DNA of 62,972 nucleotides, from positions 1 to 62,972 of the forward strand of contig SBBC01000020.1 of NCBI GenBank assembly GCA_005239865.1. Direction: 5' to 3'. Below the pieces are notes generated by a model, which saw nothing but the letters and a program-made list of their open reading frames with translations, did no database searches and was not told the DNA's origin. The position numbers were made by a program, and so were the translations under genes. Numbering within the stretch: position 1 is the stretch's first letter; each line of letters starts with the position of its first letter. This document shows, in pieces, positions 1 through 62,972 of the stretch. This DNA is from Candidatus Microgenomatus auricola (GTDB lineage Bacteria; Patescibacteriota; Patescibacteriia; SBBC01).

Positions 1-260
1 AGCGCGTACACCCAACCACAGTGCACATGGGGTTGTCAACAGTAAAAATCAGTAACCGACTCTGACAAGGCGGAACTGTTTAGTGCTGACTGGTTGACGC
101 AGTGGCCCTGTCCTTCGGGTATCGCTTCTTTAAGTAGGGGAGCACCCGATCGGCGCAGTGTGCTGCCCAGAGGGCGGCGGGTTTGTGGCGCGAGTGTAAA
201 TGAAAATTAGCAATACGTGCCATGTGCAGTGATTCGATTGGTCGGGGTTGGTGGACGACG

Positions 261-989
261 TTAGAACCTGGGTACAGGAGAATGGTTCTCTTCCTCTACC
301 GATAACGATGGCCCTCCAGTTACCTTCGGAGGTTGTGGCATTGGCGGCGTGATTGTTGGGGGCACTAACAGCTGGCCCGAACCACCAGCGTTCCTGCCTG
401 GCTGCTGACCGATCATGGGTTGAATAGGAATAACCTTCGCTCCGGTCGGGAAAAGCGATGGTTCAATTCGCGTCACAAGTCCCCACTGCTCTGCTTCTTG
501 GGGTGTAAGCGTCGTCCGATCGTGCATTGCTTTTCGAATGCTCCTTTCATCCTTTTTCCCTGCTGAAGCAATGACGCGCGCAATATTTGCCGAGTCTGTT
601 TTTACAGTACTGACCACTTCATCAAGTTGCAACTCTTCCATTCGCGCCCCTTGTGGGAAATTGGCCGCGACACCGTGTAATAGAAATCGGGCGTTGGGTA
701 CAGATAATCTCTCACTACCAGCGCAGAAAAGAATTACTCCGATGGAATCTACTTGACCAAAGTTATGAGTGATTACTTTGATCGGAGCACCTCTCAGATA
801 GTTATAGATTGACAATCCATGGAACACGGAGCCGCCTGGCGTAGAAAGTAGTAGGTGCAGTGTTTTAATTCCGCTAGTAATCGCCTGATCAATAATTTGC
901 ATAAGATATGCAGCACTAAAATCATCAACTCCAGCGAAGAATTTTATGTAGAGATCCTGAGGAGATGATGGCTGTTCCTTACCTTCCAT
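261..989 (-). CDS. ClpP-family (S14) serine protease-like protein
   Basis: ORF 261..1055. ClpP-like blocks are LSTPGGSV, a candidate nucleophile Ser in GQVDSIG and a His in RFLLHGV. Start trimmed to MEGKEQ (989) because the longer ORF overlaps gene 1030..1362. Visibly lower GC than the rest of the window. Confidence 0.65.
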   Translation of the reverse strand: MEGKEQPSSPQDLYIKFFAGVDDFSAAYLMQIIDQAITSGIKTLHLLLSTPGGSVFHGLSIYNYLRGAPIKVITHNFGQVDSIGVILFCAGSERLSVPNARFLLHGVAANFPQGARMEELQLDEVVSTVKTDSANIARVIASAGKKDERSIRKAMHDRTTLTPQEAEQWGLVTRIEPSLFPTGAKVIPIQPMIGQQPGRNAGGSGQLLVPPTITPPMPQPPKVTGGPSLSVEEENHSPVPRF

Positions 990-1029
990 ATCGTTAGCAA
1001 CCAATTTATTTACTGTAAGCGCCGCTTTT

Positions 1030-1362
1030 CTAAGTATACAGACGTGAGAATACAAACGTCGCTGCGATAACCGATAGGATGAAGACTATTAGGTCAGATG
1101 GAAACCAACTAAAATAAGCTTTTCGTTCTTCATCACTTTCAAAATCTTCATGCTTTGGAGAAAAGGGAAAGAATATCCACATTGAGAATATGGCTAGAAG
1201 GTAGATGCCAAAGCCCGCGAGAACAGAATTTAGAATAACATTGGCCAACTTTGAAACATAATCGCCCACATCATTAGAATCAAACCCTAACATAGTCAGA
1301 GTAGCCACCAAAACAGAGAAGGTCGGGAGGAGATATTTATGTCTCGTGAATAGAGCTTTCAC
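1030..1362 (-). CDS. small integral membrane protein, unknown function
   Basis: 110-aa ORF with about 3 hydrophobic helices, co-oriented with the ClpP-like gene, lower GC. Confidence 0.45.
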   Translation of the reverse strand: MKALFTRHKYLLPTFSVLVATLTMLGFDSNDVGDYVSKLANVILNSVLAGFGIYLLAIFSMWIFFPFSPKHEDFESDEERKAYFSWFPSDLIVFILSVIAATFVFSRLYT

Positions 1363-1505
1363 AATGGTGACGCTTTTTTAATGGGTTCAAGTGTCTATGT
1401 GGAGACCACACCGAATGTTTGAACTCTTCTTCGGTTAATATCCACCGGGCTGAAGTGGTGATTTTGGTAATCTTGTTTCACTTGGTCGGCGTAGAAGAAC
1501 TCGAA

Positions 1506-3266
1506 CTACGGCCCCAACTTCCTGTCCCGAATTTCTTTTACCAACCGCTCAACAAACGACTTCTTCGCCATCACGCTGACCGTTTTCTTGCCACGAACGC
1601 GGACGTGGAGCTTTGTTGATTTTGTTTCCTTGTCACCAATCACCAGCATGTACGGGACTTTCATTTTCTCGGCTTTGCGGATTTTGTAGCCGACCGTTTC
1701 ATTGGCGTCGTTCACGTGTGTGCGAATACCTGATTCGTTTAGGGTCTTGGAGAGTTTCATGCTCGGCTTCACGTGCCGTGAACCAACCGGAACGATGGCG
1801 ACTTGCACTGGCGCCAGCCAGGTCGGCAGCCGTCCGGCCAGGTGCTCGATCATGATGCCGATGAAGCGCTCGAACGAGCCAAAAATGGCGCGGTGGATGA
1901 CAACGGGGCGCTGCTTCTTCCCGTGCTCGTCTGTGTACTCGACGCCGGGCAGGCTCGGGACCATGACGAGGTCTGCTTGGATCGTGCAGAGCTGCCAGCG
2001 GCGGCCGAGGGAATCCGTGACGTCAATGTCTATCTTCGGCGCGTAGAACGTCCCTTCTTTCGGTTTCTCTTTGTACTCGAGCTTGTTCGCGCGGAGTGCT
2101 TGGGCGAGCGCTTCTTCCGCTTCTTTCCACCGTTTTGGGTCACCCATCGCATCATCGGGTTTTGTTGAGAGGTAAAAGCTCGGCGTAAACCCGAAGATCT
2201 TATAGATCGTTTTCGAGAGCTTCAGGAGGTTCGTGATCTCCGTTTCGAGTTGGTCGGGGCGGCAGTAGATATGGCAGTCGTCCTGCGTGATCTGCCGAAC
2301 GCGGAAGAGTCCGCCGAGCGTGCCGGAGAGTTCATTGCGATGGATTCGACCGATTTCCGCCAAACGAATCGGCAGGTCGCGGTAGCTGTGCGCTTTGACC
2401 GCGAAGATCACGGCTGACTCCGGACAGTTCATTGGCTTCAAGAAGAATTCTTCGCCCTTGCCCTCGACGCGGAACATGTTGGTCCGGTAGTGCTTGAGGT
2501 GGCCGGATCGGGCGAACAGCTCGGGCTTGACCATCAGCGGAGTTTGCACTTCTTGGTAACCGGCCGGAACCAGGTAATCACGCAGCAGTTTTTCCAGTTC
2601 GTTCCATACGACCATGCCATTGGGGTGCCAAAAGACCGCGCCGGGCGCGACCGCGTCAAAGCTGAACAGGTCGAGTTCCTGCCCAAGCTTGCGGTGATCA
2701 CGCGCTTCGGCTTCTTCTAGCACTTTCAGGTGGTGTTCGAGCTCGGGTTTGGTGGCAAAAGCCAGGCCGTAGACGCGCTGGAGCATCGGCTTCGATGAGT
2801 CGCCGCGCCAGTAAGCGCCAGCCACTTTGGTGAGCTTGAAGGCCTCGGGATTGATCTCGGACGTATTCTCGACGTGTCCGCCGCGGCAGAGGTCGACGAA
2901 TTTTCCGATTCGGTAGAAGCTGATGGCGGCGTTTTGCTTTTTCAGTTCATCAAACAGTTCGCGCTTGAACGGATTGCTGGCCAAGCGGCGGTCGGCCTGT
3001 TCAAGCGACGAGGCGTTGACTTGCGCCATGGTCAGTTTTTGCTGGACGAGTTCGCGCATTCGTTTCTCGAACTTTTGGAGGTCCTGAACAGTCAACGGCC
3101 GGTCAACCTTGAAGTCATAGTAAAAACCGTGCTCAATGGTCGGACCGATCGCCGGTTGGGCTTCAGGGAATTGTTCAAGCACCGCTTGCGCCAGCAGGTG
3201 GCTCAAGGTGTGGCGGATGCGATCAAGGATGTCAGGCTGGGGTTGGTGTGCCATACGGAACGCCAA
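1506..3266 (-). CDS. thrS: threonine--tRNA ligase (no N-terminal TGS domain)
   Basis: 586 aa. HTLSHLLAQAV editing-domain motif near the N-terminus, HRKLGQELDLFSF, class II motif 2 FRVRQITQDDCHIY, motif 3 GSFERFIGIMIEH, C-terminal anticodon-binding domain. Confidence 0.95.
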   Translation of the reverse strand: MAFRMAHQPQPDILDRIRHTLSHLLAQAVLEQFPEAQPAIGPTIEHGFYYDFKVDRPLTVQDLQKFEKRMRELVQQKLTMAQVNASSLEQADRRLASNPFKRELFDELKKQNAAISFYRIGKFVDLCRGGHVENTSEINPEAFKLTKVAGAYWRGDSSKPMLQRVYGLAFATKPELEHHLKVLEEAEARDHRKLGQELDLFSFDAVAPGAVFWHPNGMVVWNELEKLLRDYLVPAGYQEVQTPLMVKPELFARSGHLKHYRTNMFRVEGKGEEFFLKPMNCPESAVIFAVKAHSYRDLPIRLAEIGRIHRNELSGTLGGLFRVRQITQDDCHIYCRPDQLETEITNLLKLSKTIYKIFGFTPSFYLSTKPDDAMGDPKRWKEAEEALAQALRANKLEYKEKPKEGTFYAPKIDIDVTDSLGRRWQLCTIQADLVMVPSLPGVEYTDEHGKKQRPVVIHRAIFGSFERFIGIMIEHLAGRLPTWLAPVQVAIVPVGSRHVKPSMKLSKTLNESGIRTHVNDANETVGYKIRKAEKMKVPYMLVIGDKETKSTKLHVRVRGKKTVSVMAKKSFVERLVKEIRDRKLGP

Positions 3267-3372
3267 GAAGCAACGCTCTAAGTCTAGCGCGTCTGCTCGA
3301 TCTTGGCTACTCCAAGCACCCGTCCCTTGACCTGGTTCACCCTTCCTCGTCGCCGGTCCGCTTGAGGAGGGG

Positions 3373-4533
3373 TTATGGGGATGATGGTTGGACGGTCACC
3401 CTGACCATGATTTGGCTTGGCAGGGAGGGGCTGCGGGTCGCCCAGAATGGCGACATCCGGACGTCGGCGCTCTTGACGCCGGGCGTGCCGAGGAGCGTCT
3501 GGAGAATCTCGGCCCGAGTTTTCCGGGTGAATTTTTCAACCGCCAAGTGGTCACTCTCCGGTTTGAGCTGGACGGTCGCGGCCACGGTCAGTTCTAGGTT
3601 GGCCGTCCCGCGGCTTTCGTTCAACGTGAGCACACGCCAGGTGGTTTGAGTGGATGATCCGGTCACGGCCTCATCTTCCGTCAGCGTCGTTTCGAGCACG
3701 GCGGCGATTTTCTTCGTCATCTCCTCGGTCTCGACCGCCACCAAGAGGGTACGCACCGACCCGGCGGTGACGAAGCTGGGGACGACCTCGCCGGGTGTGG
3801 CGTTCGACGTGAGGCTTGACGTGACCAACTTTGGGTCGCCGACGACGGTCATGCCGTCCGGCACCGGTGGAGCAGTGGTTTTAAGTTTGGCCAGGAGTTC
3901 GCGTTCGAGATCTTCCCGGGCGTCGTCAAGGAGTGCTTGGGTGACGGCAGCTTCCGAACGGGTACCGCCGGTCATGGCTTGGTTGCTCTGACCGTAGATT
4001 TGGTCCTTCAATCCTGACCACAAGGCCACGATTTCAAAGCGGTCCGGCGGGATATTGCCGGCCGCCCCTTTTTTGTCAGCTACGACTTCAGCCACGACCG
4101 AACCGCCAGCCGGTACATCGACGCGCTTCGTCGTTCGGAAAATCAGGCCGCTCAAGCTAGCCCGGAGGCGCGTGGTCGCTGCCAACGGTTGCGGTTTTGT
4201 CCACTGGTTGTAAATCGTCACGAGGCCGCGGGCGTAATCCTCGACCACCGCGCCGCTCGTCGGGACGCTCGACGAAACATTCCCCTCGATGGTCTCGAAG
4301 AGGAGTTTTCCATGAAGATCGCTGCTGCCGGCCGTCGGTTGCTCGCTGATCGTCAGCTCGACGGTCTCGCGGACCTCGCGCGGACCGAGGGTGACGACAA
4401 TCGTCGTTCGCGAAAACGAAATTAGGGCGATAGCCGCGCCGACCAGCAGTGAGATGCCAACGAAAATGAAGGTGCCGGAGCGGTACAGCCGTGAAACACG
4501 CGGATGCTGGCGCGACGACGGTTTCGTCGTCAT
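3373..4533 (-). CDS. N-terminally membrane-anchored protein, unknown function
   Basis: 386-aa ORF with one TM helix (FIFVGISLLVGAAIALI) followed by a Thr/Val-rich extracytoplasmic region. 4-bp overlap with the dnaE stop suggests co-translation. Confidence 0.6.
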   Translation of the reverse strand: MTTKPSSRQHPRVSRLYRSGTFIFVGISLLVGAAIALISFSRTTIVVTLGPREVRETVELTISEQPTAGSSDLHGKLLFETIEGNVSSSVPTSGAVVEDYARGLVTIYNQWTKPQPLAATTRLRASLSGLIFRTTKRVDVPAGGSVVAEVVADKKGAAGNIPPDRFEIVALWSGLKDQIYGQSNQAMTGGTRSEAAVTQALLDDAREDLERELLAKLKTTAPPVPDGMTVVGDPKLVTSSLTSNATPGEVVPSFVTAGSVRTLLVAVETEEMTKKIAAVLETTLTEDEAVTGSSTQTTWRVLTLNESRGTANLELTVAATVQLKPESDHLAVEKFTRKTRAEILQTLLGTPGVKSADVRMSPFWATRSPSLPSQIMVRVTVQPSSP

Positions 4534-7500
4534 GACGCTGGTGTCAGTTGGACCGCGCCGTTCCCGAGGAGCTGCTCCAGCGCGCGGAGGAGATCATCGT
4601 GCCAACGGACGAGGTAGTTCGTCGTTATCCGTCGTTCCGACGCGCCGTCCACGACCAGGACAACCTTGGCCGATCCGGGATTCCGCCGGAACAGGTCTTT
4701 CAGTTTCTGCCACAATTTCTCGTCGGCAGCGTTGGGGATGCGGACGATGATGTTGAGCGGCGTGCGTTCCTCGTGCCGGAGTTCGCGCGCGTCGTCGACG
4801 AGGATTTTCGGCGTGCCGTCCTTGTCGCTCATTTTGCCCTGGATGATGACGATCCGGTCTTCCTGCCAAGGCGCTGGGTTGGCCTTGAGAACACTCGGGA
4901 AGACGAGTACTTCGACGCTGCCGCTCGGATCCTCGAGGCGCGCGAAGAGCATGGTTTCGGCGGTCCGCGTCAGCTTCCGCTGGACCGTGGTGATGACGCC
5001 GGAGATTTTCACGCGTTGCCCCGCTTTTAGTTCGCCGAGTTTCGCGCAGGTGATGACGCCCCAGTCCGCCAGGAGTGGACTGAACGGATCGAGCGGGTGA
5101 CTCGAAACATAGAATCCGAGGAGGTCCTTCTCCCAGGTAAGCCGCTCGCGCTCGCTCGCCGGGCGGCTGGTTTTCAGGCGAATTGACGGCGGATGGGCGA
5201 CGGGGAGCATTCCAAAAATATTCATCTGTCGCTGGTGGTGTTCGCGTTCCGCGCCGCGGTTGATGTCGAGGAGTTCGCCAATGCTCTCGAGCATCTGCTT
5301 TCGCTCGCCGAAAGGGTCAAGCGCGCCGGTCTTGATGAGTGACTCGAGGGATTTACGGTTGAGGTCCTTTGATTGGACGCGTCGGAGGAAATCCTCGAGC
5401 GAGGCGTACGGCCCGTTCGCCTTCCGTTCCTCGATGATCTTTGAAACCAGCTGGTCGCCGACGTTCTTGACCGCGCCGAGACCGAAACGGATCCGCGAGG
5501 GTGCCGCGCGGTCCGAGGCGGGAACGACCGCGAACGACGAGAACGATTCATTGATATCCGGCGGGAGGACGGCCAGTCCCATTTTTTTGCACTCGTTGAC
5601 TTCGAGTGCGATCCGGTCGGTATTCGCCTGGTCGGCGGTCAGGAGAGCGGCCATGAACTCGGCGGGGTAGTTGGCTTTCGCGTAGGCGGTTTGGTACGCG
5701 ATCAGGGCGTAGCAGACGGCGTGGGCGCGATTGAATCCATAACGCGCGAAGGGCTCAATGAACTCGAAGATTTTCTCGGCCGTTTCCTTTTTCAAACCAT
5801 TATTCACCCCACCCTCGACAAATTTCTTCCTCTGTTCTTTCAGGAGTTTGGCAATTTTCTTGCCGACCGCTTTGCGAAGAACGTCAGCTTCCGCCATCGT
5901 GAAGCCGGCCAGGTCGCGGGCCATCTGCATGACTTGTTCTTGATAGACGGCCACGCCGTAGGTCTTCTCGAGGATCGGTTTCAGGCGCGGGTCGAGGTAC
6001 TTCGGCTTGTACTTCCCGTGCTTGCCGGCGATGTACTGGGGGATGAGCTCCATCGGGCCGGGGCGATACAGCGAGATCATCGCCACGATGTCCTCGAACG
6101 TCGTCGGCTTGAGTTCGCGGAGGTACCGACGCATGCCCGACGACTCAAGCTGGAAGACGCCGGTCGTCTCGCCGGCCTGGAGCATGGCGAAGGTCTTGGC
6201 GTCGTCGAGGGGCAGGCGGTCAAGGTCAAGCTTGACGCCGCGGGCGGCCTGGAGGATCTTGACCGTTCGTTCGAGAATCGTCAGGTTCGACAGGCCGAGG
6301 AAGTCGATTTTGAGAATGCCGAGATCTTCGATTGGATGGAGCGAGTATTGAGTGACGAGCATGTCGGATTCATTCGAAGCGCGTTGGACGGGGACGGTGT
6401 GCGCGAGCGGTTCCTTGGTGATGACGAATCCGCAGGCATGCTGCGAGGCGTGCCGCGCGACGCCCTCGAGTTTTTTCGCGGTGGCGAGGAGTTTCCGTCC
6501 GGCCGGATCGCGCTCGGCAATTTCCTTGAGTTCCGGTACCGTTCTCATCGCCTCGTCGAGCGAGGTAAACATCGGAATGAGTTTCGCCACCCGGTCACAG
6601 TAGTTGTACGGCAGACCGAGCACCCGCCCAACGTCGCGGATGGCGGCTCGCGCCGCCATGGTGCCGAAGGTAATGATACCAGCCACGTGGTCGTGCCCAT
6701 ATTTTTCCTGGACGTAGCGGATGACTTCGTCGCGCCGGCTGTCGGCGAAGTCGATGTCGATGTCGGGCATCGCCACTCGGTCCGGATTCAAAAACCGTTC
6801 GAACAGGAGTTCGTACGCGATCGGGTCAACGCTGGTGATATTCAGGAGGTAGGAGACGATCGAGCCGGCGGCCGAGCCGCGCCCCGGTCCGACGACGATA
6901 CCGTGCTCTTTCGCCCAGTTGACGAAATCGCTGACAATCAGGAAGTAGGGAGCAAAACCAGTTTTCGTGATGACCCGAAGCTCGTTCTCAAGTCGGGCTC
7001 TGACCTCGGCCGTCGGCTGGTCGCCGTAGCGGTGCGGCAGCGCCGCCTCGCAGAGTTTACGTAAATACTCGTTCGGCGTCTGGTTGTTCGGAACGGTAAA
7101 ATGAGGGAGGACCGTTTTTCCGAACTCAAATTCGAAGTCGACCATCTCGGCAATCTTCGCCGCCCGTTCAACCGCACCCGGAAACTCTTCGAATTTTTCT
7201 TTCATCACCTCACCCGGCAACAATGACAAGTCCTCGTTTCGCATAGTCATTCGATCGGTGTTCTGGAGCTGCTTTTTCAGGTGAATGCAGAGCAAGACGT
7301 CCTGCGCCTCGGCATCCTCCGGCTTGAGGTAGTGGCTGTCGTTCGTGGCGACGAGCGGGACATCGAGCGCCCGCCCGAACTCCGCGAGTTTTTGGTTGAC
7401 GCGGGCCAGCACCGGAAGAGACGGATGATGCTGGAGCTCGAAGGCGAAGTGCTCCCGACCGAACAACTGTCGGAATTCCCGCGCTATCCGTTCGGCTTCG

Positions 7501-7955
7501 CGATCGTTGCCGTTCGCGATGAGCGACGGGACTGGACCGTTGAGACAGCCGGAGAGACAGGTCAGTCCGCGGTGGTAGCGGGCGAGAAGCTCCATGTCGA
7601 TCCGCGGTTTGCCGTAAAATCCCTCGAGGTGCGAGGCGGTGACGAGTTTGAGAAGGTTCGTGTATCCTTCTTGGTTCTCGACGAGGAGGATCAGGTGGTT
7701 CGGGCGCTCGTCGGCGTGACCAGAACGGTCATGGCGGCTGCCGCGGGTGAAATACGCTTCGATGCCGATGATCGGTTTCAGTCCGGCCGATTTCGATTGC
7801 TGGAAGAACTCGACCGCCCCGTAGAGGACGCCGTGGTCGGTCAGGGCCAGGCCAGTAAGCCCGATCTCGCGCGCATGGACGACTAACGCGTCTATCCGCG
7901 GCAGTCCATCGAGCAAGCTGTAGTGCGAATGGGTATGGAGATTGTAGAACCGCAT
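4530..7955 (-). CDS. dnaE: DNA polymerase III alpha subunit
   Basis: PHP motif LHTHSHYSLLDG, then GRGSAAGS, PDIDIDF and a C-terminal OB fold region. ORF extends to 7976, but MRFYNLHTHS (7955) matches the usual family N-terminus. Confidence 0.95.
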   Translation of the reverse strand: MRFYNLHTHSHYSLLDGLPRIDALVVHAREIGLTGLALTDHGVLYGAVEFFQQSKSAGLKPIIGIEAYFTRGSRHDRSGHADERPNHLILLVENQEGYTNLLKLVTASHLEGFYGKPRIDMELLARYHRGLTCLSGCLNGPVPSLIANGNDREAERIAREFRQLFGREHFAFELQHHPSLPVLARVNQKLAEFGRALDVPLVATNDSHYLKPEDAEAQDVLLCIHLKKQLQNTDRMTMRNEDLSLLPGEVMKEKFEEFPGAVERAAKIAEMVDFEFEFGKTVLPHFTVPNNQTPNEYLRKLCEAALPHRYGDQPTAEVRARLENELRVITKTGFAPYFLIVSDFVNWAKEHGIVVGPGRGSAAGSIVSYLLNITSVDPIAYELLFERFLNPDRVAMPDIDIDFADSRRDEVIRYVQEKYGHDHVAGIITFGTMAARAAIRDVGRVLGLPYNYCDRVAKLIPMFTSLDEAMRTVPELKEIAERDPAGRKLLATAKKLEGVARHASQHACGFVITKEPLAHTVPVQRASNESDMLVTQYSLHPIEDLGILKIDFLGLSNLTILERTVKILQAARGVKLDLDRLPLDDAKTFAMLQAGETTGVFQLESSGMRRYLRELKPTTFEDIVAMISLYRPGPMELIPQYIAGKHGKYKPKYLDPRLKPILEKTYGVAVYQEQVMQMARDLAGFTMAEADVLRKAVGKKIAKLLKEQRKKFVEGGVNNGLKKETAEKIFEFIEPFARYGFNRAHAVCYALIAYQTAYAKANYPAEFMAALLTADQANTDRIALEVNECKKMGLAVLPPDINESFSSFAVVPASDRAAPSRIRFGLGAVKNVGDQLVSKIIEERKANGPYASLEDFLRRVQSKDLNRKSLESLIKTGALDPFGERKQMLESIGELLDINRGAEREHHQRQMNIFGMLPVAHPPSIRLKTSRPASERERLTWEKDLLGFYVSSHPLDPFSPLLADWGVITCAKLGELKAGQRVKISGVITTVQRKLTRTAETMLFARLEDPSGSVEVLVFPSVLKANPAPWQEDRIVIIQGKMSDKDGTPKILVDDARELRHEERTPLNIIVRIPNAADEKLWQKLKDLFRRNPGSAKVVLVVDGASERRITTNYLVRWHDDLLRALEQLLGNGAVQLTPAS

Positions 7956-8022
7956 ACGACAGAGAGCAGCGCCCACGCTTCACGCGCCACGCGCTTCGGG
8001 CGACCAGCGTTGGAACGGCGCG

Positions 8023-8313
8023 CTACTCGTTGATTTCTTCAGCCGAACGTTTTGCCCGTCGGCGCTTCCAACCGCCAACCAGTTTCGAAAGGAGTTCCGT
8101 CAGGAGCGAGAGAACGGAGACAGAATCGCCAATCCGTTCTTTGATCGACTCAAGGATTCGGCCGACCTCGTCCACCTTGTCATGGATTGCGCGGGAGGTC
8201 TGTCGCAGATCGCGGACGATGGCGATGACGTAGTAGAGGAGCCGGGCCAGAAAGGCCGTTAACACGGCGGCCGAAACGGCCAGGACGATGTAGAGAATAT
8301 CCTGCGTGGTCAT
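8023..8313 (-). CDS. small membrane-anchored coiled-coil protein (DUF948/YtxH-like)
   Basis: 96 aa with an N-terminal TM helix, then a charged helical region and a basic tail. Confidence 0.5.
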   Translation of the reverse strand: MTTQDILYIVLAVSAAVLTAFLARLLYYVIAIVRDLRQTSRAIHDKVDEVGRILESIKERIGDSVSVLSLLTELLSKLVGGWKRRRAKRSAEEINE

Positions 8314-8407
8314 GGTGGAGAGCGAAGTTTCTCTAGCCGTAGGGTATCACGCCCTTCACCGAGATGTCTAGGTTGGGAAGGACGGCCGGAAAGCGTGAGT
8401 CTGACGT

Positions 8408-9310
8408 GTGACCAGACAACCCCCGAACGGTCAATCGTCACACGTCTCGACATATGCTACACTCGAAGCAATGGCGAAGCAGTCAGAAGACATTTTTCTA
8501 CGCATCGGCTACTGGGTTGCCATCCACCGCGACCAACTCCGGACGTGGTGGGCAATTTCCATTCTGGTCGTTGATTTGCTCTTGCTCGGATATTTCATCG
8601 TCAGTTTTACGCAGTATTCATTTTCGACGACCAAGACGGTGAGCCGCATCGCTGACCTGTCCGAGCCGCTGGTCAGTCGAGCGCTCCGCACCCACCTCTC
8701 ACCAGTCGCTCTCGAGTTCGGTGAAGCGGTGGCTCTGCCGCAGGAGAGAGGGAAGTACACCTTCGTGGCGCCGGTGACGAACCCGAATTCCTCGTGGGCG
8801 GCGGTTGAGGTCCGTTACCGCTTCGTGTACGGAACGACCAGCCGTGAGGAGAAAACCACACTCCCGCCGGCCAGCGAAGGATACGTCACACAGCTCAACG
8901 TAGTCATGAAAGAGCCGCCAGCCGGAACCCGAGCGTCGGTCGAGGTCACTGGCGTGAAGTGGGAGCGCCCGAGCGACCTGATGCTCTATTCCGACGTCAA
9001 GTTTCCGTTGAGCAATCCCACCCTTCGTCCGGTGACCGGACTTAAAACCGGTGTGGCCACCCGGCTGACGGCCAACATCAAGAACGATTCTGTATATTCG
9101 TTTCGGAGTGTGCGATTCCTGGCGGTCGTGAAGAGCGGTCGGTCGGTACTAGCAGTCGGTGAGGCGATTGTTGAGCGATGGCCGGGGCTCGAGGAACGCT
9201 CGATCGAGGTGACCTGGCCGTCGTCACTGCCGCTCGACGCCGAGGTAAGGGTTGAGCCGGTGCTGAACCTGCTCGACCGCGGCGTCTATCTGTCAAACAA
9301 CGCTCGATGA
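8408..9310 (+). CDS. membrane-anchored protein, unknown function
   Basis: 300-aa ORF with a TM helix (WWAISILVVDLLLLGYFIV) and a beta-rich C-terminal region. 4-bp overlap with the downstream SEDS gene. Start uncertain (alternative MAKQ). Confidence 0.55.
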   Translation: MTRQPPNGQSSHVSTYATLEAMAKQSEDIFLRIGYWVAIHRDQLRTWWAISILVVDLLLLGYFIVSFTQYSFSTTKTVSRIADLSEPLVSRALRTHLSPVALEFGEAVALPQERGKYTFVAPVTNPNSSWAAVEVRYRFVYGTTSREEKTTLPPASEGYVTQLNVVMKEPPAGTRASVEVTGVKWERPSDLMLYSDVKFPLSNPTLRPVTGLKTGVATRLTANIKNDSVYSFRSVRFLAVVKSGRSVLAVGEAIVERWPGLEERSIEVTWPSSLPLDAEVRVEPVLNLLDRGVYLSNNAR

Positions 9311-10407
9311 TCCTCGGCCGGCTGACCGAACTCCTCCGCCGCCTCGACTGGGTCCTGCTTGGCGTCACGCTGCTCCTCGTGGCCGTCGGTTTGGCCGCGC
9401 TCTTCAGCATCACCCTGAACGTCGAGCAGCCGCGGATCGATAAGTTTTACCGGCAACTGCTGTCCTTTGGTCTGGGCGTAGTCCTGCTGGTGTCGGCGAT
9501 CTCGTTCGATTACCGCATGCTGCGCTCTGGCGGCTGGTTGTTCTACACGATCGGGTTGTTTCTCCTGACCGCAGTCCTCATCATCGGCGCGACCTTCCGC
9601 GGAACGACGGGGTGGTTTGCCTTTCTCGGCCAGACGTTTCAGCCGGTCGAAATCGTGAAGATCATTCTCGTCATCGTCCTGGCGCGGTATTTCGCCCAGC
9701 ATATCGACCAGGGCGCGACCTGGCGCGTCATCGGCGTGTCGGCGGCGATCAGCGCGGTGCCGGCGGTGCTGATTCTCATCCAGCCCGACCTCGGGTCGGC
9801 CCTGCTTCTGCTCGCAACCTGGTTCGGAATGCTGATGTTCCTTCGTCTGTCGTGGCGACGACTGGCCGCGCTCGTCCTGGGCGTCATCATCATCGCCTTG
9901 ATCGGGTGGTTGACGCTCCAGGATTACCAGCGTGATCGCATTCTGACCTTCCTCGATCCGGGGCGCGATCCGCTACGAAGCGGCTACAACATCCGTCAGG
10001 CCATCGTCGCCGTCGGGTCGGGACAATTCTTCGGGCGGGGGCTGGGTCTCGGTACGCAGTCGCAGCTCAACTTCCTGCCGACGCAGGACACCGATTTCAT
10101 TTTCGCCGTTGTGGCCGAAGAGTTGGGACTCGTCGGCGTGGTGCTGTTGTTATCGTTGTTCGGGATTTTTCTGTCCCGGTTCGTCCGAGGATTGCGCTCC
10201 ACCCGGGATGTCTTCGGGGCCTTCCTCTTGGCCGGACTGTTCATCCTGTTTGCGGTCGAGATCATCCTGAACATCAGCGGCAATATCGGCTTGTTGCCGA
10301 TCACCGGGACGCCGCTGCCGTTTTTGAGTTTTGGTGGCAGTGCGCTTATCTCGAGCATGATCGGCGTCGGCCTCGCCTTAGGTATTATGTCACGTTCGGC
10401 GATCTAG
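9307..10407 (+). CDS. SEDS-family peptidoglycan polymerase (FtsW/RodA)
   Basis: 366 aa, about 10 TM helices. Conserved QPVEIVKI and GSGQFFGRGLGLGTQSQLNFLPTQDTDFIFAVVAEELG blocks. Confidence 0.9.
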   Translation: MILGRLTELLRRLDWVLLGVTLLLVAVGLAALFSITLNVEQPRIDKFYRQLLSFGLGVVLLVSAISFDYRMLRSGGWLFYTIGLFLLTAVLIIGATFRGTTGWFAFLGQTFQPVEIVKIILVIVLARYFAQHIDQGATWRVIGVSAAISAVPAVLILIQPDLGSALLLLATWFGMLMFLRLSWRRLAALVLGVIIIALIGWLTLQDYQRDRILTFLDPGRDPLRSGYNIRQAIVAVGSGQFFGRGLGLGTQSQLNFLPTQDTDFIFAVVAEELGLVGVVLLLSLFGIFLSRFVRGLRSTRDVFGAFLLAGLFILFAVEIILNISGNIGLLPITGTPLPFLSFGGSALISSMIGVGLALGIMSRSAI

Positions 10408-10626
10408 CCCTGGCGGACGACTGGGAAGGTGTGGAAAACTAGGGGAGCGGACGGACCAAGATCACGATTTTGGTCATTCATCCCTGCCTAGACAGTTTAT
10501 ACAGTGATCGGATTAACCACAGCGCCACTTTTGACTGGAGACAAATTTGTATCCCCAATGGTTTTTCCTAGAGAAATCCAAGGTCGCTCTTACGATTGTT
10601 TTGATTGTTTGAAAAGCGGTGCTGGG

Positions 10627-10655
10627 TTGACGGAGGGTCGCAATGATGCTATACT
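10627..10655 (+). promoter_or_regulatory. sigma70-like promoter candidate (TTGACG-17-TATACT)
   Basis: TTGACG at 10627-10632, a 17-nt spacer, TATACT at 10650-10655. GAGGAG and the ATG of ORF 10665 follow immediately. Confidence 0.4.
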
Positions 10656-10664
10656 TGAGGAGTA

Positions 10665-11036
10665 ATGGAGCGAACGCCAATGGGCAATCATTACCTTGAT
10701 GCATTTTTCTCCGGCGACGGCGACCTGCGGGTGTTGACCGCCTGCCCGTTTTGCAATACGGCGTACTCAATTCGCGCCGCCCGCGTCCTCGCCCAGAAGG
10801 ACGATGCGCATGTCGTCCACATCGAATGCCGAAATTGCGGCGGATCGATTGTGGCCCTGATTCTGTCTGGCGGCGTCGGCATGCAGTCCGTCGGCGTGGT
10901 GACCGATCTCAATCGTGACGAGGTGGTGAAATATTCTGCCGCCCATCGCATCAGTGCCGACGACATATTGGATCTCCATCGCGTCCTCAATTCCGAGACG
11001 TCGCAATCCTCACTTCTTTCTCGCCGCACTGCCTAA
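10665..11036 (+). CDS. zinc-ribbon-like protein, unknown function
   Basis: 123 aa with CPFC...CRNC cysteine pairs. Placed between the promoter candidate and rplY. Confidence 0.5.
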   Translation: MERTPMGNHYLDAFFSGDGDLRVLTACPFCNTAYSIRAARVLAQKDDAHVVHIECRNCGGSIVALILSGGVGMQSVGVVTDLNRDEVVKYSAAHRISADDILDLHRVLNSETSQSSLLSRRTA

Positions 11037-11043
11037 CGACCGT

Positions 11044-11757
11044 ATGTCCGCGTTCACAATTCAAGCCCAGCCGCGCGGCGCGCTGGGGAAGAAGACGAAA
11101 GCCCTGCGAAAATCAGGGACGCTCCCGGCGGTCCTCTATGGACACGGGGTGGCTTCGCGTCCCCTGACCGTCCGCGGCAACGACTTTCTCCGAGTTTACC
11201 GGGCGGCCGGCGCGAGTACGCTTGTCAATTTGGTCGTGGACGGCGAGCCGCCGGTCAAGGTCATTATCCAGGACGTCCAGCGCCATCCGGTTTCCGGGCA
11301 GCCGCTCCATGTCGATTTACACCAGGTGCGGATGACTGAAAAGATTCATGCCGACATACCCTTGAAGTTCAGCGGTGAGGCACCAGCAGTCAAAGAGCTC
11401 GGCGGCGTATTCTTGAAAAACCTCGATCACCTCAAGGTAGAAGCGTTGCCAGGCGACCTTATCCACGAGATCGTTGTTGATGTGGCCAAACTCAAAACAT
11501 TTGCAGACATGATTCACGTGCGCGACGTCGTCATGCCGCCGGGGATCACGGCCCTCGACAAAGCCGAGGAAGTCGTCTGTCTCGTGACCGAACCGCGGAG
11601 CGAGCAGGAATTGGCCGAACTTGAGACGACGGTCGAGGAGAAGGTCGAAGAGGTGGAGGGCGTGAAGAAGGAGGAAGTGGCGGCCGAAGCAAAGGTTGAA
11701 GCGGTTGAGCCGGCACCAGCCCCAGCCAAGGAGCAGGGCGATGGTAAAAAAGAATAA
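11044..11757 (+). CDS. rplY: 50S ribosomal protein L25 (Ctc form)
   Basis: MSAFTIQAQPRG...LRKSGTLPAVLYGHG N-terminus and an acidic C-terminal extension. The longer ORF from 10954 overlaps the upstream gene. Confidence 0.9.
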   Translation: MSAFTIQAQPRGALGKKTKALRKSGTLPAVLYGHGVASRPLTVRGNDFLRVYRAAGASTLVNLVVDGEPPVKVIIQDVQRHPVSGQPLHVDLHQVRMTEKIHADIPLKFSGEAPAVKELGGVFLKNLDHLKVEALPGDLIHEIVVDVAKLKTFADMIHVRDVVMPPGITALDKAEEVVCLVTEPRSEQELAELETTVEEKVEEVEGVKKEEVAAEAKVEAVEPAPAPAKEQGDGKKE

Positions 11758-12982
11758 GCGCGACGACCGCGAGGAAATAGTCAAGGCTCTGTCTGAAGCC
11801 GAGCAGGGCGAGGATGAAGCGGATGTGGTTGAGGTCGCGCCGAAGAGTCAGGCCGCGCCGGTTGCTCAAACCGGCAAGAAGGGCGGTCGGACGACGCCGG
11901 CCGAAACGACACGGTCGGCCAAAGCCGTATCACCATCACGGAAGAAGATTGTGGTCATCTTGACGGTCAGCGGCGCAGTGTTGCTGGCCATCGCGGTGGC
12001 CGGGTATTATCTGTTGAACCCGGCAACTCCCGGCACAAACGACGGCCCCGTCAATGACGGCGGCAGTGCTGACCTGCGCGTCGCGCGTCGAATCGACGGC
12101 GTCCTCGACGATACCGACGATCAGAACAAGTACCCGATTGGTATCATGGTTGAAAATCATACGGCTTCCCGTCCGCAATCCGGCCTGGACAAAGCGAACG
12201 TTGTGTTTGAGGCTTTAGCCGAAGGCGGGATTACTCGGTTTCTGGCGATCTATACATTGACCGACCCGGTCGAGGAAATTGGTCCTGTGCGTTCGGCTCG
12301 ACCTTACTACGTGGATTGGGCGCGCGGCTATAACGCGATGTATACGCACATTGGCGGGAGTCCGAAAGCGCTCGAGCGCATCGCGACGACGAACACTCTC
12401 GACCTCAATCAGTTTTTCAACAGTCAATATTTCTATCGTGACAAATCGCGTGAGGTGGCCAGCGAACACACGCTCTACACCAACGGTCGGCTGATGACGT
12501 TGGCCCTCCTCGATAAGAAGATACCAGCTTCAGGATCATACGAGGGTTGGGTGTTTAAGGCCCCGTCGCCGCCGGCCGAACGTCCGTCGAGCCAGCACCT
12601 GACCATCAATTATTCAACGTTCAGCTACAAGGTTGATTACGAATACGACCCGGTGGAAAACGACTATGTCCGTTCGCAGGCGGAACAACCGCACGTCATG
12701 CGCGACGGTACGCCGATTCGGCCGAAGAACGTCGTCGTCTTGACGGTCAAGCGACGGCTGGAACAGCCAGCGGACGGCAAAGGGCGATTAGAAATGGACA
12801 CCACCGGTGAAGGATCAGCGCGGTATTTTCTTGACGGGCAGGAAACGAAGGGGACGTGGAAGAAGGCATCGCCGTCGGAACAGGTGCGATTTTTCCTGGC
12901 CGACGGCAGCCAGCTGAAGCTCAACGCCGGTCAAACCTGGATCGAGATCGTCCCGCCCGAGCAGGAGGTCAGCGTGCGCTGA
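11741..12982 (+). CDS. DUF3048 domain protein (membrane-anchored)
   Basis: TM helix, then NVVFEALAEGGITRFLAIY and GPVRSARPYYVDWA blocks typical of DUF3048. Start MVKKNK at 11741 overlaps the rplY end. Confidence 0.8.
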   Translation: MVKKNKRDDREEIVKALSEAEQGEDEADVVEVAPKSQAAPVAQTGKKGGRTTPAETTRSAKAVSPSRKKIVVILTVSGAVLLAIAVAGYYLLNPATPGTNDGPVNDGGSADLRVARRIDGVLDDTDDQNKYPIGIMVENHTASRPQSGLDKANVVFEALAEGGITRFLAIYTLTDPVEEIGPVRSARPYYVDWARGYNAMYTHIGGSPKALERIATTNTLDLNQFFNSQYFYRDKSREVASEHTLYTNGRLMTLALLDKKIPASGSYEGWVFKAPSPPAERPSSQHLTINYSTFSYKVDYEYDPVENDYVRSQAEQPHVMRDGTPIRPKNVVVLTVKRRLEQPADGKGRLEMDTTGEGSARYFLDGQETKGTWKKASPSEQVRFFLADGSQLKLNAGQTWIEIVPPEQEVSVR

Positions 12983-13010
12983 CGGCTGACCGCTCGTTCA
13001 TTCGCATCAC

Positions 13011-14117
13011 ATGAAAACAAACACCAATTTCATTTCTCACTCATCGTTTGCGCCAACCTTTCTCGGCCTCTCGGTCATGGTCGCCGGCGCATTGTTGGCG
13101 AGCGCGCTGTTTGTGCAAACAGTTGAGGGTTGGCAGACGTTCATGCAGCCGCCGACCTCGGTGCTCGGGGCTGGCCGCGCGACGCCGGAGAAACCGAGCG
13201 TGGCGCCGCTGACGTTCACTCGACGCCTCGACGGCGTGGTCGTTGATACGCTCGCCGAAGCGGACGCAGTGCCGGTGGCGGTAGTGATTGAGAACATGGC
13301 GAGTACGCGCCCGCAATCAGGTTTGGGGAAAGCGCGAGTGGTGTACGAGACCTTGGTCGAAGGCGGCATTACGCGTTTTTTGGCGTTGTTTTTGCCTGAT
13401 GCCGGCATCGAGAAGATCGGTCCGGTCCGGTCGGCTCGGCACTACTTCGTTGATTGGGCCGAGGAATACGGATCGCCGTTCGTCCATGCTGGCGGATCGC
13501 CGCAGGGTTTAAGTCAAATCGCGCATGATCAAGTCCCGGACGTCAATGGCATTGGCCATGCCTGGCAGTACTTCTGGCGTGATCGGGCGGTGGCGGCGCC
13601 GCACAACCTGTTCACGAACAGCGCGCAGCTACAGCGGGCCGCGCTGGAGATGCATGTACCGACGCAGGCCAACTTCAAGGCTTGGGCGTTTGTTGACGGC
13701 GCGCCGCCAAATCCTGGCGGACGGCTCACCGCGAGCGTCAAGATTGACCTGGCCGGTGCGGCCTACGACATCCGCTTTGACTACGATGCCGCCACCAACA
13801 CCTACGGCCGGTTCAACGGTGGGCAGCCCCATCGTGATCGAGGCACGGATGAGCAACTTCACGTTGAGAACGTCATCGTCCAATTCGTCAAGCCGCCGAC
13901 GTCGCTCGGAGCGAACGGGAGGATTGATCTGACCACCGAAGGCGATGGTCGGGTCGTGATTTTTCGAAACGGCAGCGTTCAGGAAGGTACCTGGAAGAAG
14001 TCCGGCCGGGCCGAACGGACGCAGTGGTTGAACCATGACGGGTCGGTCCTGGCCCTTAACCGCGGGGCGACGTGGATCGTCGTCGTTCCACACGATCGGT
14101 CCGTCACGTGGGAGTGA
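13011..14117 (+). CDS. DUF3048 domain protein (paralog)
   Basis: VVYETLVEGGITRFLALF and GPVRSARHYFVDWA. Same architecture as the upstream gene. Confidence 0.8.
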   Translation: MKTNTNFISHSSFAPTFLGLSVMVAGALLASALFVQTVEGWQTFMQPPTSVLGAGRATPEKPSVAPLTFTRRLDGVVVDTLAEADAVPVAVVIENMASTRPQSGLGKARVVYETLVEGGITRFLALFLPDAGIEKIGPVRSARHYFVDWAEEYGSPFVHAGGSPQGLSQIAHDQVPDVNGIGHAWQYFWRDRAVAAPHNLFTNSAQLQRAALEMHVPTQANFKAWAFVDGAPPNPGGRLTASVKIDLAGAAYDIRFDYDAATNTYGRFNGGQPHRDRGTDEQLHVENVIVQFVKPPTSLGANGRIDLTTEGDGRVVIFRNGSVQEGTWKKSGRAERTQWLNHDGSVLALNRGATWIVVVPHDRSVTWE

Positions 14118-14118
14118 C

Positions 14119-14940
14119 ATGCGCCCACGCCTCGTCGTCATCGACCTCGACGAAACCCTGGTCGGTAGGGATCTGAAGATTTCCCGGGCGAATCAGCGGG
14201 CCATCGCCGCGGTGCAGCGGCAGGGTACGAAAGTTACGATTGCGACCGGTCGAACGTTCACAACGACGCGCCCGTTTGCGGAGAAACTCGGTCTTGACCA
14301 GCCCATCATTTGCTACCAGGGAGCAGTTGTTCGAACGGCGCGAAGGATCTTGCGGCTCCGTCGTCTTGACCCCGCGTTTCCTCGTTCGCTCATCCGTTAC
14401 GGGTTCCATGAACGGACACAGATCGCCGTCTACACCAACGAGCAGGTCTTTTTTCACAAACCCCTGTCGCATTGGGGCAAAGAGTACTTGAACCAAATCG
14501 AACAGGTCAAGGAGATCAACTTGGTTGACCTTCGCGCCTACGCTTTCCCCAGTCCGATCCTCAAAGTCATGTATATCAGCAACGCCCGAAAAATGGTTGG
14601 CCTCGAGGCGCGGGCCAAGCGCCGGTTCGGGGACGACATGGCCATCACCCGCTCCCGCGCCAACCTCCTCGAGTTCACCAACCGCCAAGCGTCAAAAGGC
14701 GAAGCGCTCGCCTACCTCGCCCGGTGGCTCAAGATTCCGCTCCGGCGGACCATGGCGATCGGCGACGGCTACAATGACATTTCGATGTTCCGAACCGCGG
14801 GCTTCAGTGTTGCAGTTGCCAACGCGCCAGCGGCGGTGGAAGCGGCGGCTGACGCCGTGACCGAGAGTCACTACCGAGACGGCGTGGCAATGGCGCTTGA
14901 GGCATTTGTGCTGCATCGCGGTAAGCCGCTGGCGTCATGA
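14119..14940 (+). CDS. HAD-superfamily Cof-type phosphatase
   Basis: Motif I VVIDLDETL and motif IV IGDGYNDISMF. Start MRPRLVV at 14119, directly after the DUF3048 stop. Confidence 0.85.
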   Translation: MRPRLVVIDLDETLVGRDLKISRANQRAIAAVQRQGTKVTIATGRTFTTTRPFAEKLGLDQPIICYQGAVVRTARRILRLRRLDPAFPRSLIRYGFHERTQIAVYTNEQVFFHKPLSHWGKEYLNQIEQVKEINLVDLRAYAFPSPILKVMYISNARKMVGLEARAKRRFGDDMAITRSRANLLEFTNRQASKGEALAYLARWLKIPLRRTMAIGDGYNDISMFRTAGFSVAVANAPAAVEAAADAVTESHYRDGVAMALEAFVLHRGKPLAS

Positions 14941-15715
14941 TGACGACCCGAGGCCAACCGGCGAGATCGCGCTGAATCGTCAGGGTTGCCCGCCAGAACG
15001 TCATGTGTGCGAGGGCGATGACGTCGGGCGCCCGGCGGGGGTCGATTTCGAGGATGAGCGTCGGCGTCATCCCGGCTGTTTGGAGTTGACGAAAGAATTT
15101 CCTGAAGACGGCCAGTCCGTCTCGACCGCCGACAATGGCGGATTTGGGCTCGGCGCGAACAGCGCGGTATTCTTCAGGAGTGGCGTAGGGAAGGTTGGCA
15201 ACAATCAGGTCAGGGATGAGGCGATCGTTGCGGAGAGGAGTGAGCAGATGGCCGGTCCGGAAACGAATACGCTGGAGAAGGTGGTACCGCTTCGCGTTGA
15301 CCTTAGCAAAATGGAGGGCGTGGCTTGACCGGTCAGTGGCGATCAGCCGGATGTTTGGTCGCTCCATCGCGAGGGTAATCGCGATGCAGCCGGAACCGGT
15401 ACCGATGTCAGCCACGGTCATGGTGGAACGTTCGGGAATGATCTTGAGGGCGGCTTCAATCAGGTGCTCGGTTTCCGGACGCGGCACGAGGACACCCCGT
15501 CCGACGGTGAACGATCGCCCGTAAAATTCTTTCGTCCGCGTGAGATAGGCCAGGGGTTCGCCTGCGCCTCGCCGACGGAGTAGCCGGTTGAGAGCACGAC
15601 TTTGGCGTGGCGTCAGCGAATGTTCGGGGTGAGCCAGTACCCAGGCCCGGTTTTTCCCGAGAACATGGGCGGTCAGGAGCTCGCGCTCGGGTGGTGGAAG
15701 GGAGGTTTCAGACAT
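14804..15715 (-). CDS. prmC: release-factor glutamine N5-methyltransferase
   Basis: SAM motif DIGTGSGCIAI and substrate motif NLPY (an NPPY variant). Lies downstream of prfA. The non-conserved C-terminal tail overlaps the convergent HAD gene by 137 bp. Confidence 0.85.
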   Translation of the reverse strand: MSETSLPPPERELLTAHVLGKNRAWVLAHPEHSLTPRQSRALNRLLRRRGAGEPLAYLTRTKEFYGRSFTVGRGVLVPRPETEHLIEAALKIIPERSTMTVADIGTGSGCIAITLAMERPNIRLIATDRSSHALHFAKVNAKRYHLLQRIRFRTGHLLTPLRNDRLIPDLIVANLPYATPEEYRAVRAEPKSAIVGGRDGLAVFRKFFRQLQTAGMTPTLILEIDPRRAPDVIALAHMTFWRATLTIQRDLAGWPRVVIMTPAAYRDAAQMPQAPLPRRLGSDSRSRRQPPLPPPLARWQLQH

Positions 15716-16745
15716 GCGACGTCCAGGTGACGAAAGCATAGAGCCAGGCGATCTGGACGGAGAAACTTAAGACAACCGCGATCAGTCGTGGGACGGGTTT
15801 CCATCGGGCGATGAGCATCGGAACGAGGAAGACGGGAAGGAGGTAGCGGGAAAGCGACATCCATGCTCCGCTCACCACCGCGACCAACATCAGAGTCAGC
15901 GAGGTCACGGCGAACCAGCGTTCGGTTCTCCAGAAGGCCTGAATCGCAATCCCCGCCAGGACAAGGTGGACGAAATGGGCGAGGAGCTGGAGTGCTCGAA
16001 GGGCGAGGGAGACGTTGTAGTGCGTTAAGTAGAGAAATCCGACTTGCCAAAAAGGTACGCCAGCGTAGATGGTAAACCCCTGCTGGGCCATTAGGAATCG
16101 TGACACCAGGCCGCTGGAAATAACGTAGACAGCAGTCAACACCATCAGGGTGATGGCCGCAGCGTGCCTGGCCTGTCGCGGCCGTCGGAGCAGAATGAGA
16201 AGCGCTATGAGGAAGAGGACACTACCGGTTGGATGCGTCAGGGCAGCCATACTACCGGAAACGCCGATGAGCAGTGGACGGCGCTCTTTAACGCCCAGCC
16301 AGGTGAGGAGCGTGAAAAGAACAAGCAGGGCCACGGGGTAGGGAGCGAGGAGGACGAAGCTCGTCGGAAGCGCGAGGAACGCAAGCGTCGGCCATTCAAG
16401 TGATGTGTCCTCGGTGGTGAAGCGTCGGAGGAGGGACGAGAAGAGGAAAACGTCGAGGAGTGTGACCAGGCTGTTGAGGACGCCGCTGACTGTTCCAAAC
16501 GACCAGCCGGAGATCGTCATTCCCGAACGGACGAGTGTCGGGAAGAGCGGAAAGAATGCGTCCCGTCGCTCGGCTGAAGCGTCGCCACCGGCAAGGGCAC
16601 GGTAGAAATTCGCATCCCAGCGATCGAGTGGGTTGCCTGAAGCCGGCGGTGGGCTCCCCGGTGCAGCCGGCGCGCGAGCGAAGAGAAGGGCAGCCGTCCA
16701 GACCACGAGCATCCAGACCGCGGCGATGAACAGCACGCGTTTCAT
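15708..16745 (-). CDS. polytopic membrane protein, GT-C/PIG-V-like mannosyltransferase candidate
   Basis: 345 aa, about 9 TM helices. N-terminal WDANFY...FFPLFP block resembles GT-C glycosyltransferases. Stop/start overlaps with prfA and prmC. Confidence 0.55.
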   Translation of the reverse strand: MKRVLFIAAVWMLVVWTAALLFARAPAAPGSPPPASGNPLDRWDANFYRALAGGDASAERRDAFFPLFPTLVRSGMTISGWSFGTVSGVLNSLVTLLDVFLFSSLLRRFTTEDTSLEWPTLAFLALPTSFVLLAPYPVALLVLFTLLTWLGVKERRPLLIGVSGSMAALTHPTGSVLFLIALLILLRRPRQARHAAAITLMVLTAVYVISSGLVSRFLMAQQGFTIYAGVPFWQVGFLYLTHYNVSLALRALQLLAHFVHLVLAGIAIQAFWRTERWFAVTSLTLMLVAVVSGAWMSLSRYLLPVFLVPMLIARWKPVPRLIAVVLSFSVQIAWLYAFVTWTSHV

Positions 16746-17824
16746 CAGCGGGCGTGTTCGCCAGCGAGCCTCTTCTCTTCCGCTTGTAGGCGTTTGACGA
16801 TCGGATCGAGATCGCCGTTAATGATTTTTGCGAGACCATGAAAACTTTCCCTCAAGCGGTGGTCAGTCAGGCGATCCTGCGGGAAGTTGTAGGTCCGAAT
16901 TTTTTCTGCCCGCTTGCCACCCCCAATTAGGGATTTGCGCGTGGCCGATGCCTGGCTTTGACGTCGCTCCTGCTGGTGGGCGAGAAGGCGGGCGCGCAGA
17001 ATCCGCAAGGCTTTCTCGCGATTCTGTGTTTGACTGCGTTCGTCCTGACAATTGACGATGATGCCGGTCGGTTTGTGGAGGACGCGGATCGCCGAGTAGG
17101 TCGTATTGACTGACTGTCCACCGTGACCGCGCGCGGTCGAAGCGGTGATGTCGAGGTCCTTCGGGTCGATCGTCAACTCCACCTCATCCGCTTCCGGCAG
17201 GACCACGACGGTCACGGTTGAGGTATGGACACGCCCCGATTTCTCGGTCACCGGCACGCGTTGCACACGATGGACGCCGCTCTCGAACTTCAGATAACGG
17301 TAGATCGGACCCCCGCTCAATTCAACAATGACCTCTTTGAATCCGCCGAGCGGCGTTGGCGATTCGCTGATGAGTTGGGATCTCCAGCCGTTTCGTTCGG
17401 CGTAACGAAGGTACATCCGGAAGAGTTCGGCGGCAAACAGCGCTGCCTCGCCGCCGCCAGCCCCGCTTCGAATCTCGATGACCACGTCTTTCCGATCGTT
17501 CGGATGAGGCGGATGGAGACCTGCGTTGAGGCGGTCACGAAGGGATTGGGCTTGTTCGGTTAAGGCCGCGAGCTCGCGTTCAGCTAAGACCCGGAGATCA
17601 TCATCGCTCGTTGTTTTTAGCTCACGTGCGGTCGCGGTCCGGGCCCGATCGACGAGCTCGAGTTCACGATGGAGACGGAGCAGACCATCGAGCTCTCGAT
17701 ACTCGCGCCCTAGCAGCGCAAAACGGTCCCGCGCGGCGATGACGGCGGGATCCTGGAGGAGACTTTGGAGTTCCTCGAATCGTTGCTGGGCGCGTCGAAT
17801 ATCTTCATTCATAGGCGTCGCCAT
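16745..17824 (-). CDS. prfA: peptide chain release factor 1
   Basis: GGQ motif (RGHGGQSVNTT) and PVT tripeptide (RF1 type). Start MATPMNEDI at 17824, because the longer ORF runs into rpmE. Confidence 0.95.
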   Translation of the reverse strand: MATPMNEDIRRAQQRFEELQSLLQDPAVIAARDRFALLGREYRELDGLLRLHRELELVDRARTATARELKTTSDDDLRVLAERELAALTEQAQSLRDRLNAGLHPPHPNDRKDVVIEIRSGAGGGEAALFAAELFRMYLRYAERNGWRSQLISESPTPLGGFKEVIVELSGGPIYRYLKFESGVHRVQRVPVTEKSGRVHTSTVTVVVLPEADEVELTIDPKDLDITASTARGHGGQSVNTTYSAIRVLHKPTGIIVNCQDERSQTQNREKALRILRARLLAHQQERRQSQASATRKSLIGGGKRAEKIRTYNFPQDRLTDHRLRESFHGLAKIINGDLDPIVKRLQAEEKRLAGEHAR

Positions 17825-17861
17825 ACCGTCCGGAGAAAACTCCTGGCGGTGCAGGTGATGG

Positions 17862-18110
17862 TTAACGGGCGGCGCTCTTTTTCGAGCGGGTCGGCCGAGC
17901 GGTCGCTCGTCGACTGACGATGCGCTTGAATCTTTCGACGCGTCCGGCGGTATCAACCAGGTGTTGGACGCCGGTATAGAAGGGGTGGCACTGCGAACAG
18001 ATTTCCACCCGCATCTCCTTGACGGTTGATCCGGTGTGCATGATCGAACCACAGGTCGAACAGACGATCGTGGCTGGCTCAAAGTACTGGGGATGGATGT
18101 CGGGTTTCAT
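17862..18110 (-). CDS. rpmE: 50S ribosomal protein L31
   Basis: [12 protein letters not shown]...CSTCGS...HPFYTG, with a basic C-terminal extension. Confidence 0.9.
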
Positions 18111-18421
18111 GTGGTTGAGGGGGCGGTGATCATCAAGCGTTATGAGTGTAGCACGCGGTTTCGATTTTCGCAAGGGCTTGCTGAATTTCCTGGGGTATGG
18201 TATGGTGGTTTTCTGCTGGACGGTGGTTGTTTCGCATGACATAATTTCAGCGGGGCTCAATCATTATCACCCATACCTCCGGACGCTCTCCGGTCCTGCC
18301 CAGCACCTTCTTTGTCCACGGTCGAACTGGCAATTTGGTAGCCCGCGAGGGGTGCGGACAAAGAAGGTGTTGGGTCTCGGTAGCGGTTGATGGAGGTAGA
18401 GGAGAAAGGACGTCAGACCTT

Positions 18422-19249
18422 ATGCGCGAACTTTCGTTAGTCGAATTGTTAAAGGCGGGTGTGCATTTTGGGCACCAGGTTTCCCGCTGGCACCCAAAGA
18501 TGCGTCCGTTCATTTTCTCGTCGCGCGGCGGCGTCTATATCATCGACCTCGAGAAAACGAGTGAGCAGCTCAAGCGCGCGCAATCGTTCGTCCACGACGT
18601 TGGCGCTAAAGGCGGAATCATCCTCTACGTCGGGACGAAACGTCAGGCCCGGTCGGCCATGCAAACCGCGGCCATGAGCGTCGGGATGCCGTACGTAGTC
18701 GAACGCTGGCTCGGCGGAACATTCACCAACTTCCCGACCATCATGAAGATGACGAAACGCCTGGCCCAGCTGAAGCAAGAACGGGCCCAAGGGACCCATG
18801 AGAAGTACACCAAGAAAGAGCAGTTGACGTTCAATGAGGAGATCGAACGGCTCGAACGCCTGATCGGCGGCATCGAGCACTTGACCCGGTTGCCGGACGC
18901 CGTCTTCATCGTCGATCTCAAAGAGGAGAAAATCGCCGTGCGGGAGGCGATGAAGGTGCGCGTGCCGATTGTTGCGCTCGTTGACACGAACATCAGCCCG
19001 GAGGGGATCGCCTATCCAATTCCGGCGAATGACGACGCGACGAAATCGATCCAGATCATGACCGCGGCCGTGACTGAAGCGTTCGCCGACGGTAAGAAGC
19101 TCTCGGACGCGCGCGCGGCTGAACAAGCGGCGGAGAAAACCGAGTCAGAAAAAGCCGCCCCCAATAACCCCCCGGCCCTGGCCACCGGGCGGGAGGTTGA
19201 GGCGATGTCCGAGAAGCTTCAGGCAGTGCCAAAGGAAGAGTCCGTATGA
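18422..19249 (+). CDS. rpsB: 30S ribosomal protein S2
   Basis: LLKAGVHFGHQVSRWHPKMRPFIF and VDLEKT blocks. Start MRELSLVE at 18422. Confidence 0.95.
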   Translation: MRELSLVELLKAGVHFGHQVSRWHPKMRPFIFSSRGGVYIIDLEKTSEQLKRAQSFVHDVGAKGGIILYVGTKRQARSAMQTAAMSVGMPYVVERWLGGTFTNFPTIMKMTKRLAQLKQERAQGTHEKYTKKEQLTFNEEIERLERLIGGIEHLTRLPDAVFIVDLKEEKIAVREAMKVRVPIVALVDTNISPEGIAYPIPANDDATKSIQIMTAAVTEAFADGKKLSDARAAEQAAEKTESEKAAPNNPPALATGREVEAMSEKLQAVPKEESV

Positions 19250-19833
19250 GGCCATTTTCGATTCATGAGGTGCAGAAGCTTCGTGAACGTACCGGCGTTG
19301 GTATTTTGACGGCGAAGAAGGCGCTGGAGGAGTCGGGCGGCGATCTTGAGCAGGCCGTTGATCTGCTGCGGAAGTCCGGGGAGAAGGTCGCGGCTAGCAA
19401 ATCCTCGCGGGCGACGCGGGAGGGGTCGATCGGACATTACATCCATGCCAACGGCAAGGTAGCGGCGCTGGTGGTGGTGGTGTGCGAGACCGATTTCGTT
19501 GCCCGGAGTACGCCGTTCCAAGACCTCGTTCACGATCTGGCGCTCCAGGTAGCGGCGATGAATCCGATCTACGTCAAACCGGAAGACGTTCCGGCCGACG
19601 TCTTGAAGAAGGAACAAGCGATCTACGAGGAACAAATCGGCGCAAAGAAGCCGGCGAAGGTTAGACAGCAGATAGTCGAGGGGAAACTTGAGAAATTCTT
19701 CGAGGAAACATGTCTCCTTCGGCAGCGCTTCGTGAAAGATGATTCACGGACCATTCACGACCTCATCACCGGGACAGTTCAGAAACTTGGAGAAAACATT
19801 CAAGTTCGGGAATTTATTCGTTTTCAGATATAA
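19246..19833 (+). CDS. tsf: elongation factor Ts (short form)
   Basis: N-terminal UBA-like VQKLRERTGVGILTAKKALEESGGDLEQAVDLLRKSG. ATGA overlap with rpsB. Confidence 0.9.
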   Translation: MRPFSIHEVQKLRERTGVGILTAKKALEESGGDLEQAVDLLRKSGEKVAASKSSRATREGSIGHYIHANGKVAALVVVVCETDFVARSTPFQDLVHDLALQVAAMNPIYVKPEDVPADVLKKEQAIYEEQIGAKKPAKVRQQIVEGKLEKFFEETCLLRQRFVKDDSRTIHDLITGTVQKLGENIQVREFIRFQI

Positions 19834-19835
19834 CC

Positions 19836-20780
19836 ATGGTTGATCTCGCCGTCAGCCTGCTCGCGCTCGCCTCGTTCGTCGGCGTTGTCACCATCGTGGC
19901 CCGACGATTTCCAACGCTGGCCGCCATCGATACGACGAGCATCCCGGTCGAACGGCAGGGCAAGCTTAAAACCCGCTTAATCGAGCAGCGGCTGAAGCGA
20001 AAGGTCGAACTGGCGCTGCGGGCCCTCCTGGCGGCGTTGAGACCGATGAGTCACGCTTTCACGTCGTTTCTGCGACAGCGTTACGAACGGCTCCTGGCTC
20101 TCGAACGGCAATACCGAACGCGGGTGACGACGCCAACCGCGTTGAGCCCCGAAGAACGCGAGAAAAAGGACTTCGAGATCGATCGTCTCTTAACGGCGGC
20201 GCACAGCGCCCTCGACCGGGGAGCGATTGAGGAAGCGGAACGAGACGCGATCGACGTCATCGCCAAAGACCCGCGGAACGTCAGGGCTTACCGCGTGTTG
20301 GCCTCGGTCTATCTCGAGAACAAGGACTACGAACACGCCCGCGAGACGCTTGAGTTTATTATCCAGCGCCTTCACGTTGAGGATGACGAGGTCTACGCCG
20401 AACTCGGACAAGTTGACTCCGGTGAAGGAAAACTTGAGGAGGCGAAGCGCGATCTTGAGAAATCGATTGCCGTTAACAGTCAGGCAGCCGAACATTTTCT
20501 CGACCTCTGTCGCGTCAACCTGGCGCTCGGCGATACCGCGAGCGCCTTCGAATCCTGCAAGCGCGCCGTCGAAATCGAACCGAATAATCCGAAGTTCCTT
20601 GACGCGCTTGTGGAAACTAGTATTGTGTCGGGGAAGAGGGAATGGGCCAGCGAGACCCTGGAAAAACTGCGCGCCGTAAATCCGGAGAATCAAAAACTCG
20701 AGGAATTCCAGGCCCGCATTGCCAATCTCCCTAAAAAACAAAATGTCAGGCCGCGATCTCATAAGCTGGTAAGATCATAG
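19836..20780 (+). CDS. TPR-repeat protein with N-terminal membrane anchor
   Basis: 314 aa with a TM helix followed by several 34-residue TPR-like repeats (AYRVLASVYLENKDYEHA, etc.). Confidence 0.7.
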   Translation: MVDLAVSLLALASFVGVVTIVARRFPTLAAIDTTSIPVERQGKLKTRLIEQRLKRKVELALRALLAALRPMSHAFTSFLRQRYERLLALERQYRTRVTTPTALSPEEREKKDFEIDRLLTAAHSALDRGAIEEAERDAIDVIAKDPRNVRAYRVLASVYLENKDYEHARETLEFIIQRLHVEDDEVYAELGQVDSGEGKLEEAKRDLEKSIAVNSQAAEHFLDLCRVNLALGDTASAFESCKRAVEIEPNNPKFLDALVETSIVSGKREWASETLEKLRAVNPENQKLEEFQARIANLPKKQNVRPRSHKLVRS

Positions 20781-20827
20781 TCACGTCGAGACAGCTTGGC
20801 TGGTACCCCGCACCAACTTTCGCCCGA

Positions 20828-20903
20828 GCCCACGTAGCTCAGATGGTAGAGCAACTCCATGGTAAGGAGTAGGTCCGCGGTTCAAATCCGCGCGTGGGCT
20901 CCA
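20828..20903 (+). tRNA. tRNA-Thr(GGU), CCA encoded
   Basis: Hand-folded cloverleaf: GCCCACG/CGTGGGC acceptor, GCTC-AGATGGTA-GAGC D arm, ACTCC-ATGGTAA-GGAGT anticodon arm, CGCGG-TTCAAAT-CCGCG T arm, then T-CCA. Confidence 0.9.
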
Positions 20904-20926
20904 GCGAGGGCAGGCGGGGAAGAAGA

Positions 20927-20957
20927 AGGTCCGCGGTTCAAATCCACCCAGCGGCTC
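20927..20957 (+). other. echo of the tRNA-Thr(GGU) 3' part (non-foldable)
   Basis: The 19-nt string AGGTCCGCGGTTCAAATCC at 20927-20945 is identical to 20871-20889 inside the tRNA. The following bases (ACCCAGCGGCTC) cannot close a T stem. Confidence 0.6.
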
Positions 20958-21045
20958 TCGAGTAGATGCCAAAATGATCAAGCGAGCCTGATGGTAAACC
21001 CTCCGGCCGAAGCCGAACATTACATTGTCGAGAACTTTCAAGATC

Positions 21046-21132
21046 GGGTGGGTACCGAAGCGGTCAAACGGGCCTGACTGTAAATCAGGTGGCCTCCGGC
21101 CTTCGTAGGTTCGAATCCTACTCCACCCACCA
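21046..21132 (+). tRNA. tRNA-Tyr(GUA), class II, CCA encoded
   Basis: GGGTGGG acceptor, CCTGA-CTGTAAA-TCAGG anticodon arm, 15-nt variable arm, GTAGG-TTCGAAT-CCTAC T arm, TCCACCC-A-CCA. Confidence 0.9.
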
Positions 21133-21191
21133 CGCGTCAGATTCGGAAAAAGGAATGTGGTGCGGGATGGCCACCGGTCCCCGATCCAGTC

Positions 21192-21219
21192 GGGGATTCG
21201 AATCCTATCCCACCCACCA
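21192..21219 (+). other. echo of the tRNA-Tyr 3' end (degenerate T arm plus CCCACCC-A-CCA)
   Basis: GGGGATTCGAATCCTATCCCACCCACCA repeats TTCGAATCCTA and CCACCCACCA of the tRNA 87 nt downstream. The T stem does not pair. Confidence 0.55.
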
Positions 21220-21286
21220 GTTGCAAAAAAGTAAAAAAAGTAGTACTCTACATCAGCTATTGCTGATTCCCGTTCGAGCTAATATC

Positions 21287-21524
21287 GCCGGAGTAGCTCA
21301 ATGGTAGAGCATCGCTTTTGTCCCGCTCAATAACGTGGTTATCTGGTAATCGCGGGATCCTCGAAGTTCTTACAAAATCTTGCCGGGATAGCTCAGTGGT
21401 AGAGCAGCTGTTTTGTAAACAGCAGGTCGCAGGTTCAAATCCTGTTCCCGGCTCCACCCGACAAGATTTTGAGAACTTCGGGATAAAGCGGTGGTTGGGG
21501 GTTCGAATCCTCTCTCCGGCTCCA
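21287..21524 (+). tRNA. interrupted tRNA gene (Thr-UGU-like if joined 21321/21485) with a 163-nt insert in the anticodon loop
   Basis: 5' part 21287-21321 and 3' part 21485-21524 join into a 75-nt cloverleaf. It has 7/7 acceptor pairs (GCCGGAG/CTCCGGC), 5/5 anticodon-stem pairs, a GGGGG-TTCGAAT-CCTCT T arm and T-CCA. See findings. Confidence 0.6.
21382..21456 (+). tRNA. tRNA-Thr(UGU), CCA encoded (nested inside the interrupted tRNA)
   Basis: GCCGGGA/TCCCGGC acceptor, GCTGT-TTTGTAA-ACAGC anticodon arm, GCAGG-TTCAAAT-CCTGT T arm, then T-CCA. Confidence 0.9.
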
Positions 21525-21553
21525 GGCATACTCGTCAGTAAACAACCTCTTCA

Positions 21554-21715
21554 ATGTCGCAAGAAAATTTAGTCGGTCTGGCATGCGCCGAGTGCAAGCG
21601 GGTCAATTACTTCACCACGCGGAATAAGAAAAAAATCAAGGCCAAGTTGTCACTCAAGAAGTATTGTCCATGGGACAAGAAGCATACCGTTCATACCGAG
21701 GCGAAGCTCAAATGA
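21554..21715 (+). CDS. rpmG: 50S ribosomal protein L33
   Basis: 53-aa ORF absent from the ORF track because it is under 60 aa: MSQENLVGLACAECKRVNYFTTRNKKKIKAKLSLKKYCPWDKKHTVHTEAKLK. This is the typical L33 pattern (CxxC...YxTxxNKK...KLxLKKYCP...H). Confidence 0.85.
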   Translation: MSQENLVGLACAECKRVNYFTTRNKKKIKAKLSLKKYCPWDKKHTVHTEAKLK

Positions 21716-21726
21716 CGCATCAGTTT

Positions 21727-21779
21727 GGGGGTGTAGTGTCAGTGGTTAGCACGGCGGTCTCCAATCCCGCCCCAATGCT
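21727..21779 (+). other. tRNA-Trp-like 5' half (acceptor strand, D arm, CCA anticodon arm)
   Basis: GGGGGTG-TA-GTGT-CAGTGGTTA-GCAC-G-GCGGT-CTCCAAT-CCCGC. There is no T arm of its own. Its acceptor strand pairs with CACCCCT at 21875-21881. Confidence 0.55.
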
Positions 21780-21853
21780 GGGGGCGTCGTTCAACGGCAG
21801 GACCCAGGTCTCCAAAACCTGTAATGGGGGTTCGATTCCCTCCGCCCCTGCCA
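21780..21853 (+). tRNA. tRNA-Trp(CCA), CCA encoded
   Basis: GGGGGCG/CGCCCCT acceptor, CAGGT-CTCCAAA-ACCTG anticodon arm, GGGGG-TTCGATT-CCCTC T arm, then G-CCA. Close to the E. coli tRNA-Trp layout. Confidence 0.9.
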
Positions 21854-21885
21854 TTGGGGCGGGACAAGTCCTAGCACCCCTGCCA
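21854..21885 (+). other. 3' shell of the tRNA-Trp-like outer element (helix arm plus acceptor 3' strand plus CCA)
   Basis: TTGGGGCGGG (21854-21863) is the perfect complement of CCCGCCCCAA (21766-21775). CACCCCT-G-CCA at 21875-21885 complements the outer 5' strand GGGGGTG. Confidence 0.55.
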
Positions 21886-21913
21886 GGAGTCTATCTGTAG
21901 TCTCCGTTTACTT

Positions 21914-21938
21914 CGGGGCATAGCGCAGTTGGTAGCTC
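21914..21938 (+). other. tRNA 5' fragment (acceptor strand plus D arm)
   Basis: CGGGGCA-TA-GCGC-AGTTGGTA-GCTC resembles the 5' end of the downstream tRNA-Pro (CGGGGAT-TG-GCGC-AGTTGGTA-GCGC). No proper anticodon arm follows. Confidence 0.45.
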
Positions 21939-21986
21939 CGCACCACATGAGTGGTTGTCCGACGATAATTATCATCAAACAATTGG

Positions 21987-22018
21987 GTGCGGGGCAAGCG
22001 CGCGCGGCTGCCCCGCAC
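21987..22018 (+). other. GC-rich hairpin with a 10-bp perfect stem
   Basis: GTGCGGGGCA (21987-21996) pairs with TGCCCCGCAC (22009-22018), loop AGCGCGCGCGGC. Its 3' arm overlaps the 5' arm of the helix flanking tRNA-Pro. Confidence 0.6.
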
Positions 22019-22029
22019 GTCCGCTGTCC

Positions 22030-22102
22030 CGGGGATTGGCGCAGTTGGTAGCGCGCACGGTTCGGGACCGTGAGGTCGGGAGTTCGAGTCTCCCATCCCC
22101 GA
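22030..22102 (+). tRNA. tRNA-Pro(CGG), CCA not encoded
   Basis: CGGGGAT/ATCCCCG acceptor, CACGG-TTCGGGA-CCGTG anticodon arm, GGGAG-TTCGAGT-CTCCC T arm, discriminator A. Confidence 0.9.
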
Positions 22103-22112
22103 CAGAGCGGAC

Positions 22113-22165
22113 GTGCGGGGTTCGGGCGCACGAGGTCACCGGTTCGAGTCCGGTATCCCCAACCA
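22113..22165 (+). other. tRNA-Pro-like 3' part (9-nt anticodon-like loop, T arm, acceptor strand, CCA)
   Basis: GTGCG-GGGTTCGGG-CGCAC-G-AGGTC-ACCGG-TTCGAGT-CCGGT-ATCCCCA-A-CCA. The T arm is perfect and the loop keeps TTCGGG, but it is 9 nt long. No matching 5' acceptor strand was found. Confidence 0.5.
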
Positions 22166-22181
22166 AATCCATACGTCATTC

Positions 22182-22877
22182 ATGACATCACACCACAAAG
22201 CGCCCCGACACGTTGCGATCATCATGGACGGCAACCGCAGATGGGCGCGGAAGCACGGGAAACCGACATTGGAAGGCCATCGCGTCGGTTACCAAACGCT
22301 GAAGAAGATCGGCGACGCAGCGCTCGAACGGGGAGTAAAAATCCTGTCGGTCTGGGCATTTTCGACGGACAATTGGAAGCGGGCCAAACGGGAAGTGACG
22401 TTTCTCATGGGCCTGCTCGAATGGGTGCTGAAAGAGGAAATTGCCGAGTTTCACCGAAAGGACGTCAAGCTCCTCGTGACCGGCCGGATCCACGAACTTT
22501 CAGCCCGACTCCAGAATCTGATCGCCGACGCGATGAATCTCACGCGCGAAAACACCCACGGGATTTTGAATGTGCTCTTGAACTACGGAGGCCGCGAAGA
22601 AATTGTCGATGCGGTTCGGGCCATTGTCCGTGCCAAACCAGAGGCCGAAAGCGTTGATGAGAGGTTGATTGAGAAGCACCTCTACCGCTCCGAACTTCCG
22701 GATCCGGATCTCATCATTCGCACCAGCGGAGAACAGCGGTTGTCCGGCTTCATGCCTTGGCAGCTCGCCTATAGCGAGTTGGTGTTCGTCGATAAACTCT
22801 GGCCTGACTTCACTCCAAAGGATCTCGATGCCGCGCTCGAGGAATTTCGGCGGCGCGAGCGGCGCTTCGGGAAGTAG
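22182..22877 (+). CDS. uppS: undecaprenyl-diphosphate synthase (cis-prenyltransferase)
   Basis: HVAIIMDGNRRWA and RTSGEQRLSGFMPWQLAYSE motifs. Start MTSHHK at 22182, since the upstream part of the ORF covers tRNA sequence. Confidence 0.95.
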   Translation: MTSHHKAPRHVAIIMDGNRRWARKHGKPTLEGHRVGYQTLKKIGDAALERGVKILSVWAFSTDNWKRAKREVTFLMGLLEWVLKEEIAEFHRKDVKLLVTGRIHELSARLQNLIADAMNLTRENTHGILNVLLNYGGREEIVDAVRAIVRAKPEAESVDERLIEKHLYRSELPDPDLIIRTSGEQRLSGFMPWQLAYSELVFVDKLWPDFTPKDLDAALEEFRRRERRFGK

Positions 22878-23059
22878 ATCGTCGCTATCTCAACGCGACC
22901 ACGCACCCTGACGAACGCGTCAGGTAAGTTGTGTTGTCTGGAAAAAGAAAAAGAGCAGGTTTCATCTAAGTTGGACTTGACTGCGAAGTCTCAACCGGGA
23001 ATCCGCCCGCTCTTAAGGGAGGAAGTTCCAAGGCGAAGCAGAGCCCTTCGGTTCGTATC

Positions 23060-23150
23060 CTGATGATGGGCAAACCGTCGGGAAGCATAGGTGGGTCGTC
23101 ACGCAGCAGATGCCCGGGTGTGACAGACCGGTGGCGGGGACCGATTGAGC
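23060..23150 (+). ncRNA. candidate structured RNA, weak resemblance to a c-di-GMP-I (GEMM) aptamer core
   Basis: It lies in a 435-nt intergenic gap. The blocks GGGCAAACC, ACGCAGCAGATGCC and CCGGTGGCGGGGACCGAT are colinear with remembered GEMM-I blocks. A 7-bp long-range helix (23029-23035 with 23164-23170) encloses it. Not verified. Confidence 0.3.
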
Positions 23151-23312
23151 CAGGTGTCCCTATCGCCTTGAGCCGGGCTGAAATCCCCTCTGCCTCGCCA
23201 TTGATCACTTTGTTGAAGGAACAATTCAGTCTACACCTTGGTGGAGATTTGTCAAGCTTTGGTGGAAGCCATTGGCCTGTTCGGCAATGGTCATGTTTGC
23301 TACAATCAACCG

Positions 23313-23969
23313 ATGAACGAACCCCAGCGAGCGCGGGGATGGCTCTGGAGCATGTGGCAGTATATGAAACTTTTCGCCCTCCGTCAGTCAGAGAACGATT
23401 GGGAGGAGATGTATCGCGGCTTTCCAGCGGAGAAGCTGCCGTGGGAAAGCAATAAGCCCTCGCCGTGGTTGGTGAAATTTGTTCACGACGGGGTGATGCG
23501 TGGGAAAGTCCTTGATGTGGGCTGTGGCGCCGGCACGCACAGCGTCTGGATGGCGGAACAAGGGCTGAACGTTTCCGGCATCGACGTTTCCGCCACGGCC
23601 ATCATGCTTGCCCGAGGACTGGCGACCGGGCACGAGGTAAACATCAATTTTCAGATTGGTGATGCCGTGCATTCACCATATCCTAACTCAAGTTTTGATG
23701 CGATCTTTGACCGCGGGACGTATCACCATCAGGATCGTCGAAAAACCGAGTATGTTCGTGAAATGACACGGCTCCTGAAACCCGGCGGAAAATATCTGCT
23801 GCTGGCGTTTTCGCCGAAGATGCATTGGCCGAAGAGCGTGACGCTGGCGGAGGTCGAACGAATGTTCGGCCGCGCGCTGGTGATTGACTGGACTGGCGAG
23901 GAAGTGCACGTCCAGCCGGACGGTCGGGAAGTTCGACTTGGTGCGTATCTCCTGACCAAACGTCCATGA
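23313..23969 (+). CDS. class I SAM-dependent methyltransferase
   Basis: VLDVGCGAGTHS glycine-rich SAM motif and a DAIFDRGTYHH post-II region. Start MNEPQR at 23313. Confidence 0.8.
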   Translation: MNEPQRARGWLWSMWQYMKLFALRQSENDWEEMYRGFPAEKLPWESNKPSPWLVKFVHDGVMRGKVLDVGCGAGTHSVWMAEQGLNVSGIDVSATAIMLARGLATGHEVNINFQIGDAVHSPYPNSSFDAIFDRGTYHHQDRRKTEYVREMTRLLKPGGKYLLLAFSPKMHWPKSVTLAEVERMFGRALVIDWTGEEVHVQPDGREVRLGAYLLTKRP

Positions 23970-25294
23970 AGGATCTTTTTGATATCCAGCTTGAACGAGA
24001 CGTCGCGGAGAACGCGCCGCTGGCGGATCGGATGCGACCGCACCGGCTTGAGGAATTCGTCGGTCAGGAGGAGGTGGTTGGTCCGGGAACTATTTTGCGG
24101 AAGGCGGTCGAGAATGACGAATTGTTCTCCATCATCTTCTGGGGTCCGCCGGGGTCGGGCAAGACCACGCTGGCGGCGATTGTCGCGCACCTGACGAAGT
24201 CCGCGTTCATCCGACTCTCCGGCGTCGACAGCGGGAAGGACGATTTGCGACGCGTCATCAGGGAGGCGCGGGATAACCGGAAGCTTCACCGCCGGCGGAC
24301 CATCTTGTTTATTGACGAAATCCACCGCTGGAACAAAGCCCAGCAGGACGCGCTCCTGCCGTACGTCGAGCAGGGAATTGTGACGCTCATCGGCGCGACG
24401 ACTGAGAATCCAAGTTTTGAGGTGATTTCGCCGCTTTTATCGCGTTGCCGAGTCATCGTGCTGAAACGTCTCGAGCCAGAACACCTTGAAGTTATTGTCC
24501 AGCGCGCTCTCCGCGACAAGGGGCGCGGTTATGGAAACATGTCCGGCGTAGTCGGATCTGGCTCCGCCAACCGACGCGTGACCGTTGAACCGAAAGCGAT
24601 GCGCCTGCTTACCACCGTGGCGAACGGAGATGCTCGGACCGCACTCAATGCTCTCGAAATCAGCGTCAAAGCCACGCAGCCGGATGCCACAGGCGTTCGT
24701 GTCATCACATTGAAGACCGCAGCCGAGGCGCTCCAGCACCGGGCGTTGCTTTACGACAAAAAGGGCGAGGAGCATTACAACATCATCAGCGCGTTCATCA
24801 AATCATTGCGCGGCAGCAATCCCGATGCGGCCTTGTACTACCTCGGCCGCATGCTCGAGGCCGGCGAAGATCCCTTATTCGTCGCCCGGCGGATGGTGAT
24901 CCTCGCGTCCGAGGATATTGGCATGGCCGATCCCCACGCGCTCCCTTTGGCGGTGGCCGGCATGGAAGCGGTTGATCTTATCGGCATGCCCGAGTGCGCC
25001 ATAAATCTTTCGCACGTGGCCGTGTACTTAGCGACCGCACCCAAGTCGAACGCCACCTACGTCGCCTACGGGAAAGCGTTGGCTGACGTCAAGGAAACGT
25101 TGAACGAGCCGGTGCCGTTGAATCTCCGGAACGCGCCGACTGACTTAATGAAAGAATTGGGGTACGGGAAGGGGTACAAGTATTCTCATGATTATCAACG
25201 AGGATCGGCTGAAAGCGAGCAGCAGTACCTTCCGGACAAACTCGCCGACCGGACGTACTACGAGAATAAAGAGAAGAAGAGGAAGAAATCATGA
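23966..25294 (+). CDS. rarA: replication-associated recombination protein A (MgsA/RarA AAA+ ATPase)
   Basis: Walker [12 protein letters not shown], Walker B/sensor [21 protein letters not shown], and a C-terminal MgsA domain ([20 protein letters not shown]). Confidence 0.95.
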
Positions 25295-25575
25295 AACGCT
25301 ATCTCGTGACTGCCGGCGTCTTGTTCTTGCTGGCGTCAGCATACTCGACGTGGAGCGAGAATTGTCGTCAGGGATGCGGCTTCGAGGTGGTGACGCTCGG
25401 TTGGCCAGTCGTGTTGACGACACCGACATCGCCGGACAGCGGTCGGCCAGCAGAATTCTTTTTCGTGCCGTTGCTCTGGAATATCTTGTGGACGGCGTTC
25501 GGGGCCGTGAGTTTCTGGGCGGTGGTGGAGACGCTCGAACGATGGCAGGATCGGCGACGCCAACCGCCGTTCTGA
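25291..25575 (+). CDS. small membrane protein, unknown function
   Basis: 94 aa, 2-3 hydrophobic helices, ATGA overlap with rarA. Confidence 0.5.
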   Translation: MKRYLVTAGVLFLLASAYSTWSENCRQGCGFEVVTLGWPVVLTTPTSPDSGRPAEFFFVPLLWNILWTAFGAVSFWAVVETLERWQDRRRQPPF

Positions 25576-25649
25576 AAAGTGATTGGACCGTGGCTTTACT
25601 CCGTCTGCCGACTATGCTATACTGAAGTCAGGAAATCAAGATAAAGACC

Positions 25650-26390
25650 ATGGCCTCGTTATTTCGAAAGCTCGCAACCATTGGCGTGAGCGAGTTCGTG
25701 TTGGTCTTTCTCCTCGTCGTGATGCTCGGCGGGGTCTTTGCGCTTTCCTCGACGAACGTCAACTTTCAGATGGTCATCCTTCCGCCGCCGCCTCCGATCA
25801 TCACTTCGATTCTTGGGGATAGCCAAACGCGCGCCGTTTTGGTCCTCGGCTCGACCACGCTGCCTGAATCCAAGCAGCGCGTCTACGCCTTCAGCGATCC
25901 GTTGGTCGTTGAGACGACGGCCAACGAAGAGGGGATCTTCTTTAGCGTTTTCACGGCTGACGTGTTGCCGCCCGGACCGCATGAGTTTAGCGCGGCCACC
26001 GTGCTCACGGAAAACCAAACGACAGATTCGTCCTCAAAAGTTGCGGTCACGGTCCAAGACGACTACACGGTGGGGCTGGCCGACAACGCGACTACGTCAA
26101 CCGTCAAAGTTGGCAACGCCGACGCCGCGACCAGCGAACTCATTCGGAGCATCGCCCGCAATCAGGAGTTGGCAAAGACCACAACTTCAGCCGAGATTCC
26201 CGGAGAAAACACGCGCGCCACTCGCGCGCGGGTCATTCAATTGGCATTGTTGCTCATCATCGTTCTCGAGACCGTTGTGCTTCTCCGCCAACGCGCCAAG
26301 CGCAAGGCCCTTGAAGGACGCGGTTTCTTCCATCTCGGCCGCGGTTTCTATCGGCTCCACCGCGACGCTGAACGCCGCGCCGCCCGCTGA
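25650..26390 (+). CDS. bitopic membrane protein with extracytoplasmic beta-rich domain
   Basis: 246 aa with N-terminal and C-terminal TM helices, a PPPPP linker and a basic tail. Confidence 0.55.
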   Translation: MASLFRKLATIGVSEFVLVFLLVVMLGGVFALSSTNVNFQMVILPPPPPIITSILGDSQTRAVLVLGSTTLPESKQRVYAFSDPLVVETTANEEGIFFSVFTADVLPPGPHEFSAATVLTENQTTDSSSKVAVTVQDDYTVGLADNATTSTVKVGNADAATSELIRSIARNQELAKTTTSAEIPGENTRATRARVIQLALLLIIVLETVVLLRQRAKRKALEGRGFFHLGRGFYRLHRDAERRAAR

Positions 26391-26403
26391 CGTTGTCGCA
26401 ACC

Positions 26404-26751
26404 TTAGCCGAATAGCTTGGTCCGGACGACCGTCGCTAAGACGACGGCGAGGGTCACCGCAACGATCGAAAGGAGGGCCAGGCCAACCGTGAATTGAACA
26501 GCTTGCTTGAAGCGGGTGTACGAATCAACGTACGTCTTTTCGTGTCGCCTGGCGTACCGTTCAAAAGCTGTTTGCGGCGAGCTAGTTAGGTAGATCGGTA
26601 AGCTCAACAGGTAGATAATCAAGCCGAGCCACCAGTCCGCCACCCACCGTCCAAACGTCATCGGTCCCTGACTTTTGAGGCGGTCGCGTTCGTCGAGCAG
26701 CACCCACCGGACTTGGCGCAAATGTCGGTGAACCGGATGGCGATTGTCCAT
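26404..26751 (-). CDS. small membrane protein, unknown function
   Basis: 115 aa with two TM helices. Confidence 0.5.
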   Translation of the reverse strand: MDNRHPVHRHLRQVRWVLLDERDRLKSQGPMTFGRWVADWWLGLIIYLLSLPIYLTSSPQTAFERYARRHEKTYVDSYTRFKQAVQFTVGLALLSIVAVTLAVVLATVVRTKLFG

Positions 26752-26759
26752 CTGTCTTG

Positions 26760-27809
26760 TTAGCTAGCGACGACGCTGACCGTCATGTTGATGTCGTAGT
26801 CCGAGGCCACCGGCTGCTCCTCGGGAATCGTTTGGGAAATCGCCACGCCGGTTAGGTCCCAGTAGCAATTCGTTCCGGCCGAGGCGCCGGCAGTAATGAG
26901 GGTGACGGAGTTAGTCACGCCTTCGTTGAACGCTGTGGACGAGCCGAGGGTCAGGCCGGTCGTATTGCAGCCGGATTGCGGCGTGATCGTGCCGCCGGAC
27001 GGATTGACCGTCATCTGCCCGCCGACTAAATCCGTGTCTCCGCCATCACCGGCATTTGCGGTCGGGTCGTTGAAGTCGTAGTCCGTGCCGACGCTATCCC
27101 AGACCGCGGTGGGAGCTGAAGCAGCCACGCTCAAGGTCCAGGTAGCAGTGGCCGTTGTGTTGGTAACGCGGATTTTTTCCGATGACACGCCGAAGGTGCC
27201 AGTGGAGGTCTGAACGGCAAACGACAGGCTCAAGGTGCTCATGACCAGAGAGGGGCTGGCGACCGGGGCGCCGCTGGCATCAACGATATCAACGGTCAAG
27301 GAGCCGGCCGCTCCGGCCGCGGTGCCGCAGATCTTGGTGGTGTACGCCGTGCCGTCGCCGACATGGGCGTTCGTGGTGCCGGACATCGAACCGAGCGTGG
27401 TATCGAAACCAGTGCAGTTCGAGGCCTGATATCCGATCGAGACAGAACCGCCGCTGGGAACTGAAATGCAGGCGCTGTTGGCGTAGTTGCTCTGACTGTT
27501 CTGTTCGACGTGAGCATTCGTCGTGCCGGACAATTTCAGGGCGGTGGCAAACGTGCCGCTGCAGGATGTGCCAAGCCCGGTTACTCCGCTGCAACACACA
27601 ACATTATTAGCATACGCCGGGGTTGATTGACTTGGCAGTTCAGCATGGGCATTTGACGCGCCGGACATCCGCCAGATCACTGTGCCGGTGCAGGCCGCGG
27701 CGGTGGTGATTGAACACGACAACGTGCCAGCCAAAACTGACCGGACGAAAAAAAATGAGCCAAGCATTAACAGGCTGACTAAAAAAGTTTTATTTTCAGA
27801 CATTTTCAT
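26760..27809 (-). CDS. secreted WxL-like surface protein with Cys-rich N-terminal repeats
   Basis: Signal peptide, then three roughly 45-aa repeats carrying SG(A/T)(S/T)NAH. The C-terminal 200 aa are paralogous to 30711..31415 and 32804..33436 (TWTLSVAASAPTAVWDSVGTDYDFND ... YWDLTGVAISQTIPEEQ ... YDINMTVSVVAS). Confidence 0.7.
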   Translation of the reverse strand: MKMSENKTFLVSLLMLGSFFFVRSVLAGTLSCSITTAAACTGTVIWRMSGASNAHAELPSQSTPAYANNVVCCSGVTGLGTSCSGTFATALKLSGTTNAHVEQNSQSNYANSACISVPSGGSVSIGYQASNCTGFDTTLGSMSGTTNAHVGDGTAYTTKICGTAAGAAGSLTVDIVDASGAPVASPSLVMSTLSLSFAVQTSTGTFGVSSEKIRVTNTTATATWTLSVAASAPTAVWDSVGTDYDFNDPTANAGDGGDTDLVGGQMTVNPSGGTITPQSGCNTTGLTLGSSTAFNEGVTNSVTLITAGASAGTNCYWDLTGVAISQTIPEEQPVASDYDINMTVSVVAS

Positions 27810-27833
27810 ACATGACTATGAAAACGTCGACCG

Positions 27834-28724
27834 CTAGTTCAAATTATCTAATTCCGCTTGAACGAGCTGCACCGTCCAAGACGCCGACGTACCGCCGTTC
27901 ACGCTGACACCGATGATGCTATTGGCCACCGACGTATCAAAAGCGCCGGAGGTTACCTGCAACGTCGTGCCGGGTTGATTTTGCAACCCAGTGGTGGATA
28001 ATCTATGCCGGGCTTGAGCAGTCCCTTGCATCACGCCAGACGCTCCGACCGCTCGAAACGTAATCCAGACCTCAAATGTTCCAATGTCAGCGGCTGCGGT
28101 TTGGGCTAAAAACGTAAATGTCAGGCGGGCCGTATCAGCCGTGCTGCCGTTGGTGCCGAAACGAACGGTTATGACCGGGGTAGCTGTGCCAGCCGCAGTT
28201 TTGGAAACATCGAAAATCAGGTGGTATCTTGTGCCGACCTTCAGTCCGCCGGATGGGATCGCGATTGACGATCCGGTCAAATAGGTGTCCGTGGCAAAAC
28301 CAGCTCCTTGGGCCGCAGTGCTTTGATTGAAGACTCTGACATTTTTCCACGTACCGTCGCCGCGCCAAAACGTGGAAGCAGAGGCGCCAGTGCCGCTGCC
28401 TAGATTTGTCACTGGCAGGTTGCCGGTCACGCCGTTGGAAAGATCGACCTGGGCCCAAGCCGGATTATTGCTGGCGCCGGTGTTAGAAAGATAACGCGTG
28501 GCGGTAATGTTTTTGGCCAGCGCGGACAGCGTATCAACGGCCGAGCCGTACAGCAGATCTCCTTGGGCCACGCTGCCGGAGACCGAAGTAAAGTCATGGC
28601 CGGGGTTGGGCGCGGCGGCAAAAATGACCCGGAAAACGGCCAGGACAATGGCTCCAAGCAATATCACTCCAAGCACGATATTGAACAGCTTCAAGGATTT
28701 GGTTTTCGGGATGATGTTTTTCAT
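27834..28724 (-). CDS. membrane-anchored beta-rich protein, unknown function
   Basis: 296 aa with an N-terminal TM helix and the motif GNLPVTNLGSGTGASASTFWRGDGTWKNV. Separated by only 24 nt from the downstream WxL-like gene. Confidence 0.55.
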   Translation of the reverse strand: MKNIIPKTKSLKLFNIVLGVILLGAIVLAVFRVIFAAAPNPGHDFTSVSGSVAQGDLLYGSAVDTLSALAKNITATRYLSNTGASNNPAWAQVDLSNGVTGNLPVTNLGSGTGASASTFWRGDGTWKNVRVFNQSTAAQGAGFATDTYLTGSSIAIPSGGLKVGTRYHLIFDVSKTAAGTATPVITVRFGTNGSTADTARLTFTFLAQTAAADIGTFEVWITFRAVGASGVMQGTAQARHRLSTTGLQNQPGTTLQVTSGAFDTSVANSIIGVSVNGGTSASWTVQLVQAELDNLN

Positions 28725-28818
28725 AAGGTCATGCCTTATAATACTTCAGTCAAAGAAATGGGGCCTTTTATGCTGGGATCATACCATAACTTGGAAAATT
28801 ATCCATCGGCGCGTCGGT

Positions 28819-29178
28819 TTACCAGGAAATTACGGAAACCGTTTCTTGCCACTGTCCGTTCGATTGTCGGTCGAGCGTTCGCGCCACGGTTTGGTTTTGG
28901 TCGGTTCGTTCAAGCGTTCGCAGGTACTGACCGGTCTGCTCCAAGAGATTGTCGCTGGCCTGCAAGGCCGGGCCGGTCAGCTCGTTGAGGCGAAACAATA
29001 ACGTGTACTCGTCGTCGGCCGCCGAAAGATTATTCCAGTCGCCGACGATTTGCAGCGACGCGTCGACAATCATAATTCGGACCGGTATAATCGTCATCGA
29101 GAACGATACTGTGGCGGCCTGGGTGAAGGTGGGGAGGAGACCGATGATTGCGATAACGAAGAGGGTTATAAGACGCAT
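28819..29178 (-). CDS. small secreted protein, unknown function
   Basis: 119 aa with a signal peptide (LITLFVIAIIGLLPTFTQA). A 10-bp hairpin abuts its start codon, so its reality is less certain. Confidence 0.4.
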   Translation of the reverse strand: MRLITLFVIAIIGLLPTFTQAATVSFSMTIIPVRIMIVDASLQIVGDWNNLSAADDEYTLLFRLNELTGPALQASDNLLEQTGQYLRTLERTDQNQTVARTLDRQSNGQWQETVSVISW

Positions 29179-29229
29179 ACACCAACAGGCGAGTAGCTGT
29201 TGGTGTTTGTTTTTGGTTGGGATCGAGCG

Positions 29230-30594
29230 TTATGATTTCTTTCGTGGTGACCGCTGGCGACGGTGTGGTTTCCTGACTGGAGCAGACGGCGGAACTAAGA
29301 TTGCAGTACCGCGCTTGAGTTCATAGGGCGGCCGCAGTTTGTTGACTCTGGCCAGCAGTTTCCAGGAAACGTTCCGAGCTTTGGCCAGCGCCTGAACAGT
29401 GTCGTTGGATCTGACCACGTAGCGTACCCATGTTTTCTTGATTAGCTGACGGCGTTTGAGCGTCAGCCAAGCGAGCAGTCCCAAGCCGAGGAGGATGATC
29501 AGGATGGCGGCGTAGATCGCCCAGGCCAAGGGTGACGGCGGGAGGAAAAAGCCGACTGCCGGTTGGCTGATGACCGCCTGTTTCGTATCTGTTTTACCGA
29601 GCTCAACCGCGGGATTAGCGTCATAAGCAACGGTCAGCCGCGAACGGTACCAGCCGCCCCAGAACGTCGGCGCTAGTTCAAAGTTCCATTCTGAAGTGCT
29701 TTCCCGCAGGATGGCGTACTCGCCGCCGTGTCGGATGAGTTCGCGGCCAAAGAGGTTGGTGGTGACTACGCGAACGTCAGCATCAATCGAGACATTGCCG
29801 TCGTTCCGAACAACCGGGTGGAGAATCTTTCCGCCCTGGGCGCGCGGGAGAACGTCAAGGCGGACGATGGAAAGTTTCCGAGTGACATTGCCCGGGATCG
29901 TGACCGCCACGCGGATGCCGGTTCGCGTGGAGATAGCAATGCCTTGATCCGCGCCGCTCGCATCTTTTTTCTCCTGAATCAGGATGCAGCCGTTGTGCTC
30001 ACCAACACTGGCGGTCGGCGGCACGTTGATGGTAAAAGGCACGAGGACTTTCTTTTCCGGATCAATGGTCACGACCACAGGTTGCAGTGGATCGGTGCCA
30101 CTGTCAATTTCATTTTTGTCCGAGGCGCCGTCGCCATCAGTGTCCGGCTCGCTTGGGTTGGTTTTGCGATTTTGCTCGTCTTGATTGGTCAGGCCATCGC
30201 CGTCTTCGTCCTTGTTTGGAAGTAAGGCGGCGGCTTGGTCTCGATCCTGCCCGGGCCAGCCAAAGGTGATCCACGCGCCAACATCGTCACGCGGTTCTGA
30301 CAGTTGCTCGCAGGCGTATCCACCCTCGGTCGACGGCGTCGAGTCGGCCGCGTAGACCATCAGCGTCTTGGCCGCGGTTCCATTGTTGATGACATCAACA
30401 CCCTCGGGTTGAGTTGTCCCGGGTTCAAGCGTGTGAACGAAGATGTCGCTGGTGCGTGGATTGTCCGCGCGAGGGTATGCCGGTCGGCCGCCAATGCCGC
30501 CGTAGGTGATGGCCTGGGCCGGCAGGGCGAATGGCCAGGTTACTATGGAGACGAGCAGCAGACTGCCAAGCAGAACATTTTTGGGAAAGCGCAT
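29230..30594 (-). CDS. DUF916-like (WxL-partner) surface protein with TSP3-type Ca-binding repeats, C-terminal TM and LysM domain
   Basis: Signal peptide, then YGGIGGRPAYP...LEPGTTQPEGVDVINNGTAAKTLMVYAADSTPSTEGGYA (DUF916-like). Next DEDGDGLTNQDE...DTDGDGASDKNE (thrombospondin type 3-like) and a TM helix (AIYAAILIILLGLGLLAWL). The C-terminus has a LysM-like YVVRSNDTVQALAKARNVSWKLLARVN...GTAILVP. Confidence 0.7.
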   Translation of the reverse strand: MRFPKNVLLGSLLLVSIVTWPFALPAQAITYGGIGGRPAYPRADNPRTSDIFVHTLEPGTTQPEGVDVINNGTAAKTLMVYAADSTPSTEGGYACEQLSEPRDDVGAWITFGWPGQDRDQAAALLPNKDEDGDGLTNQDEQNRKTNPSEPDTDGDGASDKNEIDSGTDPLQPVVVTIDPEKKVLVPFTINVPPTASVGEHNGCILIQEKKDASGADQGIAISTRTGIRVAVTIPGNVTRKLSIVRLDVLPRAQGGKILHPVVRNDGNVSIDADVRVVTTNLFGRELIRHGGEYAILRESTSEWNFELAPTFWGGWYRSRLTVAYDANPAVELGKTDTKQAVISQPAVGFFLPPSPLAWAIYAAILIILLGLGLLAWLTLKRRQLIKKTWVRYVVRSNDTVQALAKARNVSWKLLARVNKLRPPYELKRGTAILVPPSAPVRKPHRRQRSPRKKS

Positions 30595-30710
30595 GGGGAT
30601 AAAAGATGGATGTTTGTTCGTCTTTCAGTATATCGTAGTGGCGCCTACAATGCCAACGATACGAAAAACCCCGAGCTCGGCGCCCGGGGCAGTTGTGTAC
30701 GACAGGCTTT

Positions 30711-31415
30711 TTAGGAGGCGACGATTGACAGCACCATGTTGATGTCGTAGTCGGTGGCGGGCACCTGTTCCTCGGGAATCTTCTGGCTGACTGAGACTCC
30801 GGTCAGCTTCCAGTCGCCGATGTCGTTCGAAGCGGCGGCGCCGGTGAGGACCGTGATGCTGTTCGTGGTGCCCTCGACGTAGGCGGTGGAAGAACCTTTG
30901 GTGACGTTGGTGGTAACGCAGGAGTTGCACTGTCCAACCGCCAGCGTCCCGACTGACGGATCAACGGTCATCTGTCCGCCGAGTGTGTCGACGTCAACAC
31001 CGCTGTCAGCGCAACCGGATGTGCCGTTGTCATTGAAGTCGTAGTCAGTGCCAACGCTATCCCAGACCGCGGTCGTGGCCGAGGCCGCCAGCGAAGCGGT
31101 CCAGCCGTTATCAGCCGCGTCGGGATTGGAAACGTAAATGTTTTGGCTGGCCGTGCCAAAGGTACCGGTAATCGTTTGGCAGGCGAAGCTGAACGTGGCC
31201 GTAGACATCACGACCGACGGGCTGGCGACAGTGACGTAGCTAGCGTCAACAATGTCAATCGCCAGCGTGCCGATGTTAATGGTCTGCTGGAAGTTCGAAG
31301 TTGAGCTGGCGTAGACGTAGGTGCCAACACCACTGGCCAAAACCAAAATCCCCACGGTCGCGATGACCGCCTGGAGATTCATTTTCCACAAGAGTACGTG
31401 TAAGAGCTTGTTCAT
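30711..31415 (-). CDS. secreted WxL-like surface protein
   Basis: Signal/anchor sequence, then GTLAIDIVDAS, GWTASLAASATTAVWDSVGTDYDFND and a C-terminal DWKLTGVSVSQKIPEEQ...YDINMVLSIVAS. Confidence 0.7.
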   Translation of the reverse strand: MNKLLHVLLWKMNLQAVIATVGILVLASGVGTYVYASSTSNFQQTINIGTLAIDIVDASYVTVASPSVVMSTATFSFACQTITGTFGTASQNIYVSNPDAADNGWTASLAASATTAVWDSVGTDYDFNDNGTSGCADSGVDVDTLGGQMTVDPSVGTLAVGQCNSCVTTNVTKGSSTAYVEGTTNSITVLTGAAASNDIGDWKLTGVSVSQKIPEEQVPATDYDINMVLSIVAS

Positions 31416-31469
31416 GGTTTTATTTGGTATTTTTTTGGCCAGCGCCGGTTTTCAGCGTTCCTATAGGCC

Positions 31470-31498
31470 AGTATAGCATAAAAAATAAGCCTTGTCAA
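31470..31498 (-). promoter_or_regulatory. sigma70-like promoter (TTGACA-17-TATACT) for the WxL-like gene 30711..31415
   Basis: On the minus strand, TTGACA sits at 31498-31493, followed by a 17-nt spacer and TATACT at 31475-31470. The -35 box overlaps the stop codon of gene 31495..32760. Confidence 0.55.
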
Positions 31499-32760
31499 TG
31501 ATTTTTACGGCTTGTGGAGCGAGTTCTAGAAGTTTTTTGTTTGGGGATGATAAGGACCTGCCCTGGGGTTAGCCGGTACGGTGGTTTGAGTTGATTGAGC
31601 TTGGCCAGCTGCTGCCAGGAAAGGTGAAAACGATCGGCAATCGCGCTGACATCTTCATGCGCCTTAACCGTGTAGCGTGTTGTTTCTTGGTTGGAATGAG
31701 CCCGTCTTCGCTTGATGAGCATGCCGCCGATACTAATCAGGACGAGTACCAGGATGATCAGTAGTGACCAGTGAACGTTCGTGACGTGGATGATACGGCT
31801 GGTGATTAACTGCGGTTGGCCATCCACGTCGTAGGTTACGGTTGCTTGCAACCGCAGCCGACCGAGGAACGGCTTTTTTAGCGGAAAGTTGATGACGAGC
31901 TCATCGTCGTGCAGCACCTGGCCGGGCCGTTCGATAGTTTGATGCTGTCTGGTCCAGAGGTTCGTGATTGAGATACGACTGAGCTGGTTAAGACTGACGC
32001 TACTGCCATTACTCAGACTAAGCGTAACTGTGTAATACCCTGGTTGGGCAGCTGGGCTAATGTTGAACCCTGAGATCCGTAGTTCTTTTTTGACGGTGCC
32101 TGGCACGGTCTGGTAGATGCGAACGCCAACGCGGGTGGTAATCTGGATACCGGATTCGGTCAGGTCGGCGGTGGGCTGCTTTTTTTGAATCACGATGCCG
32201 CCGGTGTGTTCGCCGACTGACAAACCCGGTGGAGCGGACATGATAAACGGTAGGGAAATTTCTCGGCCACCCTCGATGGTCAGCTCGTGGTTAGCAACAC
32301 CGCGGCACCAGGCAATCAGCTCGAGTTTCTGAGTGGGCGTCAGTCGATTGGCTCGTGATCCATTTCCGTCGAGCGACGATCCGCACCATTCAATGATACT
32401 CGTATTTGAGCCAGCCGCAAAAGTTGGACGGTCGTTGGGGTACAGTCGGACCCACGATCCGACGCCGGTCATGGTTTCGGTCTGCTGCTTCAAGGCAAAA
32501 CCTCCGTCCGAACTGCGGGTGGCGTCGGCGGGATAGATCAGGGCGGTGACCGGTTCAGTTCCGCCGTTGGAAATTATGACTGCGTCTTCTTTGACCGTGC
32601 CAGCGGCCAATTCATAGATGAACCAGTTTTGGCTGTTTGGGATGGCTGGATTCGGATTGGCTGGTCGTCCGCCTAAGCCACCGTACTCCAGGCCGCGGAG
32701 GTTCAACGGCAGTGTCAGCAGGACGGCGGCCGTAGAGATGATTAAAAAAAGTCGTTGCAC
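31495..32760 (-). CDS. DUF916-like (WxL-partner) surface protein with C-terminal TM and LysM domain
   Basis: YGGLGGRPANP...LAAGTVKEDAVIISNGGTEPVTALIYPADATRSSDGGFAL, a TM helix (LLIILVLVLISIGGMLI), and LysM-like YTVKAHEDVSAIADRFHLSWQQLAKLN...GQVLIIP. Paralog of 29230..30594. Confidence 0.7.
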   Translation of the reverse strand: MQRLFLIISTAAVLLTLPLNLRGLEYGGLGGRPANPNPAIPNSQNWFIYELAAGTVKEDAVIISNGGTEPVTALIYPADATRSSDGGFALKQQTETMTGVGSWVRLYPNDRPTFAAGSNTSIIEWCGSSLDGNGSRANRLTPTQKLELIAWCRGVANHELTIEGGREISLPFIMSAPPGLSVGEHTGGIVIQKKQPTADLTESGIQITTRVGVRIYQTVPGTVKKELRISGFNISPAAQPGYYTVTLSLSNGSSVSLNQLSRISITNLWTRQHQTIERPGQVLHDDELVINFPLKKPFLGRLRLQATVTYDVDGQPQLITSRIIHVTNVHWSLLIILVLVLISIGGMLIKRRRAHSNQETTRYTVKAHEDVSAIADRFHLSWQQLAKLNQLKPPYRLTPGQVLIIPKQKTSRTRSTSRKNH

Positions 32761-32803
32761 CTTGTCAGCATACCAACAAAATGAGCGTGCGGACAGAGCT
32801 GAA

Positions 32804-33436
32804 TCAGCTGGCGGTCAGGACGAGGGTTAGGGTGTAGGTGCCCGGCGGTTGAGTAGCGGGAATGGTGTTGGATAAGGACACGCCGGTCAGATCCCAGCGA
32901 CCCGGTTGGCTGGCCGAGGTACTGCCCTGGAGAACGGTCAGGCTGTCGCGGGTGCCTTGGAGAAACGTGTTCGAGCTGCCCAAGGTCACACCGGTACTGG
33001 TGTAACTGTTCGTCGGCGTAATGGTTCCGGTGCCAGGGTTGACCGTCATGATGCCATTGGCGGCGGTGGCATTATTAAAATCAAAGGTGTCGCCGCCACT
33101 GGTCCACAGGGCGGAAGGTGCCGAACCGGCGACCGACAGGGTCCAGGCGGCGGCGGGTGGTTGGCGGCCGTTACTCAGCCGGATTTTTTGCGACGAGGCG
33201 CCGAGCGTGCCCGAACCGGACTGTTGATCGAACGAAAATGTCACGGCTCCGAAACCGACGGTTGGACTGGCCACGCTGTTGCCGGAGCTGTCAACGATGT
33301 CGACGCCGAGTGTCCCGGCGTTGATGGTCTGGGATAGTTGTGTGGTGTTGGCAGCATACGCAATATCCGTGCTAGGCCCGGTAGCCACCACGGTACTCAA
33401 GAGCACAACCAACAGATTGCGACTAAGTCTGTTCAT
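32804..33436 (-). CDS. secreted WxL-like surface protein
   Basis: Signal peptide, then GTLGVDIVDSS, AAWTLSVAGSAPSALWTSGGDTFDFNN and a C-terminal RWDLTGVSLSNTIPATQ...YTLTLVLTAS. Confidence 0.7.
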   Translation of the reverse strand: MNRLSRNLLVVLLSTVVATGPSTDIAYAANTTQLSQTINAGTLGVDIVDSSGNSVASPTVGFGAVTFSFDQQSGSGTLGASSQKIRLSNGRQPPAAAWTLSVAGSAPSALWTSGGDTFDFNNATAANGIMTVNPGTGTITPTNSYTSTGVTLGSSNTFLQGTRDSLTVLQGSTSASQPGRWDLTGVSLSNTIPATQPPGTYTLTLVLTAS

Positions 33437-33564
33437 TGAGTGTTTGTTTTTCGATCTTCTTTTTGTGTTGGTACCATCAGCATAGCATAAAATTCCTGCG
33501 GCGTCAATGATGTGGGTTGTTTTTTCTACGCGCTCAGCCGTCAGTTGTGGTATGCTGAGGTGGT

Positions 33565-34614
33565 ATGACGCTCCAGGAGTTGATGACGAAAGCCGTCGAA
33601 GCGCGCGCCTCCGACCTCCACCTGATCGTAGGCGAGCCGCCGACCCTGCGCATTGACGGCGAACTCGAAGCGCTCAAAGGGTACCCAAAGTTGACGCCGA
33701 ACGATACCAAGGCGTTGATTTACAGTATTCTCGCGCCAGAACAAATCAAGCGCTTTGAGAATGAACAGGAATTCGACACCGCCTACGACCTTCCCGGGGT
33801 CAGCCGGTTTCGCATCAATCTTCACTACGAACTCCGGAACGTCGGCGTTTCGATCCGCGTCGTTCCACACAAGATTCCGACTCCCAAGGAACTTGGTTTC
33901 GATGAGACCATTTACGAAATCACGCACATCAACGCCGGTCTCGTCCTCGTCACCGGCCCCTCGGGATCGGGGAAGTCGACGACGATCGCCTCAGTGATCG
34001 ACATCATCAACACCGAGCGCCGCGCCCACATCATCACCATTGAGGATCCGGTGGAGTTCGTCTTCACGCCGAAACAGAGCATCATTGAGCAACGAGAGGT
34101 CGACATCGACACCAAGTCGTTCTCCGCCGCCCTCAAACGGGTACTCCGGCAGGACCCGAATGTCATCTTCGTTGGAGAGATGCGTGACCTCGAGACGTTC
34201 CAGGCGACCCTGACGGCAGCGGAGACCGGCCACCTCGTTTTTTCGACGCTCCACACGCCGAACGCCGCCCAAACCGTTGATCGGATCATCGACATGTTCC
34301 CGCCGCACCAGCAGGACGAAGCGCGTCTGGAGTTGGCCGGCGTCCTGCGCGCGATCATTGCGCAACAACTCGTTCCCCGTGAGGGCGGCGGCCGGGTGGC
34401 CGTCCGGGAGCTCCTCATTAACTCTCCAGCCATTGCCAATCTTATTCGTGAGAATCAAATTGCCCAGATCCCATCAGCCATGCAGATGGGCGGGCAGGAA
34501 GGGATGCGAACGATGGATATGTCGCTGCGGCAGCTTTATCTGGCCGGTGAGATCAGCGAAACGACGGCACGGAATCGAATGCTTGATCCGGAAAAACTCA
34601 CCACGTATTTCTAA
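33565..34614 (+). CDS. pilT: type IV pilus retraction ATPase PilT
   Basis: Walker A GPSGSGKSTT, IFVGEMRDLET, and the TGHLVFSTLHT His box, in 349 aa. Confidence 0.9.
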   Translation: MTLQELMTKAVEARASDLHLIVGEPPTLRIDGELEALKGYPKLTPNDTKALIYSILAPEQIKRFENEQEFDTAYDLPGVSRFRINLHYELRNVGVSIRVVPHKIPTPKELGFDETIYEITHINAGLVLVTGPSGSGKSTTIASVIDIINTERRAHIITIEDPVEFVFTPKQSIIEQREVDIDTKSFSAALKRVLRQDPNVIFVGEMRDLETFQATLTAAETGHLVFSTLHTPNAAQTVDRIIDMFPPHQQDEARLELAGVLRAIIAQQLVPREGGGRVAVRELLINSPAIANLIRENQIAQIPSAMQMGGQEGMRTMDMSLRQLYLAGEISETTARNRMLDPEKLTTYF

Positions 34615-34651
34615 AGGGGAAGTATTAAGAACGAATTACTAATGACGGCGC

Positions 34652-34984
34652 ATGAATGACGAGCAGTGGCGAGAGACGATCGGAAGAATTCAGGACACCT
34701 TCAAAGTGCTGAATCATGAGATCGTCCGTGGGGATGAGGTGAGCGGCGATATCGAGCATATCGAATTCGAGACGCCGCAAGGAAAAATGAAGCTCGAGCG
34801 TGTGAGCAAGCCGCGGGTGGTTGGGAAGTCGGCCCTCGGCTCGAAGCGAATCGGCGGATCGGTCAGCGTGCGCTACGAGTACTCGGCGACCGAGAAAATC
34901 CACACGGTCAGGGCCTTCCGCTGGGACGATCAATCAGGGGAATGGAAGGAAATTGTCATGAAAGGGGACAGATTTCATGGCTAA
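34652..34984 (+). CDS. hypothetical protein
   Basis: 110-aa ORF with a plausible composition that overlaps the next gene start by 8 bp. No family recognised. Confidence 0.45.
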   Translation: MNDEQWRETIGRIQDTFKVLNHEIVRGDEVSGDIEHIEFETPQGKMKLERVSKPRVVGKSALGSKRIGGSVSVRYEYSATEKIHTVRAFRWDDQSGEWKEIVMKGDRFHG

Positions 34985-36281
34985 GCAATTGCGGATAGCG
35001 CCGGCGCGCGGCAAACTCGGCGTCCTCCTGCCCGGACTCGGCGCAGTCGCGACGACGTACATTACCGGCGTGCTGGCGGTGCGGCAGGGCCGCGGGAAGC
35101 CGTTTGGTTCGGTCGCGGAACTTGGACACATCCGACTCGGTAAGCGAGCCGAACGTCGTAACCCAACCATTCGTGAGGTCGTGCCGCTGGCCAGTCTCAA
35201 CGATCTGACGTTTGCGGGTTGGGATATTTTTCCGGATAACGCGTTCGAGGCGGCCCAGAAAGCCGGCGTGCTTCGCGCTGAACACCTTGAGCCGCTACAG
35301 GCAGAACTAGAAAGGATTCAGCCGATGCCCGGAGCATTCGATCGCGATTTCGTCAAGAAGCTCGACGGTACCCACGTCAAGCGCGGCGGTCGGCGCGAAC
35401 TGGCCGAGGCCTTAATCAATGACATCCATCGCTTCCGGGAAGGTGAGCGCTGCGACCGGCTGGTCATGGTCTGGTGCGGCAGCACCGAGGTCTACCATGA
35501 ACCAGTCGCCGTTCATCGCTCGCTCTCGGCATTCGAGGAGGGGCTCGACCGCAACGATCGCGACATCAGTCCGAGTATGTTGTATGCTTACGCGGCCCTA
35601 AAACTCGGCATCCCATATGCCAACGGTGCGCCGCACCTCAACTGCGAGATTCCGGCTCTGCGCGAACTGGCGGACAAGACCAAGACGCCGATAGTGGGCA
35701 AAGACTTCAAGACCGGACAGACACTACTAAAAACCATCATTGCGCCGGGGTTGAAAGCGCGGATGCTTGGGGTGCGCGGCTGGTTCTCTTCGAACATTCT
35801 GGGCAATCGTGACGGCGAGGTGCTCGACGATCCCGGTTCGTTTCGTTCGAAGGAGGTGACGAAGGGCTCGGTGCTCGACACCATTCTGCAGCCCGACGTC
35901 TATCCCGAGCTCTACCGCGACCTCTACCATAAAATCCGGATTAACTACTACCCGCCGCGCGGGGATGAAAAGGAGAGTTGGGACAACGTTGACGTCATCG
36001 GCTGGCTGGGTTACCCGATGCAGATCAAAGTCAACTTCCTCTGCCGCGACTCGATTCTGGCCGCGCCGATCGTTCATGACCTGGTGCTGTTTCTTGACCT
36101 GGCAGGGCGGGTCGGCCTGCGCGGCGTTCAAGAGTGGCTGGGTTTCTACTTCAAGTCGCCGCTGATGATTGATGCCAAGATCTTGCCCGAACACGACCTG
36201 TTCATCCAGCAGTTGAAATTCAAGAATACGATTCGGACCCTCGCCGGCGAGCGTCCGATTACCCATCTTGAGGATCGGTAA
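34977..36281 (+). CDS. inositol-3-phosphate synthase (myo-inositol-1-phosphate synthase family)
   Basis: N-terminal Rossmann LGVLLPGLGAVATT and conserved SNILGNRDG and KESWDN-type blocks. The 434-aa length fits bacterial/archaeal MIPS. Confidence 0.85.
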   Translation: MAKQLRIAPARGKLGVLLPGLGAVATTYITGVLAVRQGRGKPFGSVAELGHIRLGKRAERRNPTIREVVPLASLNDLTFAGWDIFPDNAFEAAQKAGVLRAEHLEPLQAELERIQPMPGAFDRDFVKKLDGTHVKRGGRRELAEALINDIHRFREGERCDRLVMVWCGSTEVYHEPVAVHRSLSAFEEGLDRNDRDISPSMLYAYAALKLGIPYANGAPHLNCEIPALRELADKTKTPIVGKDFKTGQTLLKTIIAPGLKARMLGVRGWFSSNILGNRDGEVLDDPGSFRSKEVTKGSVLDTILQPDVYPELYRDLYHKIRINYYPPRGDEKESWDNVDVIGWLGYPMQIKVNFLCRDSILAAPIVHDLVLFLDLAGRVGLRGVQEWLGFYFKSPLMIDAKILPEHDLFIQQLKFKNTIRTLAGERPITHLEDR

Positions 36282-37476
36282 CGTGAGCGGTGCTCTCCGG
36301 TTCCCGGAGGGGTTCCTCTGGGGTGCCGCCACGTCGGCGCATCAGGTCGAGGGCGGTCAGGACAACGATTGGACCGAGTGGGAACGTCGCGGCAAGATCC
36401 GCGACGGTTCGGTGTCCGGTCGCGCTTGCGATCAGTGGAACCGCTACGAAGAAGATTTTGAGATGGCCAAAGCGCTGGAGCATAACGCTCACCGCCTGTC
36501 GCTGGAATGGAGTCGGATCGAGCCACGCGCCGAGGAATGGGACGAATCGGCGCTCCAGCACTACCGTGACGTGGTCCAGGCCCTGCGCCAGCGCGGCCTA
36601 GAACCGTTTGTCACGTTGTGGCATTTTACCAACCCCCGTTGGTTAGCCGAGCGAGGGGGCTGGGAGTGGCCCGAGGCGCCAGCCCGGTTTGCTCGCTACG
36701 CCGAGCGCGTTGCCCGGGCGCTACCGGACGTCCGCTTCTGGACGACCGTCAATGAATCTAACGTCTATGCGCTGCTGGGCTACGTGGTGGGCGAGTGGCC
36801 GCCGGAAGTCAAGCGCCCGCTGCGAGCGTACCGCGTCTTTCGAAACTTGGCAGCTGCTCACCGGGCCGCCTACCGTGCTATCAAGCATGTTCGTCAAGCC
36901 GCGCAGGTTGGGCCAGCTATCAATTTCGTGTACTTTCAAGCCAAAACCGACGCGCTCCTTAGCCGATGGATGAAGGGCCTGGCCGATGACTGGTACAATC
37001 GCCGCTGGCTGAGTTGGATTGACTCGACCGCCGACTGGATTGGCGTCAACCACTATGTCCGGACGCTGATCTCGTTCGGATCGCTTTTTCGACCGATGGT
37101 CCAGGAGCAAGGACCAGGCACAAAGACTGACTTCGGCTGGGAGATATTTCCCGAGGCAATGTACCGGGCGCTGAAATTGGTCAACCAGTTTGGCAAACCG
37201 ATCTACATCACCGAGAATGGACTGGCCGACTCGGAGGATCGGTGGCGCCGGCAATTTCTTCACGACTATCTGCGTCAAGTTCATCGCGCCATCCTTAACG
37301 GCATTAACGTTCGCGGCTATTTCTACTGGTCATTGCTTGATAACTTTGAGTGGCGTGAAGGGTTCAACAAGCGCTTCGGGTTGATTGAAGTTGACTTCAA
37401 GACGCAGCAACGTCGGATTCGGCCGAGCGCCGAGTACTATGCGCAAATTTGCCGTGCCAACGCATTGGAGGTTTAA
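36268..37476 (+). CDS. glycoside hydrolase family 1 (beta-glucosidase-like)
   Basis: FLWGAATSAHQVEG, acid/base region TVNESNVY (an NEP variant), nucleophile YITENG. The start is either TTG 36268 or GTG 36283, the latter just after the upstream stop. Confidence 0.9.
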   Translation: MRIGNVSGALRFPEGFLWGAATSAHQVEGGQDNDWTEWERRGKIRDGSVSGRACDQWNRYEEDFEMAKALEHNAHRLSLEWSRIEPRAEEWDESALQHYRDVVQALRQRGLEPFVTLWHFTNPRWLAERGGWEWPEAPARFARYAERVARALPDVRFWTTVNESNVYALLGYVVGEWPPEVKRPLRAYRVFRNLAAAHRAAYRAIKHVRQAAQVGPAINFVYFQAKTDALLSRWMKGLADDWYNRRWLSWIDSTADWIGVNHYVRTLISFGSLFRPMVQEQGPGTKTDFGWEIFPEAMYRALKLVNQFGKPIYITENGLADSEDRWRRQFLHDYLRQVHRAILNGINVRGYFYWSLLDNFEWREGFNKRFGLIEVDFKTQQRRIRPSAEYYAQICRANALEV

Positions 37477-37478
37477 TC

Positions 37479-38345
37479 GTGCCCGAGCTCCCGGAAGTTG
37501 AAACCATCCGCCGCGAGCTGCGAGAAGTGCTGCCCGGACGACGCCTGGTCGACATTCGCATTGGCCTGCCAAAGATAGTAAAACTGCCGGAGCGGAAATT
37601 CGTCAGCACGATCAAACGGGCTAAAATCCTTGATGTCCGGCGACGGGCCAAGCTCGTGCTTATCGACCTGGCCAACGGCTGGACGATCGTCATCCATCTG
37701 AAAATGTCAGGGCAACTCATCTGGCAACCTGTCCGCGGGCAGCTGCGGGTCGGCGGCCATCCAATCCCCGGCGGTTTGGATGACTTGCCGAACAAGTACA
37801 GCCATGTTATTTTCCGAACTGACCGTGGAACGCTGTTCTTCAACGACCAGCGGCAATTCGGATTTGTTAAACTGTTCCGGACCGCTGACTTGAACGATTG
37901 GTTGATTGCGCAAGGGTATGGTCCGGAGCCGCTGGAAGACAGCTTTCGGCTTGATGATTTTCTGGGCTTGCTGCGACGTCACCGGATGAAACGCGTCAAG
38001 CCGACGCTCATAGATCAAACCGTGCTGGCCGGCGTCGGCAATATCTACGCGGACGAAGCCTGTCACTTTGCCAAAGTCAGACCGACTCGGCGGATCATGA
38101 CCATGACGAAGCGCGAACAGTCGGCTCTCTATTACGGGCTCCGCCATGTCATGAACTTGTCGCTCAAGCACCGCGGTACGTCGGCCTATACCTACCGGCG
38201 GGTGAGCGGTGAGAAGGGCGCGATGGAGAGCTTTTTGCGGGTCTACGGCCGCAGCGGCGAGCGGTGCAAGCGCTGCGGAGGTACCATCCAAAAAACCGTC
38301 CTGGCCGGCCGGGGCACGCACTTTTGTCCGAGCTGTCAGCGCTAA
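37479..38345 (+). CDS. mutM: formamidopyrimidine-DNA glycosylase
   Basis: GTG start gives (M)PELPEVETIRREL with the catalytic N-terminal Pro. H2TH region and C-terminal zinc finger CKRCGGTIQKTVLAGRGTHFCPSCQ. Confidence 0.9.
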   Translation: MPELPEVETIRRELREVLPGRRLVDIRIGLPKIVKLPERKFVSTIKRAKILDVRRRAKLVLIDLANGWTIVIHLKMSGQLIWQPVRGQLRVGGHPIPGGLDDLPNKYSHVIFRTDRGTLFFNDQRQFGFVKLFRTADLNDWLIAQGYGPEPLEDSFRLDDFLGLLRRHRMKRVKPTLIDQTVLAGVGNIYADEACHFAKVRPTRRIMTMTKREQSALYYGLRHVMNLSLKHRGTSAYTYRRVSGEKGAMESFLRVYGRSGERCKRCGGTIQKTVLAGRGTHFCPSCQR

Positions 38346-38355
38346 GGCCAGAGGG

Positions 38356-38796
38356 TCAGGGCAGGATCAGCCACAGGATGAGGGTCGCGGTCACACCAAT
38401 CAGCCCGCCGATGACGGCTTCGATTGACGTATGCCCGATGCGTTCAATGACATGGCGAGGAAACTTCGGTTTTTCCTTTGCCGGAAGTTCGCGGATGATG
38501 GTGTTGAGGATGTGCGCGTGTTCGCCGAGGTACATACGGAAGCCGATCGCGTCTCGGACGGTGATGAAGGAAAAAACAAAGGCAATCGCGAAGGCAGCCG
38601 AGTAAATCCCTTCGACAATTGCAACGATGGTCGTCAACGAGGTCACCAGGGCGGTGTGGGACGAAGGCATGCCGCCGTAGGAATTGATCACCCGGAGGTC
38701 AATGCGCTTATTCCGGACGGCCTCGACAAGGACTTTTGAGGCTTGTGCTATCAAGCCGGCCAGCAGCGGGATGACAATGATCTTCGGTACCTCCAT
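38356..38796 (-). CDS. DUF212 / divergent PAP2-like membrane protein
   Basis: SYGGMPSSHTALVTSL motif and about 4 TM helices. Start MEVPKII at 38796. Confidence 0.75.
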   Translation of the reverse strand: MEVPKIIVIPLLAGLIAQASKVLVEAVRNKRIDLRVINSYGGMPSSHTALVTSLTTIVAIVEGIYSAAFAIAFVFSFITVRDAIGFRMYLGEHAHILNTIIRELPAKEKPKFPRHVIERIGHTSIEAVIGGLIGVTATLILWLILP

Positions 38797-38955
38797 GCGA
38801 CGTACTATAGCATACTGTCGTGGTTGCCACACCACCCCGCTCCTTGCGATCCCCGATGAAATCGGGGACGGGGACGACGGGGTGGATAATCTCTGTTTTT
38901 CAGAGGTACTCGCAAGGGCGCTTCCAGCGACAGTCCTTGGTCCTCGAGAAGACGT

Positions 38956-39972
38956 TTACAGTTTGTTTGGTTCCGTCCGCTGCCAATTGTACCAGGAGGC
39001 GGCGACGATTCCGGCGATGATGATGAGGTAGGGAAGCGCCGGGTAGACCGGGTAGCAGCGGTACTGGAAGTAAAACCATAGCGCCAGAATCGTGAGCACG
39101 AGCGGTCCAATCCACCACCAGGCGATCCTCGATTTCCTGATCGGGTAGACGCTCAAAACGAGGAGCACGACGTAGCCGATGTAGAACCAGACCCAGCTGG
39201 CGCGTTGCAACGGCGTGCAGGGCTTGGTCGTGTCCGTTGTTTCGGGTGGTGTCGCGGCCGCTGCGCTTTCGTTTGTGAGCGTCGGGGCGTTGGTATTCGT
39301 TGTTGGCGTTAAGCTGGTCGAGGCATTGGTGTTCCCGGCCGAGCTGGGAGCGTTGACGTTGGAGACAAAGGGAGCTTGTTCGACGAGCACCTCGACCGAT
39401 GACGATTCGTCAGCGCTTCGGGCGATGACCTTGCCTCGGCCGGCGGCGCTGGCGGTGAAGGTGGCGCTTGTTTTTCCAGTTGACGCGATCGTACCGATTT
39501 TCCCCTCGACACTCCACCGGACGGTGAAGTCGGTGACGACATTGTCAAAGGCATCAAACGCCTCGGCGCTGAACGTCAGTGTTTCGCCGTTGTACAGTCG
39601 TTCTGGATCGGAGTTCGGGTTGACCGTTAGGTCAGTCACCGGTCCTGGCCTGACCGTAACCGTGGCACTCGACGTCAAATTATTGTAGTTCGCCGTGATG
39701 ACCCAGTTGCCAGTTTTTCCGGCGGTCAAGACGTTCGCCTTGGTCGTCCCTCGAGGATCGGTCGTTGTGAAGACGCTATTGGTAGTGAGATCGGCTGGTT
39801 CACCGGCGGCGTCAACGCCGGAGACCGTGAAGATCCGCGTTGAACCAGCGGCGGCGGTTACGCTCGAGGGACTGATGGCGATACTCACAATCGGACCGAC
39901 CGCGAAGGCAGGCGGTGTGCCAACGACGAGCATCGCCAGAAGAGCAATCCCTCCAAGGATGCGCGTAGACAT
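38956..39972 (-). CDS. secreted Ig-like (Big_2-type) repeat protein with C-terminal polytopic membrane region
   Basis: Signal peptide, two roughly 90-aa Ig-like repeats (ITANYNNLTSSATVTV), a Thr/Asn-rich linker, then about 4 Trp/Tyr-rich TM helices. Confidence 0.6.
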   Translation of the reverse strand: MSTRILGGIALLAMLVVGTPPAFAVGPIVSIAISPSSVTAAAGSTRIFTVSGVDAAGEPADLTTNSVFTTTDPRGTTKANVLTAGKTGNWVITANYNNLTSSATVTVRPGPVTDLTVNPNSDPERLYNGETLTFSAEAFDAFDNVVTDFTVRWSVEGKIGTIASTGKTSATFTASAAGRGKVIARSADESSSVEVLVEQAPFVSNVNAPSSAGNTNASTSLTPTTNTNAPTLTNESAAAATPPETTDTTKPCTPLQRASWVWFYIGYVVLLVLSVYPIRKSRIAWWWIGPLVLTILALWFYFQYRCYPVYPALPYLIIIAGIVAASWYNWQRTEPNKL

Positions 39973-39983
39973 GGGTGACCTCG

Positions 39984-40667
39984 TTAGGTGGTAAGTGGCT
40001 CGGCGAAGAGGACTAAGCGTTGTTTCGTGGAGAAGATGGGTGTGCAGGTGAAGATCGTAAGTTGCGGTGCTTTGGTATTGTCGAGGATTTCGACCGCGTC
40101 CGGATTCACCACTTTTCGCTTAGTAACTCGGTAATCGTACTCTTTTCCTTGCCAGTAGACAATGATGATCTCGCCTGGCTGCATCCGGTCAAGGAGATAG
40201 AGGGTTTTTGGTCCGGATAGGTATTGGAAGCGGTGACCGGTGAGGACGGTATTGCCGCCCCGATCCGGCGTGGAGGTGTCGGGGAGGTGCCAAATTCCGC
40301 GGTAGAGCGCGCGTTCGTCTTTGCCTTCAACGATTGCCACGTCGACGCCGATCTTAGGAATGACTAGGCGGTTGCCCTTTGGCGGTTCCGGTTTCTTGAC
40401 ATCAGGGATGTCCGGCAGAACGCTCGTGCCGGCGAGCTTTGTCTGGTACGGGTAGACCGGTGCTGGTTTGAAGGTCTCGTAGATGATCCACGGCGAGAAG
40501 GGGATGGCAAGGATGACGAGACCGACGACAATCGCCGCGATTGAGGCAGGTTTCCGGAACCTTGACCACCCTGACCCGGCCCTCGTTCTTCGTGCACCAG
40601 GCCGCCGCTTCGAAGGCGAAGCGGCGGTCGTGCGCTTATTTGTGATTCGCTTCCGGCTCCGTCCCAT
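39984..40667 (-). CDS. sortase (class E-like, predicted LAxTG specificity)
   Basis: Basic N-terminus plus TM anchor, catalytic His in VLTGHRF, and Cys in QLTIFTCTP (TLxTC motif). All neighbouring substrates end in LA(A/T)TG. Confidence 0.85.
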   Translation of the reverse strand: MGRSRKRITNKRTTAASPSKRRPGARRTRAGSGWSRFRKPASIAAIVVGLVILAIPFSPWIIYETFKPAPVYPYQTKLAGTSVLPDIPDVKKPEPPKGNRLVIPKIGVDVAIVEGKDERALYRGIWHLPDTSTPDRGGNTVLTGHRFQYLSGPKTLYLLDRMQPGEIIIVYWQGKEYDYRVTKRKVVNPDAVEILDNTKAPQLTIFTCTPIFSTKQRLVLFAEPLTT

Positions 40668-40696
40668 CCGTTCTTCAGGATGTCCGAGAGCGGAGC

Positions 40697-41347
40697 TTAG
40701 GAGGCGCGGCGGCGAAGTCCGACGAGGCCGGCGCCGGCCAGACCGAGACCTGCCAGGGCAATCAGGAGATCGAGCGCGCCCGGACCAGTCGCAGCTAGTT
40801 CGTCTTCGGCACCGAGGACTGTTCCCGAACTTTCTTGGCCACGTTCTTCAGTTGTCACACCTTGCACAACCGGAATGTTGACGTTGACGGTCGAACGCAC
40901 CGTGACTGGATCGTGATTGCTGGCGGCTACCGTGGCGACGTTGACGTACTCACCATTGGCCGTCACGTTGACGACTTTCGCAGAGTACGACGTGCTCGTC
41001 GTTTGTCCGGGGTCGAGTTGACCCAAAAAGGTGAAGTCGTAGGTATTGGCGTTATTGGTCGTGACGGTGAATCCGATCGGCAGGATGTCGCTGACCTTTA
41101 AGCCAGTGGCCGCGGCCGTACCGGTGTTCTTGATCGTGACCGTATAGGTAACGACGTCGCCGGGCTTGGCCGAGGTGCGGTCAGCGGTCTTCGTCACCTC
41201 GAGGGCCGGCTTCGTCAGCTGAACCGGTTCCTGTGGGCTCGGACCGACGACCTGCGCTCCGGCCAGACGGGCCAGGGCCAGGGCGGCGACCGTCACGCCG
41301 GCTGTCAGCGAGACGCGGAACGGGCGCTTGTGGAGAAGGGTGTTCAT
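40697..41347 (-). CDS. DUF11-repeat surface protein with LAATG sorting signal
   Basis: Signal peptide and a DUF11 repeat (KTADRTSAKPGDVVTYTVTIKNTGTAAATGLKVSD). The C-terminus is LAATG, then a hydrophobic stretch, then RRRAS. Confidence 0.8.
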   Translation of the reverse strand: MNTLLHKRPFRVSLTAGVTVAALALARLAGAQVVGPSPQEPVQLTKPALEVTKTADRTSAKPGDVVTYTVTIKNTGTAAATGLKVSDILPIGFTVTTNNANTYDFTFLGQLDPGQTTSTSYSAKVVNVTANGEYVNVATVAASNHDPVTVRSTVNVNIPVVQGVTTEERGQESSGTVLGAEDELAATGPGALDLLIALAGLGLAGAGLVGLRRRAS

Positions 41348-41413
41348 AGCTTCCTCCCTAGATTATGAGCTTGTTTTGTGAGTAAGGTGGTCATGGGGAC
41401 GCTTGTCTCGATA

Positions 41414-44400
41414 CTACCAAATCTGCCCTGGGTTGCCAACTGCGGATTTGTCCGCTGCCAACGGCCGGCGACGCAGACCGAGCAAGCCGAGCGCCACCAA
41501 CGCGAACCCCAGCATGGCGATGACGAAGTCGATGGTTCCCGGACCGGTGGTCGCCAGACCGCGCACCTTTGGCACGCGGACAGTCAGTTTTGCCTGCGTT
41601 TCCTTCGCCGGCAGTTCATCGGCGGCGACGGTCGCAACGTTGACGTAGTCGCCGTTCTTGGCGTCGGACTCGACGCGGACATCGACGTCAATGACGCGGC
41701 TGCGACCAGGTTCCAGAGTTCCGAGTTCCCAGGTCATCGTCCGGCCCTTGGCATGGACGAAGGAGAGGTCCGGCGGGAGGGTATCAGTGATCACCACGTT
41801 GGTCGCATCGGCGTCGCCCGTGTTGCGTACGGTGATCGTGTAGGTGACGATGTCGCCGGGCTTGGCCGTGGTTGGGCTGACGGTTTTGGCAATCGTCAGG
41901 TCGGGGAGCGCTTCGATGCCGAGGACGACCGGGACGCGGACTTCGACCGGTGCCACCGCACTGACTTCGTTGGTGTTATCGCCCTTGGCTTTGGCCAGGT
42001 TGTCGAAGGTGCCGGCGGCTTGCGTACCGCTGATGTTGACGAGGTAGGTGATGGTGGCGGACTGCCCGGGCGTCAGGTTGCCGACGACGAACGACTTGGT
42101 CGTTGCGCCATCAACCGCGAAGGTGAAGCCGGCTGGCAGCTTGTCCGTCAGGACGACGTTCTTCGCCGTGTCAGTGGCCGTTGCCTTGTTGGTGACAGTG
42201 ACAGAGTAGGTGATGGCCTTGCCTGGATTCGTGAAGGTCTGGACGTCACTGACTTTCGCGACTGTCAGATCGGGCGCTGACGTTACGGTGACGCTGGCCG
42301 AGGCGCTCAAGGGCGGGTCAGTTTCGGCCGAGTCGATGGTCGCGGTGTTCGTGACGATGGTGTTGTTGGTGATTGGCCTGACAGCCCGCGTCACAAAGTG
42401 GACTTCACCGGAGGCGCCCGGCGCTTGAGTTCCGAGGTTCCAGAAGAGACTGTTTGTGGTTGGATTGTAGATGCCGCCGTCTGCGGCCGAGTGGAAGATC
42501 ATATTGGTCGGGATGGGGTCGACAATGGTGAGAGCGGTCGCGTTAGTATTTCCGCTGACCGTCCACTTGATTGTCCAGGTCGTGGTTGTGTCAGCTGGGA
42601 CTGTGGCGGGATTGGCGCTCTTCTGGAGACCGAGAACCGGTAATGCGGCGACGGTTGTCGTGACGGTGTCCGAGACCGGATCGGTTTGGTCAGTATCGAA
42701 GGTGCCAGTGTTCGTGATCATCGTTCCGTTCGGGAGTGGTGAATTTGTTTTCACCGTTACGGTCACGTTCCCGGACTCACCAGGATTCCGCGACCCGAGG
42801 TTCCAGGAGATAGTGTTGGTTGCCGAGTTGATCGTGCAAGCACCAGCGGTCGTACCACAGCCGGCCGAAACGAACGCCGTGTTCGCCGGTACGGTATCCG
42901 TGACTATCGCGTTCGTGACCGGCGCTGGGCCAACCGTCCAGGCGAGGGTATAGGCGAGGTTCTCGCCAGCGACCACAGTCGCCGGACCGGTTTTGTCAAC
43001 GGTAATGACCGGACCGATGTCGTCGTTAGTGATAGTGCAGGTCTTCGTCGCACCAGCTTCGACCGCAACGACGTTGGTCGGTTGTCCATTACACACGATG
43101 CTCGTCTGGATATAGCCCGATGGCAGACCAGTCTCGCTCACCTCATAGATTCCGGCGGGGAGGGTCGAGGTGGTACCACTTTCCGAGCCAGCGAATGGCG
43201 TCACCACGTCGCTGCCGTTCTGCTGGACGTGCATGGTGAAGTCGGAGGCCGTGGCTGTACCGAGGTTGTCGTTGATAACGTGCTTGATAATTTTGAGATC
43301 ACCGCTCGTGACCGAGTTCACGAAGCGGCAAGAGATAGTTTCATCGGTGCCTATGTTGAGGTTAGAGACCGTGCGGTTCACGAGGTCAACCGTCCCGACG
43401 CTCTGGTCGCTCTTGAGGCATTCGATCGAGGTCAGTTTGGTGTTGGGCTTCTGGTTGAGCTCGATCAAACTGTAGGTGCCGTTGAGCACCTCGAACTCCA
43501 AACTGCCGCTGTTGGTCGTGGTTTGGGCGGTCGGCGGGTCCGCTGACGGCGAGTGGTGGATGTCGAACTCCCAGCCGGCCAACCGGTGATCAGGCGTTGA
43601 GCCGTCGAGGTCAGCTGTGCCATCGTTGTTGGTGTCGAACTGTTTCTGAACGATAATCTTGCCGCCGCACAGTGCTTTGGCTAGTTGTGACATCGAAGAG
43701 CTTAGTTGGTCGAAGTCCGTCTTGATAACGTCAGTTGTGACAGCGACGGCGTTCGGTGGAGCGATGTTCAGTCCGGAAATGGCGGCCAGTTTCGGATTGT
43801 TCCAGGTTGGATCTACTGGATTGAAGTCCGGGTCAGTTTCATCCTGGCCAATGCCGATAACGACGATGCGTGTACCGGCGTTCTTCACCAGGTTGGCCTG
43901 TTCGGTCGCTTGTCCTAGTGCATTACCGTCGGTCCAACTGAAGTTCGTACCGCCAGAAGTGTTGTAAGTGTTTGGGCTACCGTCGGTGGCGACGACCAGC
44001 AGGTTCGGTTTGGCTGGTCGGGGATCAAAGGTGCCGAAGCTTTCGGATAAGGCATCTTCCCAGTTGGTCGTGCCACTCCCCAAGCTGTTGAGTTCACTGT
44101 TGATTGCGGTCTTGGCCGCTGCGATATTCGACGTGAACGGTTGGATCACCGAGGCGGTCGTGGAGAACTCAACGACGCTGATGTCTGTCGGGGTTCCGGT
44201 GAAAGCATCGACGAAGCCGACGAGCGCATCCCGCATCGGCGTGACCTCATTGCTCATGCTGTCCATGCTGCCGGAGCGGTCAATGACTAAGCTGATATCA
44301 AGACCGCACGATTGACCGAGCGGAGGGTTGGGAACCGGTTGCGGATTGCAGTTTGGGCCGTCGCCCACAAGCTCCTGTAGCTTCGAGTTGCCGGCTTTGA

Positions 44401-45289
44401 TGGTGGCCGTGGCTGTCCCGGTCGACGGGGATGATTCGTTGAAAGTCAGGGTGAGCGTGGTCGGCAGGCTGGTGTCTTGCAGGCTGTCAATCTTGACCGA
44501 GCCGTCAGCATTAAAGACCAGCGTGCCGTCAGTGCTGCTGGAAGCGGCCTGATTGATGTCGCTTAAACTCCAACAACCAGCGATGTCAACGTGACTGATT
44601 TCTTTGCCGCTGGCTGGCTTGGAACCGTCGATGGTCCAGACGTAGGTCTGACTGGCAGCTGGCGGAGTTGGGGAGTTAATCTCGAAGGTGTAACCGCCGT
44701 AGTGCACTTTGACGGCCACATGGTCGACACCGACCGTGCCTGAGCTGAAGTCATTCTGGATACGAACAGCAAAGTTGGCATTCGAGATTTCTGACGCGTC
44801 CCAAGCCGTTCGACCCCACAGATCGGACGAACCGCCGAGCGTCACAGTGCTGTACGAGCCGCCGAAGCCGTCGGCGTTCTTGCTTGACCCCCAGGAGCTG
44901 CCGTTGTTGTCGGTCAGGTAGACGTTAAGGTTTTTGGTCCCGCTGCCGCTGGCTCGCTTCGCACGAACCTTGACTTCAATCCCGACAACCGATTGGCCAG
45001 GCGGGACTGAAATGTTGAAACCACCGTAACGGTGATTACTCGTATCGTTGAACACGGCATCCGCATCATTTTGGGTGTTGGCATTAGCCGGGTTGGTGAC
45101 CGTTGGATTGAGGTTGGCGTTGGTCGATGGGTTGAGGTAGCCGGTATCAGATAATGCTTGAGCTGGCAGTGGGCGGATTAAGGATCCGACCAAGCTAACG
45201 TTCAAAATCGTGGTCACCCCGACGATGATGTTGAGGGTTTTCCACACTTTCTGCTTGAAGGACTTCCGCTGGATAAAATTGATGGTCAT
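41414..45289 (-). CDS. giant surface adhesin: vWA domain, prealbumin/Cna-B-like domain, multiple DUF11 repeats, LATTG sorting signal
   Basis: 1291 aa from MTINFIQRK. vWA MIDAS-like DISLVIDRSGSM, SpaA/Cna-B-like region (GWEFDI...TYSLIE), at least six DUF11 repeats, and a C-terminal LATTG plus TM plus RRRP. Confidence 0.85.
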   Translation of the reverse strand: MTINFIQRKSFKQKVWKTLNIIVGVTTILNVSLVGSLIRPLPAQALSDTGYLNPSTNANLNPTVTNPANANTQNDADAVFNDTSNHRYGGFNISVPPGQSVVGIEVKVRAKRASGSGTKNLNVYLTDNNGSSWGSSKNADGFGGSYSTVTLGGSSDLWGRTAWDASEISNANFAVRIQNDFSSGTVGVDHVAVKVHYGGYTFEINSPTPPAASQTYVWTIDGSKPASGKEISHVDIAGCWSLSDINQAASSSTDGTLVFNADGSVKIDSLQDTSLPTTLTLTFNESSPSTGTATATIKAGNSKLQELVGDGPNCNPQPVPNPPLGQSCGLDISLVIDRSGSMDSMSNEVTPMRDALVGFVDAFTGTPTDISVVEFSTTASVIQPFTSNIAAAKTAINSELNSLGSGTTNWEDALSESFGTFDPRPAKPNLLVVATDGSPNTYNTSGGTNFSWTDGNALGQATEQANLVKNAGTRIVVIGIGQDETDPDFNPVDPTWNNPKLAAISGLNIAPPNAVAVTTDVIKTDFDQLSSSMSQLAKALCGGKIIVQKQFDTNNDGTADLDGSTPDHRLAGWEFDIHHSPSADPPTAQTTTNSGSLEFEVLNGTYSLIELNQKPNTKLTSIECLKSDQSVGTVDLVNRTVSNLNIGTDETISCRFVNSVTSGDLKIIKHVINDNLGTATASDFTMHVQQNGSDVVTPFAGSESGTTSTLPAGIYEVSETGLPSGYIQTSIVCNGQPTNVVAVEAGATKTCTITNDDIGPVITVDKTGPATVVAGENLAYTLAWTVGPAPVTNAIVTDTVPANTAFVSAGCGTTAGACTINSATNTISWNLGSRNPGESGNVTVTVKTNSPLPNGTMITNTGTFDTDQTDPVSDTVTTTVAALPVLGLQKSANPATVPADTTTTWTIKWTVSGNTNATALTIVDPIPTNMIFHSAADGGIYNPTTNSLFWNLGTQAPGASGEVHFVTRAVRPITNNTIVTNTATIDSAETDPPLSASASVTVTSAPDLTVAKVSDVQTFTNPGKAITYSVTVTNKATATDTAKNVVLTDKLPAGFTFAVDGATTKSFVVGNLTPGQSATITYLVNISGTQAAGTFDNLAKAKGDNTNEVSAVAPVEVRVPVVLGIEALPDLTIAKTVSPTTAKPGDIVTYTITVRNTGDADATNVVITDTLPPDLSFVHAKGRTMTWELGTLEPGRSRVIDVDVRVESDAKNGDYVNVATVAADELPAKETQAKLTVRVPKVRGLATTGPGTIDFVIAMLGFALVALGLLGLRRRPLAADKSAVGNPGQIW

Positions 45290-45524
45290 ACTATTTTCCT
45301 CACATTCCTTAAGGTAAAAGAAGAGCAACGAGCGTCGCACCCTATCAATGACGGGGTGTGCGATGTGAGCGCCGTACCGGATGCCCTCTGAATTGCCATG
45401 ATTAGCGATAATTTGTTGAACAGGTGAGGATAGAATAGGTGCCTAGTTCTTGTCAAGTCCTGCTCGAAGGAGGGAGGATTTTCGTCTTTCCCCCCTCCCT
45501 CTACCTGGGTTCGAGCGAATAGGT

Positions 45525-48113
45525 TTACCAGGGAAGCATGAGCTGAATTGGTGGGGACCGTCGGCGGAGCCCAATAAGGCCAAGTCCGAGCAGACCCGCG
45601 CCGGCCAGCGCGATCATGTAATCGAGCATCCCAACCCCGGTCGTGGCCAGCCCGAGGACCCGTGGCGTTTTGACCGTCAGCGTAGCGGTCGCCTTTTTTT
45701 GCTCCACCCCGTCGGCCACGGCAGTCGCGACATTGAGGTGATCGCCTGGCTTCGCGTCTGATTCGACGCGGACATCAACTGTGATCGTGCGACTGTCGCC
45801 GACGTTGATCGTGCCAAGATTCCAGGTAGCGGTGCGGCTCGCGAAGTCGACGAAGGACAGGTCTTTCGGCAGCGTATCAGCGACGACGACGGTGTGGGCG
45901 TCTTCGGTCCCCGTGCTCTTGACGGTCAAGGTGTAGGTCACCACGTCGCCGGGCTTAGCGGTGCTCTGGTTGACTGATTTTGTGATCGACAGGTCGGGCT
46001 GGGTGGCCGCGCCGAGAACCTGCGGAATGACGACCGTCACCGTGGCTGCGGCGGTGACGGGCGGATCGGTTTCGGTTGAATCGATGGCGGCCGTGTTGAC
46101 GATTTGACCGGCGGACGCGTCGGTCGCGATCTGACCGACCCACGTCACCTGACCGTTGCTGCCCGGCGCTTTCGTGCCGAGGTTCCAGGTTATCGTCTTC
46201 GTTGCCGCGTCGTACGCGCCCCCGTCAGCCGCCGAGACGAACGTGACGTTCGTCGGCACCGGATCAGTGATGACGACGTTGGTGGCGTTGGCATTGCCGC
46301 CGACCGACCAGCTGATCGTGTAGGTGACGTTCGTCAGTGGATTGACGGTGGTTGGGTCGGCTTGCTTGGTGAGTCCAAGGGTCGGGGCCGACTGGACCGT
46401 CGTGCTGACCGAATCGCTGACCGGATTCGTCTGGTCAGTATCTAACACGCCGGTGTTCGTGATGACCGTGCCGTTGGTGAGCGGTGAATTGGACTTGACC
46501 GTCAGGGTGACGTTGCCGGACTCGCCGGGGTTGCGGGTCCCGAGGTTCCAGGCAATCGTGCCGGTCGACGAGTCAATCGTGCACGTGCCGGTGGTTGTGC
46601 CGCAGCCCGCCGAAACAAAGGTGGTGTTGGCCGGAAGCGCATCCGTCACGACCGCGGTGGTGGCCGCTGTATTGCCGTTGACCGACCAGGCCAGGGTGTA
46701 CGTGAGATTGTTACCAGCGCTGACGGTTGCCACTCCCTGTTTGTCCATCGCAATGGTCGTCAGTTTTTTGGTGTTCGCGAAGCTGCAGGTCAGGGTTTGC
46801 CCTTTGGCGACGCTGGCATTTAATGTCGTTCCGCTGCCGTTGGTTTGGTCCGAGCAGCTCCACGTCGTGATATAGTTGGCTTCGGCGTTTTCGCTGATCG
46901 TGTACGTGCCGGTGACGAGTCCGAGACCGGCGCCGCCGGCGTTGTCCTGGCTGCCACCAGCGACGTCCCAGGTCCAGCCCTGGGGGTTGGTCCGATCAAC
47001 CACGCCGTCGCTGTTATCATCGTACTGTTTGTTGACGACGAGGGTGCCCGTATCGCGGGCGTTTGTGAAGGTGCACGTCAATCCTGGGATTTCACCGTCC
47101 GACTTGGTGACTTGGGCTGATAGGCCGGTGCCGGTCCCAGACGACTGGTCGGAGCACGACCAACTCGAGCTGTAGTTTGCGATTGCTTCTTCGGTGACTC
47201 TGTAGGCATCGGTGAAAAGCTTCAGGGTTGAACCGCCGACGTTGTCCTGGCTGCCACCAGCGATGTCCCAGGTCCAGCCCTGGGGGTTGGTCCGGTCAAT
47301 CACGCCGTCGCCATTGTCGTCGAAGTTCTTGTTGACCGTCAGGGTACCGGTGTCGCGGGTGTTGGTAACGGTGCAGGAGACAGTCGGTTCCTGGGCGACG
47401 GTGACAGTGTGACTCGTACCGGATGAGCTCGACTCGTCGCTGCAGACCCAGGTCGCGGAGTAACCGGTGATCGGATCTTCCTGAACAGTGACTGATCCTG
47501 TCGGCACCATGACCGTTTGCCCGCCGACGTTGTCCTGGCTGCCACCAGCGATGTCCCAGGTCCAGCCCTGGGGGTTGGTCCGGTCAACCACGCCGTCGCC
47601 ATTGTCGTCGAAGTTCTTGTTGACAGTAATCAATCCCGTATCGTGGACATTGCAGAGTGTGATGACCGTTTCTTGATCCATGGTTACGGGTACCACGACG
47701 AACGGCTCCGGCAGCGGAATTACCGGAAAAGCACAGGTCGCCTGATCCGGACCGCCGAAGCTCCACCCAGTGAACTGATAGCCCGCCGGACCGGTTTCAG
47801 AAACAATCACTCCGCCGACCGGGATGATGCGACTGGCGCCCATGTCGTAGTGCGCCCCGGGATCACTCATGAGAAACCACTTGAAGGAAGCGGGATCAAC
47901 GCTTTCAAAGGTCCCGTCGCCATTAGCGTCAGCCAGCTTGTGGACGGTTAACGTGCCGGTTGGAATCTGGGCCTGGGCCGCAGTCGGACCAGCCAGGAAT
48001 GTACCGGCAAAACTGAGGTTCAGCACGGTCACAATCCCCACCACCCCATTCAGGGTTTTCCAGACGACCTGTCGCGTTGAACGTTGGACGATGAAACGGA
48101 TAAATTGTTGCAT
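45525..48113 (-). CDS. surface adhesin with three tandem ~96-100-aa repeats, DUF11 repeats and LATTG sorting signal
   Basis: 862 aa. Three repeats of TVNKNFDDNGDGV(V/I)DRTNPQGWTWD(I/V)AGGSQDN, then DUF11 modules paralogous to the 1291-aa protein, then a C-terminal LATTG plus TM plus RRRS. Confidence 0.85.
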   Translation of the reverse strand: MQQFIRFIVQRSTRQVVWKTLNGVVGIVTVLNLSFAGTFLAGPTAAQAQIPTGTLTVHKLADANGDGTFESVDPASFKWFLMSDPGAHYDMGASRIIPVGGVIVSETGPAGYQFTGWSFGGPDQATCAFPVIPLPEPFVVVPVTMDQETVITLCNVHDTGLITVNKNFDDNGDGVVDRTNPQGWTWDIAGGSQDNVGGQTVMVPTGSVTVQEDPITGYSATWVCSDESSSSGTSHTVTVAQEPTVSCTVTNTRDTGTLTVNKNFDDNGDGVIDRTNPQGWTWDIAGGSQDNVGGSTLKLFTDAYRVTEEAIANYSSSWSCSDQSSGTGTGLSAQVTKSDGEIPGLTCTFTNARDTGTLVVNKQYDDNSDGVVDRTNPQGWTWDVAGGSQDNAGGAGLGLVTGTYTISENAEANYITTWSCSDQTNGSGTTLNASVAKGQTLTCSFANTKKLTTIAMDKQGVATVSAGNNLTYTLAWSVNGNTAATTAVVTDALPANTTFVSAGCGTTTGTCTIDSSTGTIAWNLGTRNPGESGNVTLTVKSNSPLTNGTVITNTGVLDTDQTNPVSDSVSTTVQSAPTLGLTKQADPTTVNPLTNVTYTISWSVGGNANATNVVITDPVPTNVTFVSAADGGAYDAATKTITWNLGTKAPGSNGQVTWVGQIATDASAGQIVNTAAIDSTETDPPVTAAATVTVVIPQVLGAATQPDLSITKSVNQSTAKPGDVVTYTLTVKSTGTEDAHTVVVADTLPKDLSFVDFASRTATWNLGTINVGDSRTITVDVRVESDAKPGDHLNVATAVADGVEQKKATATLTVKTPRVLGLATTGVGMLDYMIALAGAGLLGLGLIGLRRRSPPIQLMLPW
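46931..47624. repeat. intragenic tandem DNA repeats (3 copies, period 288-300 bp)
   Basis: The 104-bp cores at 47233-47336 and 47521-47624 differ at a single base. A third, more diverged copy lies at about 46931-47036. Confidence 0.85.
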
Positions 48114-48429
48114 GGGTGCTCCTTAAAATGACTTTTCGGTTCCTGCTGGGTCAGGAACGATCTTATGTTAGGAGAGTAATGAAAAAGCCAGCAAAACCAC
48201 ATAAAGTTATTGCCCACGAGCAATTTTGAGCTCGTGAAGGACCCTTATAGTGTTTTGTTGGCTTTCTGCTTGACCCCTCTCTCAAGATGTGGCGAACGAA
48301 CGGTTTGACGTAAGGGAACGAACGACACTCCATAGAGCGAGTGAAAAGGGGCGACCTCCCTCTTGGTATTAACGAGCGACAGTTTTGGACGGTCTTTTTT
48401 TGGGTTTTTTGAAGATGAGTTTCGAAAGA

Positions 48430-48458
48430 ACTTTATTGAGAACGGTGACTTTTGTCAA
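48430..48458 (-). promoter_or_regulatory. sigma70-like promoter candidate (TTGACA-17-TAAAGT) upstream of the adhesin operon
   Basis: On the minus strand, TTGACA sits at 48458-48453, followed by a 17-nt spacer and TAAAGT at 48435-48430. This implies a roughly 310-nt leader before the 48113 start. Confidence 0.35.
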
Positions 48459-48671
48459 GGACTACACTACTACAATGACGCAGCCAAAGTGTACAAGGTT
48501 TTACCCTGCCGGGCAAGGAAAATGTTGGAAGCACGAGGATAGCGCTAAAAATCGTTATTGAAGAGGGATGGAATGGACTTATCCACAGCCCTGTGCACTT
48601 TTTTCGGTAAACAGGGATTTTGAAGATTGAAGTCCATCATTTCTGGAGTGTTCTGCTATACTGTAAAGAAC

Positions 48672-49289
48672 ATGAAGGAACTGATTAAACGCCTGAAAGC
48701 CGAAGGCATTTTGCGGACGCCCCGCATCATCCAGGCGTTTGAGAAGGTCAACCGGGAGGGATTTGTGACGCCAGAGTACCTCGGCGAGGCGAGTGTTAAC
48801 GAACCGCTACCGATCGGTTACGGGCAGACGATTTCCCAGCCGCTGACAGTGGCGTTCATGTTGGAACTCCTGCAGCCGGAACCGGGGAATCGAGTGCTTG
48901 ATGTCGGTGCCGGCTCGGGGTGGACGGCGGCGCTCTTGGCGGACGTCGTTGGACCGGAGGGGAAAGTCTACGCGGTTGAACGTATTCCGCAATTGAAGAA
49001 GTTCTGCAGCGACAACGTCAGACGCGCCGGGTACACGAACGTCGAGGTTCTGACGAGCGACGGGAGCAGGGGACTTTCCGAACAGGCGCCGTTCGATCGG
49101 ATTGAGGTCGCCGCCGCGGCCAAAGAAATTCCGCCTGCCCTGATTGATCAGCTCGCGGTCGGCGGGAAACTCGTCATTCCGGTCGGCGAATACGTCCAGG
49201 ACGTCGTGCTCGTCGAAAAACTTCGACGCGGCCAGTACCGCGAACGCCGGTTTCCTGGTTTTCAATTCGTACCACTGGTTACCGAGTGA
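48672..49289 (+). CDS. pcm: protein-L-isoaspartate O-methyltransferase
   Basis: GQTISQP and VLDVGAGSGWTAA motifs. Start MKELIKRL at 48672. Confidence 0.9.
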   Translation: MKELIKRLKAEGILRTPRIIQAFEKVNREGFVTPEYLGEASVNEPLPIGYGQTISQPLTVAFMLELLQPEPGNRVLDVGAGSGWTAALLADVVGPEGKVYAVERIPQLKKFCSDNVRRAGYTNVEVLTSDGSRGLSEQAPFDRIEVAAAAKEIPPALIDQLAVGGKLVIPVGEYVQDVVLVEKLRRGQYRERRFPGFQFVPLVTE

Positions 49290-49393
49290 GTGTGGTAGGA
49301 TGCAAGACGTGAATCCCGTTAGAACGTCCTTCGAAAGCTGGCATTACTACCGTAGAGGTCTTGAGATGTTGAAGATTCTAACTTTCTAACGGG

Positions 49394-50470
49394 ATGAAAG
49401 CCGTCATCATGGCTGGTGGCAGCGGCACCCGCTTGTGGCCGCTCTCGCGGAAGTTTACGCCGAAGCAAGGACAGCCGTTTGGCGACCACCAGACGTTGTT
49501 GCAGAAGACGTATCGTCGTCTCCGCCATGGGTGGACGAATCGCGACATCATCGTCTCGACGAGCGTCGAACTGTTCCCGCGCTTACGGTCGCAGTTGCCG
49601 GCGCTGCGACGGAACAACTTCGTCCTCGAAACCGAACGCCGTGACACGGCACCCGCGATCGGTCTGGTCGCGACCTACCTCCATCGGCAGGATCCTCAAG
49701 CCATCATGTTTACCGCTAATGCGGATGCGTACCTCAAAGAAACTGATGAGTACATCCGGGTCGTGCGCGCCGCTGGCGAGGCGGTTTTGCGATATCCAAA
49801 CCAGACCGTGCTGGTCGGCATTAAACCGAGATTTCCCGATACCGGGCTCGGATACATCAAGATGAAGCGACAAGTTGACACGATCAAGAAGTACGAACTC
49901 TTTCTGGTCGACCGATTCGTGGAAAAACCGGATGCCAGAACAGCCGAGCGCTACATCGCGAGTTGGCAGTACCTCTGGAACCCAGCCATGTTTGTTTTCC
50001 GCGTTGACGCGATGCTCGATAAGTTCCGACAGTGGTTACCGCCGACCTATAAGCTCTTGATGAAGATCAAAGATGCGATCGGGACCTCTCGCGAACGCGC
50101 GGCCATTAAACGTCTGTATCCGAAGATGCAGAAAATTTCGATTGACTATGGCATCATGGAGAAAGATCCGTCGATGCTCGTCATTCCGGCTGATCTGACG
50201 TGGTCGGATATCGGTAATTGGGGGGCGGTCTACGAGATGCTGGCGCCGCACGATCGAGCGAACGTTGTCCGTGGTTTGCATGTGACGCACGATTCCCAGG
50301 GAAACATCATTTATAGTCACACCGGTAAACTCATCGCGACGGCGGGCGTCAAGAACATGATCATCATCGAGACGGACGACGCGATTCTCGTCTGTCCGCG
50401 GGACCGTGCGCACGATGTCAAAAAGCTCGTGACCGAACTAGAAAAACACAATCTTCACCGTTATCTCTGA
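49394..50470 (+). CDS. mannose-1-phosphate guanylyltransferase (NDP-sugar pyrophosphorylase)
   Basis: N-terminal AVIMAGGSGTRLWPLSR and EKP (FVEKPD) motifs, 358 aa. Confidence 0.85.
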   Translation: MKAVIMAGGSGTRLWPLSRKFTPKQGQPFGDHQTLLQKTYRRLRHGWTNRDIIVSTSVELFPRLRSQLPALRRNNFVLETERRDTAPAIGLVATYLHRQDPQAIMFTANADAYLKETDEYIRVVRAAGEAVLRYPNQTVLVGIKPRFPDTGLGYIKMKRQVDTIKKYELFLVDRFVEKPDARTAERYIASWQYLWNPAMFVFRVDAMLDKFRQWLPPTYKLLMKIKDAIGTSRERAAIKRLYPKMQKISIDYGIMEKDPSMLVIPADLTWSDIGNWGAVYEMLAPHDRANVVRGLHVTHDSQGNIIYSHTGKLIATAGVKNMIIIETDDAILVCPRDRAHDVKKLVTELEKHNLHRYL

Positions 50471-50471
50471 T

Positions 50472-51509
50472 ATGTCGAAGCGCCGTCAACACCTGCTCGC
50501 CACCGCCGCGTTGGTCCTGTCCATTGCCGCGGTGGTGGCTGGCGCCGTCTGGTTTTTTGCCGAATTGCGGCCGGTGAATGGGGGCGCCGAGCAACGCGTG
50601 ACCGTGACTGTCCTTGCTGGCAGCGGTGTCCGGCAGATCTCGCAGCAACTCGAAGCCGCCGGCCTTCTTCGGAGTCGTCTGGCCTTCGAATTGGCTGTTG
50701 GGCTGGCCGGTTTCAGCCAGCAGCTTCAAGCCGGAACATTTGAACTCTCACGCTCGATGAGCGCGAGCGAGATCGCCCGCTCGATCGCTCAAGGGGCTGG
50801 CGTGAAGGAAGTCGTCATCACGGTTCGGGAGGGATGGACCTCGCGCCAGATCGGCGAAGAATTGGAAAAGCAGGGTTTGGGCAGGATGGCTGATTTTGTG
50901 GTCGCGGCCAGCAGTCACGACTCGCGGACGATTCTGCCCGATGAGAGTTTTGACTTCCTGGCCGGCCGTTCATCTCAAGCGACCCTCGAAGGGTATCTTT
51001 TCCCAGATACCTATCGTTTCTTTCCGGAGGCGCGAGCGGTTGACGTCATCCGCAAGATGCTAGCGAACTTCGGTAAGAAATTAACGCCGGATCTCCGTAT
51101 CGTCGTCACGCAGCAAGGGCGAACGCTTTTTGACGCCGTGACGTTGGCCTCGATCATTGAGCGAGAGGTGGTGAGTGATATCGATCGTCGAAAGGTAGCG
51201 GACATCTTCTGGCGTCGCTTGGACGCCGGCATCCCGCTGCAGTCGGACGCCACAGTCAACTACGTCACCGGAAAGAATCTGCTCCAGCCGACGTTGGCGG
51301 ACACCGAGGTTGATTCGCCGTACAACACCTACAAATACCGCGGTTTGCCGCCTGGACCGATTGGCAATCCGGGGCTCGCGAGTATCACGGCCGTCATTCG
51401 TCCGGAAGCAAACACTGACCTGTATTTTCTGACTGATGCAGCTGGCAATGTCCACTACGCCAAGACGTTTGAGGAGCATCTCGAGAACAAGCGGAAGTAT
51501 CTCCCATGA
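50472..51509 (+). CDS. mltG: endolytic peptidoglycan transglycosylase MltG (YceG family)
   Basis: N-terminal TM, then TLASIIEREV, LQSDATVNY and SPYNTYKYRGLPPGPIGNPG. Confidence 0.9.
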   Translation: MSKRRQHLLATAALVLSIAAVVAGAVWFFAELRPVNGGAEQRVTVTVLAGSGVRQISQQLEAAGLLRSRLAFELAVGLAGFSQQLQAGTFELSRSMSASEIARSIAQGAGVKEVVITVREGWTSRQIGEELEKQGLGRMADFVVAASSHDSRTILPDESFDFLAGRSSQATLEGYLFPDTYRFFPEARAVDVIRKMLANFGKKLTPDLRIVVTQQGRTLFDAVTLASIIEREVVSDIDRRKVADIFWRRLDAGIPLQSDATVNYVTGKNLLQPTLADTEVDSPYNTYKYRGLPPGPIGNPGLASITAVIRPEANTDLYFLTDAAGNVHYAKTFEEHLENKRKYLP

Positions 51510-52177
51510 GTCAACCGCCGCTGGTCATCTCGCTCGGCGGGTCTGTGGTGGTTCCGGACCAGATTGACGTTGATTTCTTGCGAGCGTTTCGGTCGCTCGC
51601 GCGTTTATTGTCCCGACGCCAACGCGTCGTCGTCGTGTGCGGTGGGGGGTCGGTGGCGCGATCCTACGTCGCCCAGGCACGAAGACTGGGTGTGACCGAG
51701 GTCAATGCTCTTCACCGGCTCGGCGTGCGGGCCTGTCAACTTAACGCCGAACTGGTGCGTACCACTCTCGGCGTTCGGATACCATTGTTCTTAGGACGGC
51801 GCCGGTCGGAGATTCCGGCCACCCGACTGTTCGTTGCTGCACCCTACCGCATCGGCGCGACGAGCGACCTGGCGAGCGTCCGTTTGGCCAGACTGCTCCG
51901 CGCACCAGTGATCGTGAACATGACCGACGTTGACGGCGTGTACACGGCTGATCCCCGAAAAGTTGGCCACCCTCGACTGTTTGATACGCTGTCGTGGTCG
52001 GAGTACCGTCGGCTTTTTGCCGCGGTTGTCCGGCCAGGCATGCATGTGCCCTTCGATCCGGCTGCGGCCAGACGCGCCGAGCGACTCCGACTCCGGGTGG
52101 TGGTGCTTTCAGGCAACGTCGGCAACCTTCGCCGCTGGGCTTTAGGAAAAGCCTTTCGCGGCACCGTCTTGGGTTGA
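51506..52177 (+). CDS. pyrH: UMP kinase, archaeal-type (amino-acid kinase fold)
   Basis: LVISLGGSVVVP, VVVCGGGSVAR, and NMTDVDGVYTADPRK, which closely matches archaeal PyrH. Confidence 0.8.
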   Translation: MSQPPLVISLGGSVVVPDQIDVDFLRAFRSLARLLSRRQRVVVVCGGGSVARSYVAQARRLGVTEVNALHRLGVRACQLNAELVRTTLGVRIPLFLGRRRSEIPATRLFVAAPYRIGATSDLASVRLARLLRAPVIVNMTDVDGVYTADPRKVGHPRLFDTLSWSEYRRLFAAVVRPGMHVPFDPAAARRAERLRLRVVVLSGNVGNLRRWALGKAFRGTVLG

Positions 52178-52202
52178 CACGACTTTCCCCGTACGATATA
52201 CT
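52174..52202 (+). promoter_or_regulatory. sigma70-like promoter (TTGACA-17-TATACT) for rplJ-rplL
   Basis: TTGACA at 52174-52179 overlaps the pyrH stop. A 17-nt spacer precedes TATACT at 52197-52202. Confidence 0.6.
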
Positions 52203-52403
52203 TTTTTTGACTCCGTTTGAGATCCCAAGACCGTCGGTCCCCAGTACTATTCGATAACGCTCAGGTACAGGGCCTGCCCTGAACCCGGCGAGCGCAGCAA
52301 GGAATGGTTCGGAGATAATGCCAGAAACGGCGCCGACGCAGGAAAACGGAGGATGAGTTCTTGGGGTCTTGGCGGACCCGTATTTTGTATCAAGGTAACG
52401 GCA
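52203..52403 (+). promoter_or_regulatory. long 5' leader of rplJ (possible L10 autoregulatory leader)
   Basis: About 200 nt lie between the consensus promoter and the rplJ ATG. The position matches the L10(L12)4-binding leader known in other bacteria, but the structure was not verified. Confidence 0.3.
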
Positions 52404-52940
52404 ATGGCGAAGACGCGACACAAGAAGGAGACTGAAGCCGCCGGATTGGCGAAAAAATTTCAGCGGATGAGCGTGGCCGTGTTTTCGTCGACCGCCGGTT
52501 TGAAGGTGAAGGACGTCAACACCTTGCGATCAACACTTCGCGCGGCTGGCATTGATCATCGAGTTGCAAAGAAAACGATTATCCGTCGGGCCTTGGCAAG
52601 CGCCGGATTGGAGAAGATTGACCTCGGAGCAGTAACTGAAAGCTTCAGCGTGACTTTCGGCTACGCCGATGAAGTCGCACCAGCGCAACTTCTAGCGCAG
52701 TTTGCCAAAACGCACGAGTCTTTGAAATTCCTTGGCGGGATCATGGGTGGTACGTTCATGACGGCGGAGCGGGTACAAGCGCTGTCGCGGCTGCCGTCGC
52801 GCGATGAACTGCGCGGCCAACTCGTCGGGACCATCGCCGCGCCGCTGTCGGGCTTTGTGTCGGTGCTGGTCGGCAACGTACGCGGACTGGTCAGAACTAT
52901 TGATGGCTATCGTCAACAGCGAGTAGTAACAGGCTTATAA
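52404..52940 (+). CDS. rplJ: 50S ribosomal protein L10
   Basis: Start MAKTRHKKE. The L10 pattern is [24 protein letters not shown] ... [24 protein letters not shown]. Lies upstream of rplL. Confidence 0.9.
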
Positions 52941-52974
52941 TTTTTATTGTCTAAGGCAATTCAAGGGAGTATCT

Positions 52975-53385
52975 ATGGCAGATGAAGAAAAGAAATCGGT
53001 GGAGGTGCCGGAGAAATTCAAGGCAATGGTCGATCAGATCGAGAAGCTCTCCGTTCTCGATTTGGCTGAGCTCGTGAAGGTGCTCGAGGATAAGTTCGGC
53101 GTGTCAGCGGCCGCACCGGCTATGGTCGCAACCGCTCCGGTGGCCGGTAGTGAGGCCGCGCCAGCCGAAGAAAAGACCGCTTTCAACGTTGAACTGACGA
53201 GCGCCGGCGGTAACAAGATCGCGGTCATTAAGGTCGTCCGCGAAGTAACCGGCAAGGGCTTGAAGGAAGCGAAGGACCTGGTTGACGCCGCGCCGAAAGT
53301 CGTTAAGGAAGGCGCGACGAAGGACGAAGCGGAAGACTTGAAGAAAAAGCTCGAAGCCGCCGGCGCCCAAGTTGCGCTGAAGTAA
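52975..53385 (+). CDS. rplL: 50S ribosomal protein L7/L12
   Basis: [12 protein letters not shown] hinge and [25 protein letters not shown]-terminal domain. Confidence 0.95.
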
Positions 53386-53546
53386 CTTTCATCAACCATG
53401 CGTCGCCGGCGTTGGCGATCTGTGAGTGGCTTTATTCGTGTACCAATCCCGCCCGTCTTTGCGTACGCGGGGACGGAAGCGTGTGGGTCTTGTCTCCTGA
53501 AAGCCGAAAGGGGTCTCCTCCCTCGAAGGTCAGTCCGGGGAGCGCT

Positions 53547-55784
53547 TCACGATTTCTCGAATTTGAGTATGCTGTTCCGCGTGAGAAGGTAAATCGTTGA
53601 CGTCCGTTCATTGACCGTCAGGGCCAGGGCGTCGCGAAATTCGTCGGCGACGTACTGCGCTTGAAGGCTCCGGGACGATTTTCGGAAGACGAGGAGGCGG
53701 CGCTCGCTCGGTTCAAGCACGTAAAGCGACGCCGAGAGTTCATTCGTCCAGATATCGGTCGGCGACCTCAATACCGGATCGACGCTCTCGAAGGCGACAT
53801 CGTCGCGTAGCCCGGCGGACAGTTTCAGGATTGTACCCGAACTGGTAGCCACGTAGATGCTGCCGTCGACGGCGATACCGGTCCCGTCACGAACGCTCAC
53901 GTCCGAACTCTTCAACCACTGGACGGTCGGACCGAATGATGTTCCGGCTCGATTCGCGCGCAGGATCGAGTTATTCTTCGGGTCGAGGAGGTAGAGGCGG
54001 GATTGAAAAACCGCGGCGGCGGTGAGGTCTCGATCAACGTTGGTCAACGGGACGTCGAGAGTCCGTACCGCATTTCCGCGCAGAGAATATTCGAAGAGTT
54101 CGTCATTTGACGTGCCGAGCATGACAGTCTGCGTATCGAGTGGAACAGCAAAATGCACTCCAGCGGTTGTCTCCGTGACCGTTGTTATCTCTCCATCGAT
54201 CGGGTCGACTCGCAGCAGGGTTCCCGCCGCGCCAGTCGTTGCGACGAGGGTTGAGCCGACAAGGGCGATGCTCGTCGGGGTGGTACCCGCGAGCATGTGG
54301 GTGAGGTCGGCGACGGTGCTGATATTAGGCGTGACGATGCGACGCGTCAGGGTGCGGACCTCCTCGAGCTTCGCGGCCAGGGCGGTCCGCGTGTTTTTTT
54401 CCGACCGCTTCCGTTTTGGGAGTTTTTCCAGAAGCGCAGTGGAATCGTTGAGGAGCTGCCGCGCGCTGGAGTAATCCTCATAGGTCAGGGCAGCGCGTGC
54501 CTGGCTGATGTTGTCTTCAATGGTCAGGATCGCGTCTTTCGCTTCCTGTCCGCGAAGTTGCTGTTGTCGATTTTTGCTCAGGGAGACAACGCTTTGACTC
54601 AAGAGGAAGAGCGCGACCACCGCTGCCAGAAGAATGCCTTTTTGCATCGGCGGGAGAAGGCGGAACCAGCGGATGAAACGGCGCGTCCTTCCCAGCGCCT
54701 GCTGCGGCATCCCCTGGACGGAATCCGTGATCCTCCGGCGGCGCTGACCCATTCGCCCGAGTCCGCGAACGGCCGCCAGGATTGCCAGGAGGACGCGGAT
54801 GCCGATTCGTTGGAGCGTCGGCGCAGCCCTCCGCGGAGCGGCCACAGTTCCGAAGCGGGTCGAATCGTACAGGGTGGGCGGCGGCCGCCGCCGTGGCGGG
54901 AGACGCAAAATTCTCGTCCGAATGAAACTTGAGAGGCTGGCTGAAGAGGTTTTCGTCAGCGCCTTGATTGTCGGCATGATCGAGGGCGAGAGGAGTTGCT
55001 CGGTCGTCCGTTCCTTGGCGATGAGTTCGTCCATTGAACGTTGTGGGGCGCTGGCGGTGCTACTCGTCATCGGCAGCGGGGTCGGCTGTGGTTCGAGACG
55101 CTGATCGGCCGAGAGAAAGGCGAAGAGCAGCGCCCCGAACGCCACGGCCGGGGGGTGGATTAGGAGGGAGTGCTCGAGCTTTGCGACGGCTGCCGCCGGG
55201 AGGTCTTCAATGACCAGGCGTTTCAACTTTTCCTGTGAGAAATAGTCGAGGAGCGAGGAGGTACAGAAGAGCAGCCGATCGTTCGCTTCAAGGTGACCAG
55301 TTAAGATGCTGGAGAAAATCTTCAGCGGATTGCGCTTTGGTTCCGGGGAGACGCTTTTCCCAGTGACATCGGTAATCCGGTTGCCACGGAAGAGGAAGGC
55401 GTGGATCCGACCGACGTGACCAAAGCTGACGGTGTCATTTTTTACGACTACCACCATTGCGTTGAAACCGTCGAGCCACGCCGTTGCACCGTCAGTGATG
55501 AAGCGGTGAAGGCGGTTGTTGGCGCGCTGAAGCGCCGATTCGAAGGCGGCCTCGACCGAGAACTCCGTCGAGTGGTAGTAGGCGGTTTTCAGTTCTTCCT
55601 GAAGGGCGCCGATGATCTCATGGTTGAGACGATCGGGTGAATCGATTTCCACCACCAGAAAGAGCTTCCCGAGCGCAGCTTCTTCAAGCGGCGTCGGGTG
55701 GGCCACTCCAACGTGAACCGTACTCCGCGTCTGCTGGGGGTCCGCGAGCAGGAGTGATTCGACTTCAAGTTTCAGTGTGGGCAT
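53547..55784 (-). CDS. membrane protein with N-terminal PP2C/SpoIIE-like domain and C-terminal beta-propeller-like domain
   Basis: 745 aa. The N-terminal roughly 220 aa resemble PP2C-fold phosphatases (FNAMVVVVKNDTVSFGHVGRIHAFLF...NDRLLFCTSSLLD). There is a central TM helix and a repeat-rich C-terminus. Confidence 0.5.
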   Translation of the reverse strand: MPTLKLEVESLLLADPQQTRSTVHVGVAHPTPLEEAALGKLFLVVEIDSPDRLNHEIIGALQEELKTAYYHSTEFSVEAAFESALQRANNRLHRFITDGATAWLDGFNAMVVVVKNDTVSFGHVGRIHAFLFRGNRITDVTGKSVSPEPKRNPLKIFSSILTGHLEANDRLLFCTSSLLDYFSQEKLKRLVIEDLPAAAVAKLEHSLLIHPPAVAFGALLFAFLSADQRLEPQPTPLPMTSSTASAPQRSMDELIAKERTTEQLLSPSIMPTIKALTKTSSASLSSFIRTRILRLPPRRRPPPTLYDSTRFGTVAAPRRAAPTLQRIGIRVLLAILAAVRGLGRMGQRRRRITDSVQGMPQQALGRTRRFIRWFRLLPPMQKGILLAAVVALFLLSQSVVSLSKNRQQQLRGQEAKDAILTIEDNISQARAALTYEDYSSARQLLNDSTALLEKLPKRKRSEKNTRTALAAKLEEVRTLTRRIVTPNISTVADLTHMLAGTTPTSIALVGSTLVATTGAAGTLLRVDPIDGEITTVTETTAGVHFAVPLDTQTVMLGTSNDELFEYSLRGNAVRTLDVPLTNVDRDLTAAAVFQSRLYLLDPKNNSILRANRAGTSFGPTVQWLKSSDVSVRDGTGIAVDGSIYVATSSGTILKLSAGLRDDVAFESVDPVLRSPTDIWTNELSASLYVLEPSERRLLVFRKSSRSLQAQYVADEFRDALALTVNERTSTIYLLTRNSILKFEKS

Positions 55785-55930
55785 ACAACCCTTCCATCAT
55801 TCGGCTCTTTCAGTATACCCCGTCGGACAACTGCGAACAATTCCCCAAAAGAAAATGTCGAATGACGCGTTGGACGAACGTTGTTTCGCAGGGTATACTT
55901 GAGTGTGGAAAAAGCACGCAATGAACTCCC

Positions 55931-56515
55931 ATGCTTGAACAACTTTTGAGTTCACGGACGAGGGTCAAGCTGCTGAAGCTTTTTTTTCTCAACCCGGAGC
56001 AGGCCTACTTCATTCGGCAAATGGTGCGGAAGACCGCTGAGCACCTCAATTCCATCCGGCGGGAACTGAAAAACCTCTTGGCACTCGAACTGGTGAAGGA
56101 AACGGAAGAGGGGAAGAAGAAATTTTACCGCGTCAACATCGAGCATCCACTCCACCCGGAAATGAAGGCGCTCCTGTTCAAGGCGCAGGTGTGGCAGCAA
56201 AAACGCACGCTCCGCGACCTCCAGCGGGTAGGGCGGATTAAATATCTGGCATTAACCGGTTTCTTCGTCGGGCTCGATTTCACGATGACCGATATGCTTA
56301 TCGTCGGCAGCGTCAACCGTCTCAAGCTCAAGCGGATTCTCCAACGTTTTCAATCGGATTTTGACCGGCAGTTGAACTACACCGTCATGACACCATCCGA
56401 GTTTAAGTATCGGAACGACCTGACTGACCGCTTTCTCTACACGATTTTGGAAAATCCAAAAATTGTGATTGTCGACAAACTGCGTCCGCGGGACGTCGTC
56501 ACCGGCCTGGTCTAG
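55931..56515 (+). CDS. winged-helix DNA-binding protein
   Basis: The N-terminal SSRTRVKLLKLFFLNPEQAYFIRQMVRKTAEHLNSIRRELKNL segment is wHTH-like, in a 194-aa protein. Confidence 0.6.
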   Translation: MLEQLLSSRTRVKLLKLFFLNPEQAYFIRQMVRKTAEHLNSIRRELKNLLALELVKETEEGKKKFYRVNIEHPLHPEMKALLFKAQVWQQKRTLRDLQRVGRIKYLALTGFFVGLDFTMTDMLIVGSVNRLKLKRILQRFQSDFDRQLNYTVMTPSEFKYRNDLTDRFLYTILENPKIVIVDKLRPRDVVTGLV

Positions 56516-57129
56516 CGGAGGCCGAACAACGGCGCTGGTCGGAGCGACCGAGGAGGGTTCTCTCTTGCAAATAACGTGAGGAGTGACCGCCGACCCTTGA
56601 GATGAGGGCGTCGTGGTCGTTGCGGTAAGACCTCCCGGGGATCGGCACCCTGACTGAATTCGCGCAGCACGATGCCAGAGATACCGAAGAGCTGAACAGC
56701 CGCGGTTTGAGGAAGCTGGCTGAATTTGCCGATGGTCGTGACGCCGCGATGACGAAGGTACGTGGCCGTGCGACGGCCGATGCCGGGGAGCAGATCGATG
56801 ACCATCCCTTCGAGGAAGCGTTTCTCCGTGCCTGGTCGGACCATGGTTATTCCACCCGGAGCACTTTGCCGCGCGGCAATGATGCTGACGCTCTTGCTGG
56901 CACTCGCGCCGAGGCGAATCGCCGTGTTGAGCAGCGCCTGCAGCGTGGCGCGGAGGAACAGCAGCTTTCGCTTCAGACGTTTCTCATGAAATTCCGGACC
57001 GGCATCGAGGTACGCGACGGATGAAGTCGGCAGCTCAACCACACCCGAACGCTCGAGAAAGGGAAGGGCGCGCTGGAGATCGATTCCCGGCGGGGCTTGG
57101 ATCGCGATGATGGTTTTGTAGAACGGCAT
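56512..57129 (-). pseudogene. truncated, degenerate Y-family DNA polymerase-like ORF downstream of lexA
   Basis: The 205 aa align to about residues 68-260 of the intact DinB in this window (VELPTSSVAYLDAG vs IETYSIDEAFVNLTG; LPGIGRRTATYLRHRGVTTIGKF HhH). It lacks the N-terminal catalytic DxD block and the little finger. Confidence 0.55.
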
Positions 57130-57195
57130 CGGTATACACCGAAGAATTACCGAAGGTAGAAGCCAAGGTATAAAACGGCGCGGAAGCTTTTCATC

Positions 57196-57828
57196 TTATG
57201 CCGGATGATACGATCGCAGCACGCCAAGCACGCGGCCTTGAATCACGACATTCGGCACGTCAATCGGCTTATATGCTTTGTTGGCCGGTTGCAACCGGAT
57301 AAAGTTCTTCTTACGGAACAGTTTTTTGAGGGTGGCTGTGCCGTCGTCGAGCATAGCCACGACCATGTCGCCGTCGCGAGCGTAGTCAGTCTTCTCCACC
57401 ACGATGTAATCGCCATCAGCGATGAGCGACTCGATCATGGAATCGCCTCGGACTTTCAGTACGTAGGCGTTCTTTTTACGCACAATCTCCTGTGGAACGC
57501 TGATCGTTTCATCAGGACGCTCAATTGCTTCAATGGGTTTGCCGGCAGTGATGACGCCGACGAGGGGAAGTGTAATGCTCGGCTGCCATGCGCGGTCGGG
57601 CTCCTCGCGCTTCGGTTCTAAAAACTTGATGCCGCGTTCCTCACCGGCAATCCGGCGGATAAAACCGCGGTCTTCGAGAAAGCCGAGGTGTTCGTGTACC
57701 GTCGCAAGAGATGAGAGTTTGAATTCACGAGCAATTTCCGTGAGCGTAGGGGCGTAGTTATGCTCGGCAATGTAATCTTTCAAGTACTGAAGGATTTTTT
57801 GTTTTTGGCGGGGGAGGATGGGAGCCAT
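57196..57828 (-). CDS. lexA: LexA repressor
   Basis: N-terminal wHTH (PTLTEIAREFKLSSLATVHEHL), a cleavage-site region, an S24 peptidase Ser in VRGDSM, and a downstream Lys. Confidence 0.95.
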   Translation of the reverse strand: MAPILPRQKQKILQYLKDYIAEHNYAPTLTEIAREFKLSSLATVHEHLGFLEDRGFIRRIAGEERGIKFLEPKREEPDRAWQPSITLPLVGVITAGKPIEAIERPDETISVPQEIVRKKNAYVLKVRGDSMIESLIADGDYIVVEKTDYARDGDMVVAMLDDGTATLKKLFRKKNFIRLQPANKAYKPIDVPNVVIQGRVLGVLRSYHPA

Positions 57829-57925
57829 ATAGGTAGCTTTTAGCTTATAGCTGTTAGCTTGTTAGGAGTTAGGGATTAGGGGGTTGAGGGAATTGAGTTC
57901 GTTAGCTTTTAGCTTGCGTAGGAGA

Positions 57926-58333
57926 TTATGTTGGCTTTTTATTTTGTTGGACTACAATTTCAGAAGAGAAATCGAGTTGGTGAGCGGGAATACCGCGTTT
58001 GACTCCGTAGGCAGTGACGGCGGCGTATTCATGGGGCTTTGATCGGTCAAGGCGAAAAATCTTGTTCCGGAAAATGATGAAATGTCTTTTATCATTCTTG
58101 AAATCCGCGTACCAACTCGATTGGTGTTGCTGGTCAAGGGAATGACTAAGCGCGGTGGCCACCTCTTTCGCCCGTTCATGCGGAATCTCGACGGTATGGA
58201 GCGTCCACTGCTTGAGCCATGGCGTCTTTTCACGTTCGGTTACGGGTTTGACCTTCGTTTCCAGGATATTGACCGATTTCAATACTTCTTTGTTTTCCAA
58301 GCTTTCTTTGATGATGACGCCGCGGTAGTTCAT
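57926..58333 (-). CDS. hypothetical protein
   Basis: 135-aa ORF with lower GC than its surroundings and no recognised family. Confidence 0.5.
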   Translation of the reverse strand: MNYRGVIIKESLENKEVLKSVNILETKVKPVTEREKTPWLKQWTLHTVEIPHERAKEVATALSHSLDQQHQSSWYADFKNDKRHFIIFRNKIFRLDRSKPHEYAAVTAYGVKRGIPAHQLDFSSEIVVQQNKKPT

Positions 58334-58474
58334 GAAGAGGCGAGGGGTTAGGGGTTAGTATTTGGTAGTTGGTATGTGGTATTGCGTATTTAGGGAGCAG
58401 GGGAGGGAAATCGTGGTTTCGGGACCTTACGTCGTCCGGCCGATCCGATTCAGGAGGGTGTACCCCCCTTCCGT

Positions 58475-58717
58475 CCCCCTTGTGAGAGGGGGCAGTATAC
58501 CCCTCTCCGCTTCGTGACTGCGTTGCGCTTGTCACTTTGCTCCCCTCCCCTTAGTCCCCGCGTACGCGGGGAGGGGAGGTGTATCTTGCCCCCGATCTAG
58601 TCGGGGGTTGACCCCAGGCCGTGATCGCGGTACTGTTATGATATACCGAAGAAAAACCGAAGTCAAGATACAGCTCCCCTATGCAAGGGGAGCGGAGGAA
58701 GTCCCGCGTAGCGGGAC
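58475..58717. repeat. cluster of GC-rich hairpin (REP-like) elements
   Basis: Hairpins at 58475-58492, 58544-58579, 58589-58607, 58674-58692 and 58701-58717. Two share the core CCCGCGTA(C)GCGGG followed by GGGGAGG. Confidence 0.7.
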
Positions 58718-58904
58718 GACGGGGAGGGGTTTTAGGCCCAAAATTAGAGAAAATTTTTATCCTCTCGCCCTTTTAATGATTCAACAGGAAAAGTCCGTCC
58801 TTCGGTTTTTCCACATAGAACTAGATGCGAAGCAGGGTACCGGAGCAAAGCGACTGGTACCCTGTGGATAACTTCGGGTTTTATTCGGTGACGCCGCGCC
58901 GTTG

Positions 58905-58983
58905 CTGTCACCCTGAGCGAAGCGAAGAGTCTCCAAAAGACTATGGTCTGTTTGGAGATTCCTCGCTGCGCTCGGAATGACGG
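58905..58983. repeat. palindromic REP/MITE-like element, copy A
   Basis: CTGTCACCCTGAGCGAAGCGAAGAGTCTCC, a loop, then GGAGATTCCTCGCTGCGCTCGGAATGAC. The arms pair over about 28 positions. Confidence 0.8.
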
Positions 58984-59006
58984 CGCGGCGGTAGTCAGAA
59001 AGTATT

Positions 59007-59255
59007 ATGGACATCCAGAAAGTCAACGAACCAATCCGGGTGTTTGTGGACTTTAAGATGCAACAAGTCCGGCCAGTGGCGTTTCTGCGGGCTGGCAGGC
59101 GGTATGACGTGCAGCGCGTGAACCTTGTGTACAAGCGCCGGCTTGGATCGCGGCACGTGTGGTGCTTTGCAGTGTCGGATGCTGGGAACAACTTTATTCT
59201 GATGTATGATCCGGAGAGCTTGCAGTGGATGTTGGAAGAAGTAAGCGCATTGTAG
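59007..59255 (+). CDS. hypothetical protein
   Basis: 82-aa ORF with a plausible composition, located between REP copy A and the glycosylase gene. Confidence 0.45.
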   Translation: MDIQKVNEPIRVFVDFKMQQVRPVAFLRAGRRYDVQRVNLVYKRRLGSRHVWCFAVSDAGNNFILMYDPESLQWMLEEVSAL

Positions 59256-59293
59256 CGTGCCGATTCATCGGCGCTACTTGATCTTGGCCTGTT

Positions 59294-60262
59294 ATGAAAT
59301 TATCTCATCACGCATCGTTCACCTTGTACCCAAAACCGCCATTTCATTTTGATGGAACATTCCATAAGCCGTCGCATTTTCCCAATGCGCTGAAGCTTGA
59401 AGATTGGGTTCCGGGAAAGTACTGGCAGACGCTGCGCATGGGAAAGCGGCTGTACGGATTGGTCTTTGAAAGCAAGGGAACATCGCGAAAACCGAGTATA
59501 CGGGCTTCTGTGTTTTCCCGAAAACCATTTGCTGGGAGTGAACTGGACGCGGTTCGGAACGAAATAGTATATCGTTTTGAATTGGATAAAGATTTACGTG
59601 GATTTAACGCCCTGGCAAGGAAGGACCATCGGTTCTTCCCGGTGTTCAAAGAGTGGATGGGCATGCGGAATGCCGGGCAGTACAACCTCTACGAATTGTT
59701 AGTGATTGGTCTTGTACTCCAGAATGCAACGGTGCGGCGGAGTGCGCAGATGCTGGATGCATTGCTGAAAAAGTTTGGCACCAAGGTTGTGTTCGGGAGC
59801 AAGACGTTGCACGCGATCTGGTTACCGAAGCGGTTGAGTCGCGTATCAGAAGACGACCTCCGTCGCCTGAAGATCGGTTACCGCGCGAAGTTCCTGAAAC
59901 GATTGTCGAGCGATTTTGCCCGGGGCATGGTTGATGAAATGGCATTGCGGCATGCCTCAGCAGAAGAAGCGAAGCAAGCGCTCATGCGGTTGTACGGCGT
60001 CGGACCGGAAACCGTCCGCATTCTGCTGTTTGAGGCGTTTCATCACGACGGGACGTTCGACCACATTGCGCCGTGGCAGCAGAAGATTTACTCGCGGTTG
60101 TTTTACGGCCGGCCGCTCGTCGCCGCAGCCAGGATTCAACGCGACATTCAGCGCCGTTACGGGAAATACGCAATGTTGGCCGTTCATTACATCTGGGAAG
60201 ACGTGTTCTGGCGCAGGAAGCACGAGCGCATTCCGTGGCTGGAGAAGGAGATACGGATGTGA
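59294..60262 (+). CDS. HhH-GPD superfamily DNA glycosylase (AlkA/Ogg-like)
   Basis: Helix-hairpin-helix LMRLYGVGPETVRILLFEAF followed by an Asp-containing loop (HHDGTFDHI). The 322-aa protein has an AlkA-like N-terminal domain. Confidence 0.7.
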   Translation: MKLSHHASFTLYPKPPFHFDGTFHKPSHFPNALKLEDWVPGKYWQTLRMGKRLYGLVFESKGTSRKPSIRASVFSRKPFAGSELDAVRNEIVYRFELDKDLRGFNALARKDHRFFPVFKEWMGMRNAGQYNLYELLVIGLVLQNATVRRSAQMLDALLKKFGTKVVFGSKTLHAIWLPKRLSRVSEDDLRRLKIGYRAKFLKRLSSDFARGMVDEMALRHASAEEAKQALMRLYGVGPETVRILLFEAFHHDGTFDHIAPWQQKIYSRLFYGRPLVAAARIQRDIQRRYGKYAMLAVHYIWEDVFWRRKHERIPWLEKEIRM

Positions 60263-60502
60263 TACTCGGAGGGAAAACCCTAGCGGTTTTCCCTTCCGAT
60301 ACCTCCCTTTCCGTATACGGTGTCGCGCCTCCGCGCTCGCCTAGGGGCCCGTCCCCGCTAAGCGGGGCCACCCTGATTCTCGCTCGTTCGGCGCGACGGG
60401 TCATTAGCAAAAGGACAGGGAGACGAGGGTTCTATCGCACCGGGCGTTAATCGGTTTTGACAGATCTCGTTCCCTGTCCAAAGATCGTACTGATGGGCTG
60501 GG

Positions 60503-60778
60503 TCAACTGATCGGATCGTCCGAGCCCTTTCTTCGGAGTCTGGCTGAGCACCAACCCCAGAATCCAACTGAGCTGACGGCGAGCGTACTAATGACTAGCA
60601 TCGTGTCCCTTGGCCACTGCAGCAGTATCCCGCCGAGGGTAGCGGGTACGGAGATGAACATGGCGGCGGCGCTGAAGAAGAGCCGGTTGGGATTCGCACA
60701 GAGCCTGGTGAATCTCCAGCACTGAATGAAGATGAAGGTGACGCCGCTGATGGTCAAGGCACCGAAGAGCATCTCCAT
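60503..60778 (-). CDS. small membrane protein
   Basis: 91 aa, about 3 TM helices. Preceded by GAAAGTGAGGTGATGG, the same RBS-like string as its neighbour. Confidence 0.45.
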   Translation of the reverse strand: MEMLFGALTISGVTFIFIQCWRFTRLCANPNRLFFSAAAMFISVPATLGGILLQWPRDTMLVISTLAVSSVGFWGWCSARLRRKGSDDPIS

Positions 60779-60839
60779 TTACCATCACCTCACTTTCGGG
60801 GTGGCAAGACAACAGATATCGTTCCCTGTTCAAAGGGCG

Positions 60840-61127
60840 TCAGCGTCGTGGGGGTGAATGGGCGGGTCGAAACGCTCCGCCGAAGAACAGCAGGGCGGAA
60901 AGGACGAAGCCCGCGAAGGCTACCAGCTGGATGGGCGTCGTCCACGGAATGAAGTGGTCGTAGAGCATAGCGCCGACGAGAAAGCCTGGCGCGCCGAGTC
61001 CGAAACTTCGGTCAGCCCAGCGGCGCCAATCCAGGTACAGGTACAGATTAAGCAGGATCGTGCAGAGTACCAGAACGATGAACGTCCAGGAGATTACCAG
61101 TACCGCCAGTTCGACGTTCAAGCTCAT
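60840..61127 (-). CDS. small membrane protein
   Basis: 95 aa from ATG 61127 (GTG 61130 is also possible), about 3 TM helices. Preceded by GAAAGTGAGGTG. Confidence 0.45.
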   Translation of the reverse strand: MSLNVELAVLVISWTFIVLVLCTILLNLYLYLDWRRWADRSFGLGAPGFLVGAMLYDHFIPWTTPIQLVAFAGFVLSALLFFGGAFRPAHSPPRR

Positions 61128-61296
61128 CACCTCACTTTCTGTGTGAACTTCAGGAACAGCGTGTCAGTGCACGAATTTGGAAGGTGCGGCCCGCCTGCCT
61201 CGGCTTGGCCGCGGAGATGGCGGGCAGGCAATCCCTCCGTTGCGATGCGGTCAATCTATACCGTATCAGGTCAAAATGTCAAAGCCAAACTGCTCT

Positions 61297-61377
61297 CTGT
61301 CATTCCGAGCCGAAGGCGAGGAATCTCCAATTCAGCTGCAGTCTATCGGAGACCCTTCGCTTCGCTCAGGGTGACAG
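61297..61377. repeat. palindromic REP/MITE-like element, copy B (inverted relative to copy A)
   Basis: The reverse complement of 61297-61377 aligns with 58905-58983. Both arms are near-identical (for example CTGTCACCCTGAGCGAAGCGAAG(A/G)GTCTCC), while the loops differ. Confidence 0.8.
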
Positions 61378-61409
61378 AAACAGAGAGCGGTTTGGATCCT
61401 CAACATACT

Positions 61410-61508
61410 ATGCAACGGACCATCCTCCATCTCGATCTCAATTCCTACCTCGCCTCGGTTGAGCAGCCCCGCACCACGCGTCGTTTCGCTCCTTGGGTAC
61501 GGGGTTAA
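61410..61508 (+). pseudogene. N-terminal remnant of a second DinB-like gene
   Basis: The 32 codons MQRTILHLDLNSYLASVEQ... parallel MQQRIILHLDVNSYFASVEQ of the intact dinB 110 bp downstream. They then diverge and stop. Many synonymous differences argue against a recent duplicate. Confidence 0.55.
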
Positions 61509-61519
61509 TCTAGAGTCAT

Positions 61520-62839
61520 ATGCAGCAGCGTATTATTCTGCATCTTGATGTGAATAGCTATTTCGCTTCGGTTGAGCAACAAGCCAATCCGTTTTACCGT
61601 GGCAAGCCATTAGGCGTGGCCGCCACGATGACGCCGTACGGCTGCCTAATTGCGACGTCCAAGGAAGCCAAGGCCAAAGGGATTGTTACTGGCGTACGGG
61701 TTAAGGACGGGTTGGCGCTCGATCCAAACTTGATCGTGGTCGAAGTTGATCCGCCGAAATATCGCTCAACGACCGAAAAGATTTTTTCGATTCTGGCTGA
61801 ATATTCCGAAGACATTGAGACGTACTCGATTGACGAGGCCTTTGTGAATTTGACCGGCTTTGTGAGGAGTTTTGATGAGGCAGTTAAGGTTGGACGGATC
61901 ATCAAACAGCGTATCTTCGAAGAGGTTGGCGAATGGCTGACGTGTTCCATGGGCATTGCCCAGACGCGATGGTTAGCCAAGTTTGCGAGTGACACGGCGC
62001 CGAAAGGCGAGCTGGTCGTACTGACGCGGGATAACCTTGATGATTACGTGCGCGGTCGGGAATTGACCGAAGCCTGGGGAATCGCAGAACGTATGGAAGC
62101 GCGATTGCTGGATTTGGGAATCAGTAATCTCTGGGAGTTGAAGCATTACCCAGTGACGAATCTCATGGAGGCGTTTGGTATTAAGGGGTATGAATTGTGG
62201 GCCAATTTAAACGGCGTTGAATTGTCAGGCGTGCAGACCCCGCGACCGCCGAAGTCAGTCGGTCATTCGCACGTGCTGCGCAGACGAACCATGGATCGTC
62301 GTTTCCATGAAGCCGTGCTCATGAAGTTGTGTGAAAAAACTGGACGACGGCTGCGCGGGCTAGATATGGAAGCCGGCGGATTCTGGCTGGGATTTGGGAC
62401 AACGTTGGGCGGGGGAGGTGATTCAATCCGGTTTCCAAATCGAACGGCTGACAGTCAAATGTTGTTCAAAACCGCGGTGGACATTTTCCGGCAGCAGCAC
62501 AAAGCCGGTGTGCCAACACACTTTGCCGTGGGCTGTTTTGATCTCGCGCCGGTGAGCAGGCAGTTGTCGCTGTTTGCCAACCCACGCGCCATGCGGTACG
62601 GGGCAGGGCCGAAGGACTACGGTTTGGCAAAGGCGTTGGACGAGATCAATGACAAATACGGCGAGTACGTGGTGGCGCCGGGTGCGATGTTCGGGTTGGC
62701 CAAGCATCATGCTGATGACCGGATCGGATTCAGAAAAACCGTGTCCTGGGACGTGGCGGCGTTGGACAAGGCGTTGATGGGGAAGGGTTGGGTTGGGGCT
62801 GAACCTGATGGCGTTGAAGTGGTACGGGAGGAAGCTTGA
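61520..62839 (+). CDS. dinB: DNA polymerase IV (Y-family)
   Basis: HLDVNSYFASVEQ, YSIDEAFVNLTG, SMGIAQTRWLAKFASD, and HhH and little-finger regions, in 439 aa. Confidence 0.9.
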   Translation: MQQRIILHLDVNSYFASVEQQANPFYRGKPLGVAATMTPYGCLIATSKEAKAKGIVTGVRVKDGLALDPNLIVVEVDPPKYRSTTEKIFSILAEYSEDIETYSIDEAFVNLTGFVRSFDEAVKVGRIIKQRIFEEVGEWLTCSMGIAQTRWLAKFASDTAPKGELVVLTRDNLDDYVRGRELTEAWGIAERMEARLLDLGISNLWELKHYPVTNLMEAFGIKGYELWANLNGVELSGVQTPRPPKSVGHSHVLRRRTMDRRFHEAVLMKLCEKTGRRLRGLDMEAGGFWLGFGTTLGGGGDSIRFPNRTADSQMLFKTAVDIFRQQHKAGVPTHFAVGCFDLAPVSRQLSLFANPRAMRYGAGPKDYGLAKALDEINDKYGEYVVAPGAMFGLAKHHADDRIGFRKTVSWDVAALDKALMGKGWVGAEPDGVEVVREEA

Positions 62840-62972
62840 CGAAGTAATCACTCACCTCTAAAGGGTATTAAGCAAGGGTCAAGACTAGTTTAGAGGGGTA
62901 GTCCCTTGACAAGTTTCATGAGTGTTCGAAAGAGATTTGCGTGTCGGTAGTTGAAGCGGAACTCGCATTCCT

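Follow-up and report, generated by a model that had tools for sequence, protein, structure and literature searches.

Group I introns are typically at least 200 nt long and have a catalytic core, P3–P9, with R/S elements; their 5' exon ends in U, which forms a U-G pair in P1, and the intron itself ends in G. Introns of the archaeal and eukaryal bulge-helix-bulge (BHB) type have two 3-nt bulges, with a 4-bp helix between them, at the exon–intron junctions, and go together with an EndA-type splicing endonuclease and an RNA ligase. Intervening sequences of rRNA are excised by RNase III, and the fragmented rRNA stays functional. A tRNA that is cut in its anticodon loop and not ligated is non-functional. 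In phages T4 and T6, the GIY-YIG protein SegB cleaves tRNA genes internally, with a preference for RAWTSGAAC, the sequence of the T loop (PMC13096335), and in combination with homologous recombination this leads to preferential inheritance and segmental amplification of tRNA genes (PMC2330249; PMC13096335). Intervening sequences (IVS) of 23S rRNA form extended helices at the tips of hairpins or in place of them; they are sporadic, are regarded as selfish or horizontally spread, and some contain an open reading frame (ORF) for 23S_rRNA_IVP, or S23p (PMC4990558; PMC11270868). Insertions in the rRNA of CPR bacteria are group-I-like, GIY-YIG-bearing non-intron, IVP-bearing or short ORF-less. No description of nested bacterial tRNA genes was found in the searchable full-text literature, in agreement with the first-pass annotation, which knew of no bacterial tRNA-within-tRNA; the paper on CPR rRNA insertions was included in this search and does not mention tRNA.

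The window analysed here (the whole stretch of DNA, 62,972 nucleotides) is from a Kerfeldbacteria-like CPR bacterium. At positions 21287–21524, an intact tRNA-Thr(UGU) borne on a stalk is nested in the anticodon loop of a second, foldable tRNA-Thr(UGU). The insert, 163 nt in total, is made up of hairpin A, helix B (20–22 bp) and the inner tRNA-Thr(UGU); only 88 nt of it is not tRNA, and there is no ORF inside. The repeated nests of relatives, described below, point to an undescribed tRNA-carrying insertion cassette rather than to a spliced intron. From 5' to 3', the nest contains:

21287–21321, + strand: 5' half of the outer tRNA-Thr(UGU), comprising acceptor strand, D arm, anticodon-stem strand and loop UUUGU (read directly, ARAGORN, HMM; the stems covary with those of the related loci L166 and L168)
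21322–21357, + strand: hairpin A, with a CCCGC/GCGGG(A) closing stem and a variable interior containing an ATAAC/GTTAT hairpin (fold)
21358–21381, + strand: 5' arm of helix B (TCCTCGAAGTTCTTACAAAATCTT), adjoining the 5' end of the inner tRNA (fold; single-copy in the window)
21382–21456, + strand: inner, intact tRNA-Thr(UGU) with encoded CCA, presumed to be the working gene (ARAGORN; Rfam RF00005, 75.8 bits)
21457–21462, + strand: 6-nt trailer CCCGAC, from the inner CCA to helix B (read directly; CCGGC in L166, L168 and L003)
21463–21484, + strand: 3' arm of helix B (AAGATTTTGAGAACTTCGGGAT) (fold)
21485–21524, + strand: 3' half of the outer tRNA-Thr(UGU), comprising AA, anticodon-stem strand, variable loop UGGUU, T arm, acceptor strand, U and CCA (read directly, ARAGORN, HMM)

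On re-reading, the two outer segments matched the first-pass annotation base for base. When joined (75 nt), they are called as tRNA-Thr(tgt) by ARAGORN; the acceptor, D, anticodon and T stems are fully paired (7/7, 4/4, 5/5 and 5/5, three pairs being G-U), and the T loop is TTCGAAT. A15-U48, read directly, is an alternative Levitt pair. With a profile HMM of tRNAs, made from 226 unrelated CPR sequences, the joined outer tRNA scores 59.8 bits and the inner tRNA 55.7 bits, upholding the claim that the halves form a canonical cloverleaf, and in a shuffled copy of the joined sequence no gene was called. The inner tRNA, which had also been described as complete, is called by ARAGORN and is the best Rfam tRNA match in the window. 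Standard tRNA finders and Rfam see only such inner genes and miss the interrupted outer ones (the shells), and with them much of the cluster. ARAGORN in intron mode, a check proposed in the first-pass annotation, did not report the outer gene and gave one spurious Arg call.

The minimum free energy (MFE) fold of 21287–21524 has the nested design, with outer cloverleaf, hairpin A, helix B and inner cloverleaf, at −97.4 kcal/mol (z = −5.7); none of 200 shuffles was equally stable. It reproduces the nested hairpin with ATAAC/GTTAT and the interrupted helix noted previously, and the insert is structured as was claimed. Its exact boundary proved ambiguous by one T (21322–21484 or 21321–21483), placing the insertion point at anticodon-loop positions 36|37 or 35|36. 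Hairpin A has its limits at 21320/22 and 21356/58 in the fold and has the (T/C)CCCGC...GCGGGA ends that recur in many shells; its closing stem is kept in L166 and L168, where the interior is not alignable. Helix B pairs over 9 + 11 bp, or over 9 + 9 + 4 bp with a bulged U. It is more strongly conserved than the tRNA stems: comparing the window, L166 and L168, 19 of 20 pairs are simply invariant, and the covariation sought in this helix is confined to one compensatory pair (A-U/U-A). Its 3' arm, together with the outer 3' half, is 93% identical to locus L003 over 57 nt.

Terminal inverted repeats, as in MITE or REP-like transposable elements, are present, in that the ends of hairpin A (CCCGC/GCGGG) and the arms of helix B pair. 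Direct reading revealed no direct repeat on either side of the insert that would indicate a target-site duplication. The helix B arm is not a dispersed repeat, being single-copy in the 63 kb and absent from viral contigs. That every CCCGCC-loop-GGCGGG hairpin belongs to a shell was also rejected, several being ordinary terminators followed by T runs.

The insertion site, after U36, is shared with bacterial group I tRNA introns and with the group-I-like Thr(GGU) intron of 11 other CPR loci. The latter intron has U-G at the 5' splice site in 9 of 10 sequences, a terminal G and a GACUG/CAGUC P7. The insert of the window, in contrast, is without ribozyme core, terminal G or match to an intron model: it ends in ...GGGAU (or ...GGGA with a 1-nt shift), the 5' exon ends in U, its mere 88 nt of non-tRNA sequence holds no P3–P9 and no R/S motifs, and its sequence does not resemble that of the CPR Thr(GGU) intron. 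Rfam searches for a group I intron, riboswitch or other RNA family in the insert, at the gathering score and at E ≤ 10, returned only tRNAs. We consider it very improbable that the insert derives from a group I intron that has degenerated and had its core replaced, or that assembly error or chance produced the arrangement. The assembly chimera that the first-pass annotation allowed for is excluded: Logan contigs of two other sequencing runs, SRR6943130 and SRR6261452, have the same sequence across the region, and diverged homologous nests are present in independent MAGs. A chance match is ruled out by the ARAGORN and HMM scores compared with those of shuffles.

Six lineages, including that of the window, were compared; they are approximately equidistant (UppS identity 67–79%), and a clean phylogeny to date the insertion was not obtained from them. 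The Thr(UGU) nest is present in four (the window, L003, L166 and L168), with three to four levels at the deepest, and the remaining two, L004 and L170, have a plain Thr(UGU) gene, 32 and 62 nt upstream of rpmG, respectively. These are the empty sites that had been sought in relatives; L004 is plain throughout, with no nested tRNAs. The outer gene is the ancestral one, and the lineages differ in whether they have the insert; both the filled and the empty alleles that homing predicts at a conserved target are found. The same kind of cassette has been re-inserted into former inner copies, giving three to four nested levels. Such repeated insertion is seen in L003 and L168, the latter with two A + B units, one within the other, and the inner Thr and inner Pro of the window are orthologous to L003 shells that now bear newer cassettes. 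Disrupted copies lose arms or gain further hairpins; shells of L003 and of the loci L009 and L043 have hairpins in place of T arms. For L166 Thr(GGU) and L043 Tyr, the inner copy matches the outer one without a difference along most of the gene, which implies in-situ copying or gene conversion.

The first-pass annotation had offered two alternatives, a spliced precursor and a cassette flanked by inverted repeats. The cassette is favoured by the ancestral position of the outer gene, about 30 nt from rpmG, by the empty sites of L004 and L170, by the recurrence in L003 and L168 and by dead shells. We judge the chances to be slightly better than even that the resident gene acquired a copy of a cassette with inverted repeats at its ends and a replacement tRNA within, through homing or the repair of a double-strand break, with the inner tRNA as the working gene and the outer one as a non-decoding shell. 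The resident tRNA-Thr(UGU) would have been interrupted in its anticodon loop (U36|A37) by an ORF-less cassette of two modules, the first being hairpin A and the second helix B, presenting the replacement tRNA-Thr(UGU). The cassette would spread as DNA through homing or double-strand-break repair, with the two tRNA halves as homology arms, which would explain why host and cargo always have the same anticodon. Free-standing nucleases may be its drivers in the clade, the small GIY-YIG proteins encoded beside tRNAs elsewhere in CPR being an example. The transcript would begin at a promoter just upstream and run on into rpmG. Helix B would insulate the inner tRNA, allowing RNase P and 3' processing to free a functional tRNA, and the outer halves would remain mutually paired in a non-decoding shell, making splicing unnecessary.

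On either side of the nest, the window contains:

20927–20959, + strand: 3' remnant of a tRNA-Thr(GGU) shell (AGGTCCGCGGTTCAAATCC...), downstream of the intact Thr(GGU) at 20828–20903
21159–21219, + strand: 3' remnant of a tRNA-Tyr shell, with insert end GGTGCGGGA, variable arm, hairpin CCCCGATCCAGTCGGGG replacing the T-stem strand, and TTCGAATCCTATCCCACCCACCA
21221–21249, + strand: promoter-like element upstream of the nest, with −35 TTGCAA (21221–21226), a 17-nt spacer and −10 TACTCT (21244–21249) (read directly; weak)
21554–21715, + strand: rpmG, for ribosomal protein L33 (Pfam PF00471, E = 7e-19)
21727–21885, + strand: Trp nest, with tRNA-Trp (21780–21853) on an 11-bp stalk (TCCCGCCCCAA / TTGGGGCGGGA) in a dead Trp shell
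21914–22165, + strand: Pro nest, with tRNA-Pro(CGG) (22030–22103) on a stalk of 15–16 bp (22011–22025 / 22106–22120)

Pairs of −35 and −10 elements similar to those of the window, also 17 nt apart, are found in the same relative place in L003 (TTGCAA/TACAAT), L166, L168 and L170; a consensus promoter scanner made no call at 21221–21249. The rpmG gene starts 29 nt past the outer CCA and is probably co-transcribed with the nest. All five tRNAs of the window cluster bear shells or shell remnants, and the Trp, Pro and Tyr shells are plainly dead. The Trp shell has a 5' half at 21727–21764, 95% identical to that of L003, and a 3' stub at 21865–21885; when spliced it does not form a tRNA, the anticodon strand and T arm being missing. 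The decayed Pro-like shell is in pieces at 21914–21936 and 22121–22165, with a hairpin insert at 21938–21992, and by direct reading has only 4/7 acceptor pairs. The Tyr remnant is orthologous to the outer Tyr of L170 and has a 9-nt complement, CCCCGCACC, at 20806–20814. An undecayed version of the Thr(GGU) shell is present in L166, where the inner tRNA lies within the D loop of an identical outer copy. The first-pass annotation had missed that the phenomenon is cluster-wide and clade-wide.

Several observations do not sit easily with the cassette reading. A neutral relic should have decayed, yet neither the outer cloverleaf nor helix B is less conserved than functional tRNAs. Pieces of shell and cassette are 93–95% identical between the window and L003, equal to the conservation of functional tRNAs, and four-fold synonymous sites are saturated between the lineages (37% identical in uppS). 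The window and L166 have a wholly intact outer cloverleaf and L168 an almost intact one, and outer tRNAs score as high with the HMM after splicing as inner ones do. Free decay of the outer halves without compensatory changes, envisaged for a dead pseudogene, was not what we observed, since six outer-stem pairs are altered on both sides among the window, L166 and L168. The conserved shell means that the cassette model must invoke repeated re-homing, gene conversion or selection on the shell fold, and the conservation of outer cloverleaf and helix B despite saturated synonymous sites is the reason why excision and ligation, or a role as RNA scaffold, are still considered. Furthermore, every insert that could be placed either lies in a loop or takes the place of a complete arm, as though the folding of the shell at the RNA level were important. 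Pfam searches of the 50 ORFs of the window (63 kb, a fraction of the genome) identified no nuclease, integrase, transposase, RNA-splicing endonuclease or RtcB, and the Kerfeldbacteria-like nests contain no GIY-YIG gene. Target-site duplication is absent, and the origin of the inverted-repeat stalk is left unaccounted for.

The same conservation would fit splicing. The insert would be a new kind of bacterial intervening sequence, with one precursor giving rise to two functional tRNA-Thr(UGU), which we regard as unlikely. RNase P and 3' processing would cut out the inner tRNA, a structure-specific endonuclease would remove the UCC...GGA stem-loops (hairpin A and the helix B stubs), and a ligase, for instance RtcB, would join the outer halves. 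An outer cloverleaf that is intact in three lineages, with compensatory changes, at a distance where synonymous sites are saturated, fits a neutral relic poorly, and the sequence of helix B is conserved past the needs of pairing. When the inserts are taken out in silico, callable tRNAs are also regained for L166 Trp and for the Thr(GGU) of locus L015. The inserts are whole stem-loops with 5'-(U/C)CCCGC...GCGGGA-3' ends, in D, anticodon or T loops or at 26|27, like archaeal non-canonical introns. The resemblance to archaeal non-canonical, split and permuted tRNAs extends to the presence of several inserts per gene, to related ends across different tRNAs and to helices joining the halves. Unlike in archaea, the host is a bacterium, an intact backup tRNA is always present, a whole tRNA lies inside the insert, and there is no BHB motif: MFE and centroid folds (thermodynamic predictions) have a multi-helix junction, in which loop nucleotides flank two closed stem-loops. 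The intact copies also argue against splicing. In an unbiased scan for over-long tRNA frames in CPR loci, all 11 interrupted Thr(GGU) genes whose frame contains no intact tRNA have a group-I-like intron, and in the 8 loci re-checked there is no other intact Thr(GGU), whereas every interruption of the hairpin or cassette type encloses or adjoins an intact tRNA with the same anticodon. Many shells yield no tRNA once the insert is removed, namely window Trp and Pro and those outer levels of L003 and L168 in which the T arm is replaced or the acceptor mismatched, and the window encodes neither a splicing endonuclease nor RtcB. As mosaic halves show, gene conversion can imitate covariation; in L003, L168 and L170, the two halves of the shells appear to combine window-type and L166-type alleles in a mosaic, as judged from 4–6 sequences only. 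The intact outer cloverleaf in three lineages speaks for the spliced precursor proposed in the first-pass annotation; the backup copies and the missing BHB motif count against it, and we retain it at a lower probability. It is equally doubtful that CPR bacteria in general remove 5'-UCCCGC...GCGGGA-3' stem-loops from many positions of tRNA precursors with the help of proteins, which would make the locus a true nested gene and a bacterial counterpart of archaeal non-canonical tRNA splicing.

The retained pairing of the outer stems and helix B can be accounted for without splicing if the shell, of cassette origin as in the favoured reading, has since been selected as a non-decoding RNA scaffold; this we regard as rather improbable. 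The outer halves must then pair with each other, avoiding mispairing with the near-identical inner tRNA, and the tRNA-like fold may be a 'punctuation' site for RNase P/Z that frees the rpmG mRNA. Such a role would also explain the stable hairpins that replace arms while preserving the four-way junction (L003 Pro and Thr, L009). The spacing between outer 3' end and rpmG is similar to that of the plain gene of L004, and the promoter-like element is upstream of the entire unit. A scaffold does not account for the retained universal tRNA residues and outer anticodon loop sequence, the fold is lost in the Trp and Pro shells of the same window, and in L166 a 470-nt segment with an ORF lies between shell and rpmG.

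Elsewhere in CPR, partial duplicates with a polar arrangement are common around tRNAs. On the expected side, 16 were found upstream with the tRNA's own 5' probe, 27 downstream with its own 3' probe and 5 with both; on the wrong side, the corresponding counts were 2, 0 and 0. GIY-YIG ORFs (PF01541, E = 1e-15 to 1e-17) in distant CPR loci lie at most 122 nt from a tRNA in 8/8 cases, against a baseline of 18% of locus bases within 150 nt of a tRNA. They encode putative single-domain nucleases of about 80 amino acids, and several have a fragment of a tRNA shell on one side and the intact copy on the other. These small genes beside tRNAs are reminiscent of SegB. The nest differs from the SegB system in belonging to a bacterial chromosome rather than a phage, in having its inner gene on an inverted-repeat stalk rather than in a tandem array, and in that the cassettes of the window and its closest relatives contain no endonuclease gene.

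The nest has the features of an IVS in its extended helix B (20–22 bp) and hairpin A, located in the anticodon loop and sporadic among relatives, and the classes of insertion in CPR rRNA match those of the tRNA inserts described here. Alone among the Kerfeldbacteria-like nests, that of L166 is accompanied by a 23S_rRNA_IVP ORF (PF05635, E = 1e-30), located 3' of the outer tRNA and outside the insert. In contrast to an rRNA IVS, the host gene is a tRNA and the insert brings a complete replacement gene. Integrative elements that target tRNAs likewise disrupt an essential, conserved tRNA and supply replacement sequence, but they are kilobases long, are driven by an integrase and duplicate only the 3' part of the tRNA (attL/attR), whereas the window cassette is 163 nt long, has no integrase and places a whole tRNA between both halves.

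If the cassette reading is true, the nest represents a new selfish strategy, in which a universal essential gene is disrupted and a full spare is brought along. This spare copy would render the element harmless and able to invade its own cargo, resulting in Russian-doll genes, and the connection between GIY-YIG proteins and tRNA gene amplification, newly shown in phages, would extend to a bacterial chromosome. If the shells are instead spliced, or are scaffolds, they would be the first non-group-I intervening sequences of tRNA in Bacteria, with a bearing on the origin of archaeal split and multi-intron tRNAs.

A non-coding stretch at 57.8–59.3 kb, considered as a possible interrupted structural RNA, had no Rfam match at E ≤ 1. 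A strand asymmetry of mismatches in the flanking helices was considered as a sign of RNA-level selection and set aside: they comprised 5 of the G-T and 1 of the A-C kind, in an automated count that is too small and mostly concerns doubtful, AT-rich helices. Contigs end at shells in two relatives: that of L003 begins within its Tyr shell and that of L168 just upstream of its Tyr. Within the window, a single small hairpin recurs, CCCCGATCYAGTCGGGG, at 21179 and 58590.

Direct reading of positions 21287-21524 matched exactly the first-pass annotation, which had described a tRNA-Thr(UGU) gene split in its anticodon loop by a 163-nt insert holding a complete tRNA of the same anticodon. The joined outer halves do make a tRNA, as had also been proposed: ARAGORN identifies a 75-nt tRNA-Thr(tgt) with 7/7 acceptor, 4/4 D, 5/5 anticodon-stem and 5/5 T-stem pairs and the T loop TTCGAAT. 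In the unspliced locus, the inner tRNA is the only one reported by ARAGORN and Rfam and, at 75.8 bits, the top Rfam tRNA match within the window. A profile HMM trained on 226 unrelated CPR (candidate phyla radiation) tRNAs gave 59.8 bits for the spliced outer tRNA and 55.7 bits for the inner one; shuffled versions of the spliced outer sequence yielded no tRNA call. The predicted fold of the 238-nt stretch is the nested design (-97.4 kcal/mol, z = -5.7), with the insert boundary uncertain by one T (anticodon-loop positions 36|37 or 35|36). The region is identical in two Logan assemblies of other sequencing runs, so a one-off misassembly is ruled out. The nest consists of:

21287-21321 and 21485-21524, halves of the outer tRNA-Thr(UGU) gene, or shell
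21322-21357, hairpin A (CCCGC...GCGGGA), a closed stem-loop module of the insert
21358-21484, helix B, 20-22 bp, a closed stem-loop module bearing the inner tRNA
21382-21456, inner tRNA-Thr(UGU)

The window is housekeeping chromosome, with the gene order rpsB-tsf-TPR-[tRNA Thr(GGU), Tyr, Thr(UGU)]-rpmG-[tRNA Trp, Pro(CGG)]-uppS, and L33 and UppS homologues place it within the CPR, adjoining MAGs named Candidatus Kerfeldbacteria. Among its 50 ORFs, Pfam revealed no integrase, transposase, homing endonuclease, reverse transcriptase, RtcB, EndA or RNase III. The outer CCA lies 29 nt from the rpmG start, and a promoter-like TTGCAA-17 nt-TACTCT, read directly and uncalled by a consensus scanner, precedes the outer 5' end by 38 nt; direct reading found comparable elements at the same relative place in relatives. 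Reading of region 20700-22200 showed that each of the five cluster tRNAs has around or beside it a second gene of matching identity, surviving as a shell or as remnants of one; besides Thr(UGU), these are:

20927-20959, Thr(GGU) shell 3' remnant, downstream of the intact tRNA-Thr(GGU)
21159-21219, Tyr shell 3' remnant, downstream of the intact tRNA-Tyr (20806-20814 pairs with 21159-21167)
21727-21885, Trp nest: tRNA-Trp 21780-21853 on an 11-bp stalk (TCCCGCCCCAA/TTGGGGCGGGA); the shell (5' half 21727-21764, 3' stub 21865-21885) is all that remains of a second Trp gene
21914-22165, Pro nest: tRNA-Pro 22030-22103 on a 15-16 bp stalk, within Pro-like pieces 21914-21936 and 22121-22165 of a decayed outer gene

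Once its insert is removed, the Trp shell can form no tRNA.

Six syntenic lineages are about equidistant (UppS identity 67-79%), and their four-fold synonymous sites are saturated (37% identity in uppS). In one, L004 (2600-3360), all five tRNAs are plain, with short spacers and neither shells nor hairpins, though it is as far from the window as the nested lineages; nesting thus behaves as a trait of individual lineages and may be linked to whether an enzyme is present. In the relative L170, Thr(UGU) is plain and Tyr and Pro are nested. The L166 Thr(UGU) nest is built as in the window (outer half, hairpin A, helix B enclosing the inner tRNA, outer half); Thr(GGU) sits there in an outer copy, within its D loop, the two being identical over most of their length; Tyr occupies the T loop of its own outer gene, which has a further double hairpin at G34|U35; and the Trp shell is intact. 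Nests are deeper in L003 and L168, where the counterparts of the window's inner Thr(UGU) and inner Pro are themselves shells, now holding newer tRNA cassettes and with their T arms swapped for YCCCGCC-loop-GGCGGGA hairpins; L168 has two units of hairpin A plus helix B, one nested in the other. The distance from the outer gene end to rpmG is 29-31 nt in the window, L003 and L168, and that from the plain gene is 32 nt in L004 and 62 nt in L170. The spacing, close to that of the plain L004 gene, shows that the outer copy is the ancestral resident, and that events ran as repeated insertion into it. The L003 contig begins within a Tyr shell, and the L168 contig starts some 110 nt ahead of its tRNA-Tyr; short-read assemblies of such genomes may be broken up by nested tRNA repeats.

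Several observations favour splicing at the RNA level, in which the insert would be excised and the outer halves ligated. In an alignment of the window, L166 and L168, 98.5% of cells are paired in the nested structure and 11 pairs changed on both sides (6 in outer stems, 4 in inner stems, 1 in helix B); the sequence of helix B hardly varies (19/20 pairs invariant), whereas the interior of hairpin A is unalignable. Spliced outer tRNAs score equal to inner ones with the HMM, and shell and cassette segments of the window and L003 are 93-95% identical, the level of functional tRNAs, against 80% for the rpmG coding sequence. However, shell halves look like mosaics of alleles found in other lineages, and L166 Thr(GGU) and L043 Tyr have inner and outer sequences that agree over most of their length; gene conversion thus appears to be at work, and it can mimic covariation. 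Many shells are past repair (Trp and Pro in the window, the outer levels in L003 and L168), the predicted fold contains no bulge-helix-bulge motif, and every hairpin- or cassette-type interruption has an intact tRNA with the same anticodon inside or beside it. We consider such splicing unlikely.

In contrast, a group-I-like insert occurs in Thr(GGU) genes with no second intact Thr(GGU) in any of the eight loci re-checked. An unbiased scan for tRNA frames longer than 95 nt that keep the acceptor and both the D and T arms gave 11 genes without an intact tRNA inside, 11/11 being Thr(GGU) with an insert of about 190 nt after U36. This insert is conserved and occurs in many CPR lineages. The insert, unrecognised by Rfam in genes missed by ARAGORN, is group-I-like as judged from its sequence, with a 5' splice-site U-G pair in 9/10 sequences, P7 GACUG/CAGUC, a terminal G, AAGAUACAGUC and 31 covarying pairs. 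The Thr(GGU) insert loci, and a related one, are:

L010:3334-3595
L024:2115-2383
L025:1271-1529
L028:1280-1549
L041:1603-1873
L069:1866-2128
L077:676-958
L079:2024-2306
L087:790-1052
L098:1004-1270
L080:2565-2845, minus strand, related insert in another tRNA

Shells also occur outside this clade. In a screen of 398 tRNAs from about 165 CPR and other loci, fetched via L33, 16 tRNAs had their own 5' end repeated upstream, 27 their own 3' end downstream and 5 both (wrong-side controls: 2, 0 and 0). Full or partial Thr, Tyr, Trp and Pro nests occur in lineages whose labels include Minisyncoccia, Buchananbacteria and Patescibacteria. Insert ends recur, as 5'-(T/C)CCCGC(C/A)...GCGGGA-3' and as CCCGCCTGCC.../...GGCGGGCAGG. 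Certain insertion sites are likewise shared by distant lineages: the position after A37 in Trp, G34|U35 in Tyr, and C56|R57 of the T loop, the last holding a double hairpin. All placeable inserts lie in a loop or at 26|27, or replace a whole arm.

In dead shells the T arm is swapped exactly, stem-loop for stem-loop, for a GC-rich hairpin YCCCGC(C)-loop-(G)GCGGGR, as is the anticodon arm of the L003 Pro shell; these hairpins keep a cloverleaf-like four-way junction. Distant lineages carry double hairpins at GGTTC|RAATC (C56|R57) in their Tyr and Thr shells, and the hairpin stems show compensatory changes.

L003:526-541 and 1424-1439, arm-replacing hairpins
L009, about 2418-2433, arm-replacing hairpin
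L043, about 1642-1656 and 1682-1697, arm-replacing hairpins
L003:142-181 and 602-642, C56|R57 double hairpins
L168, about 822-850, C56|R57 double hairpin
L019, about 1903-1933 and 2254-2284, C56|R57 double hairpins

Genes for small, single-domain GIY-YIG proteins (PF01541, E = 1e-15 to 1e-17; about 80-90 aa) adjoin tRNAs in distant CPR nests: 8/8 lie within 122 nt of a tRNA, against a background of 18% of locus bases within 150 nt, and in L034, L054, L019 and L064 the gene has a shell fragment on one side and the intact tRNA on the other.

L015:3988-4257
L019:1974-2237
L032:3117-3401
L034:2708-3022
L054:1565-1945
L058:2651-3001
L064:2828-3085
L076:2866-3186

In L166, a 23S_rRNA_IVP/bAvd-like ORF (2193-2564; PF05635, E = 1e-30) lies between the 3' end of the Thr(UGU) nest and rpmG, an interval of about 30 nt in other lineages (62 nt in L170). 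The same two protein classes have been reported for non-intron insertions of CPR rRNA genes, in a paper that nowhere mentions tRNA (PMC11270868). The phage GIY-YIG endonuclease SegB cleaves within tRNA genes at RAWTSGAAC and drives recombination-dependent segmental tRNA-gene amplification (PMC13096335; PMC2330249); RAWTSGAAC is the complement of the T-loop GTTCSAWTY. The C56|R57 insert site is this reported cleavage motif. The T-loop hairpin inserts and T-arm replacements of shells would destroy a SegB-type recognition site, and GIY-YIG proteins are plausible drivers of nesting.

The most economical account is that an inverted-repeat-bounded cassette with a spare tRNA was copied into a resident gene; polarity, recurrence, empty sites (plain genes at the same locus), shell decay, the constant backup copy and the nuclease genes beside tRNAs in distant CPR nests support it, and we infer a homing mechanism, the nuclease identity for the window's clade and the RNA processing steps. 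Break repair would place the cassette in a resident gene of matching identity, the tRNA halves acting as homology arms. Since the cargo tRNA would itself become a target, insertion would repeat and nests build up, disrupted copies gradually shedding arms or gaining more hairpins. In the RNA, helix B would let the inner tRNA fold and be released, and the outer halves would pair with one another. Cassette insertion does not explain why the intact outer gene and helix B are conserved as well as tRNAs although divergence is saturated, how the stalk arose, or why inserts respect shell secondary structure; these points leave some small probability to excision and ligation and, a little less, to an RNA-level scaffold role for the shell. 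Full-text searching of the literature turned up no earlier account of bacterial tRNA genes nested in one another, in agreement with the first-pass annotation.

A cluster of GC-rich hairpins, matching no Rfam family, was also seen at 58400-58740 of the window (58557-58574, 58590-58606, 58703-58719), within a largely non-coding 1.4-kb stretch. One of its hairpins, CCCCGATCTAGTCGGGG, is the same as the Tyr-shell hairpin CCCCGATCCAGTCGGGG (21179-21195), with 2 matches against 0.03 expected.

Follow-up and report, generated by a model that had tools for sequence, protein, structure and literature searches.

How does a complete tRNA-Trp gene come to lie, enclosed by an inverted repeat, between pieces of what appears to be another tRNA-Trp gene? 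The locus in question belongs to a cluster of tRNA genes of an ultra-small CPR/Kerfeldbacteria bacterium; an Rfam scan at gathering thresholds of the whole window, that is, of the entire 63-kb stretch of DNA analysed here, yields five tRNAs only. Eight related Kerfeldbacteria loci (L001, L003, L006, L085, L086, L087, L091, and L224) were used for comparison, the sample overall being nine loci of a single tRNA cluster from one bacterial class. We consider it probable that the insert at the Trp locus (21765-21864) is a small non-autonomous element that carries a tRNA as cargo and replaces the cognate gene, although its movement was not directly observed.

Anatomy of the Trp locus

The Trp locus consists of the following parts, all on the forward strand:

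21727-21764, +: 5' part of an outer, older tRNA-Trp (alignment to L003 tRNA-Trp and to the L085 shell)
21765-21779, +: left arm of the insert, TCCCGCCCCAA, with a TGCT leader (exact complement of 21854-21864)
21780-21853, +: cargo tRNA-Trp(CCA), intact (ARAGORN; Rfam tRNA, 56 bits against a gathering score of 29)
21854-21864, +: right arm of the insert, TTGGGGCGGGA (complementarity, folding)
21865-21885, +: 3' remains of the outer tRNA-Trp (comparison with the L003 3' end and the L087 shell)

The intact gene that the earlier note had placed at 21780-21853 is recovered by ARAGORN as tRNA-Trp(cca) and by the Rfam tRNA model; it is 91% identical to the inner tRNA-Trp of L087 and is presumably the working gene. 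The perfect 10-bp repeat described as bracketing it is formed by the exact complements CCCGCCCCAA (21766-21775) and TTGGGGCGGG (21854-21863), and also takes in the pair T21765:A21864. Via the leader and the GCCA end, the pairing of the arms reaches the acceptor stem with one C:C mismatch and one G:U pair, the repeat finder reporting 22-nt arms that are 86% complementary. The predicted RNA fold of 21760-21870 (-57 kcal/mol, z = -4.8) has a 13-bp helix stacking on the acceptor stem; none of 200 shuffled sequences folds as well. The leader-trailer pairing score is 11 for Thr(UGU), 11 for Trp, and 17 for Pro of the window, against 5-7 for the five tRNAs of the uninvaded L003 locus by the same measure and 0-6 for 17 of 21 control tRNAs. 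Since L003 and most control tRNAs score below these three window genes, a chance origin of the Trp pairing is unlikely.

The outer 5' part comprises the acceptor strand GGGGGTG, the D arm, the 5' strand of the anticodon stem, and the loop CTCCAA up to A37. The segment 21727-21769 can be aligned with L003, whose plain orthologous tRNA-Trp it matches over positions 1-41 (81% identity, E = 3e-5), and 37 of 39 shell positions are identical in L085. The earlier note had extended this strand to 21765; the alignment to L003 supports the strand as such, but T21765, as the partner of A21864, is part of the insert. On the 3' side, CAAGT (end of the T loop), CCTAG (3' strand of the T stem), CACCCCT (3' acceptor strand), G73, and CCA are recognized in 21865-21885. 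The final portion, CACCCCTGCCA (21875-21885), recurs unchanged at the 3' end of L003 tRNA-Trp, in agreement with its proposed role as the outer acceptor end; TCCTAGC is also found in the L087 shell, and the remnant C/AAGT-CCTAG was compared with GATTCGAATCCTAGCC in L087 and TTCGAGCCCTGGCACCCCTGCCA in L001. The view that the shell has no recognisable T arm could not be maintained, the arm being partly present. Because the end of the T loop and the 3' strand of the T stem account for the 11 nt that separate helix and acceptor strand, the shell lacks only approximately nt 38-55; with this portion missing, the joined outer halves are not recognized as a tRNA. Inspection of the sequence bore out the reported difference at pair 6:67: the outer tRNA-Trp has T:A there, the inner one C:G. 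Identity between the two amounts to only 68% across the 5' 38 nt, and a recent duplication of the inner gene is therefore not the source of the shell.

The L085 locus repeats the 5' shell and the junctions. Its counterpart of the right arm, ACTGGTGCTGGA, carries compensating changes, and the bracketing helix remains paired there through three two-sided changes in 11 bp; the earlier note had named outer pieces that vary without preserving the helix as an outcome that would refute its reading, and the comparison with L085 favours that reading instead.

From this anatomy we propose that 21765-21864 is an element made of two complementary arms with the terminus TCCCG...CGGGA and a complete tRNA-Trp as its sole cargo. 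It would have entered the anticodon loop of the resident tRNA-Trp gene, destroyed it, and assumed its function, and the shell (21727-21764 and 21865-21885) would be what is left of the resident gene after nt ~38-55 were also lost.

Nested tRNA genes in the cluster and in related loci

The earlier note had inferred a general theme, a tRNA of a given identity flanked by inverted repeats inside the remains of another tRNA of that identity. This theme holds in the window for Trp, Thr(UGU), and Pro, and it recurs in a decayed form at Thr(GGU) and Tyr, so that all five cluster tRNAs of the window display the nested pattern. The remaining features of the cluster are:

20806-20919, +: Thr(GGU) cassette with arm CCCCGCACCAAC..., tRNA 20828-20903, and arm ...GGCAGGCGGGG (tRNA call, repeat finder)
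20920-20957, +: 3' remnant of an older Thr(GGU) gene (repeat family D1; 87-89% to the 3' parts of L001 Thr(GGU))
21046-21167, +: tRNA-Tyr (21046-21132) and right arm of its cassette, ...GTGGTGCGGGA (ARAGORN)
21168-21219, +: 3' remnant of an older tRNA-Tyr, variable arm to CCA (repeat family D2, alignment)
21287-21320, +: 5' part of the outer tRNA-Thr(UGU), to G35 (joined to 21484-21524, ARAGORN tRNA-Thr(tgt))
21321-21357, +: tRNA-less hairpin insert TCCCGC...GCGGGA (comparison with L001 and L087)
21358-21483, +: Thr(UGU) cassette with arm TCCTCGAAGTTCTTACAAAATCTT, tRNA 21382-21456, and arm CCCGACAAGATTTTGAGAACTTCGGGA (ARAGORN, repeats I5 and I10)
21484-21524, +: 3' part of the outer tRNA-Thr(UGU), T36 to CCA (alignment, joined ARAGORN call)
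21914-21937, +: 5' part of the outer tRNA-Pro, acceptor strand and D arm (positions 1-23 of L003 tRNA-Pro, 87%)
21938-21994, +: tRNA-less insert in the Pro shell, TCCGCACCAC...GGGTGCGGGG (repeats I16 and I11)
22011-22120, +: Pro cassette with arm CCCCGCACGTCCGCTGTCC, tRNA-Pro(CGG) 22030-22103, and arm CAGAGCGGACGTGCGGGG (ARAGORN, repeat I1)
22121-22165, +: 3' part of the outer tRNA-Pro, TTCGGG loop to CCA, decayed (positions 23-76 of L003 tRNA-Pro, 70%)

At the Tyr locus, the left arm and the 5' shell are gone, and the right arm and junction (A^TGGCC) match a complete cassette in L086; a 19-nt hairpin, TCCCCGATCCAGTCGGGGA (21178-21196), is inserted at G^TTCGAAT within the older tRNA-Tyr remnant. 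The joined outer halves of Thr(UGU) would read ...GCTTTTGTAAAGCGG..., with the junction GCTTTTG-TAAAGCGG. The hairpin lying between them (21321-21357) has conserved ends and an interior that cannot be aligned among the window, L001, and L087. The arms of the Pro cassette are 29 nt long and 86% complementary, and homologous cassettes are present in L085 and L087. A promoter and terminator scan found nothing on the forward strand within the cluster, which is consistent with co-transcription and is no proof of it.

One to three nested layers were observed in seven of the eight related loci; the eighth, L003, matches the window in its five tRNAs and their order but is free of arms and fragments. 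The earlier note had regarded relatives with a single plain tRNA-Trp and unrelated flanks as a possible refutation; only L003 is of this kind, and it represents the uninvaded state, not the rule. An empty-site allele is observed directly: the uninterrupted tRNA-Trp of L224 (3190-3263) matches at 74 of 74 positions the two outer Trp halves of L001 (5350-5383 and 5556-5595), which are split by a 172-nt insert at CTCC^AAAA with neither duplication nor loss. The joined outer Thr(UGU) of the window is identical at 74 of 75 positions to the live innermost Thr(UGU) of L224; in that genome it is the cargo, and its host is the tRNA type whose live copy the window carries. The invasion is therefore reciprocal, since the interrupted outer copy of one genome is the live innermost copy of another. 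Similarly, the live Thr(GGU) type of the window (GCCCACG/CGTGGGC) forms the outermost dead shell in L224, and the order of layers is not the same in L085 and L087. The simple scheme of a native outer and a foreign inner copy is ruled out by L224; any tRNA variant can be cargo or target.

Many shells in the window and in the relatives are truncated, chimeric, or riddled with hairpins, and in L091 one arm and the shell were deleted between direct repeats. An uninterrupted innermost copy is present at every locus with the sole exception of the L224 tRNA-Tyr, whose only flaw is a 30-nt D-loop hairpin and which is accompanied by no other intact tRNA-Tyr in that cluster; a rule that the innermost copy is never interrupted is contradicted by this gene, and some inserts at least may therefore be tolerated or removed from the RNA. 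The inner and outer copies of L001 Thr(GGU) and L006 Pro are nearly identical, which fits an in situ origin or gene conversion better than a foreign origin.

The search for further relatives added little. In a UppS search of genome contigs, the best match among those listed was 55% identical, and the search was of use only for L006. When metagenome contigs were searched with aligned sequences of the TPR protein encoded nearby, L091 was the one true relative among the matches listed, and an rpmG protein search at E <= 1e-10 returned three proteins only. The contigs obtained in three UppS look-ups, as well as those of L002 and L004, lack the tRNA cluster.

Termini, insertion sites, and probable spread of the proposed elements

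Beyond what the earlier note had claimed, comparison of the inserts indicates that they are a family of insertion elements with common termini. Termini of the form TCCCG[C/T]...[G/A]CGGGA, often CCCGCACCA/TGGTGCGGG, were observed in eight genomes and with five cargo types; the core TCCCG is also contained in the left arm of the Trp insert. Either CCCGCACCA.../...TGGTGCGGGA(T) or CCCGCC.../...GGCGGGA(T) flanks Tyr, Pro, Thr, and Trp cassettes as well as cargo-less hairpins, which are 16-60 nt long in the eight genomes. The same 9-15-nt termini surround cassettes of different cargo in different genomes; the inner portions of the arms vary among cassettes yet remain complementary.

Insertion is usually at G^T in tRNA loops, with junctions G^T...A^T at G^TAAA, G^TTCGGG, G^TTCGAAT, and G^TGGCC, and the site TTTTG^TAAA is occupied by three different arm types. 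Presence/absence polymorphism is evident for a 56-nt hairpin doublet found in L001 and missing in its close relative L091, exactly at GACTG^TAAATC, the flanks (a 251-nt block from TAAATCAGG on and 73 nt upstream) being aligned at 96-97%. No target-site duplication was found in the comparisons of L224 with L001 Trp (74/74) and of L091 with L001 Tyr, in which at most a 1-nt ambiguity (T) remains. The possibility that the arm guides insertion was considered for the Thr left arm, which holds TTACAAAA, complementary to the Thr anticodon loop; it was dropped because ACAAAAT is also present in the arms of the Pro cassette of L001.

Cassettes are more similar between distant genomes than housekeeping DNA is, with overall figures of 91-100% against 61-76% identity. 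For Thr(UGU), arm identity to L001 and L087 is 91-96% and whole-cassette identity 88-94%, against 68-81% for UppS and rpmG DNA of the genomes compared. The tRNAs of L224 are shared at 99-100% with genomes whose tsf and TPR genes match its own at only 61-65%. Perfect CCCG...CGGG hairpins of at least 8 bp occur at 1.53 per kb in tRNA clusters and at 0.020 per kb elsewhere in the same loci, a 75-fold difference; outside tRNA genes, the 63-kb window contains a single candidate copy (49313-49395), which is unusual for a transposon.

Among the approximately 50 ORFs of the window, Pfam detected housekeeping families only and no transposase, recombinase, reverse transcriptase, or nuclease genes; no integrase was found among these ORFs or adjoining the cluster in the gene tables of the relatives. 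There was no sign of a phage vector: CCCGCCCCGCACCAC gave 114 matches in viral contigs and the Thr right arm none, and among the 80 CCCGCCCCGCACCAC matches listed two have a nearby right end, likely by chance in GC-rich phage DNA.

Taken with the nesting, these observations suggest a guild of Trp, Thr(UGU), Thr(GGU), Tyr, and Pro cassettes that would move horizontally among Kerfeldbacteria. The cassettes would enter the loops of tRNA genes, mostly between G and T and without target duplication, invading native genes or one another's cargo and so building Russian-doll layers, and cargo-less hairpin versions would coexist with them and pile up in dead shells. We infer that an insertion survives only where the cargo replaces the broken gene; only cognate insertions would then be seen because each tRNA is single-copy and essential. 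Homology of cargo or shell to the target may also help. The elements may move as folded hairpins by means of an enzyme supplied in trans, for example a single-strand-specific recombinase or transposase, and the promoter of the old gene presumably transcribes the inner tRNA, which RNase P and 3' processing would cut out. It is plausible that the 21-bp helix of arm plus acceptor stem is an RNase III site.

Alternative explanations and known systems

The exactness of the inserts is also what one would expect if they were intervening sequences at the RNA level, either excised with joining of the outer halves or tolerated in a permissive loop, so that each locus would give two tRNAs; we regard this as unlikely. 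Removal of the insert restores a tRNA for Thr(UGU) of the window, Trp and Thr of L001, and Thr of L087, which ARAGORN then calls as tRNA-Thr(tgt) or tRNA-Trp(cca), and also for L224 Tyr, in whose cluster no other intact tRNA-Tyr lies. The same explanation would account for arms that keep pairing through two-sided changes, G:T included; the duplexes contain 16 G:T against 5 A:C, but both the folding program and repeated counting of homologous copies bias these figures. However, no tRNA can be restored at the Trp, Pro, and Tyr loci of the window (nt ~38-55 are absent from the Trp shell), the majority of shells are cut short, chimeric, or interrupted more than once, and every locus except L224 Tyr retains an uninterrupted innermost copy. 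ARAGORN in intron mode did not call the outer genes, the junctions show no bulge-helix-bulge, there is no Rfam group I or group II match, the inserts are too short for a group I core, and the window ORFs include no splicing endonuclease or RNA ligase. The specific form of this idea, in which the complete outer genes and L224 Tyr are expressed, the tRNA-precursor insert is excised by RNase P/Z or RNase III, and the halves are rejoined, seems to us quite improbable; if true, it would amount to a protein-dependent bacterial tRNA splicing whose 'intron' is another tRNA, and the element would be a mobile intron and not a gene-killer.

The layers might also have arisen without any mobile element, through errors of replication or repair in place at highly transcribed, palindrome-rich tRNA genes, template switching producing the inverted flanks and duplicated halves, with gene conversion and interspecies recombination spreading and homogenising the copies. 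Formally, nesting amounts to a tandem duplication of both halves, the chimeric shells and direct-repeat deletions attest to active recombination, and the matching inner and outer copies of L001 Thr(GGU) and L006 Pro agree with such an origin. Its likelihood appears low nonetheless: the inner and outer Trp of the window share only 68% over the 5' 38 nt and differ in compensated stem pairs, the 9-15-nt termini recur around different cargo in different genomes, cargo-less hairpins with these termini are polymorphic at different sites, and three arm types share the identical TTTTG^TAAA site. Integrative elements that target tRNA genes leave partial tRNA copies behind (PMC9897764), and finding such copies next to tRNA genes is the classical sign of integration (PMC9897764); the Tyr and Thr(GGU) loci of the window, taken alone, do resemble a complete gene followed by a 3' fragment. 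The fragments as attL/attR scars of prophage or island integration and imprecise loss are nevertheless very improbable, and already contradicted by the anatomy: 5' halves lie upstream as well as 3' parts downstream, fragment and gene are separated by 0-60 nt of inverted repeat and not by kilobases, the window has no integrase, the filled allele exceeds the empty one by exactly 172 nt, located in the anticodon loop, and the layers are nested, not serial. Finally, reads from tRNA alleles of co-occurring strains could have been collapsed or chimerised in assembly, and Logan contigs that begin inside the Thr(GGU) gene indicate that repeated tRNA pieces do break assemblies. We find such an artefact scarcely credible, as two independent assemblies from different runs match 20846-25318 at 100% and 99.93%, all three differences among the assemblies lying at 23340-23351, outside the cluster. 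Seven other genomes, which stem from several projects and have contigs of 495 kb and 823 kb among them, show comparable but different nesting, and exactly complementary arms are not expected of chimeras.

Non-autonomous elements with tRNA cargo thus remain our preferred reading, and they share features with several known systems while differing from each in others. Prophages, ICEs, and genomic islands at tRNA genes span kilobases, encode an integrase, replace the 3' part of the gene, and leave one fragment at the far end. Like them, the cassettes target tRNA genes, substitute for the disrupted sequence and so keep the cell alive, and leave partial copies; unlike them, they measure 100-250 nt, carry only a whole tRNA, enter loops, have both halves of the old gene adjoining, and stack in layers. 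The attL/attR pattern, with a complete and a partial (3') copy as direct repeats at the two ends of a kb-scale element, is not seen here; the 5' and 3' parts of the old gene flank a 100-nt insert. With MITEs, REP/BIME, Correia, RUP, and Rickettsia palindromic elements, the cassettes have in common their small size, non-autonomy, hairpin-folding ends, family termini, presence/absence polymorphism, and insertion into one another. They differ from these in the absence of target-site duplication, the functional gene cargo, the nearly exclusive residence in tRNA genes, and arm interiors that differ yet remain complementary.

Archaeal and eukaryal tRNA introns, as well as split and permuted tRNAs, likewise involve short structured inserts in the D, anticodon, and T loops, sometimes several, whose exact removal would restore the tRNA; here, in contrast, the host is bacterial, the interrupted copies decay, and an intact copy of the same tRNA lies within the insert. 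Inspection of the junctions found no bulge-helix-bulge (3-4-3): at the foot of the arm helix they lie opposite one another, without staggered 3-nt bulges 4 bp apart. Rfam at E <= 10 detected no intron, ribozyme, or other family besides tRNA in 19500-23500, and a group I intron, with its conserved P1-P9 ribozyme core of about 200 nt or more, a U preceding the 5' splice site, and a terminal G, is not matched by an insert of 100 nt, 74 of them tRNA, that ends in A. Homing introns, inteins, and twintrons are similarly selfish inhabitants of conserved essential genes, with exact insertion, no duplication, empty and filled alleles, horizontal spread, and nesting, but those elements splice out of RNA or protein, which restores the host gene, and encode or depend on a homing endonuclease, whereas the cassettes bring a new gene copy; Rfam scans and the window ORFs yielded no ribozyme core or endonuclease.

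The intervening sequences (IVS) of 23S and 16S rRNA are also hairpin inserts in loops of structural RNA, with a terminal helix of RNase III size and a patchy distribution among relatives, and the cassettes fulfil the structural criterion for this group in being hairpins that are closed by a long helix and inserted into loops of structural-RNA genes. The rRNA functions in pieces and needs no replacement, whereas the tRNA cassettes carry a replacement gene; a tRNA cut in the anticodon loop would not work. A further point in common is a gene for a PF05635 'IVS protein' in the L001 cluster. Folded substrates of the integron attC and CTX types are palindromes with conserved ends and a variable middle that insert at G^T without duplication. 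The cassettes resemble them in all these respects, including a middle that varies while keeping its structure, a likeness that we offer only as a lead from general knowledge; they lack the RYYYAAC/GTTRRRY core, an integron integrase, and attI, and their target is a tRNA loop. The termini TCCCG.../...CGGGA do not correspond to integron core sites, and no integrase is encoded among the window ORFs.

No description of nested same-identity tRNA genes was found in the searchable full-text literature, which does not cover subscription journals, and the evidence points to the nested tRNA cassettes as an undescribed kind of selfish DNA. If correct, this would be an economical selfish strategy, in which an essential single-copy gene is broken and a working copy carried; because the element brings a working copy of the gene that it broke, the host cannot afford to lose it. 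Rival cassettes would overwrite each other and leave a stratified record, and a new type of cargo-bearing mini-element would be added to bacterial mobile DNA. The loci offer a natural system for studying how an element locates the loop of a folded tRNA gene, and the L224 D-loop case leaves it possible that bacteria process interrupted tRNAs beyond group I introns. The cassettes would also account for a class of 'tRNA pseudogene' fragments that annotation pipelines can be expected to encounter in these phyla, and horizontal turnover of tRNA genes in reduced CPR genomes would far outpace that of the remaining genome (99-100% against 61-65% identity).

Structure of the tRNA-Trp unit and its cluster

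One tRNA-Trp(CCA) gene was identified at 21780-21853 by ARAGORN and Rfam, and the sequence agrees with the earlier note that it is bracketed by an exact inverted repeat, CCCGCCCCAA at 21766-21775 and its perfect complement at 21854-21863. T21765:A21864 adds one pair to this helix, and leader and tail (GCCA) carry the pairing on, with one mismatch, into the acceptor stem, so that the arms comprise 22 nt and are 86% complementary (leader and tail included). The predicted RNA fold (z = -4.8) stacks a helix of 13 bp onto the acceptor stem.

The segment 21727-21764 is the 5' part of another tRNA-Trp, distinct from the inner gene: 21727-21769 aligns at 81% identity with positions 1-41 of the uninterrupted tRNA-Trp of L003, a related Kerfeldbacteria locus, and 21875-21885 is identical to the final 11 nt of this orthologue. 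Both outer strands, and the pair 6:67 that is T:A in the outer and C:G in the inner tRNA, had been recognized correctly in the earlier note, except that its 5' piece extended to T21765, which is part of the insert. The spacing of 11 nt that it gave between helix and acceptor strand also holds, but these nucleotides are not anonymous; by comparison with the related loci L001 and L087, they are the outer T-loop end and the 3' strand of the T stem. The shell (the remains of the outer, older gene) thus lacks only approximately nt 38-55. Its insert departs from the usual junctions in running from A37 to mid T loop, an arrangement shared with the related locus L085 that points to two insertions and a subsequent loss of what lay between them. 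The tRNA cluster is identical in two further assemblies from other sequencing runs.

Homologues of UppS place the window in Candidatus Kerfeldbacteria (Patescibacteria/CPR group). The cluster, flanked by a TPR gene and uppS, has the order Thr(GGU), Tyr, Thr(UGU), rpmG, Trp, Pro(CGG), and next to each of the five tRNAs lie parts of another tRNA with the identity of its neighbour. The outer Thr(UGU) is complete and split at G35^T36, the outer Pro retains both 5' and 3' parts, and 3' remnants lie downstream of Tyr and Thr(GGU). The independent short-read assemblies L089 and L090 begin at window position 20846, within Thr(GGU), at repeated tRNA pieces that break assemblies; nested tRNA loci are therefore likely under-represented or fragmented in MAGs. 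The window also encodes two very large DUF11-repeat surface proteins beside a sortase, a LexA repressor and a DinB-type polymerase, and two neighbouring DUF3048 paralogues (further features, listed jointly: 39984-48113, 57196-57828, 61520-62839 and 11696-14117).

Empty, filled and reversed layers in related loci

The comparison covers nine loci (the window and eight relatives) for a single tRNA cluster in one bacterial class, and no whole genomes. L003 carries the same five tRNA genes without arms or fragments, and nested copies with up to three layers were found in L001, L085, L086, L087, L091, L224 and the more distant L006 (UppS 55% identical). The uninterrupted tRNA-Trp of L224 is identical at 74/74 positions to the two halves of the L001 outer Trp, which are parted by a 172-nt insert at CTCC^AAAA with nothing duplicated or lost and which, when joined, are called as tRNA-Trp by ARAGORN. 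The interrupted outer Thr(UGU) of the window matches the live innermost Thr(UGU) of L224 at 74 of 75 positions; the latter is the cargo (the complete tRNA within an insert) of a different insert at the same TTTTG^TAAA site, which interrupts the tRNA type that the window has in live form. Two Thr cassettes (inserts with complementary arms and a tRNA) occur in reversed order in L085 and L087, and the live Thr(GGU) type of the window is a dead outer shell in L224. Thus, the shells were working genes when hit, and any tRNA variant can serve as invader or victim.

The insertion reading does not explain the near identity of inner and outer copies in the L001 Thr(GGU) and L006 Pro units. The latter (L006 3500-3945) extends the nested architecture to tRNA-Pro in a distant Kerfeldbacteria genome and has, like L001, a D-loop mini-hairpin followed by ATAAAGTCC. 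In L001, the right arm of the Pro cassette and the 3' part of the outer tRNA-Pro are present twice (5846-5897 and 5926-5977), with starts ~80 nt apart and ~30 nt of unrelated sequence between.

Common ends, mobility and the state of the shells

Across genomes and cargo types, the inserts open with (T)CCCG[C/T], often CCCGCACCA or CCCGCC, and close with the complement of the left terminus, then A, usually T. The cargo-proximal arm parts vary among cassettes with complementarity kept. Homologous cassettes show two-sided arm changes: 3 of 11 pairs differ between the Trp arms of the window and L085 (one to G:T), Thr cassettes have CGAAG/CTTCG or CGATG/CATCG, and the Tyr cassettes of L001 and L086 behave likewise. 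Junctions are mostly G|T...A|T.

Insertion sites in tRNA genes
G^TAAA, anticodon loops of Thr(UGU) and Tyr
G^TTCGGG, Pro
G^TTCGAAT, T loop
G^TGGCC, Tyr variable arm

Shell loops also harbour hairpins without cargo, 16-60 nt long and bounded by the ends described above. The density of perfect hairpins of the insert type is 75x higher in the tRNA clusters than elsewhere in those loci.

Away from the tRNA cluster, the 63 kb contain a single candidate copy, ATCCCGTTAGAA...TTCTAACGGGAT (window 49313-49395). It is intergenic, with a PCMT methyltransferase gene on one side and a manC-like gene on the other, and has 10-bp perfect arms and the terminal core ATCCCG/CGGGAT of the tRNA inserts. In L002, a relative contig without the tRNA cluster, CCCGCCAGCCGGCGGGAC within CCCCGCATCCGT...TGGTGCGTGGG (5138-5180) lies between genes, at a position where relatives have an HhH-GPD glycosylase gene, and may be an element remnant remote from any tRNA gene. 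The doublet TCCGGCnnnGCCGGA + CCCGGCnnnnGCCGGGCA represents a second family of hairpins; L001 has it in the third, outermost Trp shell (5282-5313), and L087 in a Thr shell, within the T loop (839-870). The commonest left terminus, CCCGC-A-CCA (window 20806-20817 and 21938-21947; L085 405-414), resembles a tRNA 3' end when read as acceptor strand, A73 and CCA, with the right terminus GCGGGAT as the matching 5' strand; the element ends may have descended from an acceptor stem. In the left arm of the Thr(UGU) cassette (21358-21381), TTACAAAA at 21373-21380 is the exact complement of the anticodon loop TTTTGTAA. A guide role was set aside; the related ACAAAAT is also found in the L001 Pro cassette arms. 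L001 additionally has a PF05635 '23S rRNA intervening-sequence protein' gene (4693-5064) between the Thr(UGU) shell and rpmG, bounded by TTAATTAAG and CTTAATTAA and absent from the window, L003 and the remaining related loci read.

L001 and L091 are 87% identical in the TPR gene region and 96-97% in the cluster, where two indels separate them: a 56-nt hairpin doublet precisely at GACTG^TAAATC, and a 145-nt block whose loss is attributable to recombination between duplicated 3' parts. Genomes that agree at 68-81% in UppS and rpmG DNA have Thr cassette arms 91-96% identical, L224 has tRNAs 99-100% identical to those of genomes 61-65% identical in tsf and the TPR gene, and shell pieces of the window and L085 are 92-95% identical (rpmG, ~81%). 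This excess similarity marks horizontal circulation.

It also accounts for shells that appear 'too conserved' for pseudogenes, the invasions being recent relative to host divergence. Judged from DNA sequence, without RNA data, the shells are mostly not alive. The window Trp shell cannot yield a tRNA, many shells are truncated, chimeric between layers or hold several hairpins, and nearly all loci retain just one uninterrupted copy. The L224 tRNA-Tyr (2276-2392) departs from this: all its stems are intact, but a 30-nt hairpin, CCCGCCGACGCTAACGCTGTGGCGGGCAGG (2295-2324), is inserted behind GG-T in the D loop's variable pocket; its removal leaves a standard 87-nt tRNA-Tyr. The L224 cluster has no second intact Tyr. 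The hairpin may be tolerated or removed in RNA, a backup Tyr gene may exist elsewhere in the genome, or the hit may simply be fresh. We found no bulge-helix-bulge at the inserts, no group I or II signature (Rfam) and no splicing enzyme encoded in the window.

Mechanism and relation to known systems

The comparisons show that the inserts enter tRNA-gene loops exactly, bring a complete cognate tRNA, have common ends and paired arms, and stack; the inserts are also polymorphic and horizontally shared. We infer that nesting is cognate-only mainly because non-cognate insertions into single-copy tRNA genes kill the host; homology of cargo or shell to the target possibly contributes. Exact, duplication-free entry at a short G^T step and obligatory arm pairing suggest that folded single strands are the substrate of a recombinase or transposase; integron attC sites, CTX/Xer and IS200/IS605 offer analogies. 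This remains a proposal, and no such gene was found in the window. A scan detected no promoter or terminator consensus within the cluster, and therefore the inner tRNAs probably derive from a common transcript, from which RNase P and 3' processing would release them; the arm helix is a plausible RNase III site.

Integrative elements that target tRNA genes follow the same logic of striking the gene and supplying a replacement, but the window insert has neither an integrase nor a kb-scale island. Palindromic mini-elements share the body plan, archaeal tRNA introns have similar positions and rRNA intervening sequences a similar helix. The inserts lack target duplication, a BHB of the archaeal kind and a ribozyme core; rRNA intervening sequences apart, whose long terminal helix they share, at least one defining test is failed for each known family compared. 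The searchable full-text literature (subscription journals were outside its scope) yielded no report of same-identity tRNA genes nested within one another. If the enzyme or an RNA-level step proves new, these inserts would represent a new category.

What the first reader, a model, noticed from the sequence alone, without database searches (positions are those of the whole stretch)
21914..22165. tRNA-Pro bracketed by a 12-bp helix and flanked by a tRNA 5' fragment, a GC hairpin and a Pro-like 3' tRNA part ending in CCA
Seen directly.
- GCACGTCCGCTG (22015-22026) pairs with CAG-(AG)-CGGACGTGC (22103-22116) around tRNA-Pro(CGG) at 22030-22102.
- Upstream, 21914-21938 looks like an acceptor strand plus a D arm.
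- A 10-bp perfect hairpin (21987-22018) shares bases with the flanking helix, so the two pairings are mutually exclusive.
- Downstream, 22113-22165 has a perfect T arm, an acceptor strand and CCA. It keeps TTCGGG in a 9-nt loop closed by GTGCG/CGCAC, and its stem also overlaps the flanking helix.
- The intact tRNA-Pro does not encode CCA, whereas the degenerate downstream copy does.

Inference: either remnants of a replaced Pro tRNA, or alternative-structure processing signals.
Basis: partly seen in the sequence, partly recalled or inferred. Interest (0 to 1): 0.6.

Follow-up and report, generated by a model that had tools for sequence, protein, structure and literature searches.

The report
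Nested tRNA genes with palindromic inserts
The proline tRNA gene sits inside a palindromic insert that split an older copy of the same gene, a Russian-doll layout that recurs at most tRNA genes of this small groundwater bacterium and its relatives and points to an undescribed kind of insertion element.

Summary
The helix around tRNA-Pro(CGG) is 16 bp, not 12, and gives the strongest leader/trailer duplex of 40 tRNAs (-42 kcal/mol).

It is not a local oddity.
- All five tRNAs of the window, and 23 of 39 in the genome (a ~1 Mb Patescibacteria MAG), carry same-strand fragments of their own tRNA.
- 5' pieces lie upstream and 3' pieces downstream. The frequency is 31/48 in a same-family genome, 18/48 in a same-order genome and 7/48 in a same-class genome.
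- Inserts sit in anticodon, D or T loops. They start with (Y)CCCGC and end with GCGGG(R), with inverted-repeat arms.
- They hold nothing, an intact cognate tRNA, or a minimal GIY-YIG ORF plus tRNA.
- Inner and outer copies can be different alleles. Nesting is reciprocal among relatives and reaches three layers, and intact versus split alleles occur within one genus.

Best reading (about 0.55): palindromic, REPIN-like cassettes insert into tRNA-gene loops and carry a replacement tRNA, leaving the split resident gene as a relic. The helix is the two cassette arms. The enzyme is unknown, and no RNA data exist. A functional RNA scaffold is not excluded.

The parts
21914..21934 (+). Outer 5' fragment of a tRNA-Pro gene (acceptor 5' strand CGGGGCA, TA, D arm). 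It is cut off after the D arm.
   Evidence: local alignment q1-29, score 32, above the 99th percentile of 21. 24-nt matches at 96% lie about 70 nt upstream of tRNA-Pro in the same-order genomes G010 and G008.
21935..21995 (+). 'Empty' palindromic element. The arms CTCCGCACC... and ...GGGTGCGGGG enclose about 40 nt and no tRNA. Its arms are homologous to the CCCCGCACCACAATTG / CAATTGTGGTGCGGGG arms seen at this locus in G002, G005 and G006.
   Evidence: Predicted fold; sequence comparison.
21987..22018 (+). The 3' arm of the empty element pairs with the 5' arm of the tRNA-bearing element. It is an alternative pairing and is not in the predicted minimum-energy fold.
22011..22026 (+). 5' arm of the tRNA-bearing insert (CCCCGCACGTCCGCTG). 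It is the leader of the inner tRNA.
   Evidence: CCCCGNAC...GTNCGGGG pair spanning 22011-22120, stem at least 16.
22030..22103 (+). Intact inner tRNA-Pro(CGG), with no encoded CCA.
   Evidence: ARAGORN; Rfam RF00005, 66 bits against a gathering score of 29.
22103..22120 (+). 3' arm of the insert (CAG-AG-CGGACGTGCGGGG). It is the trailer of the inner tRNA.
   Evidence: (duplex -42.0 kcal/mol).
22121..22165 (+). Outer 3' fragment of a tRNA-Pro gene. It starts in the anticodon loop (TTCGGG) and continues with GAGGTC, the T arm ACCGG-TTCGAGT-CCGGT, the acceptor strand ATCCCCA and ACCA.
   Evidence: q30-74, score 25. ARAGORN accepts 21 of 651 tested single-deletion junctions of the two outer pieces as tRNA-Pro(CGG).
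21727..21885 (+). Nested tRNA-Trp. The parts are: outer 5' part 21727-21764 (ends CTCCAA of the anticodon loop), arm TCCCGCCCCAATGCT 21765-21779, intact tRNA-Trp 21780-21853, arm TTGGGGCGGGA 21854-21864, and outer 3' remnant 21865-21885 (T-loop end, acceptor strand, GCCA).
   Evidence: The same layout occurs in G010, G217 and as the middle layer in G295. The outer part lies where G009 and G020 have an uninterrupted tRNA-Trp after rpmG.
21287..21524 (+). Nested tRNA-Thr(TGT). The parts are: outer 5' half 21287-21321 (ends TTTGT), insert from CCCGCTC... to ...CTTCGGGAT, intact tRNA 21382-21456 inside it, and outer 3' half 21485-21524. The outer acceptor stem GCCGGAG/CTCCGGC differs from the inner GCCGGGA/TCCCGGC.
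   Evidence: In one search, 33 junctions restore tRNA-Thr(TGT). One search shows contigs of another study with an uninterrupted tRNA matching both outer halves. In one search the functional Thr(TGT) of G005 has the outer-type acceptor.
21046..21219 (+). tRNA-Tyr 21046-21132, followed by the arm end TGGTGCGGGA (21158-21167) and an outer 3' remnant 21168-21219. In the remnant a hairpin replaces the 5' strand of the T stem, and it ends in ACCA.
   Evidence: downstream q65-87, score 36.
20806..20957 (+). tRNA-Thr(GGT) 20828-20903. CCCCGCACC lies upstream (20806-20814), ...GGCAGGCGGGG lies downstream (to 20919), and a 3' fragment (variable loop, T arm, acceptor strand) follows at 20920-20957.
   Evidence: downstream q34-62, score 43.

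Best explanation
The region is one instance of nested ('Russian-doll') tRNA genes. I think they are made by a lineage-specific family of GC-rich palindromic insertion cassettes.

A cassette has inverted-repeat arms whose outer ends are conserved ((Y)CCCGC... / ...GCGGG(R)). It inserts into a loop of a tRNA gene, mostly the anticodon loop and also the D and T loops. Such a hit destroys an essential single-copy gene, so the insertions that persist are those whose cassette carries an intact tRNA of the same identity. A few cassettes also carry a minimal GIY-YIG nuclease ORF.

The split resident gene stays behind as an outer 5' piece upstream and an outer 3' piece downstream, and it decays or collects further small hairpins. 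At 21914-22165 the layout reads: outer 5' piece, an empty palindrome, the tRNA-bearing palindrome whose two arms form the 16-bp helix, then the outer 3' piece that still ends in CCA.

Shown: the anatomy, its statistics, the conserved insert ends, allele differences between inner and outer copies, split versus intact alleles within a genus, and multi-layer nesting.

Inferred: that the inserts are or were mobile, that selection rather than targeting explains why cargo and target are cognate, and that in the transcript the arms form a leader/trailer stem used in processing. The enzyme is unknown. Candidates are the RAYT-like Y1 transposases, the Slx1-like GIY-YIG nucleases and the Xer-like recombinase.
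For: **Fragments are cognate, same-strand and collinear**
- Own-flank tests were positive in 29/78 (G000), 43/96 (G005), 23/96 (G013) and 11/96 (G032).
- For tRNAs of another amino acid the rates were 9.5%, 6.0%, 4.2% and 2.0%. On the opposite strand they were 1-3 per genome.
- In G005, 23 of 23 upstream fragments come from the 5' half and 17 of 20 downstream fragments from the 3' half.

**Insert ends are conserved**
- In G005, 15/23 5' junctions are followed by CCCG and 11/17 3' junctions are preceded by CGGG.
- In G000 the counts are 5/9 and 11/17. Random 20-nt windows of the same flanks give about 9-13%.
- The same ends flank Pro, Arg, Lys, Gly, Thr, Phe, Gln, Asn and Trp.

**Arms are near-perfect inverted repeats**
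- Leader/trailer duplexes fall below the 5th percentile of mismatched pairs in 16/40 tRNAs of G000 and 22/48 of G005.
- 601 Watson-Crick pairs stand against 40 mismatches in 38 helices. G-T versus A-C mismatches are 8 versus 6, so there is no RNA-strand bias.

**Inner and outer copies can be different alleles**
- The Trp type-1 gene lies inside a type-2 gene. The type-2 gene is the uninterrupted gene after rpmG in G009, G013 and G020.
- Pro type A lies inside type B in G005, and B inside A in G001.
- The outer Thr acceptor stem of the window equals the functional one of G005.

**Split and intact alleles occur within one genus**
- Type-2 Trp is intact in G006 and split in G005 and G002.

**Nesting reaches three layers**
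- Seen in G295.

**GIY-YIG ORFs sit in some inserts**
- 3 of 4 small GIY-YIG ORFs of G000 sit between an outer 5' fragment and the inner tRNA.
- About 8 of 17 small GIY-YIG ORFs in four genomes lie within 160 nt of a tRNA.

**The hairpins form a genome-wide family**
- There are 30 perfect YCCCGNN hairpins, 7 of them within 400 nt of a tRNA, against 3.5% of the genome.
- RAYT-like genes are present.

**No known intron machinery**
- No group I intron or other Rfam family was found, and no EndA.
Against: - No transposase or nuclease has been tied to the inserts. The RAYT-like genes are not flanked by the hairpins and score below the curated cut-off (70.6 against 80 bits). G010 has a nested Trp but no RAYT hit.
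- The GIY-YIG ORFs are 81-92 aa with a catalytic domain only, and they are absent from most inserts, including the one at the Pro locus.
- How a cassette acquires a tRNA is unexplained.
- Several inner and outer copies are 100% identical (G013 Tyr 39/39 and 48/48; G000 Phe 44/44; Asn 37/37). This fits local duplication or gene conversion as well as it fits invasion.
- Some outer parts look conserved. The outer 5' Trp piece is 92% identical between G000 and G001 over 51 nt, while uppS DNA is about 71% identical.
- Outer acceptor stems stay fully paired with different sequences in G000, G010, G217 and G295.
- The D-loop hairpin of the outer Pro copy recurs in G005 and G013 with compensatory stem changes.
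- The GIY-YIG plus tRNA-Glu arrangement is orthologous across two families.

The last four points could mean selection on an RNA structure. No population data show an insertion in progress: there are no joints in the source-sample contigs.
Confidence: 0.55

Rival explanations
1. Functional RNA scaffold. The outer pieces and the arms are selected parts of the primary transcript. A long, interrupted leader/trailer helix (outer acceptor stem, arms, inner acceptor stem) would guide or protect maturation of the inner tRNA, for example through RNase III-type cleavage followed by RNase P and 3' trimming or CCA addition. This would suit an organism with a reduced RNase set. The competing hairpins would then be alternative folds of that precursor.
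For: - Helices flank the orthologous tRNA-Pro in six genomes with unrelated sequences.
- Outer acceptor stems are fully paired with covarying sequences in four families that share the same truncated layout.
- Arm changes are compensatory: CCCGCCCC/GGGGCGGG in G000 against CCCGCACC/GGTGCGGG in G010.
- The D-loop hairpin shows compensatory changes between G005 and G013.
- Similar hairpins lie directly 5' of tmRNA and at or inside RNase P RNA.
- The predicted fold z-scores are -4.76 and -6.45.
Against: - There is no G-U bias in the arms (8 against 6).
- 16 of 25 two-sided outer copies cannot be restored by one deletion, and many carry further insertions.
- About half of the tRNAs have neither helix nor fragments, so the scaffold is not required.
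- Intact and split alleles occur within one genus.
- Covariation of outer stems is also expected if each lineage's own resident allele was split independently.
- Template switching at quasi-palindromes can mimic compensatory change (recalled, not tested).
Confidence: 0.22
2. Scars of classical integrase-mediated integration. Small integrative elements recombined with the anticodon or T loop, duplicated part of the tRNA as att sites, and were later almost entirely deleted.
For: - Downstream 3' fragments are the commonest class (20 of 40 tRNAs in G000). Tandem 3' copies occur in G005 at the Pro locus and in G032 at tRNA-Ala.
- Break points in anticodon and T loops match the known sublocations of tRNA-targeting integrases (recalled).
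- Tyrosine recombinase genes lie next to tRNA-Met and tRNA-Arg(TCT) in G000.
Against: - 5' fragments upstream are almost as regular (23 of 48 tRNAs in G005), and Campbell integration does not produce them.
- A crossover within a full tRNA copy gives tandem genes, not nested ones.
- There are only 2 recombinase genes per genome in three of the four genomes checked (G005 has 5, three of them in one tandem cluster). The one beside tRNA-Arg(TCT) is syntenic across the class and so is probably the housekeeping Xer.
- No element body lies between the copies: 10 nt at the Pro 3' side.
- The inserts have inverted-repeat arms with conserved ends, unlike att sites.
Confidence: 0.1
3. The outer gene is a true tRNA with an intron that contains another tRNA. 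The intron would be removed at the RNA level by an unknown bacterial splicing route.
For: - 9 of 25 two-sided outer copies give an ARAGORN tRNA of the same amino acid after a single deletion. These include window Thr(TGT), window Pro, G005 Trp and G013 Tyr.
- The inserts lie at or next to the anticodon.
Against: - No group I core or other ribozyme family was found, and no EndA.
- Junction positions vary (after positions 33 to 38, and in D and T loops).
- The window's outer Pro has 3 of 7 acceptor pairs mismatched and a D-stem mismatch.
- An intact copy of the same tRNA is always present, so there is no need for the outer one.
- G005 has intact genes for all the tRNAs that are missing from G000.
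Confidence: 0.05
4. Chance resemblance or an assembly artefact.
For: The genome is a 58-contig MAG, and several tRNAs lie at contig ends.
Against: - The statistics exclude chance.
- A Logan contig reproduces 20846-22900 with 0 differences.
- The same architecture occurs in near-complete genomes of 1-4 contigs (G005, G013, G032) and in contigs of another study.
Confidence: 0.02

Closest known systems
tRNA gene fragments left by integrative elements (attL/attR duplications)
   Same: A partial copy of the 3' part of a tRNA lies downstream of an intact gene. Break points fall in the anticodon or T loop.
   Different: Here 5' fragments upstream are equally regular and the copies are nested, not separated by an element with an integrase. 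The inserts have inverted-repeat arms with conserved (Y)CCCGC/GCGGG(R) ends. The general properties of att duplications are recalled, not taken from a call.
Free-standing GIY-YIG homing endonuclease SegB in the phage T4 tRNA gene cluster (PMC2330249; abstract seen in the listing)
   Same: A GIY-YIG gene sits among tRNA genes, and cleavage of a related tRNA-gene region drives inheritance of the nuclease gene together with flanking tRNA genes.
   Different: The ORFs here are 81-92 aa with a catalytic domain only. They are closest to the minimal prokaryotic Slx1-like group described in PMC1564403 (passages read). They lie inside a split cognate tRNA gene and are absent from most inserts. Cleavage was not tested.
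Insertion sequences in rRNA genes of CPR bacteria (PMC11270868; passages read)
   Same: They occur in the same superphylum. They are inserts in structured-RNA genes, mostly at the top or base of stem-loops. Many are short, lack an ORF and are not introns, and some encode GIY-YIG proteins.
   Different: That paper does not mention tRNA (0 occurrences). rRNA inserts do not carry a replacement copy of the interrupted gene.
REP/REPIN elements with RAYT transposases, and Rickettsia palindromic elements (recalled, no call)
   Same: They are short GC-rich palindromes repeated through a genome. A REPIN is two inverted conserved ends around a variable spacer. RAYT-like genes are present here. Rickettsia palindromic elements also insert into genes, including RNA genes.
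   Different: No cargo gene is known for REPINs. The RAYT-like genes here are not flanked by the hairpins and score below the curated cut-off. The copy number is low (30 perfect hairpins).
Archaeal intron-containing, split and permuted tRNA genes (PMC4390854 and PMC4090602; listings only)
   Same: They are tRNA genes interrupted at the anticodon loop and at non-canonical positions, with GC-rich complementary sequences next to the break.
   Different: This is a bacterium with bacterial RNase P RNA and no EndA. An intact copy of the same tRNA sits inside the interruption.

Membership tests
tRNA (Rfam RF00005): inner gene 22030-22103 | Covariance-model score above the gathering score, with a cloverleaf and an anticodon | tested here: met
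   66 bits against 29. ARAGORN calls tRNA-Pro(CGG).
Group I intron in a bacterial tRNA anticodon loop | Catalytic core recognisable by the Rfam intron model | tested here: not met
   Only tRNA hits at the gathering threshold for the whole window and at E<=1 for 20600-22300. The interruption of the outer Pro copy is about 186 nt, and 74 nt of that is a tRNA.
Archaeal-type (BHB) tRNA intron or split tRNA | Splicing endonuclease EndA encoded in the genome | tested here: not met
   PF01974: 0 matches in G000 (99% complete). The control rang in 4 archaea.
Archaeal-type (BHB) tRNA intron or split tRNA | Bulge-helix-bulge motif at both junctions | not tested
   Junction positions vary from loop position 33 to 38 and into the D and T loops. 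No BHB scan was run.
Integrase att-site duplication at a tRNA gene | Partial 3' tRNA copy separated from the intact gene by an element that encodes an integrase | tested here: not met
   The 3' fragment starts 18 nt after the tRNA, with no ORF between. The genome's two recombinase genes are on other contigs.
REP/REPIN-RAYT system | Family of short palindromic repeats dispersed in the genome | tested here: met
   30 perfect YCCCGNN-loop-NNCGGGR hairpins in a few sub-families. 19 CCCCGNAC...GTNCGGGG pairs.
REP/REPIN-RAYT system | RAYT gene present and flanked by its REPs | tested here: inconclusive
   There are two RAYT-like ORFs. The typed one scores 70.6 bits against a cut-off of 80, and the flanks of both lack the hairpins.
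Homing-endonuclease element (GIY-YIG) | Nuclease gene inside the insert | tested here: not met
   There is no ORF in 21935-22120. Elsewhere, 3 of 4 small GIY-YIG ORFs of G000 are inside nested tRNA loci.
Homing-endonuclease element (GIY-YIG) | Filled and empty alleles of the target among close relatives | tested here: met
   Type-2 tRNA-Trp is intact in G006 and split in G005 and G002, all of the same genus. For the Pro B-type gene, it is intact in G002 and G006 and split by an A-type cassette in G005.
Homing-endonuclease element (GIY-YIG) | Site-specific cleavage of the uninterrupted target | not testable with these tools
   This needs biochemistry.
Leader/trailer processing stem (as around rRNAs) | Long helix formed by sequences flanking the mature RNA | tested here: met
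   A 16-bp helix at -42 kcal/mol. 16 of 40 tRNAs fall below the 5th percentile of mismatched pairs.
Leader/trailer processing stem (as around rRNAs) | Cleavage of the stem in vivo | not testable with these tools
   No RNA run holds the stretch.

The most novel reading that the evidence does not exclude
This could be a previously undescribed class of self-compensating mobile element. The elements would be GC-rich palindromic cassettes with conserved (Y)CCCGC/GCGGG(R) termini that insert into the loops of tRNA genes and bring along an intact replacement tRNA, sometimes with a minimal Slx1-like GIY-YIG nuclease. tRNA genes would then be overwritten from the inside again and again, building Russian-doll loci up to three layers deep across a whole class of Patescibacteria. 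This turnover would also explain the unusually divergent and exchangeable tRNA alleles of these organisms.
Probability: 0.4. Interest if true: 0.85.

Novelty: new variant of a known kind. Interest (0 to 1): 0.72.

Why it matters
**If the inserts are mobile.** This would be a way for selfish DNA to colonise essential single-copy RNA genes without splicing, by carrying a spare copy of the gene it destroys. It would be a hidden route of tRNA allele replacement and horizontal exchange in the Candidate Phyla Radiation.

**If the flanks are functional.** They would reveal a new mode of bacterial pre-tRNA organisation in organisms with a minimal RNase set.

**In either case.**
- Standard tRNA finders silently skip the outer copies and the heavily decorated ones.
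- Repeated halves probably break assemblies at tRNA loci; many tRNAs of this MAG lie at contig ends.
- tRNA-based integration-site or completeness analyses of CPR genomes need to take this layout into account.

Tried and rejected
- **RNA evidence.** No RNA holder was listed for 20700-22900, so nothing can be said about expression, transcript ends or a molecule ending at 22165.
- **Control set from uppS neighbours.** It yielded only 7 tRNAs in 80 loci, mostly Patescibacteria, and was useless as a negative control. A nested Pro(CGG) was also seen in L017 and L015.
- **Primer-binding-site idea.** I asked whether the arm TGGTGCGGGG is complementary to a tRNA ending in CCCCGCACCA. No tRNA of G005 or G013 has that end, so the idea was dropped.
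- **Promoter inside the inserts.** No sigma-70-like site lies on the + strand in 20600-22300. A promoter-like TTGACA...TATCGT in the hairpin loop before RNase P RNA was read by eye only.
- **Integrase association.** Recombinase genes are few, and the one beside tRNA-Arg(TCT) is syntenic.
- **RAYT association.** Hits occur in 4 of 5 further genomes, with no link to the degree of nesting.
- **G-U versus A-C asymmetry.** The count was 8 against 6, which is underpowered.
- **Missing tRNAs.** No tRNA-Asp, Lys(CTT), Gln(TTG) or complete Ala(TGC) was found in G000. I considered that they might exist only in interrupted form. G005 has them intact, so assembly gaps are the likelier cause.
- **Literature.** Seven searches found no description of nested tRNA genes in CPR or Patescibacteria. 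Supplements were not seen, and subscription journals are not covered.
Full report
**1. The observation**

- ARAGORN and Rfam place an intact tRNA-Pro(CGG) at 22030-22103 (66 bits). It has no encoded CCA.
- The flanking pairing is longer than reported. In the predicted fold of 22008-22122 the arms 22011-22026 and 22103-22120 form 16 bp with an AG bulge, and the cloverleaf sits at the tip (z -6.45; 0 of 200 shuffles as good).
- The upstream piece 21914-21938 scores 32 and the downstream piece 22113-22165 scores 25 in local alignment to the intact tRNA. The 99th percentile of 800 shuffles is 21.
- The leader/trailer duplex (-42.0 kcal/mol) is the strongest of the 40 tRNAs of the genome. The 1st percentile of mismatched leader/trailer pairs is -25.8.
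- A Logan contig of what is probably the source sample reproduces 20846-22900 without a difference.

**2. The organism**

The window is contig C4 of a 1.0-Mb, 58-contig, 57% G+C genome.
- It has a bacterial class-A RNase P RNA and no archaeal splicing endonuclease.
- The nearest uppS homologues are in MAGs labelled Kerfeldbacteria, Uhrbacteria, Parcubacteria and Patescibacteria.
- The DNA was found only in groundwater metagenomes.

**3. The layout is not local**

All five tRNAs of the window are built the same way.
- tRNA-Trp lies between arms TCCCGCCCCAATGCT and TTGGGGCGGGA inside a split second Trp gene.
- tRNA-Thr(TGT) lies inside a split Thr(TGT) gene. Its two halves would make a normal tRNA if 21322-21484 were removed. 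Its acceptor stem (GCCGGAG/CTCCGGC) differs from the inner one.
- tRNA-Tyr and tRNA-Thr(GGT) are followed by arm ends and 3' remnants.

Each tRNA was aligned to its own 350-nt flanks, with neighbouring tRNAs masked.

| Genome | Kinship | tRNAs with a fragment | Own-flank tests positive | Non-cognate tRNAs | Opposite strand |
|---|---|---|---|---|---|
| G000 | own | 23/39 | 29/78 | 9.5% | 2/78 |
| G005 | same family, 4 contigs | 31/48 | 43/96 | 6.0% | 2/96 |
| G013 | same order, 2 contigs | 18/48 | 23/96 | 4.2% | 3/96 |
| G032 | same class, 1 contig | 7/48 | 11/96 | 2.0% | 1/96 |

- The pieces are collinear. In G005, 23 of 23 upstream fragments come from the 5' half and 17 of 20 downstream fragments from the 3' half. 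The counts are 6/7 and 13/16 in G013, and 4/5 and 5/6 in G032.
- Leader/trailer complementarity is also general. It falls below the 5th percentile of mismatched pairs in 16/40, 22/48, 9/48 and 13/48 tRNAs of the four genomes.
- Among 27 tRNA-Trp loci taken from the best BLAST matches of a 301-genome class sample, 11 have fragments. This set is biased towards the window's inner allele.

**4. Anatomy of the inserts**

- *Ends.* The sequence after a 5' fragment nearly always starts (Y)CCCGC or CCCCGC, and the sequence before a 3' fragment ends GCGGG(G/A). The counts are 15/23 and 11/17 in G005 and 5/9 and 11/17 in G000, against about 9-13% of random windows of the same flanks.
- *Break points.* They lie in the anticodon loop (after positions 33 to 38), the D loop or the T loop. 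In one recurrent Trp layout the whole stretch from the anticodon loop to the T loop is replaced.
- *Arms.* Between the conserved ends the arms are inverted repeats of variable sequence, with 601 Watson-Crick pairs against 40 mismatches in 38 helices.
- *Contents.* The inserts contain one of three things:
  - nothing. These are short hairpins, often replacing an arm of an outer copy. One example is 21935-21995 here.
  - an intact cognate tRNA;
  - a small GIY-YIG ORF plus the tRNA.
- *GIY-YIG.* In G000, 3 of the 4 small GIY-YIG ORFs lie between an outer 5' fragment and tRNA-Leu(CAA), tRNA-Glu(TTC) or tRNA-Ala(TGC). The Glu ORF even ends inside the tRNA. In four genomes about 8 of 17 such ORFs lie within 160 nt of a tRNA. 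The Glu arrangement is orthologous in G000 and G013.
- *Other hairpins.* Perfect hairpins of the same class number 30 in the genome. Seven lie within 400 nt of a tRNA, although only 3.5% of the genome does. One sits directly 5' of tmRNA, and others lie at the 5' end of and inside the 464-nt RNase P RNA.

**5. The Pro locus read with this key**

From 5' to 3' the parts are:
- 21914-21934: outer 5' piece, cut after the D arm;
- 21935-21995: an empty palindrome. Its arms are homologous to the CCCCGCACCACAATTG / CAATTGTGGTGCGGGG arms that bound the Pro inserts of G002, G005 and G006;
- 22011-22120: the tRNA-bearing palindrome;
- 22121-22165: outer 3' piece, which starts in the anticodon loop (TTCGGG).

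The same locus, upstream of uppS, is nested in all five relatives where it can be read: G001, G002, G005, G006 and G013. G003 starts inside the tRNA at a contig end. The flanking helices have unrelated sequences in each genome.

**6. History**

- Inner and outer copies are often different alleles. At the Trp locus the outer copy is the 'type-2' gene, which stands uninterrupted after rpmG in G009, G013 and G020. The inner copy is 'type 1'.
- Within one genus, type 2 is intact in G006 and split in G005 and G002.
- At the Pro locus allele A lies inside B in G005, and B inside A in G001.
- The window's outer Thr(TGT) has the acceptor stem of the functional gene of G005. Contigs of another study hold an uninterrupted tRNA that matches both outer halves.
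- G295 has three layers of Trp.
- Other pairs are 100% identical: G013 Tyr, and G000 Phe and Asn.
- Of 25 loci with both outer halves, 9 can be restored to an ARAGORN tRNA by a single deletion and 16 cannot.

**7. Interpretation**

The simplest account of points 3 to 6 is repeated insertion of palindromic cassettes into tRNA-gene loops. Purifying selection would leave only those hits on an essential tRNA gene that bring a working copy. The inner copy remains a target, which gives progressive nesting.

This is inference. No enzyme is tied to the ends, and the origin of the cargo is unexplained. The candidates are:
- RAYT-like Y1 transposases. They are not flanked by the hairpins;
- the minimal Slx1-like GIY-YIG nucleases (PMC1564403, passages);
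- the Xer/integron-like recombinase.

Against a pure relic view stand several signs of conservation:
- The outer 5' Trp piece is 92% identical between G000 and G001, while uppS DNA is about 71% identical.
- Outer acceptor stems stay fully paired and covary in four families that share the same truncated layout.
- Arms and the D-loop hairpin show compensatory changes.

These signs could reflect selection on a precursor structure. They could also reflect independent splitting of different resident alleles, or template-switch correction of palindromes. The G-U against A-C test (8 against 6) shows no RNA-strand bias but is underpowered. No RNA data exist.

**8. Comparison with what is known**

- There is no group I intron, no other Rfam family and no EndA. 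Known tRNA introns are therefore excluded as far as these tools can test.
- Classical integrase scars explain the downstream 3' fragments. They do not explain the regular upstream 5' fragments, the nesting or the palindromic arms.
- The nearest described phenomena are:
  - the insertion sequences of CPR rRNA genes, which sit at stem-loop tips and sometimes encode GIY-YIG proteins (PMC11270868, passages; that paper does not mention tRNA);
  - SegB in the T4 tRNA cluster (PMC2330249, abstract);
  - REP/REPIN-RAYT systems and Rickettsia palindromic elements (both recalled).
- Seven literature searches found no report of nested tRNA genes in these bacteria.

**9. Verdict**

The finding is one instance of a pervasive, lineage-wide architecture that appears to be undescribed. 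I rate the cassette-insertion reading at about 0.55 and the functional-scaffold reading at about 0.22. Interest is 0.72.

Noticed in passing
G000 contig C33:1428-1650 and C33:5186-5410 (locus L194): Two tRNA-Lys-like genes share an identical 5' part. Each carries three inserts (D loop, anticodon loop bounded by CCCCG.AC...GGTGCGGGG, and T loop) and has poorly paired acceptor ends. tRNA-Lys(CTT) was not found intact in G000. No single deletion gives a CTT anticodon loop.
   Followed up: partly
G000 C35:358-636 (-), C38:5518-5973 (+), C49:9003-9380 (+): Small GIY-YIG ORFs (81-92 aa from the first Met) lie directly upstream of tRNA-Glu(TTC), tRNA-Leu(CAA) and tRNA-Ala(TGC). The Glu ORF ends inside the tRNA, so RNase P cleavage would remove its stop codon. 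The arrangement is orthologous in G013.
   Followed up: partly
G000 C46:17940-18413 (locus L193): The RNase P RNA match is 464 nt against a 367-position model. There is a large insert after model position 136 and a CCCGCACC...GGTGCGGG hairpin where the model has none (near position 335). A 20-bp CCCCGCACC hairpin at its 5' end has a promoter-like TTGACA...TATCGT in the loop, read by eye.
   Followed up: partly
G000 C28:6914-7346 (locus L190): tmRNA (77 bits) is preceded immediately by the hairpin CCCCGCACCTTTTG-AAA-CAAAAGGTGCGGGG and followed by a long CCCAGCACC...GGTGCTGGG hairpin.
   Followed up: no
G032 locus L162 (C1:204770-205750): After tRNA-Ala(GGC) come three tandem units. Each is a tRNA-Ala-like 3' part in which the anticodon arm is replaced by the hairpin GTCCGATGnnCATCGGAC, followed by its own terminator-like hairpin. 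The outer 5' copy upstream of the GIY-YIG ORF keeps G3:U70. Whether these are charged tRNA-like RNAs is open.
   Followed up: no
G295 locus L206 (about 1440-1740): Triple-nested tRNA-Trp: an inner gene lies inside a split middle gene, which lies inside a split outer gene. Each layer is bounded by CCGCC.../...GGGC-type arms.
   Followed up: partly
G032 C1:135614-136200 (locus L159): A cluster of tRNA-model hits with unusual lengths (104, 118 and 133 nt; 41-52 bits) lies beside normal tRNAs. They may be tRNAs with inserts. They were not examined.
   Followed up: no
G000 C53:18189-18270: ARAGORN calls an 82-nt 'tRNA-Pro(CGG)' that the Rfam tRNA model does not find in the genome-wide search. It is probably a false positive and was left out of the counts.
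   Followed up: partly
G000 C25:4975-5610 (-) and C36:7067-7735 (-): Two RAYT-like ORFs each have a low-complexity stretch (FLFPHRRL...) between the N- and C-terminal conserved parts. In C36 this stretch overlaps a CCCCGCC...GGCGG hairpin, which may be a hairpin element inside a coding region.
   Followed up: no
G000 C5:4922-5530 (-) and C10:45-377 (+): These are group-II-intron-like reverse transcriptase ORFs (134.8 bits against a cut-off of 300 for C5). The C10 copy has an internal stop. A GGTGCGGGGTAAACTG motif lies about 250 nt downstream of the C5 gene.
   Followed up: no
window 21540-21716: The ORF ending ...KKYCPWDKKHTVHTEAKLK* just before the outer tRNA-Trp piece looks like rpmG (L33). 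Relatives G009 and G020 have the same gene directly before an uninterrupted tRNA-Trp.
   Followed up: partly
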